Under the pieces are notes generated by a model, which made no database searches, had not been told where the DNA came from, and was given only the letters and a program-made list of their open reading frames with translations. A stretch of DNA of 19,997 nt, taken from UHGV virus genome UHGV-0061455. One strand, written 5' to 3'. The translations under genes were made by a program, and so were the position numbers. The stretch is from a virus. Positions 1-19,997 of the stretch are shown piece by piece. Numbering within the stretch: the stretch's first letter is position 1; the number at the start of each line of letters is the position of its first letter.

Positions 1-1
1 C

Positions 2-322
2 ATGGCTTATCAGTTCCCACTGATGTTACTGGTGATGAAAGCTAAGGAAGGTATAGACGGTAAGCCTAGCGATGATAGGAAGCTGATTATAGATGCAGTT
101 ATGAATATGTCTGCTCTGGGCGGCATCTCTCTTATTGCACCAATCTTTACCGGGGAGAAACCTCGCCACTCATTGACCAGCATGGCGTACATTACCAGCA
201 CCTTAAGCCTGTTACAGCAGGCAGCATCAGGTAATCTGGATGCGCAGTCACTGTCTAGGCAGCTCCCGCTTGTGCAGGAGTTCATGCCTACTCGTGCAAT
301 TATCAATAACTTTGGAGATTAA
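2..322 (+). CDS. Internal virion protein, C-terminal fragment (5' end lies outside the window)
   Basis: ORF open from the window edge and ending 3 nt before the tail fibre gene. Assignment is by synteny only (the gene preceding gp17-like tail fibre in T7-like phages is an internal virion protein); no diagnostic motif seen. Confidence 0.4.
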   Translation: MAYQFPLMLLVMKAKEGIDGKPSDDRKLIIDAVMNMSALGGISLIAPIFTGEKPRHSLTSMAYITSTLSLLQQAASGNLDAQSLSRQLPLVQEFMPTRAIINNFGD

Positions 323-324
323 GA

Positions 325-3030
325 ATGGCCTATAGTTGGGAAGAGCATCTGTATCCCGCAGGGACTACTAGCATCTCAGTGAATATTCAGTACTTAGACC
401 GCTCTTATATCTACCTGTACGTAGATAACGAGGAAGTGCTTGACTATACTTGGGAGAGCGACGTGCGCATCCGGTTGGATGCTGCACTTACTAAAGAGAG
501 TAAGGTACTAATTGTACGCCGTACAGCGGCGCATTACCTGTACATTAACTTCAAGTCAGGTGCTCCGTTTATCTCTGAGAACTTAGATACTCAGAATACT
601 CAGTTCCTGCACCTAGCTCAGGAGATGACGGAAGGTCGTAGTATCGAGGGATTCTACGGCGATATTAATATGAACGGCTTCCGCATCATTAATCTGGCAG
701 CAGGAGAAGAGGCTACAGACGCGATTAATAAGGCGCAGTTAGATGAAGTAGATTCTAAGGTAAAGGCGTTGGAGGGTACCTTTATAGGTCATACTAATAG
801 TTACCCATGGTACACCGTTATTGTGTCTCCTACGAAGATCATTGCACCTCCTTACTCGTTTACTAAAGCAGCTGTATATTTGAACGGAGTATGTCAAACT
901 CCGGGATATTCTTACAGTGTAGATAATAATACCATTACCTTAGCAGAGGAAGTTCCCGCGGGAACGCACGTGTTTGTGCGATTAGGGGAGGATATACTGG
1001 ATGCTACCTACGTCACAGTAGTAACTTACGCAGACCTTATTCAGCGTCTTACAGACCCAGACGGTGCAGTTAACAGTCCTGAACTTCAGGTGGCTAGGTG
1101 GAGAGACAACGGTGATGTTCGAGGCTGGGGAGCTAAGGTAGATGGAGGTGCAAACGACTCAGGCGCATTTAATGCGGTAGCCGGTGCACCTGCTCACGTA
1201 CCTAACGGTACATCCCGATGCAGTCCTGGTGTGTTTTCTATAGCTGGGTTGACCGGAGAAGTGAACTCAAAGCTTAAGCAGGTTGCTCCTGCAGGTAACT
1301 TCCTATCCTTCCGTCAGCCTGACGGGGGACGTATCGCTAACCTAGATATTGAATCTAATAAGGGAGGGGTAGTATCTGCACAAGGTCACCAGATTGACGT
1401 TCAGGATGGACGTAACGTTACTCTGGAAAACCTTAACTTTAAAGAAGCAGAGGGAACTGGATTTTCCATCATCACTTACAGTAATACTCTTCCATACCAA
1501 GAAGGGTTCATTGTAAAGGGTATTCGTGGGAAATACAATACATCTGTAGCAAACGCCGATGCAGGCTGTGTACTGTTAGACCGTAATCGTAAGTCGCTGG
1601 TTGACGGCGTTATTGCAACAGGTTACCCTCAGTTCGGAGCAGTAGAGCTTAAGAGTGATGCTAAGTATAACATCACGTCTAATATTATTGGAGATAACTG
1701 TGAGAGTACAGTTTACTTAGGTACTGAAACAGAGGCTACACCTAACGCCAATATCATCAGTAACATTATCTCAAGCAAGCCTGGGTTCAGCGCTGTAGAG
1801 GTAGGCAGAGGCCGCCACAATTTAATGTCTAATGTGCTGGCTGACTATACAGAGTCTACAGCAACATCAGCACACGGTGTGACTATGACGGGCGAGTCTA
1901 ATGTTGCTGATAACATACTCATGATGGGAAGTACCGGGGTTAACTCCATAGGCGGCGCGCAGGCGGCATATAATGCAAGATTCCGTGGCACTGCAAGGAA
2001 CAACTATGCCTCTATCTTCCCACACTACACCGCAACGGGGGTCGTGACTTTCGAGGGAGGTACTGCACGTAACTTTGTAGAGATTAAACATCCCGGCTCC
2101 CGCTCTAGTATTTTCGCGCAGGCTTCCACAATTACAGATAAGGCGACAATTACCGGGGACGTTAACAGTAACGTAGTGCATGCACCGGCACTTGGTCAGT
2201 ACTTCGGCACCATGTCAGGAACCTTCGATTGGCGTATCAAGGATGTTACTATCCCATCTGGAGTATTTGTTACAGCCGACCGATTCAGGTTCATATGCGA
2301 TGGCGCAGTTTCCATGGCTGTTGGCGGGGGGACTACATCTCAGTTGAAACTGTTCAACTCAGACGGTACGGCACGGACACTATCACTGAATCAAAACCAG
2401 TCTATCAGGTTGGATATAGGTTCAGGGAACTACCTGCAGTTCAGCTCTAATGTCCTGACACCTAGTCAGACTAACGCTTACTCATTAGGTAATGCGTCAA
2501 AGGCTTGGGCAGGAGGCACAACGCAGACCGCGTTTACAGTTCTATCAGATGAACGTGCTAAGAGCAAACCCTTGACGCTTGCTCGAGGCTCGTTAGCCGA
2601 TATTATAACTTCAGACGGGGAGCAGGTATACTCGTCTGACGCGGTTCTAGATGCTTGGGCTGAAGTAGATTTGGTACAGTACCAGCTGCTAGATCGTATT
2701 GAAGCGAAAGGTGAAGAAGGTGCCCGCTGGCATTTTGGTGTTCTCGCCCAACGTGCAGTTGAGGCATTCTCCCGTCATGGTCTGGACGCCCATCGGTTTG
2801 CTTTCCTGTGCTATGATGAGTGGGACGACCAGTACGGTAAAGTTCAGGTTGGTGATGGAGAGTATATAGAGGTACTGGAAACACCAGCAGGTAACCGTTA
2901 CGGCATCCGCTACGAAGAGGCTTTGATTCTTGAAGCAGCACTTCAACGTCGTAACTATAGCAGGTTGGTTGATAGTTTCAATAAGTTGTCATCTCGTATT
3001 GATGCTATTGAGGCGGTCTGCGCACCTTAA
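325..3030 (+). CDS. Tail fibre/tailspike: T7 gp17-like N-terminal anchor, central beta-helix (pectate-lyase-like, putative depolymerase), C-terminal intramolecular chaperone (peptidase S74-like) domain
   Basis: 901-aa ORF; GGAG RBS 7 nt upstream of ATG 325. N-terminal ~150 aa resemble the T7 gp17 adaptor domain. Central region shows repetitive Asn/Gly/Ser-rich pattern typical of right-handed beta-helices. Motif SDERAK near aa 741 resembles the auto-cleavage site of endosialidase-type chaperone domains. Confidence 0.85.
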   Translation: MAYSWEEHLYPAGTTSISVNIQYLDRSYIYLYVDNEEVLDYTWESDVRIRLDAALTKESKVLIVRRTAAHYLYINFKSGAPFISENLDTQNTQFLHLAQEMTEGRSIEGFYGDINMNGFRIINLAAGEEATDAINKAQLDEVDSKVKALEGTFIGHTNSYPWYTVIVSPTKIIAPPYSFTKAAVYLNGVCQTPGYSYSVDNNTITLAEEVPAGTHVFVRLGEDILDATYVTVVTYADLIQRLTDPDGAVNSPELQVARWRDNGDVRGWGAKVDGGANDSGAFNAVAGAPAHVPNGTSRCSPGVFSIAGLTGEVNSKLKQVAPAGNFLSFRQPDGGRIANLDIESNKGGVVSAQGHQIDVQDGRNVTLENLNFKEAEGTGFSIITYSNTLPYQEGFIVKGIRGKYNTSVANADAGCVLLDRNRKSLVDGVIATGYPQFGAVELKSDAKYNITSNIIGDNCESTVYLGTETEATPNANIISNIISSKPGFSAVEVGRGRHNLMSNVLADYTESTATSAHGVTMTGESNVADNILMMGSTGVNSIGGAQAAYNARFRGTARNNYASIFPHYTATGVVTFEGGTARNFVEIKHPGSRSSIFAQASTITDKATITGDVNSNVVHAPALGQYFGTMSGTFDWRIKDVTIPSGVFVTADRFRFICDGAVSMAVGGGTTSQLKLFNSDGTARTLSLNQNQSIRLDIGSGNYLQFSSNVLTPSQTNAYSLGNASKAWAGGTTQTAFTVLSDERAKSKPLTLARGSLADIITSDGEQVYSSDAVLDAWAEVDLVQYQLLDRIEAKGEEGARWHFGVLAQRAVEAFSRHGLDAHRFAFLCYDEWDDQYGKVQVGDGEYIEVLETPAGNRYGIRYEEALILEAALQRRNYSRLVDSFNKLSSRIDAIEAVCAP

Positions 3031-3044
3031 CTTAAGGAAACAAT

Positions 3045-3344
3045 ATGGCTAAGGCGGCTACAAAGAGTCGCCTCGCTGAACTGCATAAGATGTTCACCGA
3101 GGTGCTTATTTCAGAATTGCAGCAGGCTAAGGATGAAGAAATCCCGATGCCTGCTGCAGATAAATCAGTTATCGCTAACTTCCTTAAGAGCAATAACATC
3201 ACAGCGGATGCAGACTCTACGGAGATGCAGGACCTGCGTGATGAGTTCCAAGATGAGTTAGCAGAGAAACGTAAAGCACGGGCGTCTGAATTACTAGCGA
3301 AAGCTGGTGCAGACCCTGAAGACCCTCTAGCAGGTATTCTATAA
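3045..3344 (+). CDS. Putative terminase small subunit (DNA maturase A)
   Basis: 99-aa highly charged, helical-looking protein directly upstream of the large terminase. Assignment by size and position only. Confidence 0.4.
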   Translation: MAKAATKSRLAELHKMFTEVLISELQQAKDEEIPMPAADKSVIANFLKSNNITADADSTEMQDLRDEFQDELAEKRKARASELLAKAGADPEDPLAGIL

Positions 3345-3661
3345 TGAAGGTAAAACTTAACCCTTACCCCGTTACAGTAGATATTGTATTTAACCGGGAC
3401 GATTTCATTAAGCGCTACAAGAAGGTTCGTGGGTATTCCCCTGATATCGAAGGTTGCGGTGGGATGACTTCTTACCTATCGAGCGATGATTTGCTCATAG
3501 GGGTATTCAATTCCAAAGTGGGTACGCTTGTGCATGAACTTAATCATGCCCTGATTCACACTATGGAGTACGTAGGGTTAAGTATTACACCTCAGACATC
3601 CGAGGCGTACTGCTACTTAATGGATAGCGTGCTGGAACAGGCGCTCCCTAAACTCAAATAA
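3344..3661 (+). CDS. Hypothetical protein with HExxH zinc-metallopeptidase-like motif
   Basis: 105-aa ORF whose ATG overlaps the upstream stop (ATAATGA). Contains VHELNHALIH (HExxH plus a third His 4 residues later) and an upstream GCGG segment. Family unknown. Confidence 0.5.
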   Translation: MKVKLNPYPVTVDIVFNRDDFIKRYKKVRGYSPDIEGCGGMTSYLSSDDLLIGVFNSKVGTLVHELNHALIHTMEYVGLSITPQTSEAYCYLMDSVLEQALPKLK

Positions 3662-3672
3662 AGGAAGATACG

Positions 3673-5496
3673 GTGATTAGTCAAACTACACTGAACAGAT
3701 TGAAGCTAATATCTCAACGTACTACAGTAATGAATGACAGTCCCCGTACTATCCCCAAGGACCAGCGCGAGGAAGTGGCGCTTATGATGGCGGTAACTCT
3801 GAAGGATTTTAGAGAGTTCGCATACTTAGGTATGAAGTTCCTAGGTTTTGACCTTACAGAGATGCAGCGCGATATAGCAGACTTCATGCAGCATGGTCCG
3901 CGTAAGCGCATGGTAGCAGCACAGCGTGGTGAAGCTAAGTCTACGCTGGCTGCCCTGTACGCTGTTTGGCGGTTAATCCAGGACCAGAGTACCCGTATTC
4001 TTATTGTATCTGGTGGTGAGAAGCAGGCGTCTGAAGTAGCTACGCTTGTTATCCGTATGATTGAGACGTGGCCTTTACTATGCTACCTCAAGGCTGATAG
4101 TACCCGAGGTGATCGCACATCTTATGAAGGCTACGACGTTCACTGCGACCTTAAGCCTCTGGATAAGTCCGCTAGCATTGCGTGCGTAGGTATTACTGCG
4201 CAGCTGCAGGGTAAGCGTGCTGACCTGCTGATTCCAGATGATATCGAAACAACCAAGAACGGCCTAACGCAGACTATGCGTGAGCAGTTGCTGAACATCT
4301 CTAAAGACTTCGCCGCTATCTGTACTCATGGTGATACCTTGTACTTGGGAACACCTCAGACTAAGGATAGTATCTACAAAACCCTGCCGGGCCGTGGCTT
4401 TGAAGTTCGAGTCTGGCCTGGACGTATACCGAACGCAGAGATGCGTGAACGTTACGGAGAAACCCTAGCCCCGTATATTCAAACCCTCATCGACGCAGGG
4501 TACAAAGAGACTGGCTTCGGGTTAGACGGTACGTTAGGTGAGTGCACAGATAAAGGACGTTACAACGAAGAAGCGCTGATTGAGAAGGAACTGGACTTTG
4601 GTCCTGAAGGTTTCCAACTCCAGTACATGCTTGATACAACTATGTCCGATGCGCTGCGTACCAAGATTAAACTCTCCGATATGCTCGTGTACTCTGGTTC
4701 TCATGACTCTGCCCCAGACCGCTTAAGCTATATTGCTGATAAGCGCTACATGTTCGCAGAGGAGCATGAAGGTATCCGTGGCCAGTTACTGTACCAGCCG
4801 GCTAGCTATGGCGAGCACATGCTCCCGTACCAGCATAAGCTGATGGTAATCGACCCGGCAGGGTGCGGCGGGGATGAAGTGTCTTACGCCTGTGGCGGCG
4901 CAGCTAACTCATACATACACCTGTTCTCTGTAGGCGGCTTCCAAGGTGGCATTAGTACCGAGAACGTGGATAAGTTTATCGACATTGCTATAGAGATGGG
5001 AATCTCTGATATCTTCATCGAAAGCAACATGGGTCACGGTACAGTAGAAATGCTGTTCCAGAACCGCTTGAAGGAGCGTAGGCTTCCGGGTATCGGTGTC
5101 AGAGGCGGTTATAACACGTCTCAGAAGGAGAAGCGTATCATTGATACTATCTCCCCTGTTACGCGTCGTCATCGCTTTGTGGTGCATTCTAGGGCGCTTA
5201 CTGACGATATCCAAAGCTGTATGCAGTACAGTCGTGATAAGCGCTGGTTGTACAGTGCGTTCCAGCAGTTACAAGGAATTACCTATGACCGAGGCAGCCT
5301 TGCTAAGGATGACCGTGCAGACGCAGTGGCTATGCTTACTGCTGAACTGAACGGCTTCTTGGTAGAGGATGAGAAGGTTGTAGCGGAGAAGGAAATCAAG
5401 AAGAAGGCAATGGAGTTCCTAGCGAATCCGCTAGGGTGGACTGATGTAGATACCAGACCTAAGCGGCGAGGCACTGCATCGCGTATGAGTTACTAG
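3673..5496 (+). CDS. Terminase large subunit (T7 gp19-like)
   Basis: 607 aa; GTG start 5 nt after AAGGAAG RBS. Segments ILIVSGGEKQASE, ACVGITAQLQGKRADLLIPDDIE, LYLGTPQT and LMVIDPAGCGGDEVSYACGG align by eye with T7 gp19 ATPase and nuclease motifs. Confidence 0.9.
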   Translation: MISQTTLNRLKLISQRTTVMNDSPRTIPKDQREEVALMMAVTLKDFREFAYLGMKFLGFDLTEMQRDIADFMQHGPRKRMVAAQRGEAKSTLAALYAVWRLIQDQSTRILIVSGGEKQASEVATLVIRMIETWPLLCYLKADSTRGDRTSYEGYDVHCDLKPLDKSASIACVGITAQLQGKRADLLIPDDIETTKNGLTQTMREQLLNISKDFAAICTHGDTLYLGTPQTKDSIYKTLPGRGFEVRVWPGRIPNAEMRERYGETLAPYIQTLIDAGYKETGFGLDGTLGECTDKGRYNEEALIEKELDFGPEGFQLQYMLDTTMSDALRTKIKLSDMLVYSGSHDSAPDRLSYIADKRYMFAEEHEGIRGQLLYQPASYGEHMLPYQHKLMVIDPAGCGGDEVSYACGGAANSYIHLFSVGGFQGGISTENVDKFIDIAIEMGISDIFIESNMGHGTVEMLFQNRLKERRLPGIGVRGGYNTSQKEKRIIDTISPVTRRHRFVVHSRALTDDIQSCMQYSRDKRWLYSAFQQLQGITYDRGSLAKDDRADAVAMLTAELNGFLVEDEKVVAEKEIKKKAMEFLANPLGWTDVDTRPKRRGTASRMSY

Positions 5497-5504
5497 AAGG
5501 GGCA

Positions 5505-5900
5505 ATGGCCTCAATCATAGCAGCTAAGGATATTTCCAAGCAATATGAGATTGTAGGTAAATGCGAAGATACGTTCCGGCTGATAGGGTCTCGCTACCCT
5601 ATCGGCTTCAACGATAAGGCTAACATTGCAGAGAGTACTCTGTGGAACATGTCCTTACTGGCAATCTATCTCAAGGGGGAGGGCTACCCTGAATCCTTTG
5701 CTTCGGAGTACTTCGTCCGTGACGGGGAGCTTCAGGCGGAATTCGTACTATCCTTCCAAGAAGTAATCAACCTCGGCTACCAGCGCCTCAGTTCATGCTA
5801 CGGCAAGTTCGATGAAGCCCCCGGCACTGAGTTCGACGCAGCAATTCAACGTATGCAGGATGCGCTACGCGCAGCTACAGACGATATCAAAGACTATTAA
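5505..5900 (+). CDS. Hypothetical protein
   Basis: 131-aa ORF with GAAGGGG RBS, tightly packed after the terminase; no recognisable motif. Confidence 0.5.
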   Translation: MASIIAAKDISKQYEIVGKCEDTFRLIGSRYPIGFNDKANIAESTLWNMSLLAIYLKGEGYPESFASEYFVRDGELQAEFVLSFQEVINLGYQRLSSCYGKFDEAPGTEFDAAIQRMQDALRAATDDIKDY

Positions 5901-5910
5901 GGAGTTAATC

Positions 5911-6093
5911 ATGGCAGCAGCAAAAGCAACTCAGGCGCAGTTACAGGAACCTCTGCGCACAACTAACATCGTAGGCAAGGACTTGTACCAACTGCTTACT
6001 CAGCCTCAAGGCAAGGAGCAGGTAGGTCCGTCTATTGATGCGCTTATCTCGGCCCTGGAAGCCGCTGTAGCAGCAGTTAAAGCAGCAGCCTAA
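5911..6093 (+). CDS. Hypothetical small protein (Ala/Gln-rich, helical)
   Basis: ATG 5911 preceded by GGAG immediately after the upstream stop. The longer track ORF from 5812 overlaps the preceding gene and lacks an RBS, so the internal start is preferred. Confidence 0.4.
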   Translation: MAAAKATQAQLQEPLRTTNIVGKDLYQLLTQPQGKEQVGPSIDALISALEAAVAAVKAAA

Positions 6094-6506
6094 TGAAGTC
6101 ATTGGTCGCTGGGTTAATCCTCGCTACGGCTCTTACAGGCTGTTCAGCGACCTCTGCATTGACAGGTCTCATTGGCTCTAAGCCAGACCTGTCTGTGCAA
6201 GCTGGCGCAGAGAACACTAAACAAACTGTAGGCCTTAACGGCAAGTCCGACTCCAGCACGGACAACGAGACAACTATTAAAGATTCTAACGTAGGCACGC
6301 TGGATACTTCAACTAAGAAGCAGTCCAGTTCAGTTACTACTGGAACCATTAACACGGAGCGGGTACAGGTCGTAAACAATGACGGTACTAGCATAATTCT
6401 GGCAGGACTGGCAGGTGCAGCGGTTCCAATCGCAATCCTCATCATCGTCCTGTTGTTCCGCAAGCTCGGAAGAACTAAGGACGGGATCGATGAGTCTACC
6501 AATTAA
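6093..6506 (+). CDS. Putative unimolecular spanin (outer-membrane lipoprotein signal plus C-terminal transmembrane anchor)
   Basis: N-terminus MKSLVAGLILATALTGC has a signal peptide with LTGC lipobox; Ser/Thr-rich middle; C-terminal hydrophobic helix IILAGLAGAAVPIAILIIVLLF followed by basic residues. This topology matches T1 gp11-type u-spanins. ATG overlaps the upstream stop (TAATG). Confidence 0.55.
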   Translation: MKSLVAGLILATALTGCSATSALTGLIGSKPDLSVQAGAENTKQTVGLNGKSDSSTDNETTIKDSNVGTLDTSTKKQSSSVTTGTINTERVQVVNNDGTSIILAGLAGAAVPIAILIIVLLFRKLGRTKDGIDESTN

Positions 6507-6738
6507 CGGGGAAACTATCACCCGTGTAGGAACAAACGTATCTGTCGCTACTATGGGTGGCGGATGGATGGCAGACGTAATGTCTTGGAACTGGGGTACA
6601 ATCTCGTTCATCGTCGGTACGGTAATGGCTGTACTGACCTTCGCATGGAACGCGTACTACAAGCACAAAGAGTATAAGCTCAAGGAAAAGGCACTGGAGA
6701 AGGGGCTGGCATACTATAAGCATAAGCAACAAGGTTAA
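6490..6738 (+). CDS. Putative holin (possibly pinholin-like)
   Basis: 82 aa from ATG 6490. One strongly hydrophobic helix GTISFIVGTVMAVLTFAW preceded by a weaker hydrophobic segment, then a highly charged Lys-rich C-terminus. Sits immediately upstream of the endolysin. Confidence 0.45.
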   Translation: MSLPINGETITRVGTNVSVATMGGGWMADVMSWNWGTISFIVGTVMAVLTFAWNAYYKHKEYKLKEKALEKGLAYYKHKQQG

Positions 6739-6784
6739 AGCTGCACTGGCAGGGGCAACCCTGCTGGGCGGCAGTATCACTGCT

Positions 6785-7258
6785 GTGATTCAGCATAACG
6801 AGGGGTTGTCCCTGACGGCCTACAAAGATTCAGCCGGTGTACCTACCATCTGTTATGGTGAGACTAAAGGCGTACAGATAGGCCAGAAACGCACGCTAAC
6901 GCAATGTCAGGAGCAACTGATACGTTCGGCAGAGGGGCACGCTAAGGCGCTTGACGGCCTTCCTATGACGCTTACAGACGTACAGTTACTTGGCGCTCTG
7001 GACCTGACCTATAACATCGGTATCTCTGGATTCAAGAACAGTACAGTAAAGCGCAAGCTAATGCAAGGCGATACTAAAGGTGCCGCTCAGGCTGTCTTAG
7101 CGTGGCGCTACATCACCGTTAAAGGTAAGAAGTACGACTGTAGTATAGAAGGTAATAAGGTCTGCTACGGGCTCTGGAAGCGCCGTTTGTGGGAATCCCA
7201 AGCTATTGGCAACGAATTTAAATCAGTGCAAGCAGCATTAGCTGCTATTCCTAAGTAA
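6785..7258 (+). CDS. Endolysin, T4-lysozyme-like muramidase (glycoside hydrolase family 24), probably SAR-type with an N-terminal extension upstream of the listed start
   Basis: EGLSLTAYKDSAGVPTICYGET has the E-x8-D-x5-T catalytic spacing of T4/lambda/P22 lysozymes. The frame is open upstream to 6638 and encodes KVKAALAGATLLGGSITAVI, a Gly/Ala-rich hydrophobic stretch resembling a signal-arrest-release domain, but with no ATG/GTG/TTG in frame. Coordinates given are the conservative GTG start. Confidence 0.8.
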   Translation: MIQHNEGLSLTAYKDSAGVPTICYGETKGVQIGQKRTLTQCQEQLIRSAEGHAKALDGLPMTLTDVQLLGALDLTYNIGISGFKNSTVKRKLMQGDTKGAAQAVLAWRYITVKGKKYDCSIEGNKVCYGLWKRRLWESQAIGNEFKSVQAALAAIPK

Positions 7259-7267
7259 GGATTAGGT

Positions 7268-9013
7268 ATGACCCTAGTAAAGTTAGTTGAAGTAGAACTG
7301 GATACCTTGCACGTAGACCACTCTGGGTTAGTGCTTAATACGTACTTGAATGACAACGGGTACAACCTGCGTCAATGGGTAGACTCTGATGCAGCAGATG
7401 CACGAGAAGGAATGCAAGCTGCTATTGACTATATTGAGTCAGTTGGTGGAGGTACGTTAATTATCCCAGATGGTACTTGGATTCTTAACAGTATCAGTAC
7501 TGGCCCAGTGTCCGGGCACAGTGGACTCATTCAGCTTAAGAACAATGTAAGCATTAAGCTGGACGGTGTAGTTAAAGTAGGCCCTGCCTTAGCTAATAGT
7601 TCCTTCCAGGTCTTCGTCGGCTTCACTGATGCCAATCCAGCTAACTCTGGTAACTTGGACAACTGTCACATCTTTGGTGAAGGTAGCATTGACTTTGGAG
7701 GTTATGATTTTGCTGACTCAGGTCACTTGCGCAATGGTATCGCATTTGGTAAGGGGTATAACTGTTCAGTAGATGGCATTACGTTCATTAACGGTGACAT
7801 TACATGGGCTATAACACTTGGGTGGAACGGATATGGTTCAGACTCTTATGTCCGCAACTGCCGCTTCATTAACCTCATCCAAAGTAACGTGAACCGCGAC
7901 CATAGTACAGTGTACGTTAACTGCCCGTTCAGTGGGGTCACTGACTGCACCTTCCGCGCAAGCTCTGCGCGTGCCAAGGTAATAGCATGCACTGTGGAGT
8001 TACATCAACACGACACCTACTACCGCAATAGCAGCATCTCAGGATATACGCGTGGGTGCTATGTAGCGCTGCATGGTTCTGAGTCTGTTGGTGCAGGTAC
8101 GTACCTGTATAATGCCGAAGTCTCTGGGGTCATCGGAGATATCTCTGGTCAGGCCGTTATATTAGCTGCAGGCCCAGACGCTATAGCTACTACGCACATT
8201 CATGGCCTTACGGTATCTAACTGCCGGTTCACTGCTGGGAACTACCCGGGCATGTGCAGCTTCATTGACTTCTTCCAAGATGGTAACTCTGACTCAAGTC
8301 AGTACCTTATCAATCACGTTACGGTTAAGGGGTGCAGCTTCATCGTAGACCGCAGCCGTTCTCTTAGTGCAGCCATTACCCTGAACGGGAGTATTCAAGG
8401 TATCACCTTCCAGGATAACTTCTTCGATGTTAAGCAGGCTATGGTATCGGAACTCCCTAGCGGACGCACTGTGCAGTTAGAGCGCTTTAACTGGGATGCT
8501 AGCAATATCATCGGCGGCGATAACACTGGTACTCGTACTGGCCTGAACCTGTTTGAGACTCGGCGAGTATCCAGTATGTTGCGCTGTAACATTCAACTGC
8601 ATATGCGTCAGCCTAGTGTGGACCTGTACAGCTTTATGTACTTCCGTCCCGGTATCTCCTTCAGTGAGTGTACTATAGAGGTTCTACCTTACAACTGGGG
8701 TACTAGTTCAGGTAATGCACTGTTCTTTGAAGAGGGTGGCGTTCCTCCCCTGAACGTACATTGCAGCTTCCCTAAACAAGTATCTGTAACTCTCGCATCT
8801 GGTTCGAACGTGCAACGCGCTACGGTATCAGGTAACTACGCTTGGGTTGCCCGTGCAGACGCTCTGGATAGACGTGGTATTTCAGGTCAGTTCGATGCCC
8901 CTGCTAGTTACGCAGGTAGCAGCAACGGTCAGTTAACAGGCTTAGGTTGGCAGCTTGATGGGCTTCAACATACGTATGACCACAACGTGCTTCTTACAGG
9001 GCGCAGTAACTAA
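7268..9013 (+). CDS. Second tailspike, beta-helix polysaccharide depolymerase (pectate-lyase-3-like), no T7-type anchor domain
   Basis: 581 aa; AAGGA RBS. N-terminus DAREGMQAAIDYIESVGGGTLIIPDGTWIL resembles the start of pectate-lyase-fold phage depolymerases. Internal repeats (NCHIFGEGSIDF, NCRFINLIQSN, VTDCTFRAS, SNCRFTAG, KGCSFIVD) are typical beta-helix rungs. Confidence 0.75.
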   Translation: MTLVKLVEVELDTLHVDHSGLVLNTYLNDNGYNLRQWVDSDAADAREGMQAAIDYIESVGGGTLIIPDGTWILNSISTGPVSGHSGLIQLKNNVSIKLDGVVKVGPALANSSFQVFVGFTDANPANSGNLDNCHIFGEGSIDFGGYDFADSGHLRNGIAFGKGYNCSVDGITFINGDITWAITLGWNGYGSDSYVRNCRFINLIQSNVNRDHSTVYVNCPFSGVTDCTFRASSARAKVIACTVELHQHDTYYRNSSISGYTRGCYVALHGSESVGAGTYLYNAEVSGVIGDISGQAVILAAGPDAIATTHIHGLTVSNCRFTAGNYPGMCSFIDFFQDGNSDSSQYLINHVTVKGCSFIVDRSRSLSAAITLNGSIQGITFQDNFFDVKQAMVSELPSGRTVQLERFNWDASNIIGGDNTGTRTGLNLFETRRVSSMLRCNIQLHMRQPSVDLYSFMYFRPGISFSECTIEVLPYNWGTSSGNALFFEEGGVPPLNVHCSFPKQVSVTLASGSNVQRATVSGNYAWVARADALDRRGISGQFDAPASYAGSSNGQLTGLGWQLDGLQHTYDHNVLLTGRSN

Positions 9014-9466
9014 GTAATAAACCTGTGGGTGCCTGAGGGTGCCCTGGGATTTCCTGGGATTGCACGTGTAAACGTACACCTAGAAAATATTATACTCACG
9101 CGAGGCCCTCCCTCACCCGACCAAGGCGTCAATCCCCCCATGGGGTAGGCCTCTGGGAATTCACAGGGTGGGGTAGTGGGAGAGGGTGCTAATCCCTCTG
9201 CGTATACTGTGTGCTGCGCTAGACGCTCTGTATCGCTCTGTATCGCTCTGTATCGCTCTGTGAGTCTATAGCAGTACCTAAGGGACACTTCGTGTCTCTA
9301 CGCTGTACAAGGCAAGCCTCTGTGCTTCTCTGTGCTCTCTCTTATGAGGGCAGGAGGGGGCGCATGCTTGCCTATTTTTATGCACGCTGTGCAGTACTGT
9401 ATGCCGCTGCTATACCTCTGTGTATGCGCAGTAGCTTACCTCTTTTGCCTCTAGGCTATGCAATGC
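9014..9466. other. Non-coding genome-terminus or terminal-repeat-like region
   Basis: About 450 nt with no credible ORF between the last late gene and the first early promoter. Contains tandem short repeats, CTCTGT-type motifs, a CCCCATGGGG palindrome and C-rich/G-rich inverted arms. T7-like genomes have short repeat arrays next to their terminal repeats. Confidence 0.5.
9224..9261. repeat. Tandem repeat, about 3.8 copies of 10-bp unit CGCTCTGTAT
   Basis: Read directly: cgctctgtat cgctctgtat cgctctgtat cgctctgt. Related CTCTGTG motifs recur at about 9318-9345 and 9415. Confidence 0.9.
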
Positions 9467-9495
9467 TTGACGCAGGGTTAGCGCTGTGATATGCT
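9467..9495 (+). promoter_or_regulatory. Candidate sigma70-type early promoter P0 (TTGACG-N17-TATGCT)
   Basis: -35 TTGACG at 9467-9472, 17-nt spacer, -10 TATGCT at 9490-9495; about 100 nt upstream of the first early gene. Weaker -10 than the other promoters. Confidence 0.35.
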
Positions 9496-9601
9496 GATAG
9501 TAGTTGTAAGGTTCTTTAACAATCCGGGGAATCAACGACGCAGTGCAGCGAGTCACTACTCAACACTATATAGTAGGGGATATTGGAATACACTATGAAG
9601 G

Positions 9602-10345
9602 ATGCATACAATGCAAGAACGTAATCTTAAGAAGAGTAGTAAGCGTATAGACGGTAAGGTACGCAGTGGTTGGATAGATGTAGATACAGGGGAGTTCTTC
9701 AACACTAAAGCAGAGGCGAATGTAATGCGTAAGATGCGTAGTGATAAGAAGCCTGTAGCTAGGCGTAATGTAATAGCAGTAGCTGATGCAACGCTTAGAA
9801 TGAAGGATGTAGTGCTAGCTTGGGCATTCAGTAATGATTTCCAGCTTAAACATTACAACTTAATGAATGAGTACATGGAAGGGCGCAGTAAGGGCTATGC
9901 AGGGCTTAAGACTATGCAGCGTGCTGGTACTGTACTGGAAGCAGTTAACGTAGCTACAGCGTGGTACAAGCAGTATGACGCTAGGAAGGATAAACGCTAT
10001 CTGGATGATGCACTCTACACCAATCCTACATGGTGTGAGGATAGGGATTGGGTAGACTCTGAGCCATTGGATGAGCTTAGCTTAGAGATAAATGCATTAC
10101 TGGACTCTAGACATGCTGAGTTCTTAGCGAATGAGCCTAAACCTGAGCTTACTGCTAAGGAGTATGAGCGTAGTATACTCAGTAGGGATAAAGCTACTTA
10201 TATACACAGTAAGGGTGCTGTAACAGTGTATGAGGAGAAGCAGGAGAGTAAGAAAGGTTTAACTGAGCATCAACCTAGATGGTCACAGGATGAGTTGTTT
10301 GATTGGACGCAGCGTAACACTACACAACAATACATTAGGGGATAA
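9602..10345 (+). CDS. Early protein, function unknown
   Basis: 247-aa ORF, visibly more A+T-rich than the late genes. ATG 9611 has better RBS spacing (AAGGA 9 nt upstream) than ATG 9602, so the true start may be 9611. Confidence 0.6.
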   Translation: MHTMQERNLKKSSKRIDGKVRSGWIDVDTGEFFNTKAEANVMRKMRSDKKPVARRNVIAVADATLRMKDVVLAWAFSNDFQLKHYNLMNEYMEGRSKGYAGLKTMQRAGTVLEAVNVATAWYKQYDARKDKRYLDDALYTNPTWCEDRDWVDSEPLDELSLEINALLDSRHAEFLANEPKPELTAKEYERSILSRDKATYIHSKGAVTVYEEKQESKKGLTEHQPRWSQDELFDWTQRNTTQQYIRG

Positions 10346-10355
10346 GAGAATACAC

Positions 10356-10532
10356 ATGACTAAAGCAAACTGGCAGGGCTACAAGACACATGCTGATATG
10401 TGGGAGTTTCATAAGCGTATTAATGAGTATGCGTATCAGCGGTTAAAGGCAGAGCATGAGTTAGCAGAGCTAAGGCTCAAGGCGTACAGGGAGGGTAGTT
10501 TTGAATCTGAAGGGGATTGGAAGAGGTATTAA
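10356..10532 (+). CDS. Hypothetical small early protein
   Basis: 58 aa from ATG 10356 with AAGAG RBS-like sequence; same frame as track ORF 10290-10532, whose 5' part overlaps the upstream gene. Confidence 0.4.
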   Translation: MTKANWQGYKTHADMWEFHKRINEYAYQRLKAEHELAELRLKAYREGSFESEGDWKRY

Positions 10533-10576
10533 TGTGACAGTAACTTACCTCTTTTGAAATTAATTTAAAATAGTTG

Positions 10577-10605
10577 TTGACTTCCCTGATTTAAGCAGTT
10601 ATAGT
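10577..10605 (+). promoter_or_regulatory. Strong sigma70-type early promoter P1 (TTGACT-N17-TATAGT with A+T-rich upstream element)
   Basis: -35 TTGACT 10577-10582, exact 17-nt spacer, -10 TATAGT 10600-10605, preceded by aaattaatttaaaatagttg. Same architecture as P2 and P3a. Confidence 0.7.
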
Positions 10606-10629
10606 TCAAGCATAGTAAGGAGATGCAAA

Positions 10630-10770
10630 GGCAGCTGAAGGGGTAGCGGATAACCAAGACTACCCAGCCTAAAAGGACTTGAAGGACGTCGGTAACTGCA
10701 CCGCCTCTGCATCGAGGGAAGCAATGAGCTGCTAAGAGACAAAAGCAGCGCTAAGATGAATGTTCTTAGT
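10630..10770 (+). ncRNA. Conserved structured leader element, copy R1 of 3
   Basis: Begins about 18 nt after the predicted P1 start site. Conserved blocks GGCAGCTGAAGG, ATAACCAAGAC, AGCCTA-AAGGA, CTAAGAGACAA and GCTAAG are shared with R2 and R3. Hairpin A: GGGTAG (10641-10646) pairs with CTACCC (10660-10665) around a 13-nt loop. Hairpin C: CTAAG (10751-10755) pairs with CTTAG (10765-10769). The shared reading frame is broken by a stop in this copy. Confidence 0.5.
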
Positions 10771-10812
10771 TAAGCGTTACATCCTGTAGCGCATACTTAA
10801 GAGGATTTAAAT

Positions 10813-11127
10813 ATGAAGGCTTTAACTATCGTAATCTCCACGCTACTGATGACTGGATGCGCTACTAAGCAGTACCCACAAGCTACTGACCTTACTTTAC
10901 AGGAGCAGTCAGTGTTTGAATGCAAGGACGTACAGGTAGAATTAGCTAAGGCTTACAGTCAGAAGCTGAAGATTGATGAGACGGCAGGCTTCGATGCCGA
11001 AACTATCAGCGGATTCATGCTGGACTTTGGTATTGGTAATGCAATGGCTAAATCTAAGGCGTACGCTCAGGTTAACGGGCGTATCTCTAAACTGGAAGAA
11101 CTGAAGAAGGTGAGATGCAATGCGTAA
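10813..11127 (+). CDS. Early lipoprotein (signal peptide II with LMTGC lipobox)
   Basis: 104 aa; N-terminus MKALTIVISTLLMTGC is a classical lipoprotein signal. First gene after P1 and R1, with AAGAGG RBS. Confidence 0.7.
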   Translation: MKALTIVISTLLMTGCATKQYPQATDLTLQEQSVFECKDVQVELAKAYSQKLKIDETAGFDAETISGFMLDFGIGNAMAKSKAYAQVNGRISKLEELKKVRCNA

Positions 11128-11371
11128 CTTTAAATCTGAATTAAAAATCTGGTTCTCCGCTGCTGCTGTAGCTACTGCGCTGATGTTCTCCGTTAAGGGC
11201 GCTCAGGCTGCCCCTAACAGCATAGAACTGTGTAATTGGGGTAAGTGGGCGTGGCAGCAGAACATTAAGCTAGACGCGCTTGTAGACGCCTTAAACAGCG
11301 TTGAGGCTATGCCCTACGATGATAAGCTGATTGTTGTGCGCTGCTTTGTTGAATCTATGGAGACTATGTAA
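11120..11371 (+). CDS. Early secreted/periplasmic small protein (Sec signal peptide)
   Basis: 83 aa; N-terminus MRNFKSELKIWFSAAAVATALMFSVKGAQA-AP has a basic n-region, hydrophobic core and AQA cleavage motif. Start overlaps the end of the lipoprotein gene, suggesting translational coupling. Confidence 0.6.
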   Translation: MRNFKSELKIWFSAAAVATALMFSVKGAQAAPNSIELCNWGKWAWQQNIKLDALVDALNSVEAMPYDDKLIVVRCFVESMETM

Positions 11372-11547
11372 TGTTTGATTTAACTACTACGAACGAAGTG
11401 CAGACGATGACTAGCCGTGAGATTGCCGAGTTAACTGGTAAGATGCACACCCATGTAATTGCTGATATTCGTAAGATGCTGGCAGAGATTGGAGGAGAAA
11501 CGAAATTCCGCTCGTCCTACATATCGGCTCAAAATAAATTAAAATAA
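11371..11547 (+). CDS. Short Rha-like protein (phage regulatory protein Rha N-terminal DNA-binding domain only)
   Basis: 58-aa ORF below the track's size cutoff; ATG overlaps the upstream stop (TAATG). TSREIAELTGKMHTHVIADIRKM matches the signature N-terminus of Rha/antirepressor-type proteins. Its last codons are the A+T-rich upstream element of P2. Confidence 0.5.
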   Translation: MFDLTTTNEVQTMTSREIAELTGKMHTHVIADIRKMLAEIGGETKFRSSYISAQNKLK

Positions 11548-11550
11548 GTG

Positions 11551-11579
11551 TTGACGACGTACAGGGAAGTGCGTATAGT
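11551..11579 (+). promoter_or_regulatory. Strong sigma70-type early promoter P2 (TTGACG-N17-TATAGT)
   Basis: -35 TTGACG 11551-11556, 17-nt spacer, -10 TATAGT 11574-11579, preceded by aaaataaattaaaataagtg. Confidence 0.7.
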
Positions 11580-11636
11580 TCATTACATCGGGAGGCGAGA
11601 GGCACTAAGCACCTCCTCCCGGAAAGGAGAAGTTAA

Positions 11637-11775
11637 GGCAGCTGAAGGTAACGATGATAGCCAAGACGTTACAGCCTACAAGGAAGTGAACGAAATCCGA
11701 ACCCTACGGTCCCTGCAATCGGGAGAACTGGATGAGAAGCTAAGAGACAAGAGCTTCGCTAAGTGACTACTTAGT
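11637..11775 (+). ncRNA. Conserved structured leader element, copy R2 of 3
   Basis: Same conserved blocks as R1 and R3. Hairpin A: GTAACG (11648-11653) pairs with CGTTAC (11667-11672) around a 13-nt loop atgatagccaaga. Hairpin C: CTAAG (11759-11763) pairs with CTTAG (11770-11774). The 43 nt between element and ATG, including the AAGAGG RBS, are homologous to those after R1. Confidence 0.5.
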
Positions 11776-11817
11776 TAAGCGTCGTACAGTACGGCGCAGA
11801 ATTAAGAGGTTAAAGAA

Positions 11818-12237
11818 ATGAAAGCTACCCGTTCAAACTGGAAAGAAGCTAAAGGCCTGGTTAAGGTAACAACTAAAAGTATGCCTTGCCTTAAGACAGA
11901 AGCAGCACAAGACGAAGGTGCAGTTGCAATGGAACGTAAGCACGCCATGGAGCTTGCAGCGTACAACTCTGAAGCACGCCGTGCAGAGCTTGTAGAGCTG
12001 GCTAACAAGCCTGAAGGTACTGAAGCACGTAAGGTACTGCGTAAGATGCAGACCTTCACTACTAAGCCTCAGTCAATCCCCAGCAATGATTACAGCATGA
12101 AGCTCAGCCAGCGTCGTGCTAAATCTGAAGAATACAACGAGCGTGGCGAGCGTACTTGCCGCCCTTCAAGCAAGACCTGTCAGCGCATTAACAGTTATTT
12201 CCGCAGTAAGTCCTCTACACCTAAAGGAGTTAAATGA
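11818..12237 (+). CDS. Hypothetical early protein (basic, Lys/Arg-rich)
   Basis: 139-aa ORF with AAGAGG RBS; first gene after P2 and R2. Its first three codons match those of the lipoprotein gene after R1. Confidence 0.6.
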   Translation: MKATRSNWKEAKGLVKVTTKSMPCLKTEAAQDEGAVAMERKHAMELAAYNSEARRAELVELANKPEGTEARKVLRKMQTFTTKPQSIPSNDYSMKLSQRRAKSEEYNERGERTCRPSSKTCQRINSYFRSKSSTPKGVK

Positions 12238-12329
12238 TGGTGGGTCATACTAATCAATCTACTGAATGGGAACGTCAGCGTGAAGCTGAGATGTTTAAAC
12301 TGTATAAGGAGTTAACGAAATGGCACTGA
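12237..12329 (+). CDS. Possible small ORF (30 aa)
   Basis: AAGGAG RBS 7 nt upstream of ATG 12237; overlaps the start of the next gene. Small and unsupported beyond RBS and packing. Confidence 0.25.
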   Translation: MVGHTNQSTEWERQREAEMFKLYKELTKWH

Positions 12330-12643
12330 CCAAAGCCGCAGGCGACGTAGGTACTTATACCACAGCAGAGCAATCCGGTTGTTGTAAGGAAAATACTCAG
12401 TACAACGCCTGGAGGCCTCATTATGGGACACGCCAACCTGTTCCGGATGGGACTATGGTATTTATCCGGTATCGCTACGGGGAGCAGCCGAAGACTAGTG
12501 TAGACGCAAAAAATCGATTGTGGGTTTGGGATGGTACATACTCAGACATCGTGGAGTACAAGATTGACATACAGGAATGCAAGCATGAGCAGGTTGTGTA
12601 CGATGTGGATGACTTCCAGACACGATCGAAATGCGGGCGTTAG
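12320..12643 (+). CDS. Hypothetical early protein
   Basis: 107-aa ORF, AAGGAG RBS 8 nt upstream of ATG. Confidence 0.6.
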   Translation: MALTKAAGDVGTYTTAEQSGCCKENTQYNAWRPHYGTRQPVPDGTMVFIRYRYGEQPKTSVDAKNRLWVWDGTYSDIVEYKIDIQECKHEQVVYDVDDFQTRSKCGR

Positions 12644-12678
12644 CATCAGCAAACTTACTTCTACAAGAGAACGCAGAA

Positions 12679-12807
12679 ATGACACAGCATCAGAAAGCTC
12701 AGCAGTTGGCTAAGAACTACCACACTTTCCTGATTAACAACGAATGCAATGTGCGTTTCGCCTGGAACGCAGCAATGGCCCTTTTCAAACTGGAGATGCA
12801 GAAATGA
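12679..12807 (+). CDS. Possible small ORF (42 aa)
   Basis: ATG 12679; stop overlaps the start of the next gene (ATGA). Fills a gap in a tightly packed early operon. Confidence 0.25.
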   Translation: MTQHQKAQQLAKNYHTFLINNECNVRFAWNAAMALFKLEMQK

Positions 12808-12980
12808 TTAACCTGAACCCTGAACTGATTCTGATGCGTAATGATGAAGTAACTGTTGAGACGCTAGCCAAAGAATATGACGCTAGAGAACAGTTGATTG
12901 AGTACTACAAAGGTAAAGCTGAACGTGTAGGCCTCAGCTTCGAAAGCTACATTAAACGCTTCGGCATTACCTTACGCTAA
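12804..12980 (+). CDS. Hypothetical small early protein
   Basis: 58 aa from ATG 12804 with GGAG upstream; same frame as track ORF 12744-12980, whose upstream part lacks an RBS. Confidence 0.45.
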   Translation: MINLNPELILMRNDEVTVETLAKEYDAREQLIEYYKGKAERVGLSFESYIKRFGITLR

Positions 12981-12990
12981 GGGGGCAGAC

Positions 12991-13320
12991 ATGTTGCCAG
13001 TAAATGAAGTAATTGAACAGTACTGGCAGATGCTGGAGAATCAAAGCAGCTTAGGCCGTAAGACACTGCGAGATATTCCAGCAGAGCTACGCAAGCTTTG
13101 CCCTTTGAAGTGGTGTACTGATTGGCAGTACCGTGAAGGAATGCGCTTGCTGGTAGGTTATTACAAGTACGACGCTGAGAGGGCCTCAGAGGTCCTACAG
13201 CGTATGGAATTCGATGTAGTAAGAGAGTTGCAGCAGCTTGGATATGAAGGCGCTAAGCAGGCGTTTAAGGCTGCTTGCATTAATCATTATGAATGGCAGA
13301 CATCTTACAGAGGTATCTAA
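12991..13320 (+). CDS. Hypothetical early protein
   Basis: 109-aa ORF, AAGGGGG RBS. Confidence 0.6.
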   Translation: MLPVNEVIEQYWQMLENQSSLGRKTLRDIPAELRKLCPLKWCTDWQYREGMRLLVGYYKYDAERASEVLQRMEFDVVRELQQLGYEGAKQAFKAACINHYEWQTSYRGI

Positions 13321-13526
13321 TGAAAGTAAAAGCTATTAAAATTGAAGACTCGTCGGCTTTAGATTACCTGACTGAAGGTAAACTCTATGAGGTCGTATAT
13401 TGCTCCAATCGGAAATTTGGTGATTTAGTCCTAGATATAATTGACGATTTAGGCGAGATGATATCAATACTAGTTAGTGATGGGCCAAGCTGTGCTCACG
13501 GTGTTAAATGGGAGATTGTGGAATGA
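13320..13526 (+). CDS. Hypothetical small protein
   Basis: 68 aa from ATG 13320, which overlaps the upstream stop; same frame as track ORF 13293-13526. Confidence 0.45.
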   Translation: MKVKAIKIEDSSALDYLTEGKLYEVVYCSNRKFGDLVLDIIDDLGEMISILVSDGPSCAHGVKWEIVE

Positions 13527-13768
13527 ACTTCGTAGAACACAACCTAAAGATTTCAGATATAAAGTCTCAGAACTCGGCTATCTATAGGCTTGACCAGATG
13601 CATGGGGACAGTACTAATCCTAACGTAAGTACTGTATTCGTAACTAATGATGATATGCTGGAGCTAGTTGAATTATGGCTGAAGAACTGTGGCTACGGCG
13701 AGCGAGACAGTTGGGTGTTGGACAGACTGAAAGGTTTAGGTGTTGTGGTAGAACAGCAGCAGCTGTAA
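13523..13768 (+). CDS. Hypothetical small protein
   Basis: 81 aa from ATG 13523 (GTGGAATGA overlap with upstream stop). The 3' end overlaps the predicted primase start by about 94 nt, so one of the two boundaries is uncertain. Confidence 0.4.
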   Translation: MNFVEHNLKISDIKSQNSAIYRLDQMHGDSTNPNVSTVFVTNDDMLELVELWLKNCGYGERDSWVLDRLKGLGVVVEQQQL

Positions 13769-14463
13769 TAAGAAACGAGCCAGATAAATGGACATGCTCT
13801 TGCTTTAGATGTAAAGGTTATCACGTGGAGCGTAAGCAGTACGCTCAATTAGTAGTACCTGAAGTACTGGGGCGTGAGTTGCCCGCCCCTCAGGACCTGA
13901 AGCGCCTGCCGGAACTGGATGCAGGGCTTCAGCAGTTCCTTTACGGATTCTTAATATCAAAAGGTATCTGGCCTGATATGGCTGGAGATGTTTATTACTC
14001 AGAACAATACAAGAGGTTAGTGTGGAAATTATCAACGGGCAGTTACATAGCGAGAGCATTGCACGAGTACCAGTTTCCGAAGTGGGTGATGCTGGGGAAG
14101 TCGTTACAATGGGCGCAGCTTGGGAATACTGGAACGATAACAGTACTGACAGAGGATTATCTCTCGGCGCTGAAGGTTCAGCAGGTCTCGGAGAAGTATT
14201 CTTCACAGACTGTTACGGCAATAGCATTACTGGGGACTCGCTTAGCTCTTGGGCTTAAGGCTCAGCTGATACGAGAAGGGAAGCCTATAGTGTGCATGTT
14301 GGACGGAGACAAGGCAGGTTACGCTGGAACTGTTCAAATTCACAAACAGTTACGTCCATTTTTAAGGGTAGGCGACTTCCACATTGATGGGCTAGACCCC
14401 AAGGACATGAAGTGTAGTCAAATAATAGAAGGTATAGCAGATGAATTGGGAAGAGTATTATAA
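13675..14463 (+). CDS. DNA primase (zinc-binding region plus TOPRIM domain; T7 gp4 primase-like, separate from the helicase)
   Basis: 262 aa. Cys cluster RFRCCGRTAAAVIRNEPDKWTCSCFRC near the N-terminus; VCMLDGDKAGYAGT resembles the TOPRIM acidic motif (T7 MFDMDEAGRKA). Start is uncertain because of the upstream overlap. Confidence 0.65.
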   Translation: MAEELWLRRARQLGVGQTERFRCCGRTAAAVIRNEPDKWTCSCFRCKGYHVERKQYAQLVVPEVLGRELPAPQDLKRLPELDAGLQQFLYGFLISKGIWPDMAGDVYYSEQYKRLVWKLSTGSYIARALHEYQFPKWVMLGKSLQWAQLGNTGTITVLTEDYLSALKVQQVSEKYSSQTVTAIALLGTRLALGLKAQLIREGKPIVCMLDGDKAGYAGTVQIHKQLRPFLRVGDFHIDGLDPKDMKCSQIIEGIADELGRVL

Positions 14464-14586
14464 GTACGATGAAGAGGTTCCCTCAGGACTTGTTAGAATC
14501 AAAGCTGTAAAGGGTACTAGAGTGGGTACAGAAGACTAAGGTTGAGTTACATGGTGAATTTGCCAACTTAAAGTAAGGGGCATTGA

Positions 14587-15861
14587 ATGGATTTTGTAAT
14601 AGCTAGGGCTATGTGTGAACGTAAGGTGCATGACCGCTTACGGGACAGTATCCCTAAGTCACTGCTTGCGCCGGATACGGTAGCACTGCTAGGATGGATT
14701 GAACTGTATTATGCAACCTACCCTGACTCTAACGAAGTACGCTTTGATGTAATGGATACGCTCCTTAATATGCGTGGGGCGCATTTACAGAAGGAGCAGA
14801 TGGATATCCTTAAGCATATGCTTAAGACCGTTCAGGGCGTTCCTGATGAGGCGGTAGCTGGTACAGTGCGTACGCTGAACGAGCTGGCCTACTCGGGTGA
14901 GATGGCTGCACTGGTCAGTAAGTATCAGGCTGGGGAAGAGATTGACTTTGTACAGGAAGCTAAAGCGCTTGAGCGCAAGTACTCAGGCGTAGCAGCAGCC
15001 AATGATTCACTACTTAAGTGGGAAGATGGGGGTGTAGACGATATTCTCGCGGCTACTGATGAGTCTGGTGGTCTTAAGCTTACTGTGTTCAGTGAGTTGG
15101 CTAGAAACATTCGCGGCTTACGGGGTGGTGATTGTGTTGCTGTTGCTGCCCCTGTTGATGCTGGTAAAACTTCTCTCCTAGCTGCTATAGTAGTTAACCT
15201 AGCGGAACAGATGCATGAGCAGAAGGAGATTTACGCAGAGCGTCCTATCCTGTGGTTGGTGAACGAGTCATTGGCCAAGCGCACTGTACCGCGCATCTAT
15301 CAAGCAGCTACTGGACTTACCTTGCAGCAGATTGTTGAGCAGCATAAAGAAGGTAAGTTTGCTGATAAGTACCTGAAGAAGGTTGGGACTTGGGATAAGA
15401 TTCGCGTTAAGGATGCGCACAGTATGAGCCTAGGTCAAATCTCTACGCTATTGGAAGAGATGCGTCCGGCTGTGCTGGTGATTGACATGGTCGCTAATAT
15501 AAAGGGAGGTAATGCCGAGTCAGAGTATCAGGCATTGGAACAGAAGTGGCAGCAGCTGCGTATGCTGGGATGTGAATATGATTGCGTTATCTTAGGTACG
15601 ATTCAGTTATCTGTTGAAGGTTACGATTGCATGTACCCGCCGCTGACAGCATTGAAAGGAAGTAAGATAGGTGTTCAAGGTGCTTTGGACTTATGCATCA
15701 TGATGGGACGTATGAATGTTAACGATCGTCCTGACATGGCTAACGTACGCGGGATTAGTACACCTAAGAATAAGTTAGGTAAGTCTGGTAGTACTGCATA
15801 TGTGCAGTTCCAAGTGGAGTTTAACGGCGGTACGTGCCAATTCAGTGAAGGTCTAGCGTAA
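14587..15861 (+). CDS. Replicative DNA helicase (DnaB/gp4B-like)
   Basis: 424 aa; AAGGGG RBS. Walker A-like AAPVDAGKTS, Walker B-like hydrophobic stretch ending in D (AVLVIDMVA), and position directly after the primase. Confidence 0.8.
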   Translation: MDFVIARAMCERKVHDRLRDSIPKSLLAPDTVALLGWIELYYATYPDSNEVRFDVMDTLLNMRGAHLQKEQMDILKHMLKTVQGVPDEAVAGTVRTLNELAYSGEMAALVSKYQAGEEIDFVQEAKALERKYSGVAAANDSLLKWEDGGVDDILAATDESGGLKLTVFSELARNIRGLRGGDCVAVAAPVDAGKTSLLAAIVVNLAEQMHEQKEIYAERPILWLVNESLAKRTVPRIYQAATGLTLQQIVEQHKEGKFADKYLKKVGTWDKIRVKDAHSMSLGQISTLLEEMRPAVLVIDMVANIKGGNAESEYQALEQKWQQLRMLGCEYDCVILGTIQLSVEGYDCMYPPLTALKGSKIGVQGALDLCIMMGRMNVNDRPDMANVRGISTPKNKLGKSGSTAYVQFQVEFNGGTCQFSEGLA

Positions 15862-15916
15862 TAGCTAAGCCGTCTTCTTAGGAGGGCGGCTTGTCAATTA
15901 ACTAGGAGGATATTAA

Positions 15917-16381
15917 ATGAGCACTTGCATAGATCATGGTAAGTGTAAAAGCTTATCACCTGAAGGGTATTTATTAGTTACACGTCCTGAGTATTTCAGC
16001 AGAGGTTGTAAGACTAGAAGCATTGCTAAGCATAGGCTAGTACTTCTTACAAAGCTGGGTATAAACTGGTGGGATGAAGAGGCTAAGGATTTAGTAGCGC
16101 TCCACACTTGCGATAATCCTAGATGTATTAATCCCGAGCATCTGGTAGCAGGAACCCGTGGGGACAATAACAGAGATAGGGCAGAAAGAGGGAGAAGTGC
16201 TAAGAAGGTTCCTAGTAAGTGGAAGCTTACCCCTACTGATTGCAAAGCTATAATTAACTCTTATAACAAGAAAGATAGGGAGAATAACAAAAGCGCCTTA
16301 TCAGCACGTTTCAAAGTAGACCGTAAGATAATCACTCAAGTTTTAGAAGGAACATATAGTGGCCTCGATTTTAATCTTTGA
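15917..16381 (+). CDS. HNH homing endonuclease
   Basis: 154 aa; GGAGG RBS. HTCDNPRCINPEHLVAGTRGDNNRD matches the HNH_3-type motif. Gene is visibly more A+T-rich than the flanking helicase and polymerase genes. Confidence 0.8.
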   Translation: MSTCIDHGKCKSLSPEGYLLVTRPEYFSRGCKTRSIAKHRLVLLTKLGINWWDEEAKDLVALHTCDNPRCINPEHLVAGTRGDNNRDRAERGRSAKKVPSKWKLTPTDCKAIINSYNKKDRENNKSALSARFKVDRKIITQVLEGTYSGLDFNL

Positions 16382-17504
16382 TATTGAAACTCAAAACGTG
16401 CCTTACTTTGGAGGGGTAGCTACTCCGTACTGCCCTGAGAACTACATCGTAGAATCAGGGTTCAGGATTGATAGAACTAATCCAGATGGTACAGTAACGT
16501 GCAGTGATGTAGGCAGCGTACGTTATGAATCAAGAGAAGAGTTCTTGCAGGCAGACCCTAAGCAGTGGTTACCTATTCAGGAAGATACATGGTTAATCGT
16601 GGCCCATAACGCTGCGTATGAGATTAGCTGGGCACTGACGTTTGCTAGGGAAGAGTTTGAGGCATTCCTGAAAAGAGGTGGACGTGTATTTGATACAATG
16701 CAGGGGCAATACATCGCCTCTGACTTCCAAGACCTTTACCCGTCACTGGATGAGACGGCCCCCAAGTATGGTGGCAGTCACAAGGTTGATGGTGTTAAGC
16801 TGCTGTGGCAGCAGGGAGTATTAACAGCAGATATTGACCCAGTACTACTGCATGAGTACCTAACAGGGCCGGAAGGAGACATCGTCAATACTGCACTGTG
16901 CTTCTACGGGCAATGTGCATTGTTCGCTGAGCGTGGGCAGATGCCTATGGTCTGGGAAAGGATGGATAGTGTAGTAGCCCTAGCCTACTGTGAGTTTAAT
17001 GGTGTGTACGTAGACATGCCTACAGCCAGAGCTAACCAGAAGGAGCAGGAGGACGCTATCGCAGTACTGAAGCAGACTCTGCAAGGCTTCTTGCCGGAAC
17101 TACCTGAAGGCTTTGAGTTCAACTGGAACAGTGGATACCACATGTCCGCACTGGTGTATGGCGGTATGGTTAAGTACAAGTGCAAGGTCCCGTATGACCC
17201 GCCGAAGTATGTGAAGAAGGAAGTGCAGGATGGGGTATATAAGTCAGGCCGTAACAAGGGCATGCCTAAGTACATTAAAGTAGACACAGACGAGCAGGCT
17301 ATGAAGTGGGGCGAGCGTTTGTATAAGTTCGAAGGACTTGTATGTATTAAGGACCTGCCGGCAGTACTACAAGAGAAGTATGCGGAGCGAGGAGAGTTCC
17401 GAGGTGCTCAGACATTAGCAGACGGTACAGCTGTATTCAGTACAGGTACGGATGCTATGAAAGAACTGGCTAACTATTTTATTGGGATTGAAGACGATGA
17501 GTAA
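16359..17504 (+). CDS. DNA polymerase (family A), N-terminal fragment with 3'-5' exonuclease domain
   Basis: 381 aa from GTG 16359 (GAAGGA RBS 7 nt upstream), overlapping the HNH gene end. Exo I motif ILIFDIETQ and Exo II VAHNAAYEISWAL align with T7 gp5 (IVSDIEANA, VFHNGHKYDVPAL). ORF stops where the methyltransferase gene begins. Confidence 0.8.
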   Translation: MASILIFDIETQNVPYFGGVATPYCPENYIVESGFRIDRTNPDGTVTCSDVGSVRYESREEFLQADPKQWLPIQEDTWLIVAHNAAYEISWALTFAREEFEAFLKRGGRVFDTMQGQYIASDFQDLYPSLDETAPKYGGSHKVDGVKLLWQQGVLTADIDPVLLHEYLTGPEGDIVNTALCFYGQCALFAERGQMPMVWERMDSVVALAYCEFNGVYVDMPTARANQKEQEDAIAVLKQTLQGFLPELPEGFEFNWNSGYHMSALVYGGMVKYKCKVPYDPPKYVKKEVQDGVYKSGRNKGMPKYIKVDTDEQAMKWGERLYKFEGLVCIKDLPAVLQEKYAERGEFRGAQTLADGTAVFSTGTDAMKELANYFIGIEDDE

Positions 17505-18204
17505 TTTTATAAACATTATGCACGGTGACTGTCTGGAGTTGATGAAGGAAATTCCAGCTAAAAGTGTAGATATGGTACTTTGCGACTTACCTTATGGGAC
17601 TACTCAATGTAAATGGGATGTGATTATAGATTTTAAAATGTTATGGGAAAACTACGGTAGGGTAGTTAAGGATACGGGCGCTATAGTCCTAACGGCGGCG
17701 CAGCCGTTCACAAGTACGCTGGTAGTAAGTAATATTAAGAACTTCAAATATCAATGGGTTTGGAAGAAATCAAGACCTACAGGACATCTTAATGCTAAGA
17801 AGCAACCGTTACGGAACACTGAAGACATTCTCGTCTTCTATAAGTCGCAGTGTACGTATAATCCTCAAGGTACACGAGAAACAGACGTCATGGTGTCACG
17901 TACAAACAGGGGCAATTACGGGGAATGTTCAAAAACCACACGGCAGACGGTAACCGGTTACCCTACTACGATTCTGGAATTTGCATCTGAAGTAGGGGAA
18001 CACCCAACACAAAAGCCAGTCGCACTTATGGAGTATCTAATTCGTACATATACAAACGAAGGTGATACTGTTCTAGACAATTGCATGGGCAGTGGTACTA
18101 CGGGGGTAGCAGCTAAGAATACACTCCGTAATTTTATAGGTATCGAAAAGGATGCTACATACTACGATATAGCATTCAATCGCATTCATAATTCAAACGT
18201 GTAA
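17497..18204 (+). CDS. DNA methyltransferase (N6-adenine/N4-cytosine, beta-class)
   Basis: 235 aa from ATG 17497 (overlaps the Pol-N stop). N-terminus MSNFINIMHGDCLELMKEIPAKSVDMVLCDLPYG carries a DLPY variant of motif IV (DPPY). HPTQKP and DNCMGSGTTGVAAK...NFIGIEKD (motif I) are family signatures. Visibly A+T-rich versus neighbours. Confidence 0.85.
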   Translation: MSNFINIMHGDCLELMKEIPAKSVDMVLCDLPYGTTQCKWDVIIDFKMLWENYGRVVKDTGAIVLTAAQPFTSTLVVSNIKNFKYQWVWKKSRPTGHLNAKKQPLRNTEDILVFYKSQCTYNPQGTRETDVMVSRTNRGNYGECSKTTRQTVTGYPTTILEFASEVGEHPTQKPVALMEYLIRTYTNEGDTVLDNCMGSGTTGVAAKNTLRNFIGIEKDATYYDIAFNRIHNSNV

Positions 18205-18211
18205 GGTATGT

Positions 18212-19363
18212 ATGACTACTCAAGCGTCTTCATTCTTTAAAGCATACAACGAACTAACCCTGCGCCAGAAGGACTTAGGCTTCTATGAGGTTAAGGACTA
18301 CAACAAGGATGGTAGCCTGCGTAAGACTACGGGGATGCTTCCTTATGTAATACCTCAGAAGGAAGACGGTAGTGGCATCATTCATCACCGCCTGAATCAC
18401 TGTTCAACTACAACCGGGAGGCTGTCAGCGTCTAACCCGAATATGCAGCAGCTGCCGCGTGAGTCTAAGGTTAAGCAGATTCTTCGCAGTCGCTATGGTG
18501 AGCAGGGCATGATTGCACAGTGCGACTACTCAGCTATGGAAGTTGTAATGGGCTGTGTAATTACCGGTGATAAGAAGCTCCTGTCCCTGCTTGAAGATGG
18601 TACAGACATGCACTGCTACCGCTTAGCATTCCAAGAGGGTATGCCATATGAAGAAGTCTACGAGCTTTGCCATAACCCGGATGCACTGAACCATAAAGAA
18701 TGGAAGAAGAAACGAACAGCAATCAAAACGTTCAGCTTCGCAGCGCAGTACGGAGCTTCCGCTAAAGGATTGGCGTTCGCCTCTGGTGCCAGCCTGAAGG
18801 ATGCTGAGAAGTTCTTAGCTAACGAAGAAGCCCTGTTCCCTGAGTCTATTAAGTATCGCGATGTAATCGCAGCAGAAGTAAACCGCACTGCATTACTGGA
18901 ACCTATCCGTCGTGAGCAGTCAGATGACGGTAGCTGGCGTATCTACCGTGAGGGATACTTCACTGCACCTTGCGGTACTCGCTACCGCTTCCGTCAGAAA
19001 CCTGTGTGGCGTGAAGGGAAGCAGGTCATGGACTTCAAGCCTACAGAGATGGCGAACTATCCGTTTCAGGGCTCAGGTTCCCTGCTTATGCTGATTGCGA
19101 TGGGTATGATTCTGCGTGCAGGGTTAGCGGATAACTGGATGGACGGTAAGTGGTGCATCCTTGCCACTGTGCATGATGCCGTCTATGCAGATTGTGCAGA
19201 CGAAGAGACAGCTAATAAGGTAGGGCAACTTATCAAGCGCTGTATGGAAGGGGCACGCGACCGTATGCTAGCACTGTGGCCTGAGTTTGGTATCCTTAAA
19301 GATGTAAAGTTCCCAGCAGAAGCCGGGCTTGGTAAATCCTTCAAGGAAGAGTACACGATTTAA
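18212..19363 (+). CDS. DNA polymerase (family A), C-terminal fragment with polymerase domain
   Basis: 383 aa. TTTGRLSASNPNMQQLP (O-helix-preceding motif), DYSAMEV (motif A), RTAIKTFSFAAQYGAS (motif B) and VHDAV (motif C) match Pol I/T7 gp5. Confidence 0.85.
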   Translation: MTTQASSFFKAYNELTLRQKDLGFYEVKDYNKDGSLRKTTGMLPYVIPQKEDGSGIIHHRLNHCSTTTGRLSASNPNMQQLPRESKVKQILRSRYGEQGMIAQCDYSAMEVVMGCVITGDKKLLSLLEDGTDMHCYRLAFQEGMPYEEVYELCHNPDALNHKEWKKKRTAIKTFSFAAQYGASAKGLAFASGASLKDAEKFLANEEALFPESIKYRDVIAAEVNRTALLEPIRREQSDDGSWRIYREGYFTAPCGTRYRFRQKPVWREGKQVMDFKPTEMANYPFQGSGSLLMLIAMGMILRAGLADNWMDGKWCILATVHDAVYADCADEETANKVGQLIKRCMEGARDRMLALWPEFGILKDVKFPAEAGLGKSFKEEYTI

Positions 19364-19375
19364 TTAAATTAGTTG

Positions 19376-19404
19376 TTGACATGGCAAGGACGCCTAGGTA
19401 TAGT
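19376..19404 (+). promoter_or_regulatory. Strong sigma70-type promoter P3a (TTGACA-N17-TATAGT)
   Basis: -35 TTGACA 19376-19381, 17-nt spacer, -10 TATAGT 19399-19404, preceded by taattaaattagttg; immediately after the DNA polymerase stop. Confidence 0.7.
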
Positions 19405-19491
19405 AAGCACATCAACGAGGCACGGAGCCTACCAGAAACGGTCAGTAGACGCAGCGTCATACGAAGAGCTGATAAGTTGATAAGAAACAGA

Positions 19492-19520
19492 TTGACAGGC
19501 AGTAACGAAGTAGATAATAT
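19492..19520 (+). promoter_or_regulatory. Candidate tandem promoter P3b (TTGACA-N17-TAATAT)
   Basis: -35 TTGACA 19492-19497, 17-nt spacer, -10 TAATAT 19515-19520. Predicted start lies about 15 nt upstream of R3, matching the P1-to-R1 spacing. Confidence 0.4.
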
Positions 19521-19541
19521 ACACATCAAGGAAGCAGTACT

Positions 19542-19682
19542 GGCAACTGAAGGTAGCGCTGATAACCAAGACGCTATAGCCAACAAGGAAGTGAACGCCC
19601 TCGGCTACGTCGCCGTCCCTGTATCGGGAGAAGACATGAGAGTCTAGGAGAAATAAGACTCGCTAACTGAAGTAGAGTTAGT
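19542..19682 (+). ncRNA. Conserved structured leader element, copy R3 of 3
   Basis: Same conserved blocks (GGCAACTGAAGG, ATAACCAAGAC, AGCCAACAAGGAAGTGAACG). Hairpin A: GTAGCG (19553-19558) pairs with CGCTAT (19572-19577, one G-U) around a 13-nt loop. Hairpin C: CTAAC (19663-19667) pairs with GTTAG (19677-19681), a compensatory change relative to R1 and R2. Confidence 0.5.
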
Positions 19683-19742
19683 GATGCAGTCTTAAGAGAT
19701 TGCAACCTTAACTTTATTCACAGTATTAACAGGAGGTAGTAA

Positions 19743-19925
19743 ATGCGCGTACGTATTCTTAATCACAATGCTTATGGCCCTTTCCTCACTGATGCAGATA
19801 AGAGGATGTATGCAGTAGGTACAGTTCATGAGGTAGTAAACTTCTACCCTGATACCGGGGAGGTAGACTTGGGAGATAGAGAGGTTAGCTTCGCCCCGGC
19901 AGAGTATGAGGTAGTAGAGGAGTAG
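19743..19925 (+). CDS. Hypothetical small protein
   Basis: 60-aa ORF with AGGAGG RBS 6 nt upstream; first gene after P3 and R3. Confidence 0.55.
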   Translation: MRVRILNHNAYGPFLTDADKRMYAVGTVHEVVNFYPDTGEVDLGDREVSFAPAEYEVVEE

Positions 19926-19997
19926 GTGTAGCCCTGCGTAGGAAGGGTTTTATTATACCACTTAACGCTCAATTTGTACAGCAATAAATTGATATTT

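What the first reader, a model, noticed from the sequence alone, without database searches (positions are those of the whole stretch)
11818..13768. Chain of translationally coupled small early genes of unknown function
At least eight ORFs of 30-140 aa after P2/R2 are joined by ATGA or TAATG overlaps and have good RBSs. In this class of phage such early small proteins are the usual source of host-takeover and anti-defence functions; none has a recognisable motif. The 139-aa product is strongly basic and could bind nucleic acid.
Basis: inference. Interest (0 to 1): 0.35.

Follow-up and report, generated by a model that had tools for sequence, protein, structure and literature searches.

The report
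Early small-gene operon of a coliphage
This is a real but ordinary early operon of eight tightly packed small genes in a KP34-like E. coli podophage: six are conserved phage genes of unknown function and two were imported from unrelated siphophages, and none can yet be given a biochemical role.

Summary
Eight same-strand ORFs (139, 31, 107, 42/58, 58, 109, 68 and 81 aa) fill 11818-13768. They are joined by ATGA/TAATG overlaps or short gaps. Seven of the eight starts have a strong Shine-Dalgarno site.

The window comes from an unclassified Slopekvirinae (KP34/phiKMV-like) E. coli podophage. The chain lies about 2.4-4.5 kb from the genome end. It follows a sigma70 promoter (P2) and a structured leader (R2) supported by covariation, and it runs into primase-helicase-polymerase.

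- **Backbone.** Six ORFs (o1, o2, o4, o5, o6, o8) are present in every relative examined and are under purifying selection where I measured it (omega 0.02-0.4; not measured for o8). The o5 (Pfam DUF7267) and o6 pair extends to Drulisvirus.
- **Imports.** Two ORFs (o3, o7) are absent from other relatives. They match small-gene arrays of Kagunavirus-type siphophages and are spliced in exactly at start codons and ATGA junctions.

Function stays unknown. Pfam, NCBIfam, PADLOC and PDB gave no informative match. AlphaFold models of o1 and o6 had low confidence. The 139-aa protein is basic (pI 10) but shows no nucleic-acid-binding fold. Homologues of o5 and o6 in Klebsiella phage fHe-Kpn01 were not toxic in E. 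coli.

Verdict: a new member of a known kind, of low to moderate interest. The repeated promoter-leader RNA (three copies in the window) is the more unusual by-product.

The parts
11551..11579 (+). P2, a sigma70-type promoter (TTGACG-17-TATAGT, 10 of 12 matches). It abuts the stop codon of a truncated Rha-like gene.
   Evidence: The hexamers are conserved in relatives although the spacer sequences differ. Function as a promoter is inferred.
11586..11817 (+). R2, an untranslated structured leader. The start is inferred from the position of P2. Covarying helices are H1 11648-11652/11668-11672, H2 11736-11741/11752-11757, H3 11758-11763/11770-11775 and H4 11779-11786/11790-11797. The SD AAGAGG lies at 11803-11808.
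   Evidence: In 13 copies, 96% of cells are paired and 15 of 25 pairs show compensatory changes. The covariation score is 0.495 against 0.173 in shuffles (0 of 500 reach it). No Rfam match.
11818..12237 (+). o1, 139 aa, basic (pI 9.97). The N-terminal 51 aa vary; the C-terminal 88 aa are conserved (motifs ELVxLAxKPEGTEARK, IPSND, ERGERTCRPSSKT, NSYF, TPKGVK).
   Evidence: Omega is 0.07-0.26 for the C-terminal part and 0.12-0.40 for the N-terminal part. It matches phrog_9286 and phrog_5722, both of unknown function. The AF2 model has pLDDT 61.9.
12234..12329 (+). o2, 31 aa (or 30 aa from the ATG at 12237). It overlaps the o1 stop codon (ATGATG).
   Evidence: Omega is 0.06-0.22. Three relatives read 'I' at residue 1, which favours the second ATG as the start.
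12320..12643 (+). o3, 107 aa, an imported cassette. It corresponds to the central domain of a 148-184 aa Kagunavirus-type protein. It lacks that protein's ~52-aa N-terminal coiled coil, and the C-terminal CxxC knuckle is reduced to a single Cys.
   Evidence: It is absent from all relatives fetched as loci except L013. DNA is 86-87% identical to E. coli siphophages. Junctions are shown.
12679..12807 (+). o4, 42 aa. The open frame extends upstream to the ATG at 12631 (58 aa). It is the most constrained gene of the chain.
   Evidence: Omega is 0.02-0.08 and amino-acid identity in most relatives is 88-98% (48-84% in L001, L002, L008 and L009). Relatives' gene calls are 42 aa. The SD is weak (-2.9 kcal/mol).
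12804..12980 (+). o5, 58 aa, Pfam DUF7267 and phrog_5136. It is homologous to fHe-Kpn01 gp09.
   Evidence: Omega is 0.06-0.39. It is 37% identical to gp09, E 2.9e-14.
12991..13320 (+). o6, 109 aa, predicted all-helical, phrog_6167. It is homologous to fHe-Kpn01 gp11 and the KP34 protein YP_003347659, and is conserved across Slopekvirinae and in Pectobacterium phages.
   Evidence: It is found in 309 phage records, but only about 7 true 50%-identity representatives exist among 1.8 billion proteins. Omega is 0.05-0.15. The AF2 model has pLDDT 53.6.
13320..13526 (+). o7, 68 aa, acidic (pI 4.5), an imported cassette. It is spliced between the TAATG start that belongs to o8 in relatives and its own ATGA stop/start overlap.
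   Evidence: It is absent from all relatives fetched as loci except L013. Homologues (42-54% identity) occur only in Kagunavirus-type and related siphophages of E. coli and Salmonella. Junctions are shown. It matches phrog_6261, of unknown function.
13523..13768 (+). o8, 81 aa, acidic (pI 4.7). It is present in all relatives but is the most divergent backbone gene. Its last 94 nt overlap the primase ORF.
   Evidence: The window allele is 54-62% identical to relatives, which are 62-98% identical to each other.
13675..14463 (+). DNA primase (Toprim domain, N-terminal Cys4 zinc finger). It is the first gene downstream of the chain, with no terminator predicted in between.
   Evidence: (phrog_47, E 1.8e-24). 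tblastn matches begin at residue 1 in all relatives, so the overlap with o8 is conserved.

Best explanation
The region is the second host-RNA-polymerase (sigma70) transcription unit of the early region of an unclassified Slopekvirinae E. coli podophage.

**How it is expressed.** Transcription starts at P2 (11551-11579) and passes through a ~230-nt structured leader, R2. It then continues without a predicted terminator through eight small ORFs into primase, helicase and DNA polymerase. Ribosomes load at strong SD sites, and start/stop overlaps (ATGA, TAATG) couple translation of neighbouring genes. The small proteins are therefore made together in the first minutes of infection, before the phage RNA polymerase exists.

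**What the chain is made of.**
- A six-gene backbone (o1, o2, o4, o5, o6, o8) is inherited vertically and kept by purifying selection. The o5 (DUF7267)-o6 pair is old enough to be shared with Drulisvirus.
- There are at least three variable slots: o2|o4, o5|o6 and o6|o8. In this phage, two slots carry cassettes (o3, o7) taken from the small-gene arrays of Kagunavirus-type siphophages. Both are spliced exactly at start codons, so they inherit the resident RBS and keep the coupling.

**Most likely roles (inference).**
- The backbone proteins set up the infected cell or the replication machinery for the phage itself.
- The slot genes are host-specific accessory functions such as counter-defence or competition with other phages.
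- The basic, largely non-globular o1 probably acts by binding a polyanion (nucleic acid) or an acidic partner.

No biochemical activity is shown for any of them.
For: **Shown**
- ORF tiling, junction types and SD strengths.
- Phage identity and gene order, by synteny with the annotated Slopekvirinae PAS7, P64441, F19 and fHe-Kpn01.
- The tail-spike gene ends at 9013. A non-coding, repeat-rich zone follows, and the first early gene starts at 9602.
- The backbone is present in every relative fetched as a locus that covers the position, and omega is 0.02-0.40.
- o3 and o7 are absent from all of those loci except the 99.8%-identical contig L013. Their only homologues lie in siphophage small-gene arrays.
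- Junctions sit exactly at ATG and ATGA.
- Other genes occupy the same slots elsewhere: a 97-aa gene in L008, a 63-aa gene in L007, a pentapeptide-repeat protein in P64441 and the toxic gp10 in fHe-Kpn01.
- The o5-o6 pair corresponds to gp09 and gp11 of fHe-Kpn01, and o6 is found in 309 phage records.
- P2 matches the consensus at 10 of 12 positions, and no terminator is predicted before the primase.
- The R2 structure is supported by covariation.

**From the literature**
- In phiKMV-like LUZ19 and KP34, sigma70 promoters cluster at the left end, and phage-specific promoters begin only after the RNAP gene (PMC10914365).
- The fHe-Kpn01 screen tested g09 and g11 and did not flag them as toxic. 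Gp11 gave a relative CFU of 0.49 +/- 0.14 (PMC7291057).
Against: - No transcript, protein or phenotype data exist for this phage.
- Promoter use, the transcription start site and read-through into the primase are all inferred from sequence.
- The phage RNAP gene is outside the window, so 'early' rests on synteny.
- The functional split (backbone as phage-intrinsic, cassettes as accessory) is an argument from distribution only.
- o8 evolves fast even though it belongs to the backbone.
- o3 may be an inert fragment: it is N-truncated and its Zn knuckle is degenerate.
- Distant o1 homologues occur in Melnykvirinae phages that lack R-like leaders. That removes any simple link between o1 and R2.
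Confidence: 0.7

Rival explanations
1. The chain is an anti-defence island. Most of the eight proteins would be inhibitors of E. coli immune systems (restriction, abortive infection, and so on).
For: - It sits in the early region, and the products are small and include acidic proteins (o7 pI 4.5, o8 pI 4.7).
- Variable slots show gene turnover.
- P64441 carries a pentapeptide-repeat protein in the o5|o6 slot. That fold is known elsewhere to mimic DNA (own knowledge).
- o8 is fast-evolving.
- o3 and o7 are shared only with other phages of E. coli and Salmonella.
Against: - No sequence or structural link to any known inhibitor was found.
- o4, o5 and o6 are under strong purifying selection.
- o5 and o6 are conserved across phages of very different hosts, which is unusual for system-specific inhibitors.
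- No anti-defence profile library was available, so absence of a hit is weak evidence.
Confidence: 0.25
2. The conserved block o4-o5-o6-o8 is a replication-accessory module. Candidate roles are helicase loader, origin-binding factor or primase partner, translated together with the primase.
For: - In this clade the block lies directly upstream of primase-helicase-polymerase, and o8 overlaps the primase start in every relative.
- o4 and o6 are very strongly constrained.
- The o5 and o6 homologues are not toxic in E. coli (PMC7291057).
Against: - In Drulisvirus the o5-o6 pair is separated from the primase by about 3.4 kb of genes for virion-associated proteins (gp12-gp14), so the linkage is not conserved.
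- No DNA-binding or ATPase motif was found.
- The o6 model is not confident.
Confidence: 0.2
3. Some of the ORFs, above all o3, are non-functional passengers. They would be gene fragments left by illegitimate recombination and kept open only because the event is recent.
For: - o3 lacks the ~52-aa N-terminal coiled coil of all its siphophage homologues. Its C-terminal CxxC is reduced to one Cys.
- It is known from only two near-identical genomes, the window and L013, so selection cannot be measured.
- Its insertion took the SD away from o4.
Against: - The reading frame is intact, with the best-placed SD of the chain (AAGGAG, -8.8 kcal/mol) and an in-frame start created exactly at the junction.
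- The retained central domain is the nearly invariant part of the family (36 invariant columns).
Confidence: 0.3
4. The ORFs are chance open frames or mis-annotations and not genes.
For: Several are very short (31 and 42 aa). Most have no informative family match in Pfam or NCBIfam.
Against: - ORF coverage is 99.5% against a mean of 28% in shuffles.
- SD sites are present.
- Orthologues exist in more than 10 loci, with omega 0.02-0.4 even for the 31-aa and 42-aa ORFs.
- Six of the eight match PHROG families.
Confidence: 0.02

Closest known systems
Early ORFan region of phiKMV/KP34-like phages (for example Klebsiella phage fHe-Kpn01 gp02-gp11, F19 gp1-gp8, LUZ19 early genes)
   Same: - Same position between the left genome end and the primase.
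- Same strand, with tight packing and overlapping stops and starts.
- Driven by sigma70 promoters.
- Two genes are true homologues: o5 matches gp09 and o6 matches gp11. A variable gene sits between them, and in fHe-Kpn01 that gene is the toxic gp10 (PMC7291057, PMC10914365).
   Different: - Apart from o5 and o6, the gene set is not shared with Drulisvirus.
- Here the chain abuts the primase directly, whereas in Drulisvirus ~3.4 kb of virion-protein genes intervene.
- The R-type leader was not found at the Drulisvirus left ends.
Class I (early) operon of coliphage T7: promoters A1-A3, RNase III site R0.3, genes 0.3-1.3 (own knowledge)
   Same: - Host RNAP transcribes a polycistronic early mRNA from strong sigma70 promoters.
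- A structured RNA element lies between the promoter and the first gene, and recurs at other gene-block starts.
- The products are small host-takeover and anti-defence proteins.
   Different: - No sequence homology to Ocr, gp0.7, gp2 or other T7 early proteins.
- The first product here is basic, not an acidic DNA mimic.
- The R helices are 5-8 bp, shorter than a canonical ~20-bp RNase III substrate.
- The phage RNAP gene is not part of this unit.
Small-gene arrays of Kagunavirus (Guernseyvirinae) siphophages, and the lambdoid nin-region or 'moron' type of accessory gene
   Same: - o3 and o7 have their only homologues there, inside strings of overlapping small genes (DUF551, DUF2480, DUF2737, NinH family).
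- Exchange occurs at gene boundaries, as described for phage mosaicism (own knowledge).
   Different: - The recipient is a virulent podophage of another order.
- o3 is only a fragment of the donor gene.
- The cassettes bring no promoter or terminator of their own, so they are not classic morons. They plug into the resident translational coupling sites.
5'UTR-derived structured RNAs of virulent phages (ONT-cappable-seq candidates in LUZ19, phiKZ and others; PMC10914365)
   Same: R1, R2 and R3 are structured RNAs that lie directly downstream of promoters and upstream of the first gene of a unit.
   Different: - There is no sequence relation.
- No evidence that R is released as a separate RNA.
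- R occurs as a three-copy paralogous family per genome, with conserved loop sequences.

Membership tests
Pfam DUF7267 (PF23929), tested for o5 | Whole-protein score above the Pfam gathering cut-off of 27 bits | tested here: met
   52.3 bits, E 7.8e-14, covering profile positions 5-62 of 64. Orthologues in relatives carry the same precomputed Pfam hit. The family has no known function, and no paper in the library mentions it.
PHROG 6167 (o6), 5136 (o5), 9286/5722 (o1), 6261 (o7), 9174 (o3) | Significant profile match | tested here: met
   E-values are 2.2e-28 (o6), 1.1e-14 (o5), 9.9e-11 (o1), 9.5e-6 (o7) and 1.8e-6 (o3). All these families are labelled 'unknown function'. o2, o4 and o8 gave no PHROG hit.
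Early (host-RNAP) region of Slopekvirinae / phiKMV-like phages | Position between the genome end and primase-helicase-DNAP, same strand, upstream of the phage RNAP gene | tested here: met
   Synteny with PAS7, P64441, F19 and fHe-Kpn01. Helicase, DNA polymerase and tail spike were identified in the window. The RNAP gene itself is outside the window.
Early (host-RNAP) region of Slopekvirinae / phiKMV-like phages | Transcription from sigma70 promoters early in infection | not testable with these tools
   Only a consensus match is available (10 of 12), together with conservation of the hexamers. In the 8900-14600 stretch scanned, the number of promoter-like sites is not above the shuffle expectation (4 against 8.3), so the case rests on match quality, position and conservation.
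Translationally coupled operon | Stop/start overlaps or very short spacers on one strand, with no internal terminator | tested here: met
   Three ATGA overlaps, one TAATG overlap, a 10-nt overlap, a 10-nt gap and a 35-nt gap. The only + strand terminator-like hit inside the chain (12440-12453, within o3) is a weak 5-pair stem. Actual coupling was not measured.
Nucleic-acid-binding protein (tested for o1) | Net positive charge | tested here: met
   pI 9.97 and net charge +13.6.
Nucleic-acid-binding protein (tested for o1) | A recognised DNA- or RNA-binding domain or fold | tested here: inconclusive
   - No Pfam or NCBIfam domain.
- The PDB profile search gave nothing better than E 0.17.
- The AF2 model has pLDDT 61.9 and pTM 0.32, and shows helices without a compact fold.
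- The best Foldseek E-value was 6.4.
Known anti-defence proteins (Ocr-type DNA mimics, Acr, Tad, Gad and others) | Homology or a shared fold with a characterised inhibitor | not testable with these tools
   No anti-defence profile library was available. PDB sequence searches for o1, o3, o5, o6, o7 and o8 found nothing at E < 0.1. PADLOC holds defence proteins, not anti-defence proteins, and gave only a DrmA hit at E 0.019 for o1, which I treat as noise.
Kagunavirus 148-184 aa protein family (tested for o3) | Full domain set: N-terminal coiled coil, central conserved domain and C-terminal C-x-H...CxxC knuckle | tested here: not met
   Only the central domain is present. It is 62-77% identical to the siphophage homologues, with 36 invariant columns. 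The coiled coil is absent and the CxxC is reduced to 'SKCG'. o3 is a homologous fragment, not a full member.
Rfam families and the T7-type RNase III site (tested for leader R2) | Covariance-model match, or about two helical turns of dsRNA with an internal loop | tested here: not met
   No Rfam match at E <= 1. The covarying helices are only 5-8 bp. The R2-specific 5' hairpin (about 11589-11621) is longer but is absent from R1 and R3.

The most novel reading that the evidence does not exclude
Two linked readings go beyond 'ordinary early operon'.

1. **A new leader RNA family.** The chain would be controlled by a previously undescribed cis-acting leader RNA family. R1, R2 and R3 each follow a strong sigma70 promoter at the head of a gene block. 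They have four covarying helices and invariant loop sequences (GATAACCAAGAC and AAGAGACAA). Such an RNA could make host RNAP termination-resistant, as the HK022 put RNAs do. Alternatively it could recruit a host or phage factor that stabilises or times the early mRNAs.
2. **Plug-in sockets for foreign genes.** The start/stop overlap sites of the operon would let small genes from unrelated siphophages be installed without any regulatory DNA of their own. At least one slot gene (o3, o7 or fast-evolving o8) would then be a new inhibitor of an E. coli defence or housekeeping target.
Probability: 0.3. Interest if true: 0.55.

Novelty: new member of a known kind. Interest (0 to 1): 0.3.

Why it matters
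Strings of small early genes of unknown function are found in nearly all virulent phages, so the finding as stated adds little.

Three things have some value:
- **A map for experiments.** The chain separates into a constrained backbone (o4, o5 and o6 in particular) and replaceable slot genes. This shows where to look first for essential early functions and where to look for host-specific accessory functions.
- **A clear example of gene exchange.** Genes moved between a podophage and siphophages, with breakpoints exactly at start codons. Translational coupling sites can therefore act as module boundaries.
- **A candidate regulatory RNA.** The repeated promoter-leader unit is a structured RNA supported by covariation, with no Rfam counterpart. 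It could explain how host RNAP expresses the long early and middle region of KP34-like phages.

Tried and rejected
- **Profile libraries.** Pfam, NCBIfam, PADLOC and PHROGs scans of all eight ORFs returned only DUF7267 and PHROG families of unknown function. A Pfam scan of all 26 members of the o3 family gave only coiled-coil noise in the N-terminal part that o3 lacks.
- **PDB sequence and profile searches** for o1, o3, o5, o6, o7 and o8 found nothing better than E 0.01. The weak T7 gp5.9 hit (E 0.15) lies in the coiled coil that is absent from o3.
- **AlphaFold2.**
  - o6 (49-sequence alignment): pLDDT 53.6.
  - o1 (36 sequences): pLDDT 61.9.
  - Both models are too poor to use. I still ran Foldseek on them as a sanity check, and nothing reached E <= 0.001.
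- **Exhaustive profile search with o6** against 1.84 billion representatives gave only about 7 true relatives plus one spurious ankyrin-like hit. The family is narrow and carries no informative domain fusions.
- **Idea that o1 binds the R leader.**
  - Weakened because Melnykvirinae phages carry o1 homologues as their first gene.
  - Those phages gave no R-model hit.
- **Idea that R mimics a host RNA.** No BLAST match in 5,426 complete E. coli genomes.
- **The search for related loci with o6 in IMG/VR** returned only 2 loci. Contig look-ups were more productive.
- **My 'chain length' shuffle statistic** was not informative, because the first-ATG ORF definition breaks the junction rule. Only the coverage statistic is used.


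Full report
**Observation**

| ORF | Coordinates | Length |
|---|---|---|
| o1 | 11818-12237 | 139 aa |
| o2 | 12234-12329 | 31 aa |
| o3 | 12320-12643 | 107 aa |
| o4 | 12631-12807 | 58 aa as an open frame |
| o5 | 12804-12980 | 58 aa |
| o6 | 12991-13320 | 109 aa |
| o7 | 13320-13526 | 68 aa |
| o8 | 13523-13768 | 81 aa |

- The junctions are ATGA (o1/o2, o4/o5, o7/o8), TAATG (o6/o7), a 10-nt overlap (o2/o3) and a 10-nt gap (o5/o6).
- All starts except o4 pair with the anti-SD at -6.4 to -11.1 kcal/mol.
- ATG-initiated ORFs of at least 30 aa cover 99.5% of the region. In 2000 shuffles the mean was 28% and the maximum 76%.
- o1 is basic: pI 9.97, net charge +13.6.

Two corrections apply. First, o4 probably starts at 12679 (42 aa), because the relatives' genes are 42 aa and conservation begins there. 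Second, o8 overlaps the next gene, a DNA primase (13675-14463), by 94 nt. Primase matches begin at residue 1 in all relatives, so the overlap is conserved.

**Where this is**

The window matches unclassified Slopekvirinae E. coli podophages of 42-43 kb at 80-90% DNA identity:
- PAS7 and P64441, both annotated.
- S.Kent 1-2-1 and ECO104 4-5-2, both unannotated.

A 43.4-kb Logan contig (L013) is 99.8% identical over 11300-14000 and has the same gene chain.

The gene order in the window is:
- tail spike, ending at 9013;
- a repeat-rich non-coding zone;
- small genes, from 9602;
- the chain;
- primase, DnaB-type helicase and an HNH endonuclease;
- a DNA polymerase in two ORFs with a methylase between them.

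This is the KP34/phiKMV layout, and the chain lies about 2.4-4.5 kb from the genome end. In phiKMV-like LUZ19 and KP34, sigma70 promoters cluster at the left end and phage-RNAP promoters start only after the RNAP gene (PMC10914365). The 'early, host-RNAP' label is therefore reasonable, although it is inferred from synteny.

**Are they genes?**

Yes. tblastn finds o1, o2, o4, o5, o6 and o8 in every related locus that covers the position.

Nei-Gojobori estimates show purifying selection:

| ORF | omega |
|---|---|
| o1, C-terminal part | 0.07-0.26 |
| o1, N-terminal part | 0.12-0.40 |
| o2 | 0.06-0.22 |
| o4 | 0.02-0.08 |
| o5 | 0.06-0.39 |
| o6 | 0.05-0.15 |

- The 42-aa o4 is the most constrained gene of the chain.
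- o8 is present everywhere but diverges fast. The window allele is 54-62% identical to the others, which are 62-98% identical among themselves.

**Mosaic structure**

o3 and o7 are missing from all relatives fetched as loci except L013.

*o3.*
- Its DNA is 86-87% identical to E. coli siphophages.
- Its only protein homologues (22 phage records, 26 clusters in the large collection) are 148-184 aa proteins of such phages. The one I checked, fBC-Eco01, is a Kagunavirus (Guernseyvirinae).
- There the gene sits in a string of overlapping small genes (DUF551, DUF2480 and others).
- o3 corresponds only to the nearly invariant central domain.
- The ~52-aa N-terminal coiled coil is missing.
- The C-terminal C-x-H...CxxC knuckle is reduced to '...SKCGR'.

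*o7.* Its homologues (42-54% identity, 45 records) are again in Kagunavirus-type and related siphophages of E. coli and Salmonella, next to DUF2737 and NinH-family genes.

*Junctions.*
- In relative L007, the sequence AAGGAATTAACGAA-ATG starts o4.
- In the window, the same SD and ATG start o3. Kagunavirus-like sequence begins right after the ATG. That ATG sits where the donor gene has an AAG Lys codon.
- o4 has been pushed 359 nt downstream and has lost that SD.
- For o7, the left breakpoint is the TAATG that starts o8 in all relatives.
- Its right breakpoint is the donor's own GAATGA stop/start overlap, which now starts o8.

Other genomes carry other genes in the same three slots:
- a 97-aa gene between o2 and o4 in L008;
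- a 63-aa gene in L007, a pentapeptide-repeat protein in P64441 and gp10 in fHe-Kpn01, all between o5 and o6.

The chain is therefore a fixed backbone with replaceable slots, and the coupling sites act as module boundaries.

**What the proteins are**

*o5 and o6.*
- o5 belongs to Pfam DUF7267.
- o6 belongs to phrog_6167. It is found in 309 phage records, including 225 Klebsiella and 51 Pectobacterium phages plus Enterobacter, Shigella and Acinetobacter phages.
- The o6 family is nevertheless tiny in sequence space, with about 7 true 50%-identity representatives among 1.84 billion proteins.
- In Klebsiella phage fHe-Kpn01, gp09 is the o5 homologue (37% identity, E 3e-14) and gp11 the o6 homologue (32%, E 6e-14).
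- That phage's 22 hypothetical genes, g09 and g11 among them, were screened for toxicity in E. coli. Only g10, g22 and g38 were confirmed toxic. Gp11 gave a relative CFU of 0.49 +/- 0.14 (PMC7291057).
- The toxic gp10 occupies the o5|o6 slot but has no counterpart in the window.

*o1.*
- Its family has two N-terminal variants (139 and 108 aa) and a conserved, polar, basic C-terminal part.
- Distant homologues (about 34% identity) are the first gene after the terminal repeat in Melnykvirinae Klebsiella phages.

*Searches and models.*
- Nothing else matched Pfam, NCBIfam, PADLOC or PDB sequences.
- AlphaFold2 gave low-confidence, helix-only models for o6 (pLDDT 53.6) and o1 (61.9, with the conserved C-terminal half below 55).
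- Foldseek found nothing at E <= 0.001.
- The claim that o1 could bind nucleic acid therefore rests on charge alone.

**How the chain is expressed**

P2 (TTGACG-17-TATAGT, 11551-11579) abuts the stop codon of a truncated Rha-like ORF. A ~230-nt untranslated leader, R2, lies between P2 and o1.

A paralogue, R1, follows promoter P1 (10577-10605) ahead of the previous gene block.

Across 13 copies from six genomes, four helices show covariation:
- 96% of cells are paired.
- 15 of 25 pairs carry compensatory changes.
- The covariation score is 0.495 against 0.173 in shuffles (0 of 500 reach it).
- Slid controls give at most 0.116.
- Loop sequences are conserved (GATAACCAAGAC, AAGAGACAA).

A covariance model of the 3' module found a third copy at 19633-19710 (E 5e-12). 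It lies behind an 11/12 sigma70 promoter (19376-19404), downstream of the DNA polymerase. Equivalent sites exist in PAS7 and P64441.

R was not found elsewhere:
- no Rfam match;
- no match in E. coli genomes;
- in the phage collection, only this clade matched;
- no hit at Drulisvirus or Melnykvirinae left ends.

No convincing terminator is predicted between P2 and the primase: the one + strand terminator-like hit in that stretch (12440-12453, inside o3) is a weak 5-pair stem.

**Most likely mechanism**

*Shown:*
- a packed, conserved, coupled gene chain behind a consensus promoter and a structured leader;
- a backbone-plus-slots architecture;
- cassette import at start codons.

*Inferred:*
- Host RNAP starts at P2 and transcribes R2, the chain and the replication genes as one early unit.
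- Coupling gives co-expression.
- The backbone proteins serve phage-intrinsic early functions. The argument is their conservation across hosts, their strong constraint and the non-toxicity of the homologues.
- The slot genes serve host-specific accessory functions.
- o1 binds a polyanion or an acidic partner.

*Rivals:*
- An anti-defence island (0.25).
- A replication-accessory module (0.2). It is weakened because the o5-o6 pair is not next to the primase in Drulisvirus.
- o3 as an inert fragment (0.3).
- Chance ORFs (refuted).

**Comparison and verdict**

The closest known things are:
- the early ORFan regions of KP34/phiKMV-like phages, with which two genes are truly shared;
- the T7 class I operon, as a functional analogue with no homology;
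- siphophage small-gene arrays, as the donors of o3 and o7.

This is a new member of a known kind. As stated, the finding is ordinary (interest about 0.3). The by-products are more interesting than the chain itself: the three-copy promoter-leader RNA family and the precise start-codon splicing of foreign cassettes.

Noticed in passing
window 10577-10812 (P1+R1), 11551-11817 (P2+R2), 19376-19744 (P3+R3): The window has three paralogous units, each a strong sigma70 promoter followed by a ~200-nt structured leader at the head of a gene block. Four helices covary and the loop sequences are invariant. There is no Rfam match and no match in E. coli genomes, and only this phage clade carries the element. 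Its function is unknown; candidates are mRNA stabiliser or translation enhancer, processing site, or a put-like antiterminator.
   Followed up: partly
window 11371-11547: This 58-aa ORF is the N-terminal stub of a Rha/ANT-type regulator (Pfam Phage_pRha, E 1.2e-8). The gene is 221-251 aa in PAS7, P64441 and L007. Roughly 630 bp are missing relative to L004, and the stub's stop codon abuts the -35 hexamer of P2. The same truncation is present in L013.
   Followed up: partly
window 10813-11127: This 104-aa ORF has a lipoprotein signal (LMTGC lipobox) and matches the PHROG 'lipoprotein' family phrog_10370. It is the first gene after R1 and is absent from all relatives fetched as loci except L013. 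It is probably another imported accessory gene, possibly for superinfection exclusion. The next ORF (11120-11371, 83 aa) has a signal-peptide-like N-terminus and is conserved in relatives.
   Followed up: partly
window 13675-13768: o8 and the primase overlap by 94 nt in different frames, and the overlap is conserved in all relatives. The first Cys pair of the primase zinc finger is encoded inside o8. Gene calls attached to public assemblies miss the primase ORF and instead call an internal 78-aa ORF (window 14022-14258). PAS7 and P64441 annotate either a shortened primase or no o8.
   Followed up: partly
window 15917-19363: The family A DNA polymerase is split into two ORFs (16359-17504 and 18212-19363). 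An N6/N4 DNA methyltransferase ORF (17482-18204, TTG start; Pfam E 2e-29) lies between them, and an HNH endonuclease (15917-16381) lies upstream. The relatives PAS7 and P64441 have the split polymerase but no methylase at this site.
   Followed up: no
window 9020-9560: This non-coding zone lies between the tail-spike gene and the first early gene. It contains overlapping copies of an 18-nt unit spaced 10 nt apart (CGCTCTGTAT period, 9224-9261) and a sigma70-like promoter (9467-9495). It is probably the region of the physical genome ends or terminal repeat, so the window seems to come from a circularly permuted assembly.
   Followed up: no
window 19381-19647: This 88-aa ORF lies across promoter P3 and leader R3. 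It is probably not a gene.
   Followed up: partly
L016 (Klebsiella phage F19) 3496-3807: The o6 homologue is present in the reference genome of Drulisvirus F19 but is not annotated there. tblastn places it in the gap between F19_08 and F19_09.
   Followed up: no
GenBank records OR847174, OR848392, OR848645 ('Listeria phage LM 4-11-1' and 'LM 4-14-1') and OR850875 ('Salmonella phage S.Kent 1-2-1'): These UNVERIFIED_ORG records, named for Listeria or Salmonella hosts, carry sequence ~90% identical to this E. coli-type Slopekvirinae phage. The host labels of these wastewater assemblies look unreliable.
   Followed up: no
L002 (P64441) 6262-6849 and L017 (fHe-Kpn01) 3721-3930: The slot between the o5 and o6 homologues holds a 195-aa pentapeptide-repeat protein in P64441. 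In fHe-Kpn01 the same slot holds gp10, a 69-aa protein that was experimentally toxic. This slot is therefore a good place to look for host-targeting genes in this subfamily.
   Followed up: partly

What the first reader, a model, noticed from the sequence alone, without database searches (positions are those of the whole stretch)
16359..19363. Family A DNA polymerase split into two ORFs by an inserted DNA methyltransferase gene
The exonuclease half (16359-17504) and polymerase half (18212-19363) are separate ORFs in different frames, with a complete methyltransferase gene (17497-18204) between them. The insert is in its own frame, so it is not an intein, and no intron signature is evident. Methyltransferase and nearby HNH genes are visibly A+T-rich compared with the flanking replication genes, suggesting horizontal acquisition. 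Homing endonucleases commonly split phage polymerase genes; a free-standing methyltransferase doing so is less usual. The polymerase must either work as two subunits or be inactive.
Basis: partly seen in the sequence, partly recalled or inferred. Interest (0 to 1): 0.65.

Follow-up and report, generated by a model that had tools for sequence, protein, structure and literature searches.

The report
Two-piece phage polymerase with cargo slot
This phage's DNA polymerase is encoded as two separate genes in a whole group of related E. coli phages, and the methyltransferase gene between the halves here is an optional passenger in that pre-existing gap, not the thing shown to have broken the gene.

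Summary
Three same-strand ORFs in three frames encode the exonuclease/thumb half of a family A polymerase (16359-17504), an intact PF01555 DNA methyltransferase (17497-18204) and the palm/fingers half (18212-19363). Independent assemblies reproduce the arrangement.

All but one (54) of the 55 closest N-half protein clusters end at the same codon with the same 10-residue tail. I read 18 distinct loci of this clade, including the window. In 13 the two halves simply overlap by 8 nt (ATGAGTAA type) with nothing between, and these include the isolated phages PAS7 and P64441. The other inserts are two unrelated 65-aa ORFs and a second, mosaic methyltransferase allele. More distant relatives have a fused polymerase of about 800 aa. 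Three lineages carry a free-standing HNH homing endonuclease at the same position.

Both halves are under strong purifying selection (dN/dS 0.02-0.10). The break lies in a helix-loop-helix of the thumb. One relative has re-fused the gene by a 7-nt deletion.

My reading is a stable two-subunit polymerase of the "genes-in-pieces" kind, whose junction serves as a slot for accessory genes. Here the slot holds a horizontally exchanged orphan methyltransferase. This is a new variant of a known kind and of moderate interest.

The parts
16359..17504 (+). PolA N-half (381 aa). It holds the 3'-5' exonuclease domain (Exo I FDIET 16377-16391, Exo II HNAAYE 16605-16622, Exo III YLTGPEGD 16857-16880) and the first part of the thumb, including a long beta-hairpin.
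   Evidence: phrog_9556 at 2.5e-106 and phrog_17 at 8e-41. Motif alignment with fused KpV48, OWB, phiKMV and phiKDA1 polymerases. AlphaFold model of the fused relative P0038, whose best structural matches are T7 gp5, DpoZ and Bst Pol I. dN/dS 0.045-0.089.
17472..17504 (+). Clade-specific C-terminal tail of the N-half, NYFIGIEDDE plus stop. It has no counterpart in fused polymerases and probably extends the thumb helix as an assembly element.
   Evidence: The tail pattern [N/D/H]YF[I/M]x[I/V/M]Exxx is conserved in 54 of 55 clusters. Alignment shows a 12-residue insertion relative to fused relatives. In the fused relative's model the equivalent DYFIS continues helix 364-376 and is followed by loop 377-381.
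17497..17504 (+). ATGAGTAA stop/start overlap. This is the ancestral junction at which, in insert-free relatives, the C-half starts. Here the methyltransferase has taken over that start codon.
   Evidence: Junction table of 13 loci, plus the fused L067 sequence. In every empty site the C-half begins at this ATG. In every occupied site the cargo begins at it, and a near-duplicate ATGAsTAnn restarts the C-half.
17497..18204 (+). Orphan beta-class DNA methyltransferase (235 aa), probably N6-adenine. Motif IV DLPY is at 17584-17595, motif I MGSGTTG at 18085-18105 and NFIGIE at 18130-18147. This is horizontally exchanged cargo.
   Evidence: PF01555 at 2e-29 over the full-length profile and phrog_67 at 2e-75. 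Best PDB sequence hits are CcrM at 3.6e-20, then DpnA-like, MboIIA and RsrI. Closest phage homologues are in unrelated phages: Felixounavirus SEP1 83% aa, and OzMSK (which has phage T1-like neighbouring genes) 74%. The gene is mosaic: nt 200-570 are 83-94% identical to SEP1 and nt 570-708 are 88-90% identical to the L196 allele. GC is 41.1%.
18202..18211 (+). Methyltransferase stop TAA plus a 7-nt spacer (TAAGGTATGT) with an AAGG Shine-Dalgarno-like element just upstream of the C-half start.
   Evidence: Read directly from the sequence. No promoter-like or terminator-like site flanks the insert, and the number of sites in the region is no higher than in shuffled sequence.
18212..19363 (+). PolA C-half (383 aa). 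It holds the last thumb helix, the palm and the fingers. Motif 2 is at 18407-18457, motif A DYSAMEV at 18524-18544, motif B RTAIKTFSFAAQYG at 18713-18754 and motif C VHDA at 19169-19180.
   Evidence: PF00476 at 4.5e-31, profile positions 82-380 of 381. Aligned to Taq residues 556-826. Motifs conserved relative to fused relatives. dN/dS 0.020-0.100.

Best explanation
The window comes from a Cepavirus-like podophage (Slopekvirinae, Autographiviridae). In this group the replicative family A DNA polymerase is natively encoded as two genes.

The gene is cut in the loop between the last two thumb helices. The N-half carries the exonuclease and most of the thumb. The C-half carries the last thumb helix, the palm and the fingers, with all catalytic motifs. 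The two polypeptides are inferred to assemble non-covalently into one enzyme. The clade-specific tail (xYFIGxExxx) and the new N-terminus (M-x-x-x-A-S-x-F-F) probably help by extending the two helices of a hairpin.

In most relatives the genes overlap by 8 nt (ATGAGTAA), so the C-half is translationally coupled to the N-half. This junction behaves as a slot for small accessory genes. A cargo gene takes over the ATG of the overlap, and the C-half start is regenerated as a near-duplicate just downstream.

In this window the cargo is an intact orphan beta-class methyltransferase, probably N6-adenine. It sits inside the replication operon with no signals of its own. It is inferred to methylate phage DNA during replication and so protect it from host restriction. 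Its A+T-rich, mosaic sequence shows that it is exchanged among unrelated phages.

The original break was most likely made by a free-standing HNH homing endonuclease gene. Such genes occupy the same position in sister lineages. It would later have been lost, leaving the polymerase in pieces.

Shown: gene structure, clade-wide conservation of the break, cargo variability, purifying selection, position of the break in the fold, and the mosaic nature of the methyltransferase. Inferred: heterodimer assembly, translational coupling, the anti-restriction role, and the homing endonuclease origin.
For: Clade-wide split:
- 54 of 55 clusters with at least 70% identity to the N-half end at the same residue with the same tail.
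- Empty junctions with an 8-nt overlap occur in PAS7, P64441, L008, L061, L071-L074 and L197-L201.

Outgroups are fused: KpV48, OWB, phiKMV, phiKDA1, Buco and about 50 IMG/VR loci.

Cargo variability:
- Methyltransferase in the window and in L196.
- Two unrelated 65-aa ORFs in L003 and L075.
- Near-duplicate ATGAsTA repeats on both sides of each cargo.

Homing endonuclease at the same position: L068, L069 and L070 carry a 153-155 aa HNH_3 gene overlapping both halves. No intron was detected there.

Function retained:
- dN/dS 0.02-0.10 for both halves at dS 0.8-1.8.
- All exonuclease and polymerase motifs are intact.
- PAS7 is a plaque-forming isolate.

Structure: the model of the natural fused variant has helix 364-376, loop 377-381 and helix 382-400 at the junction, with pLDDT about 70-80. 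The fold matches T7 gp5.

Re-fusion: P0038/L067 is nested inside the split clade and differs by a 7-nt deletion.

Methyltransferase as foreign cargo: GC 41% against 48-50%; closest relatives in a Felixounavirus and in OzMSK; mosaic identity profile.

Experimental precedent for split enzymes that work: Aeh1 NrdA (PMC3045599), and gp43A/gp43B of Aeromonas phage 25 (reviewed in PMC2988022).
Against: - No protein-level evidence exists for assembly or activity of the two halves in this clade.
- The order of events is not proven. The window and L196 methyltransferases share a 3' end that is as similar (85-88%) as the adjacent C-half. A methyltransferase cassette could therefore be old at this site, with many losses.
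- The N-half tail contains FIGIE, which matches the methyltransferase motif NFIGIE. That might be a relic of an ancient methyltransferase insertion.
- No sequence remnant of a homing endonuclease gene was found in the scar, so the homing endonuclease origin rests on position alone.
- The methyltransferase target site and activity are unknown.
- The fused variant rests on a single Logan contig.
Confidence: 0.8

Rival explanations
1. A methyltransferase cassette was the original insertion that split the polymerase in the ancestor of the clade, which is the first reader's view pushed back in time. Empty junctions and the 65-aa ORFs would then be later losses or replacements through recombination between the flanking ATGAGTA repeats.
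For: - Methyltransferases sit at the junction in two different sub-clades.
- Their 3' 140 nt are 88-90% identical, similar to the flanking C-half.
- The conserved N-half tail NYFIGIEDDE resembles the methyltransferase motif RNFIGIEKD. It was also the top direct repeat in the region, 19 of 24 nt.
- Deletion between 8-9 nt flanking repeats is easy.
Against: - 13 of 18 loci are empty and are spread over the whole tree, so this model needs many independent losses.
- Methyltransferase genes have no known site-specific insertion activity. A true mobile element, an HNH homing endonuclease gene, occupies the same position in sister lineages.
- I found no simple rearrangement that places a methyltransferase 3' motif upstream of the methyltransferase start.
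- The FIGIE match could be chance. My estimate is about 1e-3 at the protein level, made post hoc, and about 0.15 at the nucleotide level.
Confidence: 0.15
2. The split arose by a simple small indel or frameshift in a lineage-specific thumb-loop insertion, with no mobile element involved. Cargo genes were captured afterwards.
For: - The fused variant P0038/L067 shows that the linker can exist in one ORF and differs from split alleles by only 7 nt.
- No homing endonuclease remnant is detectable.
Against: - P0038 is nested deep within the split clade, about 90% identical to split P0026 and P0033. It is therefore derived, not ancestral.
- The break coincides, within a codon or two, with an HNH insertion site in three other lineages.
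- The C-half start (A/G)TGAGT has the same frame relation to the upstream ORF in both kinds of split.
Confidence: 0.2
3. A single full-length polymerase is still made, by RNA splicing, protein splicing, ribosomal frameshifting or bypassing, so the two ORFs are only apparent.
For: A group I intron with an HNH ORF does interrupt the same gene elsewhere, at SASNP|NMQQLP, in the relative L003. Splicing elements therefore do occur in this gene family.
Against: - No Rfam family matches 17300-18400 at E<=1.
- Empty junctions have no room for an intron because the ORFs overlap by 8 nt.
- The tails are 10 aa, with no intein blocks.
- 707 nt holding an intact, conserved methyltransferase ORF cannot be bypassed or frameshifted across.
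- Four different cargo sequences would each have to splice.
Confidence: 0.02
4. Assembly or sequencing artefact: the low-coverage (4x) metagenome contig falsely joins a methyltransferase into a continuous polymerase gene.
For: The window is a 4x-coverage metagenome contig, NODE_1251.
Against: - The identical arrangement appears in independently produced contigs L065 (NCBI GCA_900525415.1) and L066 (Logan ERR414380).
- A divergent allele of the same arrangement appears in L196.
- The split itself is present in finished isolate genomes.
Confidence: 0.01

Closest known systems
Split family B DNA polymerase gp43A/gp43B of Aeromonas phages 25 and 44RR (Petrov, Ratnayaka and Karam 2010, as reviewed in PMC2988022)
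   Same: - A replicative phage DNA polymerase is encoded as two adjacent genes.
- The content of the gap differs between relatives: an untranslated spacer in 44RR and a seg homing endonuclease gene in phage 25.
- The review raises the same question of whether the inserted gene invaded a gene that was already split.
- The two polypeptides co-purify and are active.
   Different: - That polymerase is family B, not family A, and the break position and host group differ.
- Here the gap is usually zero (overlapping genes).
- Here the cargo includes a DNA methyltransferase and small ORFs rather than a homing endonuclease gene.
- No biochemistry exists for this clade.
Genes-in-pieces NrdA of Aeromonas phage Aeh1, split by the free-standing endonuclease gene mobE (Friedrich et al. 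2007, PMC1851037; Crona et al. 2011, PMC3045599)
   Same: - An essential enzyme gene is fragmented at a conserved site by a free-standing homing endonuclease gene.
- Short new tails at the break, created by the insertion, are needed for activity and holoenzyme assembly.
- This matches the HNH-bearing lineages L068-L070 and offers a model for the conserved 10-aa tail here.
   Different: - In the Cepavirus-like clade the homing endonuclease gene is absent and the split persists without it.
- The enzyme is a polymerase.
- The role of the tails is untested here.
Split DNA polymerases noted in marine phage genomes: OM43 phages MEP401/402, with a small unknown ORF between the halves (PMC10580990), and an uncultured cyanophage lineage (bioRxiv 10.1101/325100)
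   Same: A phage DNA polymerase is annotated as two genes. In MEP401/402 a small ORF of unknown function lies between them.
   Different: - Those are unrelated phage lineages, and the break positions were not compared here.
- No methyltransferase cargo, cargo polymorphism or re-fusion is reported in the passages I read.
Orphan phage DNA methyltransferases of the beta class (PF01555; solved relatives CcrM, DpnA-like M1.HpyAVI, M.MboIIA, M.RsrI)
   Same: - Motif order: catalytic D-x-P-Y near the N-terminus and the SAM-binding G-x-G near the C-terminus.
- Small size.
- No adjacent restriction gene.
- Wide, patchy distribution among unrelated phages.
   Different: - The location, between the two halves of a polymerase gene and sharing the polymerase's stop/start overlap, is not described in any paper my searches returned (five of the six literature searches bore on this).
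- The target sequence is unknown.
- It is unrelated to phage T1 Dam.

Membership tests
Family A (Pol I/T7-type) DNA polymerase | Polymerase motifs A (DYSxxE), B (RxxxKxxxFxxxYG) and C (HD), and a PF00476 match | tested here: met
   PF00476 at 4.5e-31, above the gathering score. The motifs are at 18524-18544, 18713-18754 and 19169-19180 and are conserved relative to phiKMV, KpV48, OWB and phiKDA1. The C-half aligns to Taq residues 556-826.
Family A (Pol I/T7-type) DNA polymerase | N-terminal 3'-5' exonuclease domain with Exo I, II and III motifs, and a T7-like overall fold | tested here: met
   Exo I FDIET, Exo II HNAAYE and Exo III Y..GD are conserved. The AlphaFold model of the fused relative has pLDDT 83, and its best PDB matches are T7 gp5 (2ajq, 1t7p), DpoZ and Bst. 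Pfam itself gave no exonuclease-domain hit for the N-half.
Genes-in-pieces (essential gene fragmented by a free-standing mobile gene, product reassembled from separate polypeptides) | One ancestral ORF is now two ORFs at a site that is contiguous in relatives | tested here: met
   Fused polymerases of about 800 aa occur in the outgroups. The split is at DAMxxLA| in the clade.
Genes-in-pieces (essential gene fragmented by a free-standing mobile gene, product reassembled from separate polypeptides) | A homing endonuclease gene lies at the break | tested here: not met
   No homing endonuclease gene lies between the halves in the window or in any of the 18 Cepavirus-like loci read, and no remnant is detectable. 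The feature is met only in sister lineages L068-L070.
Genes-in-pieces (essential gene fragmented by a free-standing mobile gene, product reassembled from separate polypeptides) | The separate polypeptides assemble into an active enzyme | not testable with these tools
   Indirect evidence only: dN/dS 0.02-0.10 on both halves, intact motifs and viable isolates.
Intron- or intein-interrupted gene | A self-splicing RNA structure or intein blocks at the interruption | tested here: not met
   No Rfam hit at E<=1 in 17300-18400. The insert is in its own frame with its own start and stop. The tails are 10 aa. Empty sites overlap by 8 nt.
Beta-class N6-adenine/N4-cytosine DNA methyltransferase (PF01555) | Full-length PF01555 match, with the catalytic (D/S)-x-P-(Y/F) motif N-terminal to the SAM-binding G-x-G motif | tested here: met
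   PF01555 at 2e-29, profile positions 1-220 of 221. DLPY is at residues 30-33 and MGSGTTG at residues 197-203. PDB hits are CcrM, DpnA-like, MboIIA and RsrI. NCBIfam hits are all below their curated cut-offs, so there is no equivalog assignment.
Beta-class N6-adenine/N4-cytosine DNA methyltransferase (PF01555) | Demonstrated methylation activity and a defined target sequence | not testable with these tools
   The Asp in motif IV and the nearest solved relatives suggest N6-adenine. The target-recognition segment is swapped between alleles. The gene is unrelated to T1 Dam.
Restriction-modification system | A cognate restriction endonuclease gene adjacent to the methyltransferase | tested here: not met
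   The neighbours are the two polymerase halves. The nearby HNH (15917-16381) matches homing-type families PF05551/PF13392 and phrog_6254. That position between the helicase and polymerase genes holds an HNH gene in some methyltransferase-less relatives and other small ORFs in others.

The most novel reading that the evidence does not exclude
The junction of the split polymerase is not just a tolerated scar. It is a selected expression slot. Accessory genes captured there are translationally coupled to the replicase subunits and made in step with them. The methyltransferase may even act at the replisome, methylating nascent phage DNA as it is synthesised. The conserved YFIGxE tail would then be either a mobile-element-derived assembly domain or a relic of an ancient methyltransferase fusion.
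Probability: 0.12. Interest if true: 0.7.

Novelty: new variant of a known kind. Interest (0 to 1): 0.45.

Why it matters
This clade gives a natural series of states at one site in a family A replicase: fused, split and empty, split with four kinds of cargo, split with a homing endonuclease gene, and re-fused.

That series could be used in three ways:
- To ask how a Pol I/T7-type polymerase tolerates a break in the thumb, and whether short tails drive assembly. This bears on engineering split polymerases.
- To follow how a selfish-element scar becomes a stable gene boundary.
- To study how phages recruit anti-restriction genes into core operons.

There is also a practical point for annotation. 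The two polymerase genes in Cepavirus-like genomes are not pseudogenes, and a methyltransferase lying between them is not evidence of gene disruption.

Tried and rejected
119 had no polymerase or methyltransferase and were chance hits.
I modelled the natural fused relative P0038 instead.
- Sequence search of PDB with the N-half gave no hit. With a fused relative the alignment did not reach the junction. Naming the two helices H2 and I therefore rests on the AlphaFold secondary structure plus my own knowledge of Klenow/Taq nomenclature.
- I tested whether the methyltransferase is a T1-Dam-type GATC enzyme, because a 74% homologue sits in OzMSK, a phage with T1-like neighbouring genes. T1 Dam turned out to be unrelated, so no target can be inferred.
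- I looked for a homing endonuclease remnant in the scar and in the 65-aa ORFs. Nothing was significant.
- I looked for a promoter or terminator flanking the insert. None exceeded chance.
- Group I intron searches at the HNH-occupied thumb site in L067-L070, and at the interruption in PS3 that is annotated as a join, found nothing at the gathering threshold. L069 also gave nothing at E<=1.
- I could not find a rearrangement that explains the similarity between the FIGIE tail and the methyltransferase motif. It is left unexplained.

Full report
**1. The observation**

The window is a metagenome contig (ENA ERZ1310330, NODE_1251, 4x coverage). On the + strand it carries, in order:
- primase, 13675-14463
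- DnaB-type helicase, 14587-15861
- an HNH endonuclease gene, 15917-16381
- a 381-aa ORF, 16359-17504
- a 235-aa ORF, 17497-18204
- a 383-aa ORF, 18212-19363

The first of the three focal ORFs matches the phage family phrog_9556 'DNA polymerase' at 2.5e-106. The middle one matches Pfam PF01555 (N6/N4 DNA methylase) at 2e-29 over the whole profile. The last matches PF00476 (family A DNA polymerase) at 4.5e-31, but only from profile position 82 onward. The three ORFs are in three different frames.

Exonuclease motifs I-III lie in the first ORF. Polymerase motifs A, B and C lie in the third. All are intact when aligned with the single-chain polymerases of phiKMV, KpV48, OWB and phiKDA1.

The methyltransferase (GC 41.1%, GC3 39%) and the upstream HNH gene (40.6%, GC3 35%) are clearly more A+T-rich than the polymerase halves (48.3% and 49.7%, GC3 51-53%).

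The same gene order recurs in an NCBI metagenome contig and in a Logan assembly (L065, L066). It also recurs, with a divergent methyltransferase allele, in another phage contig (L196). This rules out an assembly error.

**2. The split is older and wider than the methyltransferase**

The closest annotated genomes are Escherichia phages vB_EcoP_PAS7 and vB_EcoP_P64441. PAS7 is the type of the genus Cepavirus in Slopekvirinae. Both already list two adjacent 'DNA-directed DNA polymerase' genes with no methyltransferase.

Their N-half ends ...ELANYFIGMEENE* and their C-half begins MSNKASEFFKAY.... The stop and start overlap in ATGAGTAA.

A search of 5.8 billion proteins returned 55 clusters at 70-100% identity to the N-half. 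All but one (54) end at this same residue with the same 10-residue tail, pattern [N/D/H]-Y-F-[I/M]-x-[I/V/M]-E-x-x-x.

I read 18 distinct loci of this clade, counting the window once. The junction states were:
- 13 loci with the 8-nt overlap and nothing between: L001, L002, L008, L061, L071-L074, L197-L201.
- 2 loci with a methyltransferase: the window and L196.
- 1 locus, L003, with a 65-aa ORF.
- 1 locus, L075, with a different, unrelated 65-aa ORF.
- 1 locus, L067, fused.

In every occupied site the cargo gene starts at the ATG of the overlap. A near-copy of that ATG context (ATGACTACT, ATGAGTATC, ATGACTAAG or ATGAGTAAC) restarts the C-half directly after the cargo.

**3. Outgroups**

Polymerases at 65% identity or less to the N-half are single ORFs of about 800 aa that read ...DAMEALA-RQG-FEFCKLVNEL... 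through the position of the break. These include Drulisvirus, Maculvirus, Koutsourovirus phiKDA1, Bucovirus, phiKMV and about 50 IMG/VR contigs. The split clade has 12 extra residues there.

Three other lineages (L068, L069, L070; N-halves 53-66% identical) are cut at the same position. There the cutting element is a free-standing HNH_3 endonuclease gene of 153-155 aa that overlaps both halves. No intron signature was found.

Two of these lineages have N-halves only 59-66% identical to the window's, yet they share an identical right-hand flank, VSLAQFFNSVVELTALEKDVNTYYLK. This is what co-conversion during homing would produce.

The C-half start in these lineages, (G/A)TGAGT, has the same sequence and the same frame offset relative to the upstream ORF as in the Cepavirus-like clade.

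This makes a homing endonuclease invasion followed by loss of the endonuclease gene the most economical origin of the break. However, I found no recognisable remnant of such a gene in the scar, so this step is inferred.

**4. Is the two-piece enzyme functional?**

Pairwise dN/dS between the window and seven relatives is 0.045-0.089 for the N-half and 0.020-0.100 for the C-half, with dS of 0.8-1.8. Both pieces have therefore been kept under strong purifying selection since long after the split. PAS7 is a plaque-forming lytic isolate.

An AlphaFold model of the natural fused variant P0038 (mean pLDDT 83) places the junction in a helix-loop-helix:
- helix 364-376, TDAMKELADYFIS
- loop 377-381, MGKDD
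- helix 382-400, HASGFFKAYNELTLRQKDL

After this the chain enters the palm and motif 2. The model's best structural matches are T7 gp5, DpoZ and Bst Pol I.

From my own knowledge of Klenow and Taq, the local pattern S-T-S-x-x-x-x-E-x-L-A followed by ...Y-x-E-L-x-x-L-K corresponds to thumb helices H2 and I. The cut would then be in the thumb, on a surface loop far from the active site. The sequence search did not confirm this residue by residue.

The hydrophobic Y-F-I of the tail and the F-F of the C-half N-terminus extend the two helices. By analogy with the insertion-derived tails of split NrdA in phage Aeh1 (PMC3045599), they may help hold the pieces together. This is inferred.

P0038/L067 is nested inside the split clade, about 90% identical to split P0026 and P0033. 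It differs at the junction by a 7-nt deletion that removes both the stop and the start. It is therefore a secondary re-fusion, which shows the loop tolerates either state. It rests on a single contig.

**5. The methyltransferase**

It has the beta-class layout, with D-L-P-Y at residues 30-33 and the G-S-G SAM loop at residues 197-203. Its nearest solved relatives are N6-adenine enzymes: CcrM at 3.6e-20, a DpnA-like enzyme, M.MboIIA and M.RsrI. All NCBIfam hits fall below their curated cut-offs. No restriction gene is adjacent.

Its nearest phage homologues are in unrelated phages:
- Felixounavirus SEP1/SP4, 83% aa identity; the gene is frameshifted there.
- OzMSK/Msk, 74%; OzMSK has neighbouring genes annotated as similar to phage T1.
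- Xanthomonas phages, 73%.

The gene is a mosaic. Nucleotides 200-570 are 83-94% identical to SEP1. The last 140 nt are 88-90% identical to the L196 allele. The central, presumably target-recognising segment is only about 35% identical to L196.

Along the whole locus, the methyltransferase 3' end is about as similar between the window and L196 as the C-half is. The cassette therefore has some history at this site and has exchanged its middle with a foreign allele.

No promoter-like or terminator-like site brackets it. It shares the N-half's stop/start overlap and ends 7 nt before the C-half ATG, next to an AAGG element. It is probably translated as part of the replication operon.

Its role is inferred to be methylation of phage DNA that protects against host restriction. 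The target is unknown. A lead to T1 Dam (GATC) failed because the two proteins are unrelated.

**6. Rivals**

- A methyltransferase cassette may have founded the split. The two methyltransferase-bearing sub-clades, the shared 3' end and the FIGIE-containing tail speak for it. The many empty junctions, the lack of any insertion activity in methyltransferases and the homing endonuclease genes at the same site elsewhere speak against it. I give it about 0.15.
- A plain frameshift with no mobile element gets about 0.2.
- Splicing or recoding that gives one polypeptide is effectively excluded.
- An assembly error is excluded.

**7. Comparison with known cases**

The nearest precedent is the family B polymerase of Aeromonas phages 25 and 44RR. 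It is split into gp43A and gp43B, with either an untranslated spacer or a seg endonuclease gene in the gap. The pieces co-purify and are active. The same doubt was raised there about whether the inserted gene arrived after the split (PMC2988022, citing Petrov et al. 2010).

Aeh1 NrdA is the worked example of a 'genes-in-pieces' enzyme with functional tails (PMC3045599).

Split DNA polymerases, one with a small unknown ORF between the halves, have been noted in OM43 phages and in a cyanophage lineage (PMC10580990; bioRxiv 10.1101/325100).

The PAS7 paper does not mention the polymerase. None of my literature searches returned a description of a methyltransferase between polymerase halves.

The case is therefore a new variant of a known kind. 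It is a family A polymerase in pieces that persists without a homing endonuclease gene, with a polymorphic cargo slot at the break.

**8. Verdict**

| Item | Verdict |
|---|---|
| Observation | confirmed |
| Polymerase natively split, methyltransferase a passenger | about 0.8 |
| Homing endonuclease origin of the break | about 0.5 |
| Interest | 0.45 |

The interest score reflects a tidy and useful natural series that does not overturn expectations.

Noticed in passing
window 17472-17504 versus 18130-18154: The conserved N-half tail NYFIGIEDDE shares FIGIE, plus the flanking N and D, with the methyltransferase motif RNFIGIEKD. It was the top direct repeat in the region (19 of 24 nt). The tail is also present in relatives that lack the methyltransferase. 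It could be a relic of an older methyltransferase cassette, a helix-packing motif, or chance. My chance estimate is about 1e-3 at the protein level, made post hoc, and about 0.15 at the nucleotide level.
   Followed up: partly
L003 3326-4012; L007 (Providencia phage PS3); L010, L067 and L068 around C-half residue 177: The polymerase gene of this phage family is interrupted at two further conserved sites. One is motif 2, SASNP|NMQQLP, where L003 has a group I intron (RF00028, 51 bits) carrying an HNH ORF and PS3 has an annotated join. The other is motif B, TFSFA|AQYG, where HNH genes sit. Together with the thumb-loop site, that makes three recurrent targets for mobile elements in one gene.
   Followed up: partly
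window 15917-16381: An A+T-rich HNH endonuclease gene (PF05551/PF13392, phrog_6254) overlaps the polymerase N-half start by 23 nt. The helicase-polymerase gap it occupies varies among relatives. PAS7, P64441 and L197 have an HNH gene, L071 has a DUF3850 gene, and L072 and L075 have only small ORFs.
   Followed up: partly
L067 (Logan SRR10873863), junction at about 1185-1220: A relative nested within the split clade has the two halves re-joined in one ORF (...ELADYFISMGKDDHASGFFKAY...) through a 7-nt deletion that removes the stop/start overlap. It is seen in a single contig only.
   Followed up: yes
L003 2918-3115 and L075 4639-4836: Two unrelated 65-aa ORFs with no PHROG match occupy the same junction slot in other members of the clade. 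Their function is unknown.
   Followed up: partly
N-half residues of about 269-324 (window about 17163-17330) and the homologous region in PAS7-type proteins: The model shows a long two-stranded beta-hairpin in the thumb. N-half lengths of 378-416 aa differ by insertions in this region. PAS7-type proteins, for example, carry about 23 extra residues.
   Followed up: no
L202 (Salmonella phage SEP1) 2471-3173: The closest phage homologue of the methyltransferase is frameshifted into two annotated CDS in three Felixounavirus genomes. It may be a pseudogene or a sequencing error there.
   Followed up: no
L062 (Enterobacter phage phiKDA1) 12548-13228: A related Slopekvirinae phage with a fused polymerase carries a DNA methyltransferase at a different place, just upstream of the RNA polymerase gene. 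Methyltransferase cargo is therefore not tied to the polymerase junction across the subfamily. I did not check whether it is homologous to the window's methyltransferase.
   Followed up: no

What the first reader, a model, noticed from the sequence alone, without database searches (positions are those of the whole stretch)
15917..18204. HNH endonuclease and methyltransferase flank the polymerase exonuclease fragment
Two A+T-rich, apparently acquired genes, an HNH homing endonuclease (15917-16381) and a methyltransferase (17497-18204), bracket the Pol-N ORF. They may be independent selfish insertions. Alternatively the methyltransferase could protect phage DNA from the co-resident HNH nuclease or from host restriction, in the manner of a restriction-modification pair. 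The DLPY variant of the usual DPPY motif IV is also notable.
Basis: inference. Interest (0 to 1): 0.45.

Follow-up and report, generated by a model that had tools for sequence, protein, structure and literature searches.

The report
Selfish nuclease and methylase inside split polymerase
In this T7-like gut coliphage, a homing nuclease gene and a borrowed DNA methylase gene were inserted separately at the start codons of the two halves of a naturally split DNA polymerase; they are not a restriction-modification pair.

Summary
Window 15917-16381 encodes a His-Me/HNH endonuclease. Window 17497-18204 encodes an intact beta-class DNA methyltransferase (MTase). Both are about 41% G+C against 48-50% in their neighbours, and they bracket the N-terminal polymerase ORF (Pol-N).

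The restriction-modification (R-M) reading is not supported. A contig with the identical MTase lacks the HNH. HNH orthologues occur at the same place in phages without the MTase. The HNH matches no restriction-enzyme model.

The HNH is a free-standing homing endonuclease. It sits exactly on the Pol-N start codon and is absent from a genome that is 99.4% identical elsewhere.

The MTase lies in a polymerase split that already existed. About 54 Cepavirus-like Pol-N clusters carry a break in a predicted helix-loop-helix, most likely the thumb, and most sampled genomes have no gene in it. Three outgroup lineages hold a different HNH at this site. Two lineages hold unrelated small ORFs. One nested lineage has re-fused the gene. 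The nearest relative of the window lineage has an empty split, so the MTase is a recent gain. Its closest DNA relative is in Salmonella Felixounavirus phages.

DLPY is the majority form of motif IV in this MTase subfamily (67 of 120 homologues).

No group I intron or intein was found in the window. The MTase target sequence and the HNH cleavage site remain undetermined.

The parts
14441..14539 (+). 32-aa remnant of a second HNH_3 endonuclease gene, between primase and helicase. It lies outside the finding but is part of the same pattern.
   Evidence: Sister contigs L009 and L010 carry an intact 156-aa HNH_3 gene here. The window has an internal deletion of about 335 nt.
15867..15909 (+). Conserved hairpin (15867-15892) followed by TCAATTAACTAGGAGG, the Shine-Dalgarno region that originally served the polymerase and is now used by the HNH ORF.
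   Evidence: Window 15859-15910 is 94% identical to PAS7 over 52 nt. The same element precedes the polymerase ATG in HNH-less L010 and in ECO104.
15917..16381 (+). Free-standing His-Me/HNH homing endonuclease gene, inserted on the start codon of the polymerase.
   Evidence: Family matches: Pfam PF05551 at 27.8 bits and PHROG 6254 at 8e-20. About 442-444 nt (15924/15926-16367) are absent from L010, which is 99.4% identical downstream. The protein is 60% identical (4e-63) to the HNH at the same position in L068.
16359..17504 (+). Pol-N: 3'-5' exonuclease domain plus the N-terminal part of the polymerase domain. It restarts at a GTG inside the 3' end of the HNH ORF.
   Evidence: PHROG 9556 at 2.5e-106. 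It is collinear with residues 1 to about 371 of the one-piece KP34 and KKP 3828 polymerases. HNH-less L010 starts ATGAGCAGCATT; the window has GTGGCCTCGATT.
17472..17504 (+). Clade-specific 10-aa Pol-N tail NYFIGIEDDE plus stop. The stop overlaps the next ATG as ATGAGTAA. This is the 'scar' that defines the split.
   Evidence: The tail is absent from about 45 unsplit relatives, which have 15 nt in frame here. Empty-split genomes have 46 nt and a +1 frame change. All 54 split Pol-N clusters at 70% identity or more end (N/H/D)YF(I/M)xxE....
17497..18204 (+). Orphan beta-class (N6-adenine-type) DNA methyltransferase, translationally coupled to Pol-N. It is cargo in the polymerase split.
   Evidence: Family matches: PF01555 at 2e-29 and PADLOC MTase_II at 8.7e-85. 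Nearest solved structures are CcrM (6pbd, 3.6e-20) and DpnA-like (5hfj). DNA is 85.6% identical over 477 nt to Felixounavirus SP4/SEP1. dN/dS against homologues is about 0.1-0.18.
17584..17595 (+). Motif IV, DLPY (residues 30-33).
   Evidence: Read directly from the sequence. Counts among 120 homologues: 67 DLPY, 36 DPPY, 9 DVPY, 6 DPPF.
18212..19363 (+). Pol-C: rest of the polymerase domain, with a re-created start (ATG ACT ACT) 7 nt after the MTase stop and AAGG as its Shine-Dalgarno sequence.
   Evidence: PF00476 at 4.5e-31 and PHROG 17 at 8e-81. It is collinear with the C-terminal half of one-piece homologues. The SASNP|NMQQLP site is uninterrupted here.

Best explanation
The window comes from a Cepavirus-like (Slopekvirinae, T7 supergroup) coliphage. 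Its family A DNA polymerase is naturally encoded as two polypeptides. The break falls in the loop of a predicted helical hairpin, most likely the tip of the thumb. Two unrelated acquired genes sit at the start codons of the two halves.

(1) The HNH. A free-standing His-Me/HNH homing endonuclease has landed exactly on the Pol-N start. It uses the polymerase's ribosome-binding site and its ATG-AGC. It carries a replacement SD and GTG start for Pol-N in its own 3' end. It most likely spreads by cutting HNH-less genomes near the polymerase start during co-infection and being copied in by repair. The re-coded first polymerase codons would protect its own genome.

(2) The MTase. An orphan beta-class amino-methyltransferase, probably N6-adenine-specific, was captured from the enterobacterial phage gene pool. 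It was inserted after codon 3 of the resident Pol-C, so it inherited the ATGAGTAA stop-start coupling to Pol-N. Pol-C received a duplicated, diverged start. The MTase is therefore co-transcribed with, and translationally coupled to, the replication genes. Its likely role is to methylate phage DNA as it is replicated, protecting it from host restriction.

The two genes are independent of each other. The split itself predates the MTase. It was probably created by a different HNH_3 homing endonuclease that still occupies this site in outgroup lineages, and it now serves as a re-usable slot for cargo genes.

Shown here: gene identities, insertion borders, independent distribution, the pre-existing split, and the alternative cargos. 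Inferred: homing activity and target, MTase activity and specificity, the protective role, and a homing-endonuclease origin for the empty split.
For: Identities.

The HNH behaves as a mobile insertion.
- L010 lacks window 15924/15926-16367 and starts the polymerase with ATGAGCAGCATTCTAATC behind the same SD. The window has GTGGCCTCGATTTTAATC.
- The same HNH family (60% identity, 4e-63) lies immediately upstream of, and overlapping, the polymerase start in L068. The L068 polymerase is only 66% identical, and the HNH N-terminus there (MTTSIMHID) duplicates the polymerase N-terminus.
- Homologues lie next to or overlapping the polymerase gene in Acinetobacter, Klebsiella, Pectobacterium and Vibrio podophages.

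The split predates the MTase.
- PAS7 and P64441 are annotated with two polymerase CDSs overlapping by 8 nt and no insert.
- PAS7 is an isolated, plaque-forming phage (PMC11522302).
- 54 Pol-N clusters end with the same tail.
- Empty splits were also seen in L015, L017, L066/67 and L070.
- On an NJ tree the window lineage is sister to empty-split P0124/P0125.

The split is a slot used by different genes.
- HNH_3 in L068, L071 and L072.
- A 65-70-aa ORF in ECO104 and a different 65-aa ORF in L073.
- The MTase in the window lineage only.
- A re-fused gene in P0158, nested inside the split clade.

The MTase looks intact and foreign.
- G+C is 41%.
- DNA is 85.6% identical to Felixounavirus over 477 nt.
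- Homologues occur in over 1200 unrelated phage records.
- Motifs IV, I and FIGIE are present, and DLPY is the subfamily norm.
- dN/dS is about 0.1-0.18.
- Its three extra N-terminal codons, ATG AGT AAT, are the Pol-C start of empty-split relatives.

No RNA element was found. There is no Rfam hit at E<=1 in 15800-18400. The same search detects the group I intron in ECO104 (51 bits, 6.4e-11).

Location of the break. In the AlphaFold2 model of the fused homologue P0158, the break falls in loop 377-381 between helices 364-376 and 382-400. The model's best PDB matches are family A polymerases.
Against: - No enzymatic activity, cleavage site or methylation motif is known for either protein.
- The HNH scores only just above the PF05551 cut-off and below the HNH_3 cut-off.
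- Whether the changed first polymerase codons really destroy a homing site is untested.
- The divergent tract between the window and L010 lies mainly in the 5' half of the helicase (63 mismatches in 750 nt), not next to this HNH. Co-conversion is therefore not demonstrated.
- The origin of the empty split from HNH loss rests on outgroup comparison and an NJ tree only. The scar has no significant similarity to the site-A HNH.
- The thumb-tip assignment comes from a medium-confidence model (pLDDT about 70-77 locally) and from positional offset to Taq, not from a residue-level superposition.
Confidence: 0.8

Rival explanations
1. R-M-like pair. The MTase protects phage DNA from the co-resident HNH nuclease, so the two genes form a functional or addictive module.
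For: The two genes are close together, 1.1 kb apart on the same strand and in the same transcription unit. Both are foreign by composition.
Against: - L010 carries the identical MTase without the HNH.
- An HNH orthologue in L068 and homologues in other genera are not accompanied by an MTase in the loci inspected.
- The MTase family is found in over 1200 phage records in unrelated contexts.
- The HNH has no PADLOC restriction-enzyme match.
- The HNH-bearing allele differs from the empty allele at the insertion site. That is the usual way a homing endonuclease spares its own genome.
Confidence: 0.04
2. The MTase, or an earlier copy of it, is what originally split the polymerase. On this view the 10-aa Pol-N tail NYFIGIEDDE is a fossil of the MTase motif (R)NFIGIE(K)D, and the empty splits are MTase deletions.
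For: The tail aligns to the MTase motif with a BLOSUM62 score of 30-40, and shuffle p is about 0.001-0.05. It shows no significant similarity to the site-A HNH. FIGIE/FIGME is the hallmark C-terminal motif of this MTase family.
Against: - The match is a short, post-hoc motif. An unrelated RNAP window scores 38 against the tail's 40.
- The G is not conserved among tails (FIEVE, FIRIE, FIRME).
- The fossil lies upstream of an intact MTase, so this view needs two acquisitions or a tandem donor, and no such donor was seen.
- Only the window lineage has the MTase, and its sister lineages are empty.
- Outgroup lineages have an HNH at this site, not an MTase.
Confidence: 0.08
3. The MTase is carried by a self-splicing intron or an intein, so a full-length polymerase is restored at the RNA or protein level.
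For: Related polymerase genes do carry group I introns with HNH ORFs at two other sites. One is in ECO104 at SASNP|NMQQLP (51 bits). The others are in L068 and L065 at PPSFA|AQYG (31-39 bits, below the gathering score).
Against: - There is no Rfam match at E<=1 in 15800-18400 and none at gathering score in the whole window.
- Only 7 nt separate the MTase stop from the Pol-C ATG, and the MTase ATG overlaps the Pol-N stop. No room is left for a ribozyme core.
- There is no Hint/intein domain in Pol-N, the MTase or Pol-C.
- Empty-split relatives have just 46 nt at the junction.
Confidence: 0.02
4. The MTase is a structural or functional subunit of the two-piece polymerase, for example bridging the halves or methylating DNA at the fork as part of the replisome.
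For: It is translationally coupled between the two halves (ATGAGTAA overlap and a 7-nt spacer), which would favour co-ordinated synthesis of the three proteins.
Against: Most genomes sampled from the clade, including the cultured phages PAS7 and P64441, have the split without any MTase. Other lineages hold unrelated small ORFs or an HNH in the same slot.
Confidence: 0.04

Closest known systems
Free-standing (intronless) homing endonucleases of phages, such as the T4 seg/mob genes and the HNH gp2.8/gp7.7-type genes of T7-like phages (from general knowledge; PAS7's HNH CDSs are annotated 'Gp2.8/Gp7.7')
   Same: A small His-Me/HNH ORF wedged between essential genes. It varies in presence between near-identical genomes, keeps a fixed insertion site across divergent phages, and the occupied allele is re-coded at the junction.
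   Different: Here the ORF sits exactly on the polymerase start codon. It takes over the polymerase's SD and ATG and carries a replacement GTG start for the polymerase. Cleavage and homing have not been shown.
Split DNA polymerase genes in phages: the family B gp43 of Aeromonas T4-like phages, split by a mobile endonuclease (general knowledge), and family A split polymerases of T7-like cyanophages and OM43 phages MEP401/402, which have a small ORF inserted (10.1101/325100; PMC10580990)
   Same: An essential replicative polymerase is encoded as two collinear ORFs, in some cases with an unrelated ORF between them (e.g. MEP401/402). The state is conserved in a clade, which includes cultured phages.
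   Different: This split is in Cepavirus-like coliphages, in a predicted thumb hairpin loop. The same site holds at least four kinds of occupant (HNH_3, MTase, two small ORFs), is empty in most genomes, and has been re-fused in one lineage. The PAS7 paper does not mention the polymerase at all.
Orphan phage DNA methyltransferases of the beta class (PF01555; relatives of CcrM, DpnA/M2.DpnII, M.RsrI and M.MboIIA)
   Same: Size, motif order (IV near the N-terminus; FxGxG and FIGIE near the C-terminus), no cognate restriction enzyme, and wide scattering among unrelated phages.
   Different: Motif IV is DLPY, the subfamily's majority form, rather than DPPY. The location between the two halves of a polymerase gene was not seen in any other phage examined. 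The target sequence is unknown.
Group I intron with an HNH ORF in DNA polymerase genes of T7-like phages (Bonocora and Shub 2004, from general knowledge; Rfam RF00028)
   Same: The same gene is invaded in close relatives: ECO104 at SASNP|NMQQLP (51 bits), and L068 and L065 at PPSFA|AQYG.
   Different: The window has no intron at either site and no ribozyme around the HNH or the MTase.

Membership tests
His-Me finger / HNH homing endonuclease | beta-beta-alpha-Me nuclease motif with a catalytic His and a conserved Asn | tested here: met
   PF05551 scores 27.8 bits against a cut-off of 27. HNH_3 scores 22.5, below its cut-off of 24.8. PHROG 6254 matches at 8e-20. H63 and N84 are invariant in an alignment with 8 phage HNH proteins, within the HTCDNPRCINPEHL...GDNN region.
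His-Me finger / HNH homing endonuclease | Presence/absence polymorphism at one fixed site in otherwise homologous genomes | tested here: met
   L010 lacks the gene and is 99.4% identical downstream. A 60%-identical orthologue lies immediately upstream of, and overlapping, the polymerase start in L068.
His-Me finger / HNH homing endonuclease | Cuts the endonuclease-less allele near the insertion site, while its own allele is resistant | not testable with these tools
   Only indirect evidence is available. The first polymerase codons are re-coded (ATGAGCAGC to GTGGCCTCG) and the fifth codon has a CTA to TTA change.
Beta-class amino (N6A/N4C) DNA methyltransferase, PF01555 | Circularly permuted motif order: catalytic motif IV at the N-terminus and the AdoMet motif I (FxGxG) near the C-terminus | tested here: met
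   DLPY lies at residues 30-33. DNCMGSGTTG and NFIGIE lie near the C-terminus. The Pfam match is full length (profile 1-220 of 221, 2e-29).
Beta-class amino (N6A/N4C) DNA methyltransferase, PF01555 | Motif IV (D/N/S)PP(Y/F) | tested here: inconclusive
   The first Pro is Leu (DLPY). Among 120 homologues the counts are 67 DLPY, 36 DPPY, 9 DVPY and 6 DPPF, so the variant is conserved and presumably active. dN/dS is about 0.1-0.18. Activity was not measured.
Type II restriction-modification system | The MTase is paired with a cognate restriction endonuclease, and the two are inherited together | tested here: not met
   The HNH has no PADLOC restriction-enzyme match. The two genes occur independently of each other. 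They are separated by Pol-N.
Type II restriction-modification system | Nuclease and MTase recognise the same sequence, and methylation blocks cleavage | not testable with these tools
   Neither target is known.
Group I intron-encoded ORF | A ribozyme core (P3-P9) flanks the ORF | tested here: not met
   No Rfam match at E<=1 in 15800-18400. As a positive control, the ECO104 intron scores 51 bits.
Intein | An in-frame Hint domain with splice-junction residues | tested here: not met
   No Hint/intein Pfam hit in Pol-N, the MTase or Pol-C. The ORFs are separated by stop codons and a frame change.
Naturally split family A DNA polymerase | Two ORFs collinear with a one-piece homologue, and the split conserved in a clade that includes viable phages | tested here: met
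   Collinear alignment with the KP34 and KKP 3828 polymerases. 54 split Pol-N clusters. PAS7 forms plaques.
Naturally split family A DNA polymerase | The two polypeptides assemble into an active polymerase | not testable with these tools
   Inferred from viability only.

The most novel reading that the evidence does not exclude
The break in the thumb hairpin of the Cepavirus-type DNA polymerase is a scar left by a homing endonuclease, and it has become a re-usable, translationally coupled expression slot. Incoming genes insert at the ATGAGTAA stop-start overlap, duplicate it, and are then made in step with the replisome. So far the occupants are an HNH_3, a DNA methyltransferase and two unrelated small ORFs. 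The polymerase works as a two-chain enzyme and can even re-fuse, as in P0158. The methyltransferase would then be a replication-coupled anti-restriction device.
Probability: 0.45. Interest if true: 0.5.

Novelty: new variant of a known kind. Interest (0 to 1): 0.4.

Why it matters
- It removes a tempting but unsupported reading, that a phage-borne nuclease and methylase form an R-M pair.
- It shows, with natural presence/absence variants, how selfish and accessory genes enter a compact T7-like genome. They land on the start codons of essential genes and carry a replacement start with them.
- It documents a naturally two-piece T7-family DNA polymerase in cultured coliphages (PAS7, P64441). The break lies where, from general knowledge, T7 gp5 carries its thioredoxin-binding loop. 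The break tolerates four kinds of cargo and can reverse. This is useful for polymerase engineering (split sites) and for studying how essential genes survive invasion by homing endonucleases.
- The MTase is a candidate anti-restriction gene, which matters for host-range prediction in phage therapy against STEC-type E. coli.

Tried and rejected
- Intron hypothesis for the MTase or HNH. Rfam at gathering score on the whole window and at E<=1 on 15800-18400 found nothing.
- Intein. No Hint domain was found.
- 'FIGIE fossil' idea, that the Pol-N tail is an MTase remnant. The match is nominally significant, but an unrelated RNAP window scores almost as high, the G is not conserved, and no tandem-MTase donor was found. 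I kept it only as a low-probability rival (contexts).
- The tail as a remnant of the site-A HNH. Not significant, p 0.26-0.97.
- ECO104's small ORF as a decayed MTase. There is no internal DNA similarity; only about 12 nt on the left flank and about 18 nt on the right flank are alike.
- Co-conversion tract next to the HNH. The window versus L010 divergence is concentrated in the 5' half of the helicase, plus a small cluster at 16371-16499. This is a mosaic, not a clean gradient, so I make no claim.
- Inferring the MTase target. The T1 region I fetched (20000-36000) has no annotated MTase gene. Literature searches for DLPY and DLPYG returned nothing relevant. GATC is almost absent from the genome (7 sites), so a Dam-like role would have few substrates, but this does not identify the target.
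- A metagenome scan for more split-clade loci mostly returned unsplit relatives. The protein-cluster search was far more productive.
Full report
**1. What is there**

The right-hand third of the window is the replication module of a T7-supergroup podophage. All genes are on the + strand.

| Gene | Window coordinates |
|---|---|
| Primase | 13675-14463 |
| DnaB-like helicase | 14587-15861 |
| 154-aa His-Me/HNH protein | 15917-16381 |
| N-terminal half of a family A DNA polymerase (Pol-N) | 16359-17504 |
| 235-aa PF01555 DNA methyltransferase (MTase) | 17497-18204 |
| C-terminal half of the polymerase (Pol-C) | 18212-19363 |

An RNA polymerase-sized ORF lies at 325-3030. The domain matches are strong for the MTase: Pfam 2e-29, PHROG 2e-75 and PADLOC MTase_II 8.7e-85. 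They are adequate for the HNH: PF05551 scores 27.8 bits against a cut-off of 27, and PHROG 6254 matches at 8e-20. The two genes are 40.6% and 41.1% G+C, against 48-50% for the flanking replication genes.

**2. Where the window comes from**

The window is the metagenome contig ERZ1310330 NODE_1251. Its nearest database relatives are 80-87% identical at the DNA level:
- Escherichia phages vB_EcoP_PAS7 and vB_EcoP_P64441, both Slopekvirinae;
- the ECO104 4-5-2 group.

PAS7 is an isolated, plaque-forming phage and the type of the proposed genus Cepavirus. Its paper does not mention the polymerase (PMC11522302).

**3. The HNH gene**

Contigs carrying a 100% identical MTase differ in their HNH content.
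- L009 has an HNH before the helicase and another before Pol-N.
- L010 has only the one before the helicase.
- The window has only the one before Pol-N, plus a 32-aa remnant (14441-14539) of the other.

Against L010, the window carries an extra 442-444 nt (15924/15926-16367). The rest of the polymerase region is 99.4% identical.

In L010 the conserved hairpin and SD (TCAATTAACTAGGAGG) are followed directly by the polymerase start, ATG AGC AGC ATT CTA ATC. In the window the same SD and ATG-AGC open the HNH ORF. The polymerase restarts at GTG 16359 (GTG GCC TCG ATT TTA ATC), behind a GAAGGA sequence that lies inside the 3' end of the HNH ORF. So the insertion sits exactly on the polymerase start codon and brings a replacement start with it.

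The same HNH family (60% identity, E 4e-63) lies immediately upstream of, and overlapping, the polymerase start in L068. The L068 polymerase is only 66% identical, and the HNH N-terminus there (MTTSIMHID) is a copy of the polymerase N-terminus. Homologues about 50% identical lie next to or overlapping the polymerase gene in Klebsiella, Pectobacterium, Vibrio and Acinetobacter podophages.

This is the signature of a free-standing homing endonuclease tied to one homing site. PAS7 and P64441 carry a different HNH (33-34% identity) at a different spot, between the helicase and the hairpin. ECO104 has none in this interval. Cleavage itself is inferred, not shown.

**4. The polymerase is split, with or without the MTase**

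One-piece polymerases of KP34 and KKP 3828 (57-62% identity) read ...STSxDAMxxLA-xQGFEF... straight across the junction. About 45 further relatives also have 15 in-frame nucleotides there.

In PAS7, P64441, L015, L017, L066/67 and L070 the junction is 46 nt long, with a +1 frame change. Pol-N gains a 10-aa tail, (N/H)YFIG(I/M/V)E..., and stops in ATGAGTAA or ATGGCTAA, which contains the Pol-C start codon. Fifty-four Pol-N clusters at 70-100% identity end with this tail.

In the window, 708 nt of MTase ORF separate the halves, so no frameshift or read-through could join them there. PAS7 is viable. The enzyme must therefore work as two chains. This last step is inference.

An AlphaFold2 model of the fused homologue P0158 has a mean pLDDT of 75.6, and about 70-77 around the junction. 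It places the junction in loop 377-381 between helices 364-376 and 382-400. That is about 50 residues upstream of the HHRLN...TGRLS...NxQ motif, which aligns to Taq residue 556 onward. The model's best PDB matches are phiVC8 DpoZ and T7 gp5. I read this as the tip of the thumb. That is a positional inference, not a residue-level superposition.

**5. The split is an insertion slot**

| Lineage | Content of the split |
|---|---|
| L068, L071, L072 (53-66% identical Pol-N) | A free-standing 153-155-aa HNH_3 gene overlapping both halves. It is unrelated to the window's HNH (E = 28). |
| ECO104 | A 65-70-aa ORF with no PHROG match |
| L073 | A different 65-aa ORF |
| Window lineage | The MTase |
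| P0158 | None; 4 nt shorter at the junction and reads through (...ELADYFISMGKDDHASGFFKAY...) |

On an NJ tree P0158 is nested within the split clade, so it is most simply a secondary re-fusion. The window lineage is sister to empty-split P0124/P0125. The HNH-occupied P0188 and P0236 are sister to the whole tail-bearing clade.

The most economical history has three steps: an HNH_3 homing endonuclease split the gene, it was lost leaving a 31-nt scar that preserved a coupled stop-start, and the scar later accepted other genes. The first two steps are inferred. The scar has no significant similarity to the HNH.

Each cargo starts at the ATG of the overlap and is followed by a second, diverged copy of the Pol-C start:

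| Lineage | Left junction (cargo start) | Right junction (re-created Pol-C start) |
|---|---|---|
| Window | ATGAGTAAT | ATGACTACT |
| ECO104 | ATGAGTAAG | ATGACTAAG |
| L073 | ATGATTGA | ATGAGTAAC |

**6. The MTase**

It is a full-length beta-class enzyme. DLPY is at residues 30-33. HPTQKP, DNCMGSGTTG and NFIGIE follow in the C-terminal part. The nearest solved relatives are the N6-adenine enzymes CcrM (3.6e-20), a DpnA-like enzyme, M.MboIIA and M.RsrI. N4-cytosine enzymes score lower.

DLPY is the commonest form among the 120 best homologues: 67 DLPY, 36 DPPY, 9 DVPY and 6 DPPF. Comparisons with homologues give dN/dS of about 0.1-0.18, with dS near saturation. Nothing suggests the enzyme is inactive.

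Homologues are scattered across unrelated phages:
- Felixounavirus SP4/SEP1, 85.6% DNA identity over 477 nt, where the gene is annotated in two pieces;
- the Escherichia siphophage OzMSK (several of its genes are annotated by similarity to T1);
- Xanthomonas PhiXhv-18, where it lies between the helicase and the polymerase;
- siphovirus-like contigs.

Only the window lineage (P0001, six contigs from four or more datasets) has it inside the polymerase gene. Compared with homologues, the window protein has three extra N-terminal codons, ATG AGT AAT. These are the Pol-C start (MSN...) of empty-split relatives. The MTase body was therefore joined in frame after codon 3 of Pol-C. No promoter-like or terminator-like site above background separates it from the polymerase halves. 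It should be expressed with them.

**7. The R-M idea**

The evidence against it:
- The two genes vary independently. L010 has the MTase without the HNH. L068 and the loci inspected in other genera have the HNH without the MTase.
- The HNH matches no restriction-enzyme model.
- The HNH-bearing allele is already altered at the insertion site.
- The MTase family is a common orphan in phages.

A chance overlap of target sequences cannot be excluded computationally, but there is no evidence for a functional pairing.

**8. Comparison with what is known**

Free-standing HNH homing endonucleases, orphan phage MTases, intron-invaded polymerase genes and split phage polymerases are all known kinds (general knowledge). 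The following features are not described in the papers I could find:
- this particular split in a coliphage genus;
- its use by at least four different cargos, and its reversal in one lineage;
- a DNA methyltransferase placed between the two halves of a replicative polymerase.

**9. Unexplained**

- The Pol-N tail resembles the MTase FIGIE motif (shuffle p about 0.001-0.05). The evidence is too thin to build on.
- The window MTase and the ECO104 small ORF share their first seven codons approximately (MSNFINI against MSKFQDI) and share a TAAGG...ATGACTA right flank. This hints that one cargo replaced another by recombination in the flanks.

**10. Verdict**

The 'independent insertions' reading is supported and the R-M reading is not. 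The more interesting feature is the pre-existing, re-usable split in the polymerase in which the MTase sits. Interest is moderate.

Noticed in passing
window 1-19997: GATC is almost absent: 7 sites against 54-70 expected. One of the 7 lies in the acquired HNH gene (15932) and none in the MTase. GANTC is not depleted (67 observed against about 60 expected).
   Followed up: partly
window 14441-14539: A 32-aa ORF is the remnant of a 156-aa HNH_3 endonuclease gene that is intact between primase and helicase in sister contigs L009 and L010. The window has an internal deletion of about 335 nt.
   Followed up: yes
L003 (ECO104 4-5-2) 3356-4042: A group I intron (RF00028, 51 bits, E 6.4e-11) with a 180-aa HNH ORF interrupts the polymerase at SASNP|NMQQLP. 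The window is uninterrupted at this site.
   Followed up: yes
L068 5593-6194; L065 1706-2330: A third interruption site in related polymerases lies at PPSFA|AQYG (motif B region). It has sub-threshold group I intron matches (31-39 bits) and HNH ORFs. Many Slopekvirinae Pol-N-type proteins of 551-580 aa end exactly here.
   Followed up: partly
L065 (P0158) 75-1742: This polymerase is nested within the split clade yet reads through the split (...ELADYFISMGKDDHASGFFKAY...). Its junction is 4 nt shorter, an apparent natural re-fusion of a split gene.
   Followed up: partly
window 17472-17501: The Pol-N tail NYFIGIEDDE resembles the MTase motif NFIGIEKD (shuffle p about 0.001). An unrelated RNAP window scores nearly as high, and the G varies among relatives.
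   Followed up: partly
window 14497-15247 and 16371-16499, compared with L010: Divergence between otherwise 99.4-99.5% identical contigs is concentrated in the 5' half of the helicase (63 mismatches in 750 nt) and in the first 130 nt or so of Pol-N (8 mismatches). This is a recombination mosaic near the two HNH sites.
   Followed up: partly
L006 (Salmonella phage SP4) 2471-3173: The closest DNA relative of the MTase is annotated there as two overlapping CDSs. This is either a frameshift or a sequencing error at a run of A.
   Followed up: no
search hits H2-H4: Records named 'Listeria phage LM 4-11-1', 'Listeria phage LM 4-14-1' and 'Salmonella phage S.Kent 1-2-1' gave the same coverage, identity and bit score against the query as Escherichia phage ECO104 4-5-2 across this region. 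The ECO104 4-5-2 record is flagged UNVERIFIED_ORG. The host labels look unreliable.
   Followed up: no
window 17130-17340 (Pol-N residues about 258-327): The AlphaFold2 model of the homologue predicts a four-stranded beta insertion (residues 269-324) just before the thumb hairpin. Its length varies among relatives: PAS7-type Pol-N proteins are 404 aa and KP34 has a longer insert.
   Followed up: no
L072 5823-6374: A gene with a PF26128 (Gad2) domain lies directly after the polymerase in one HNH-occupied relative.
   Followed up: no
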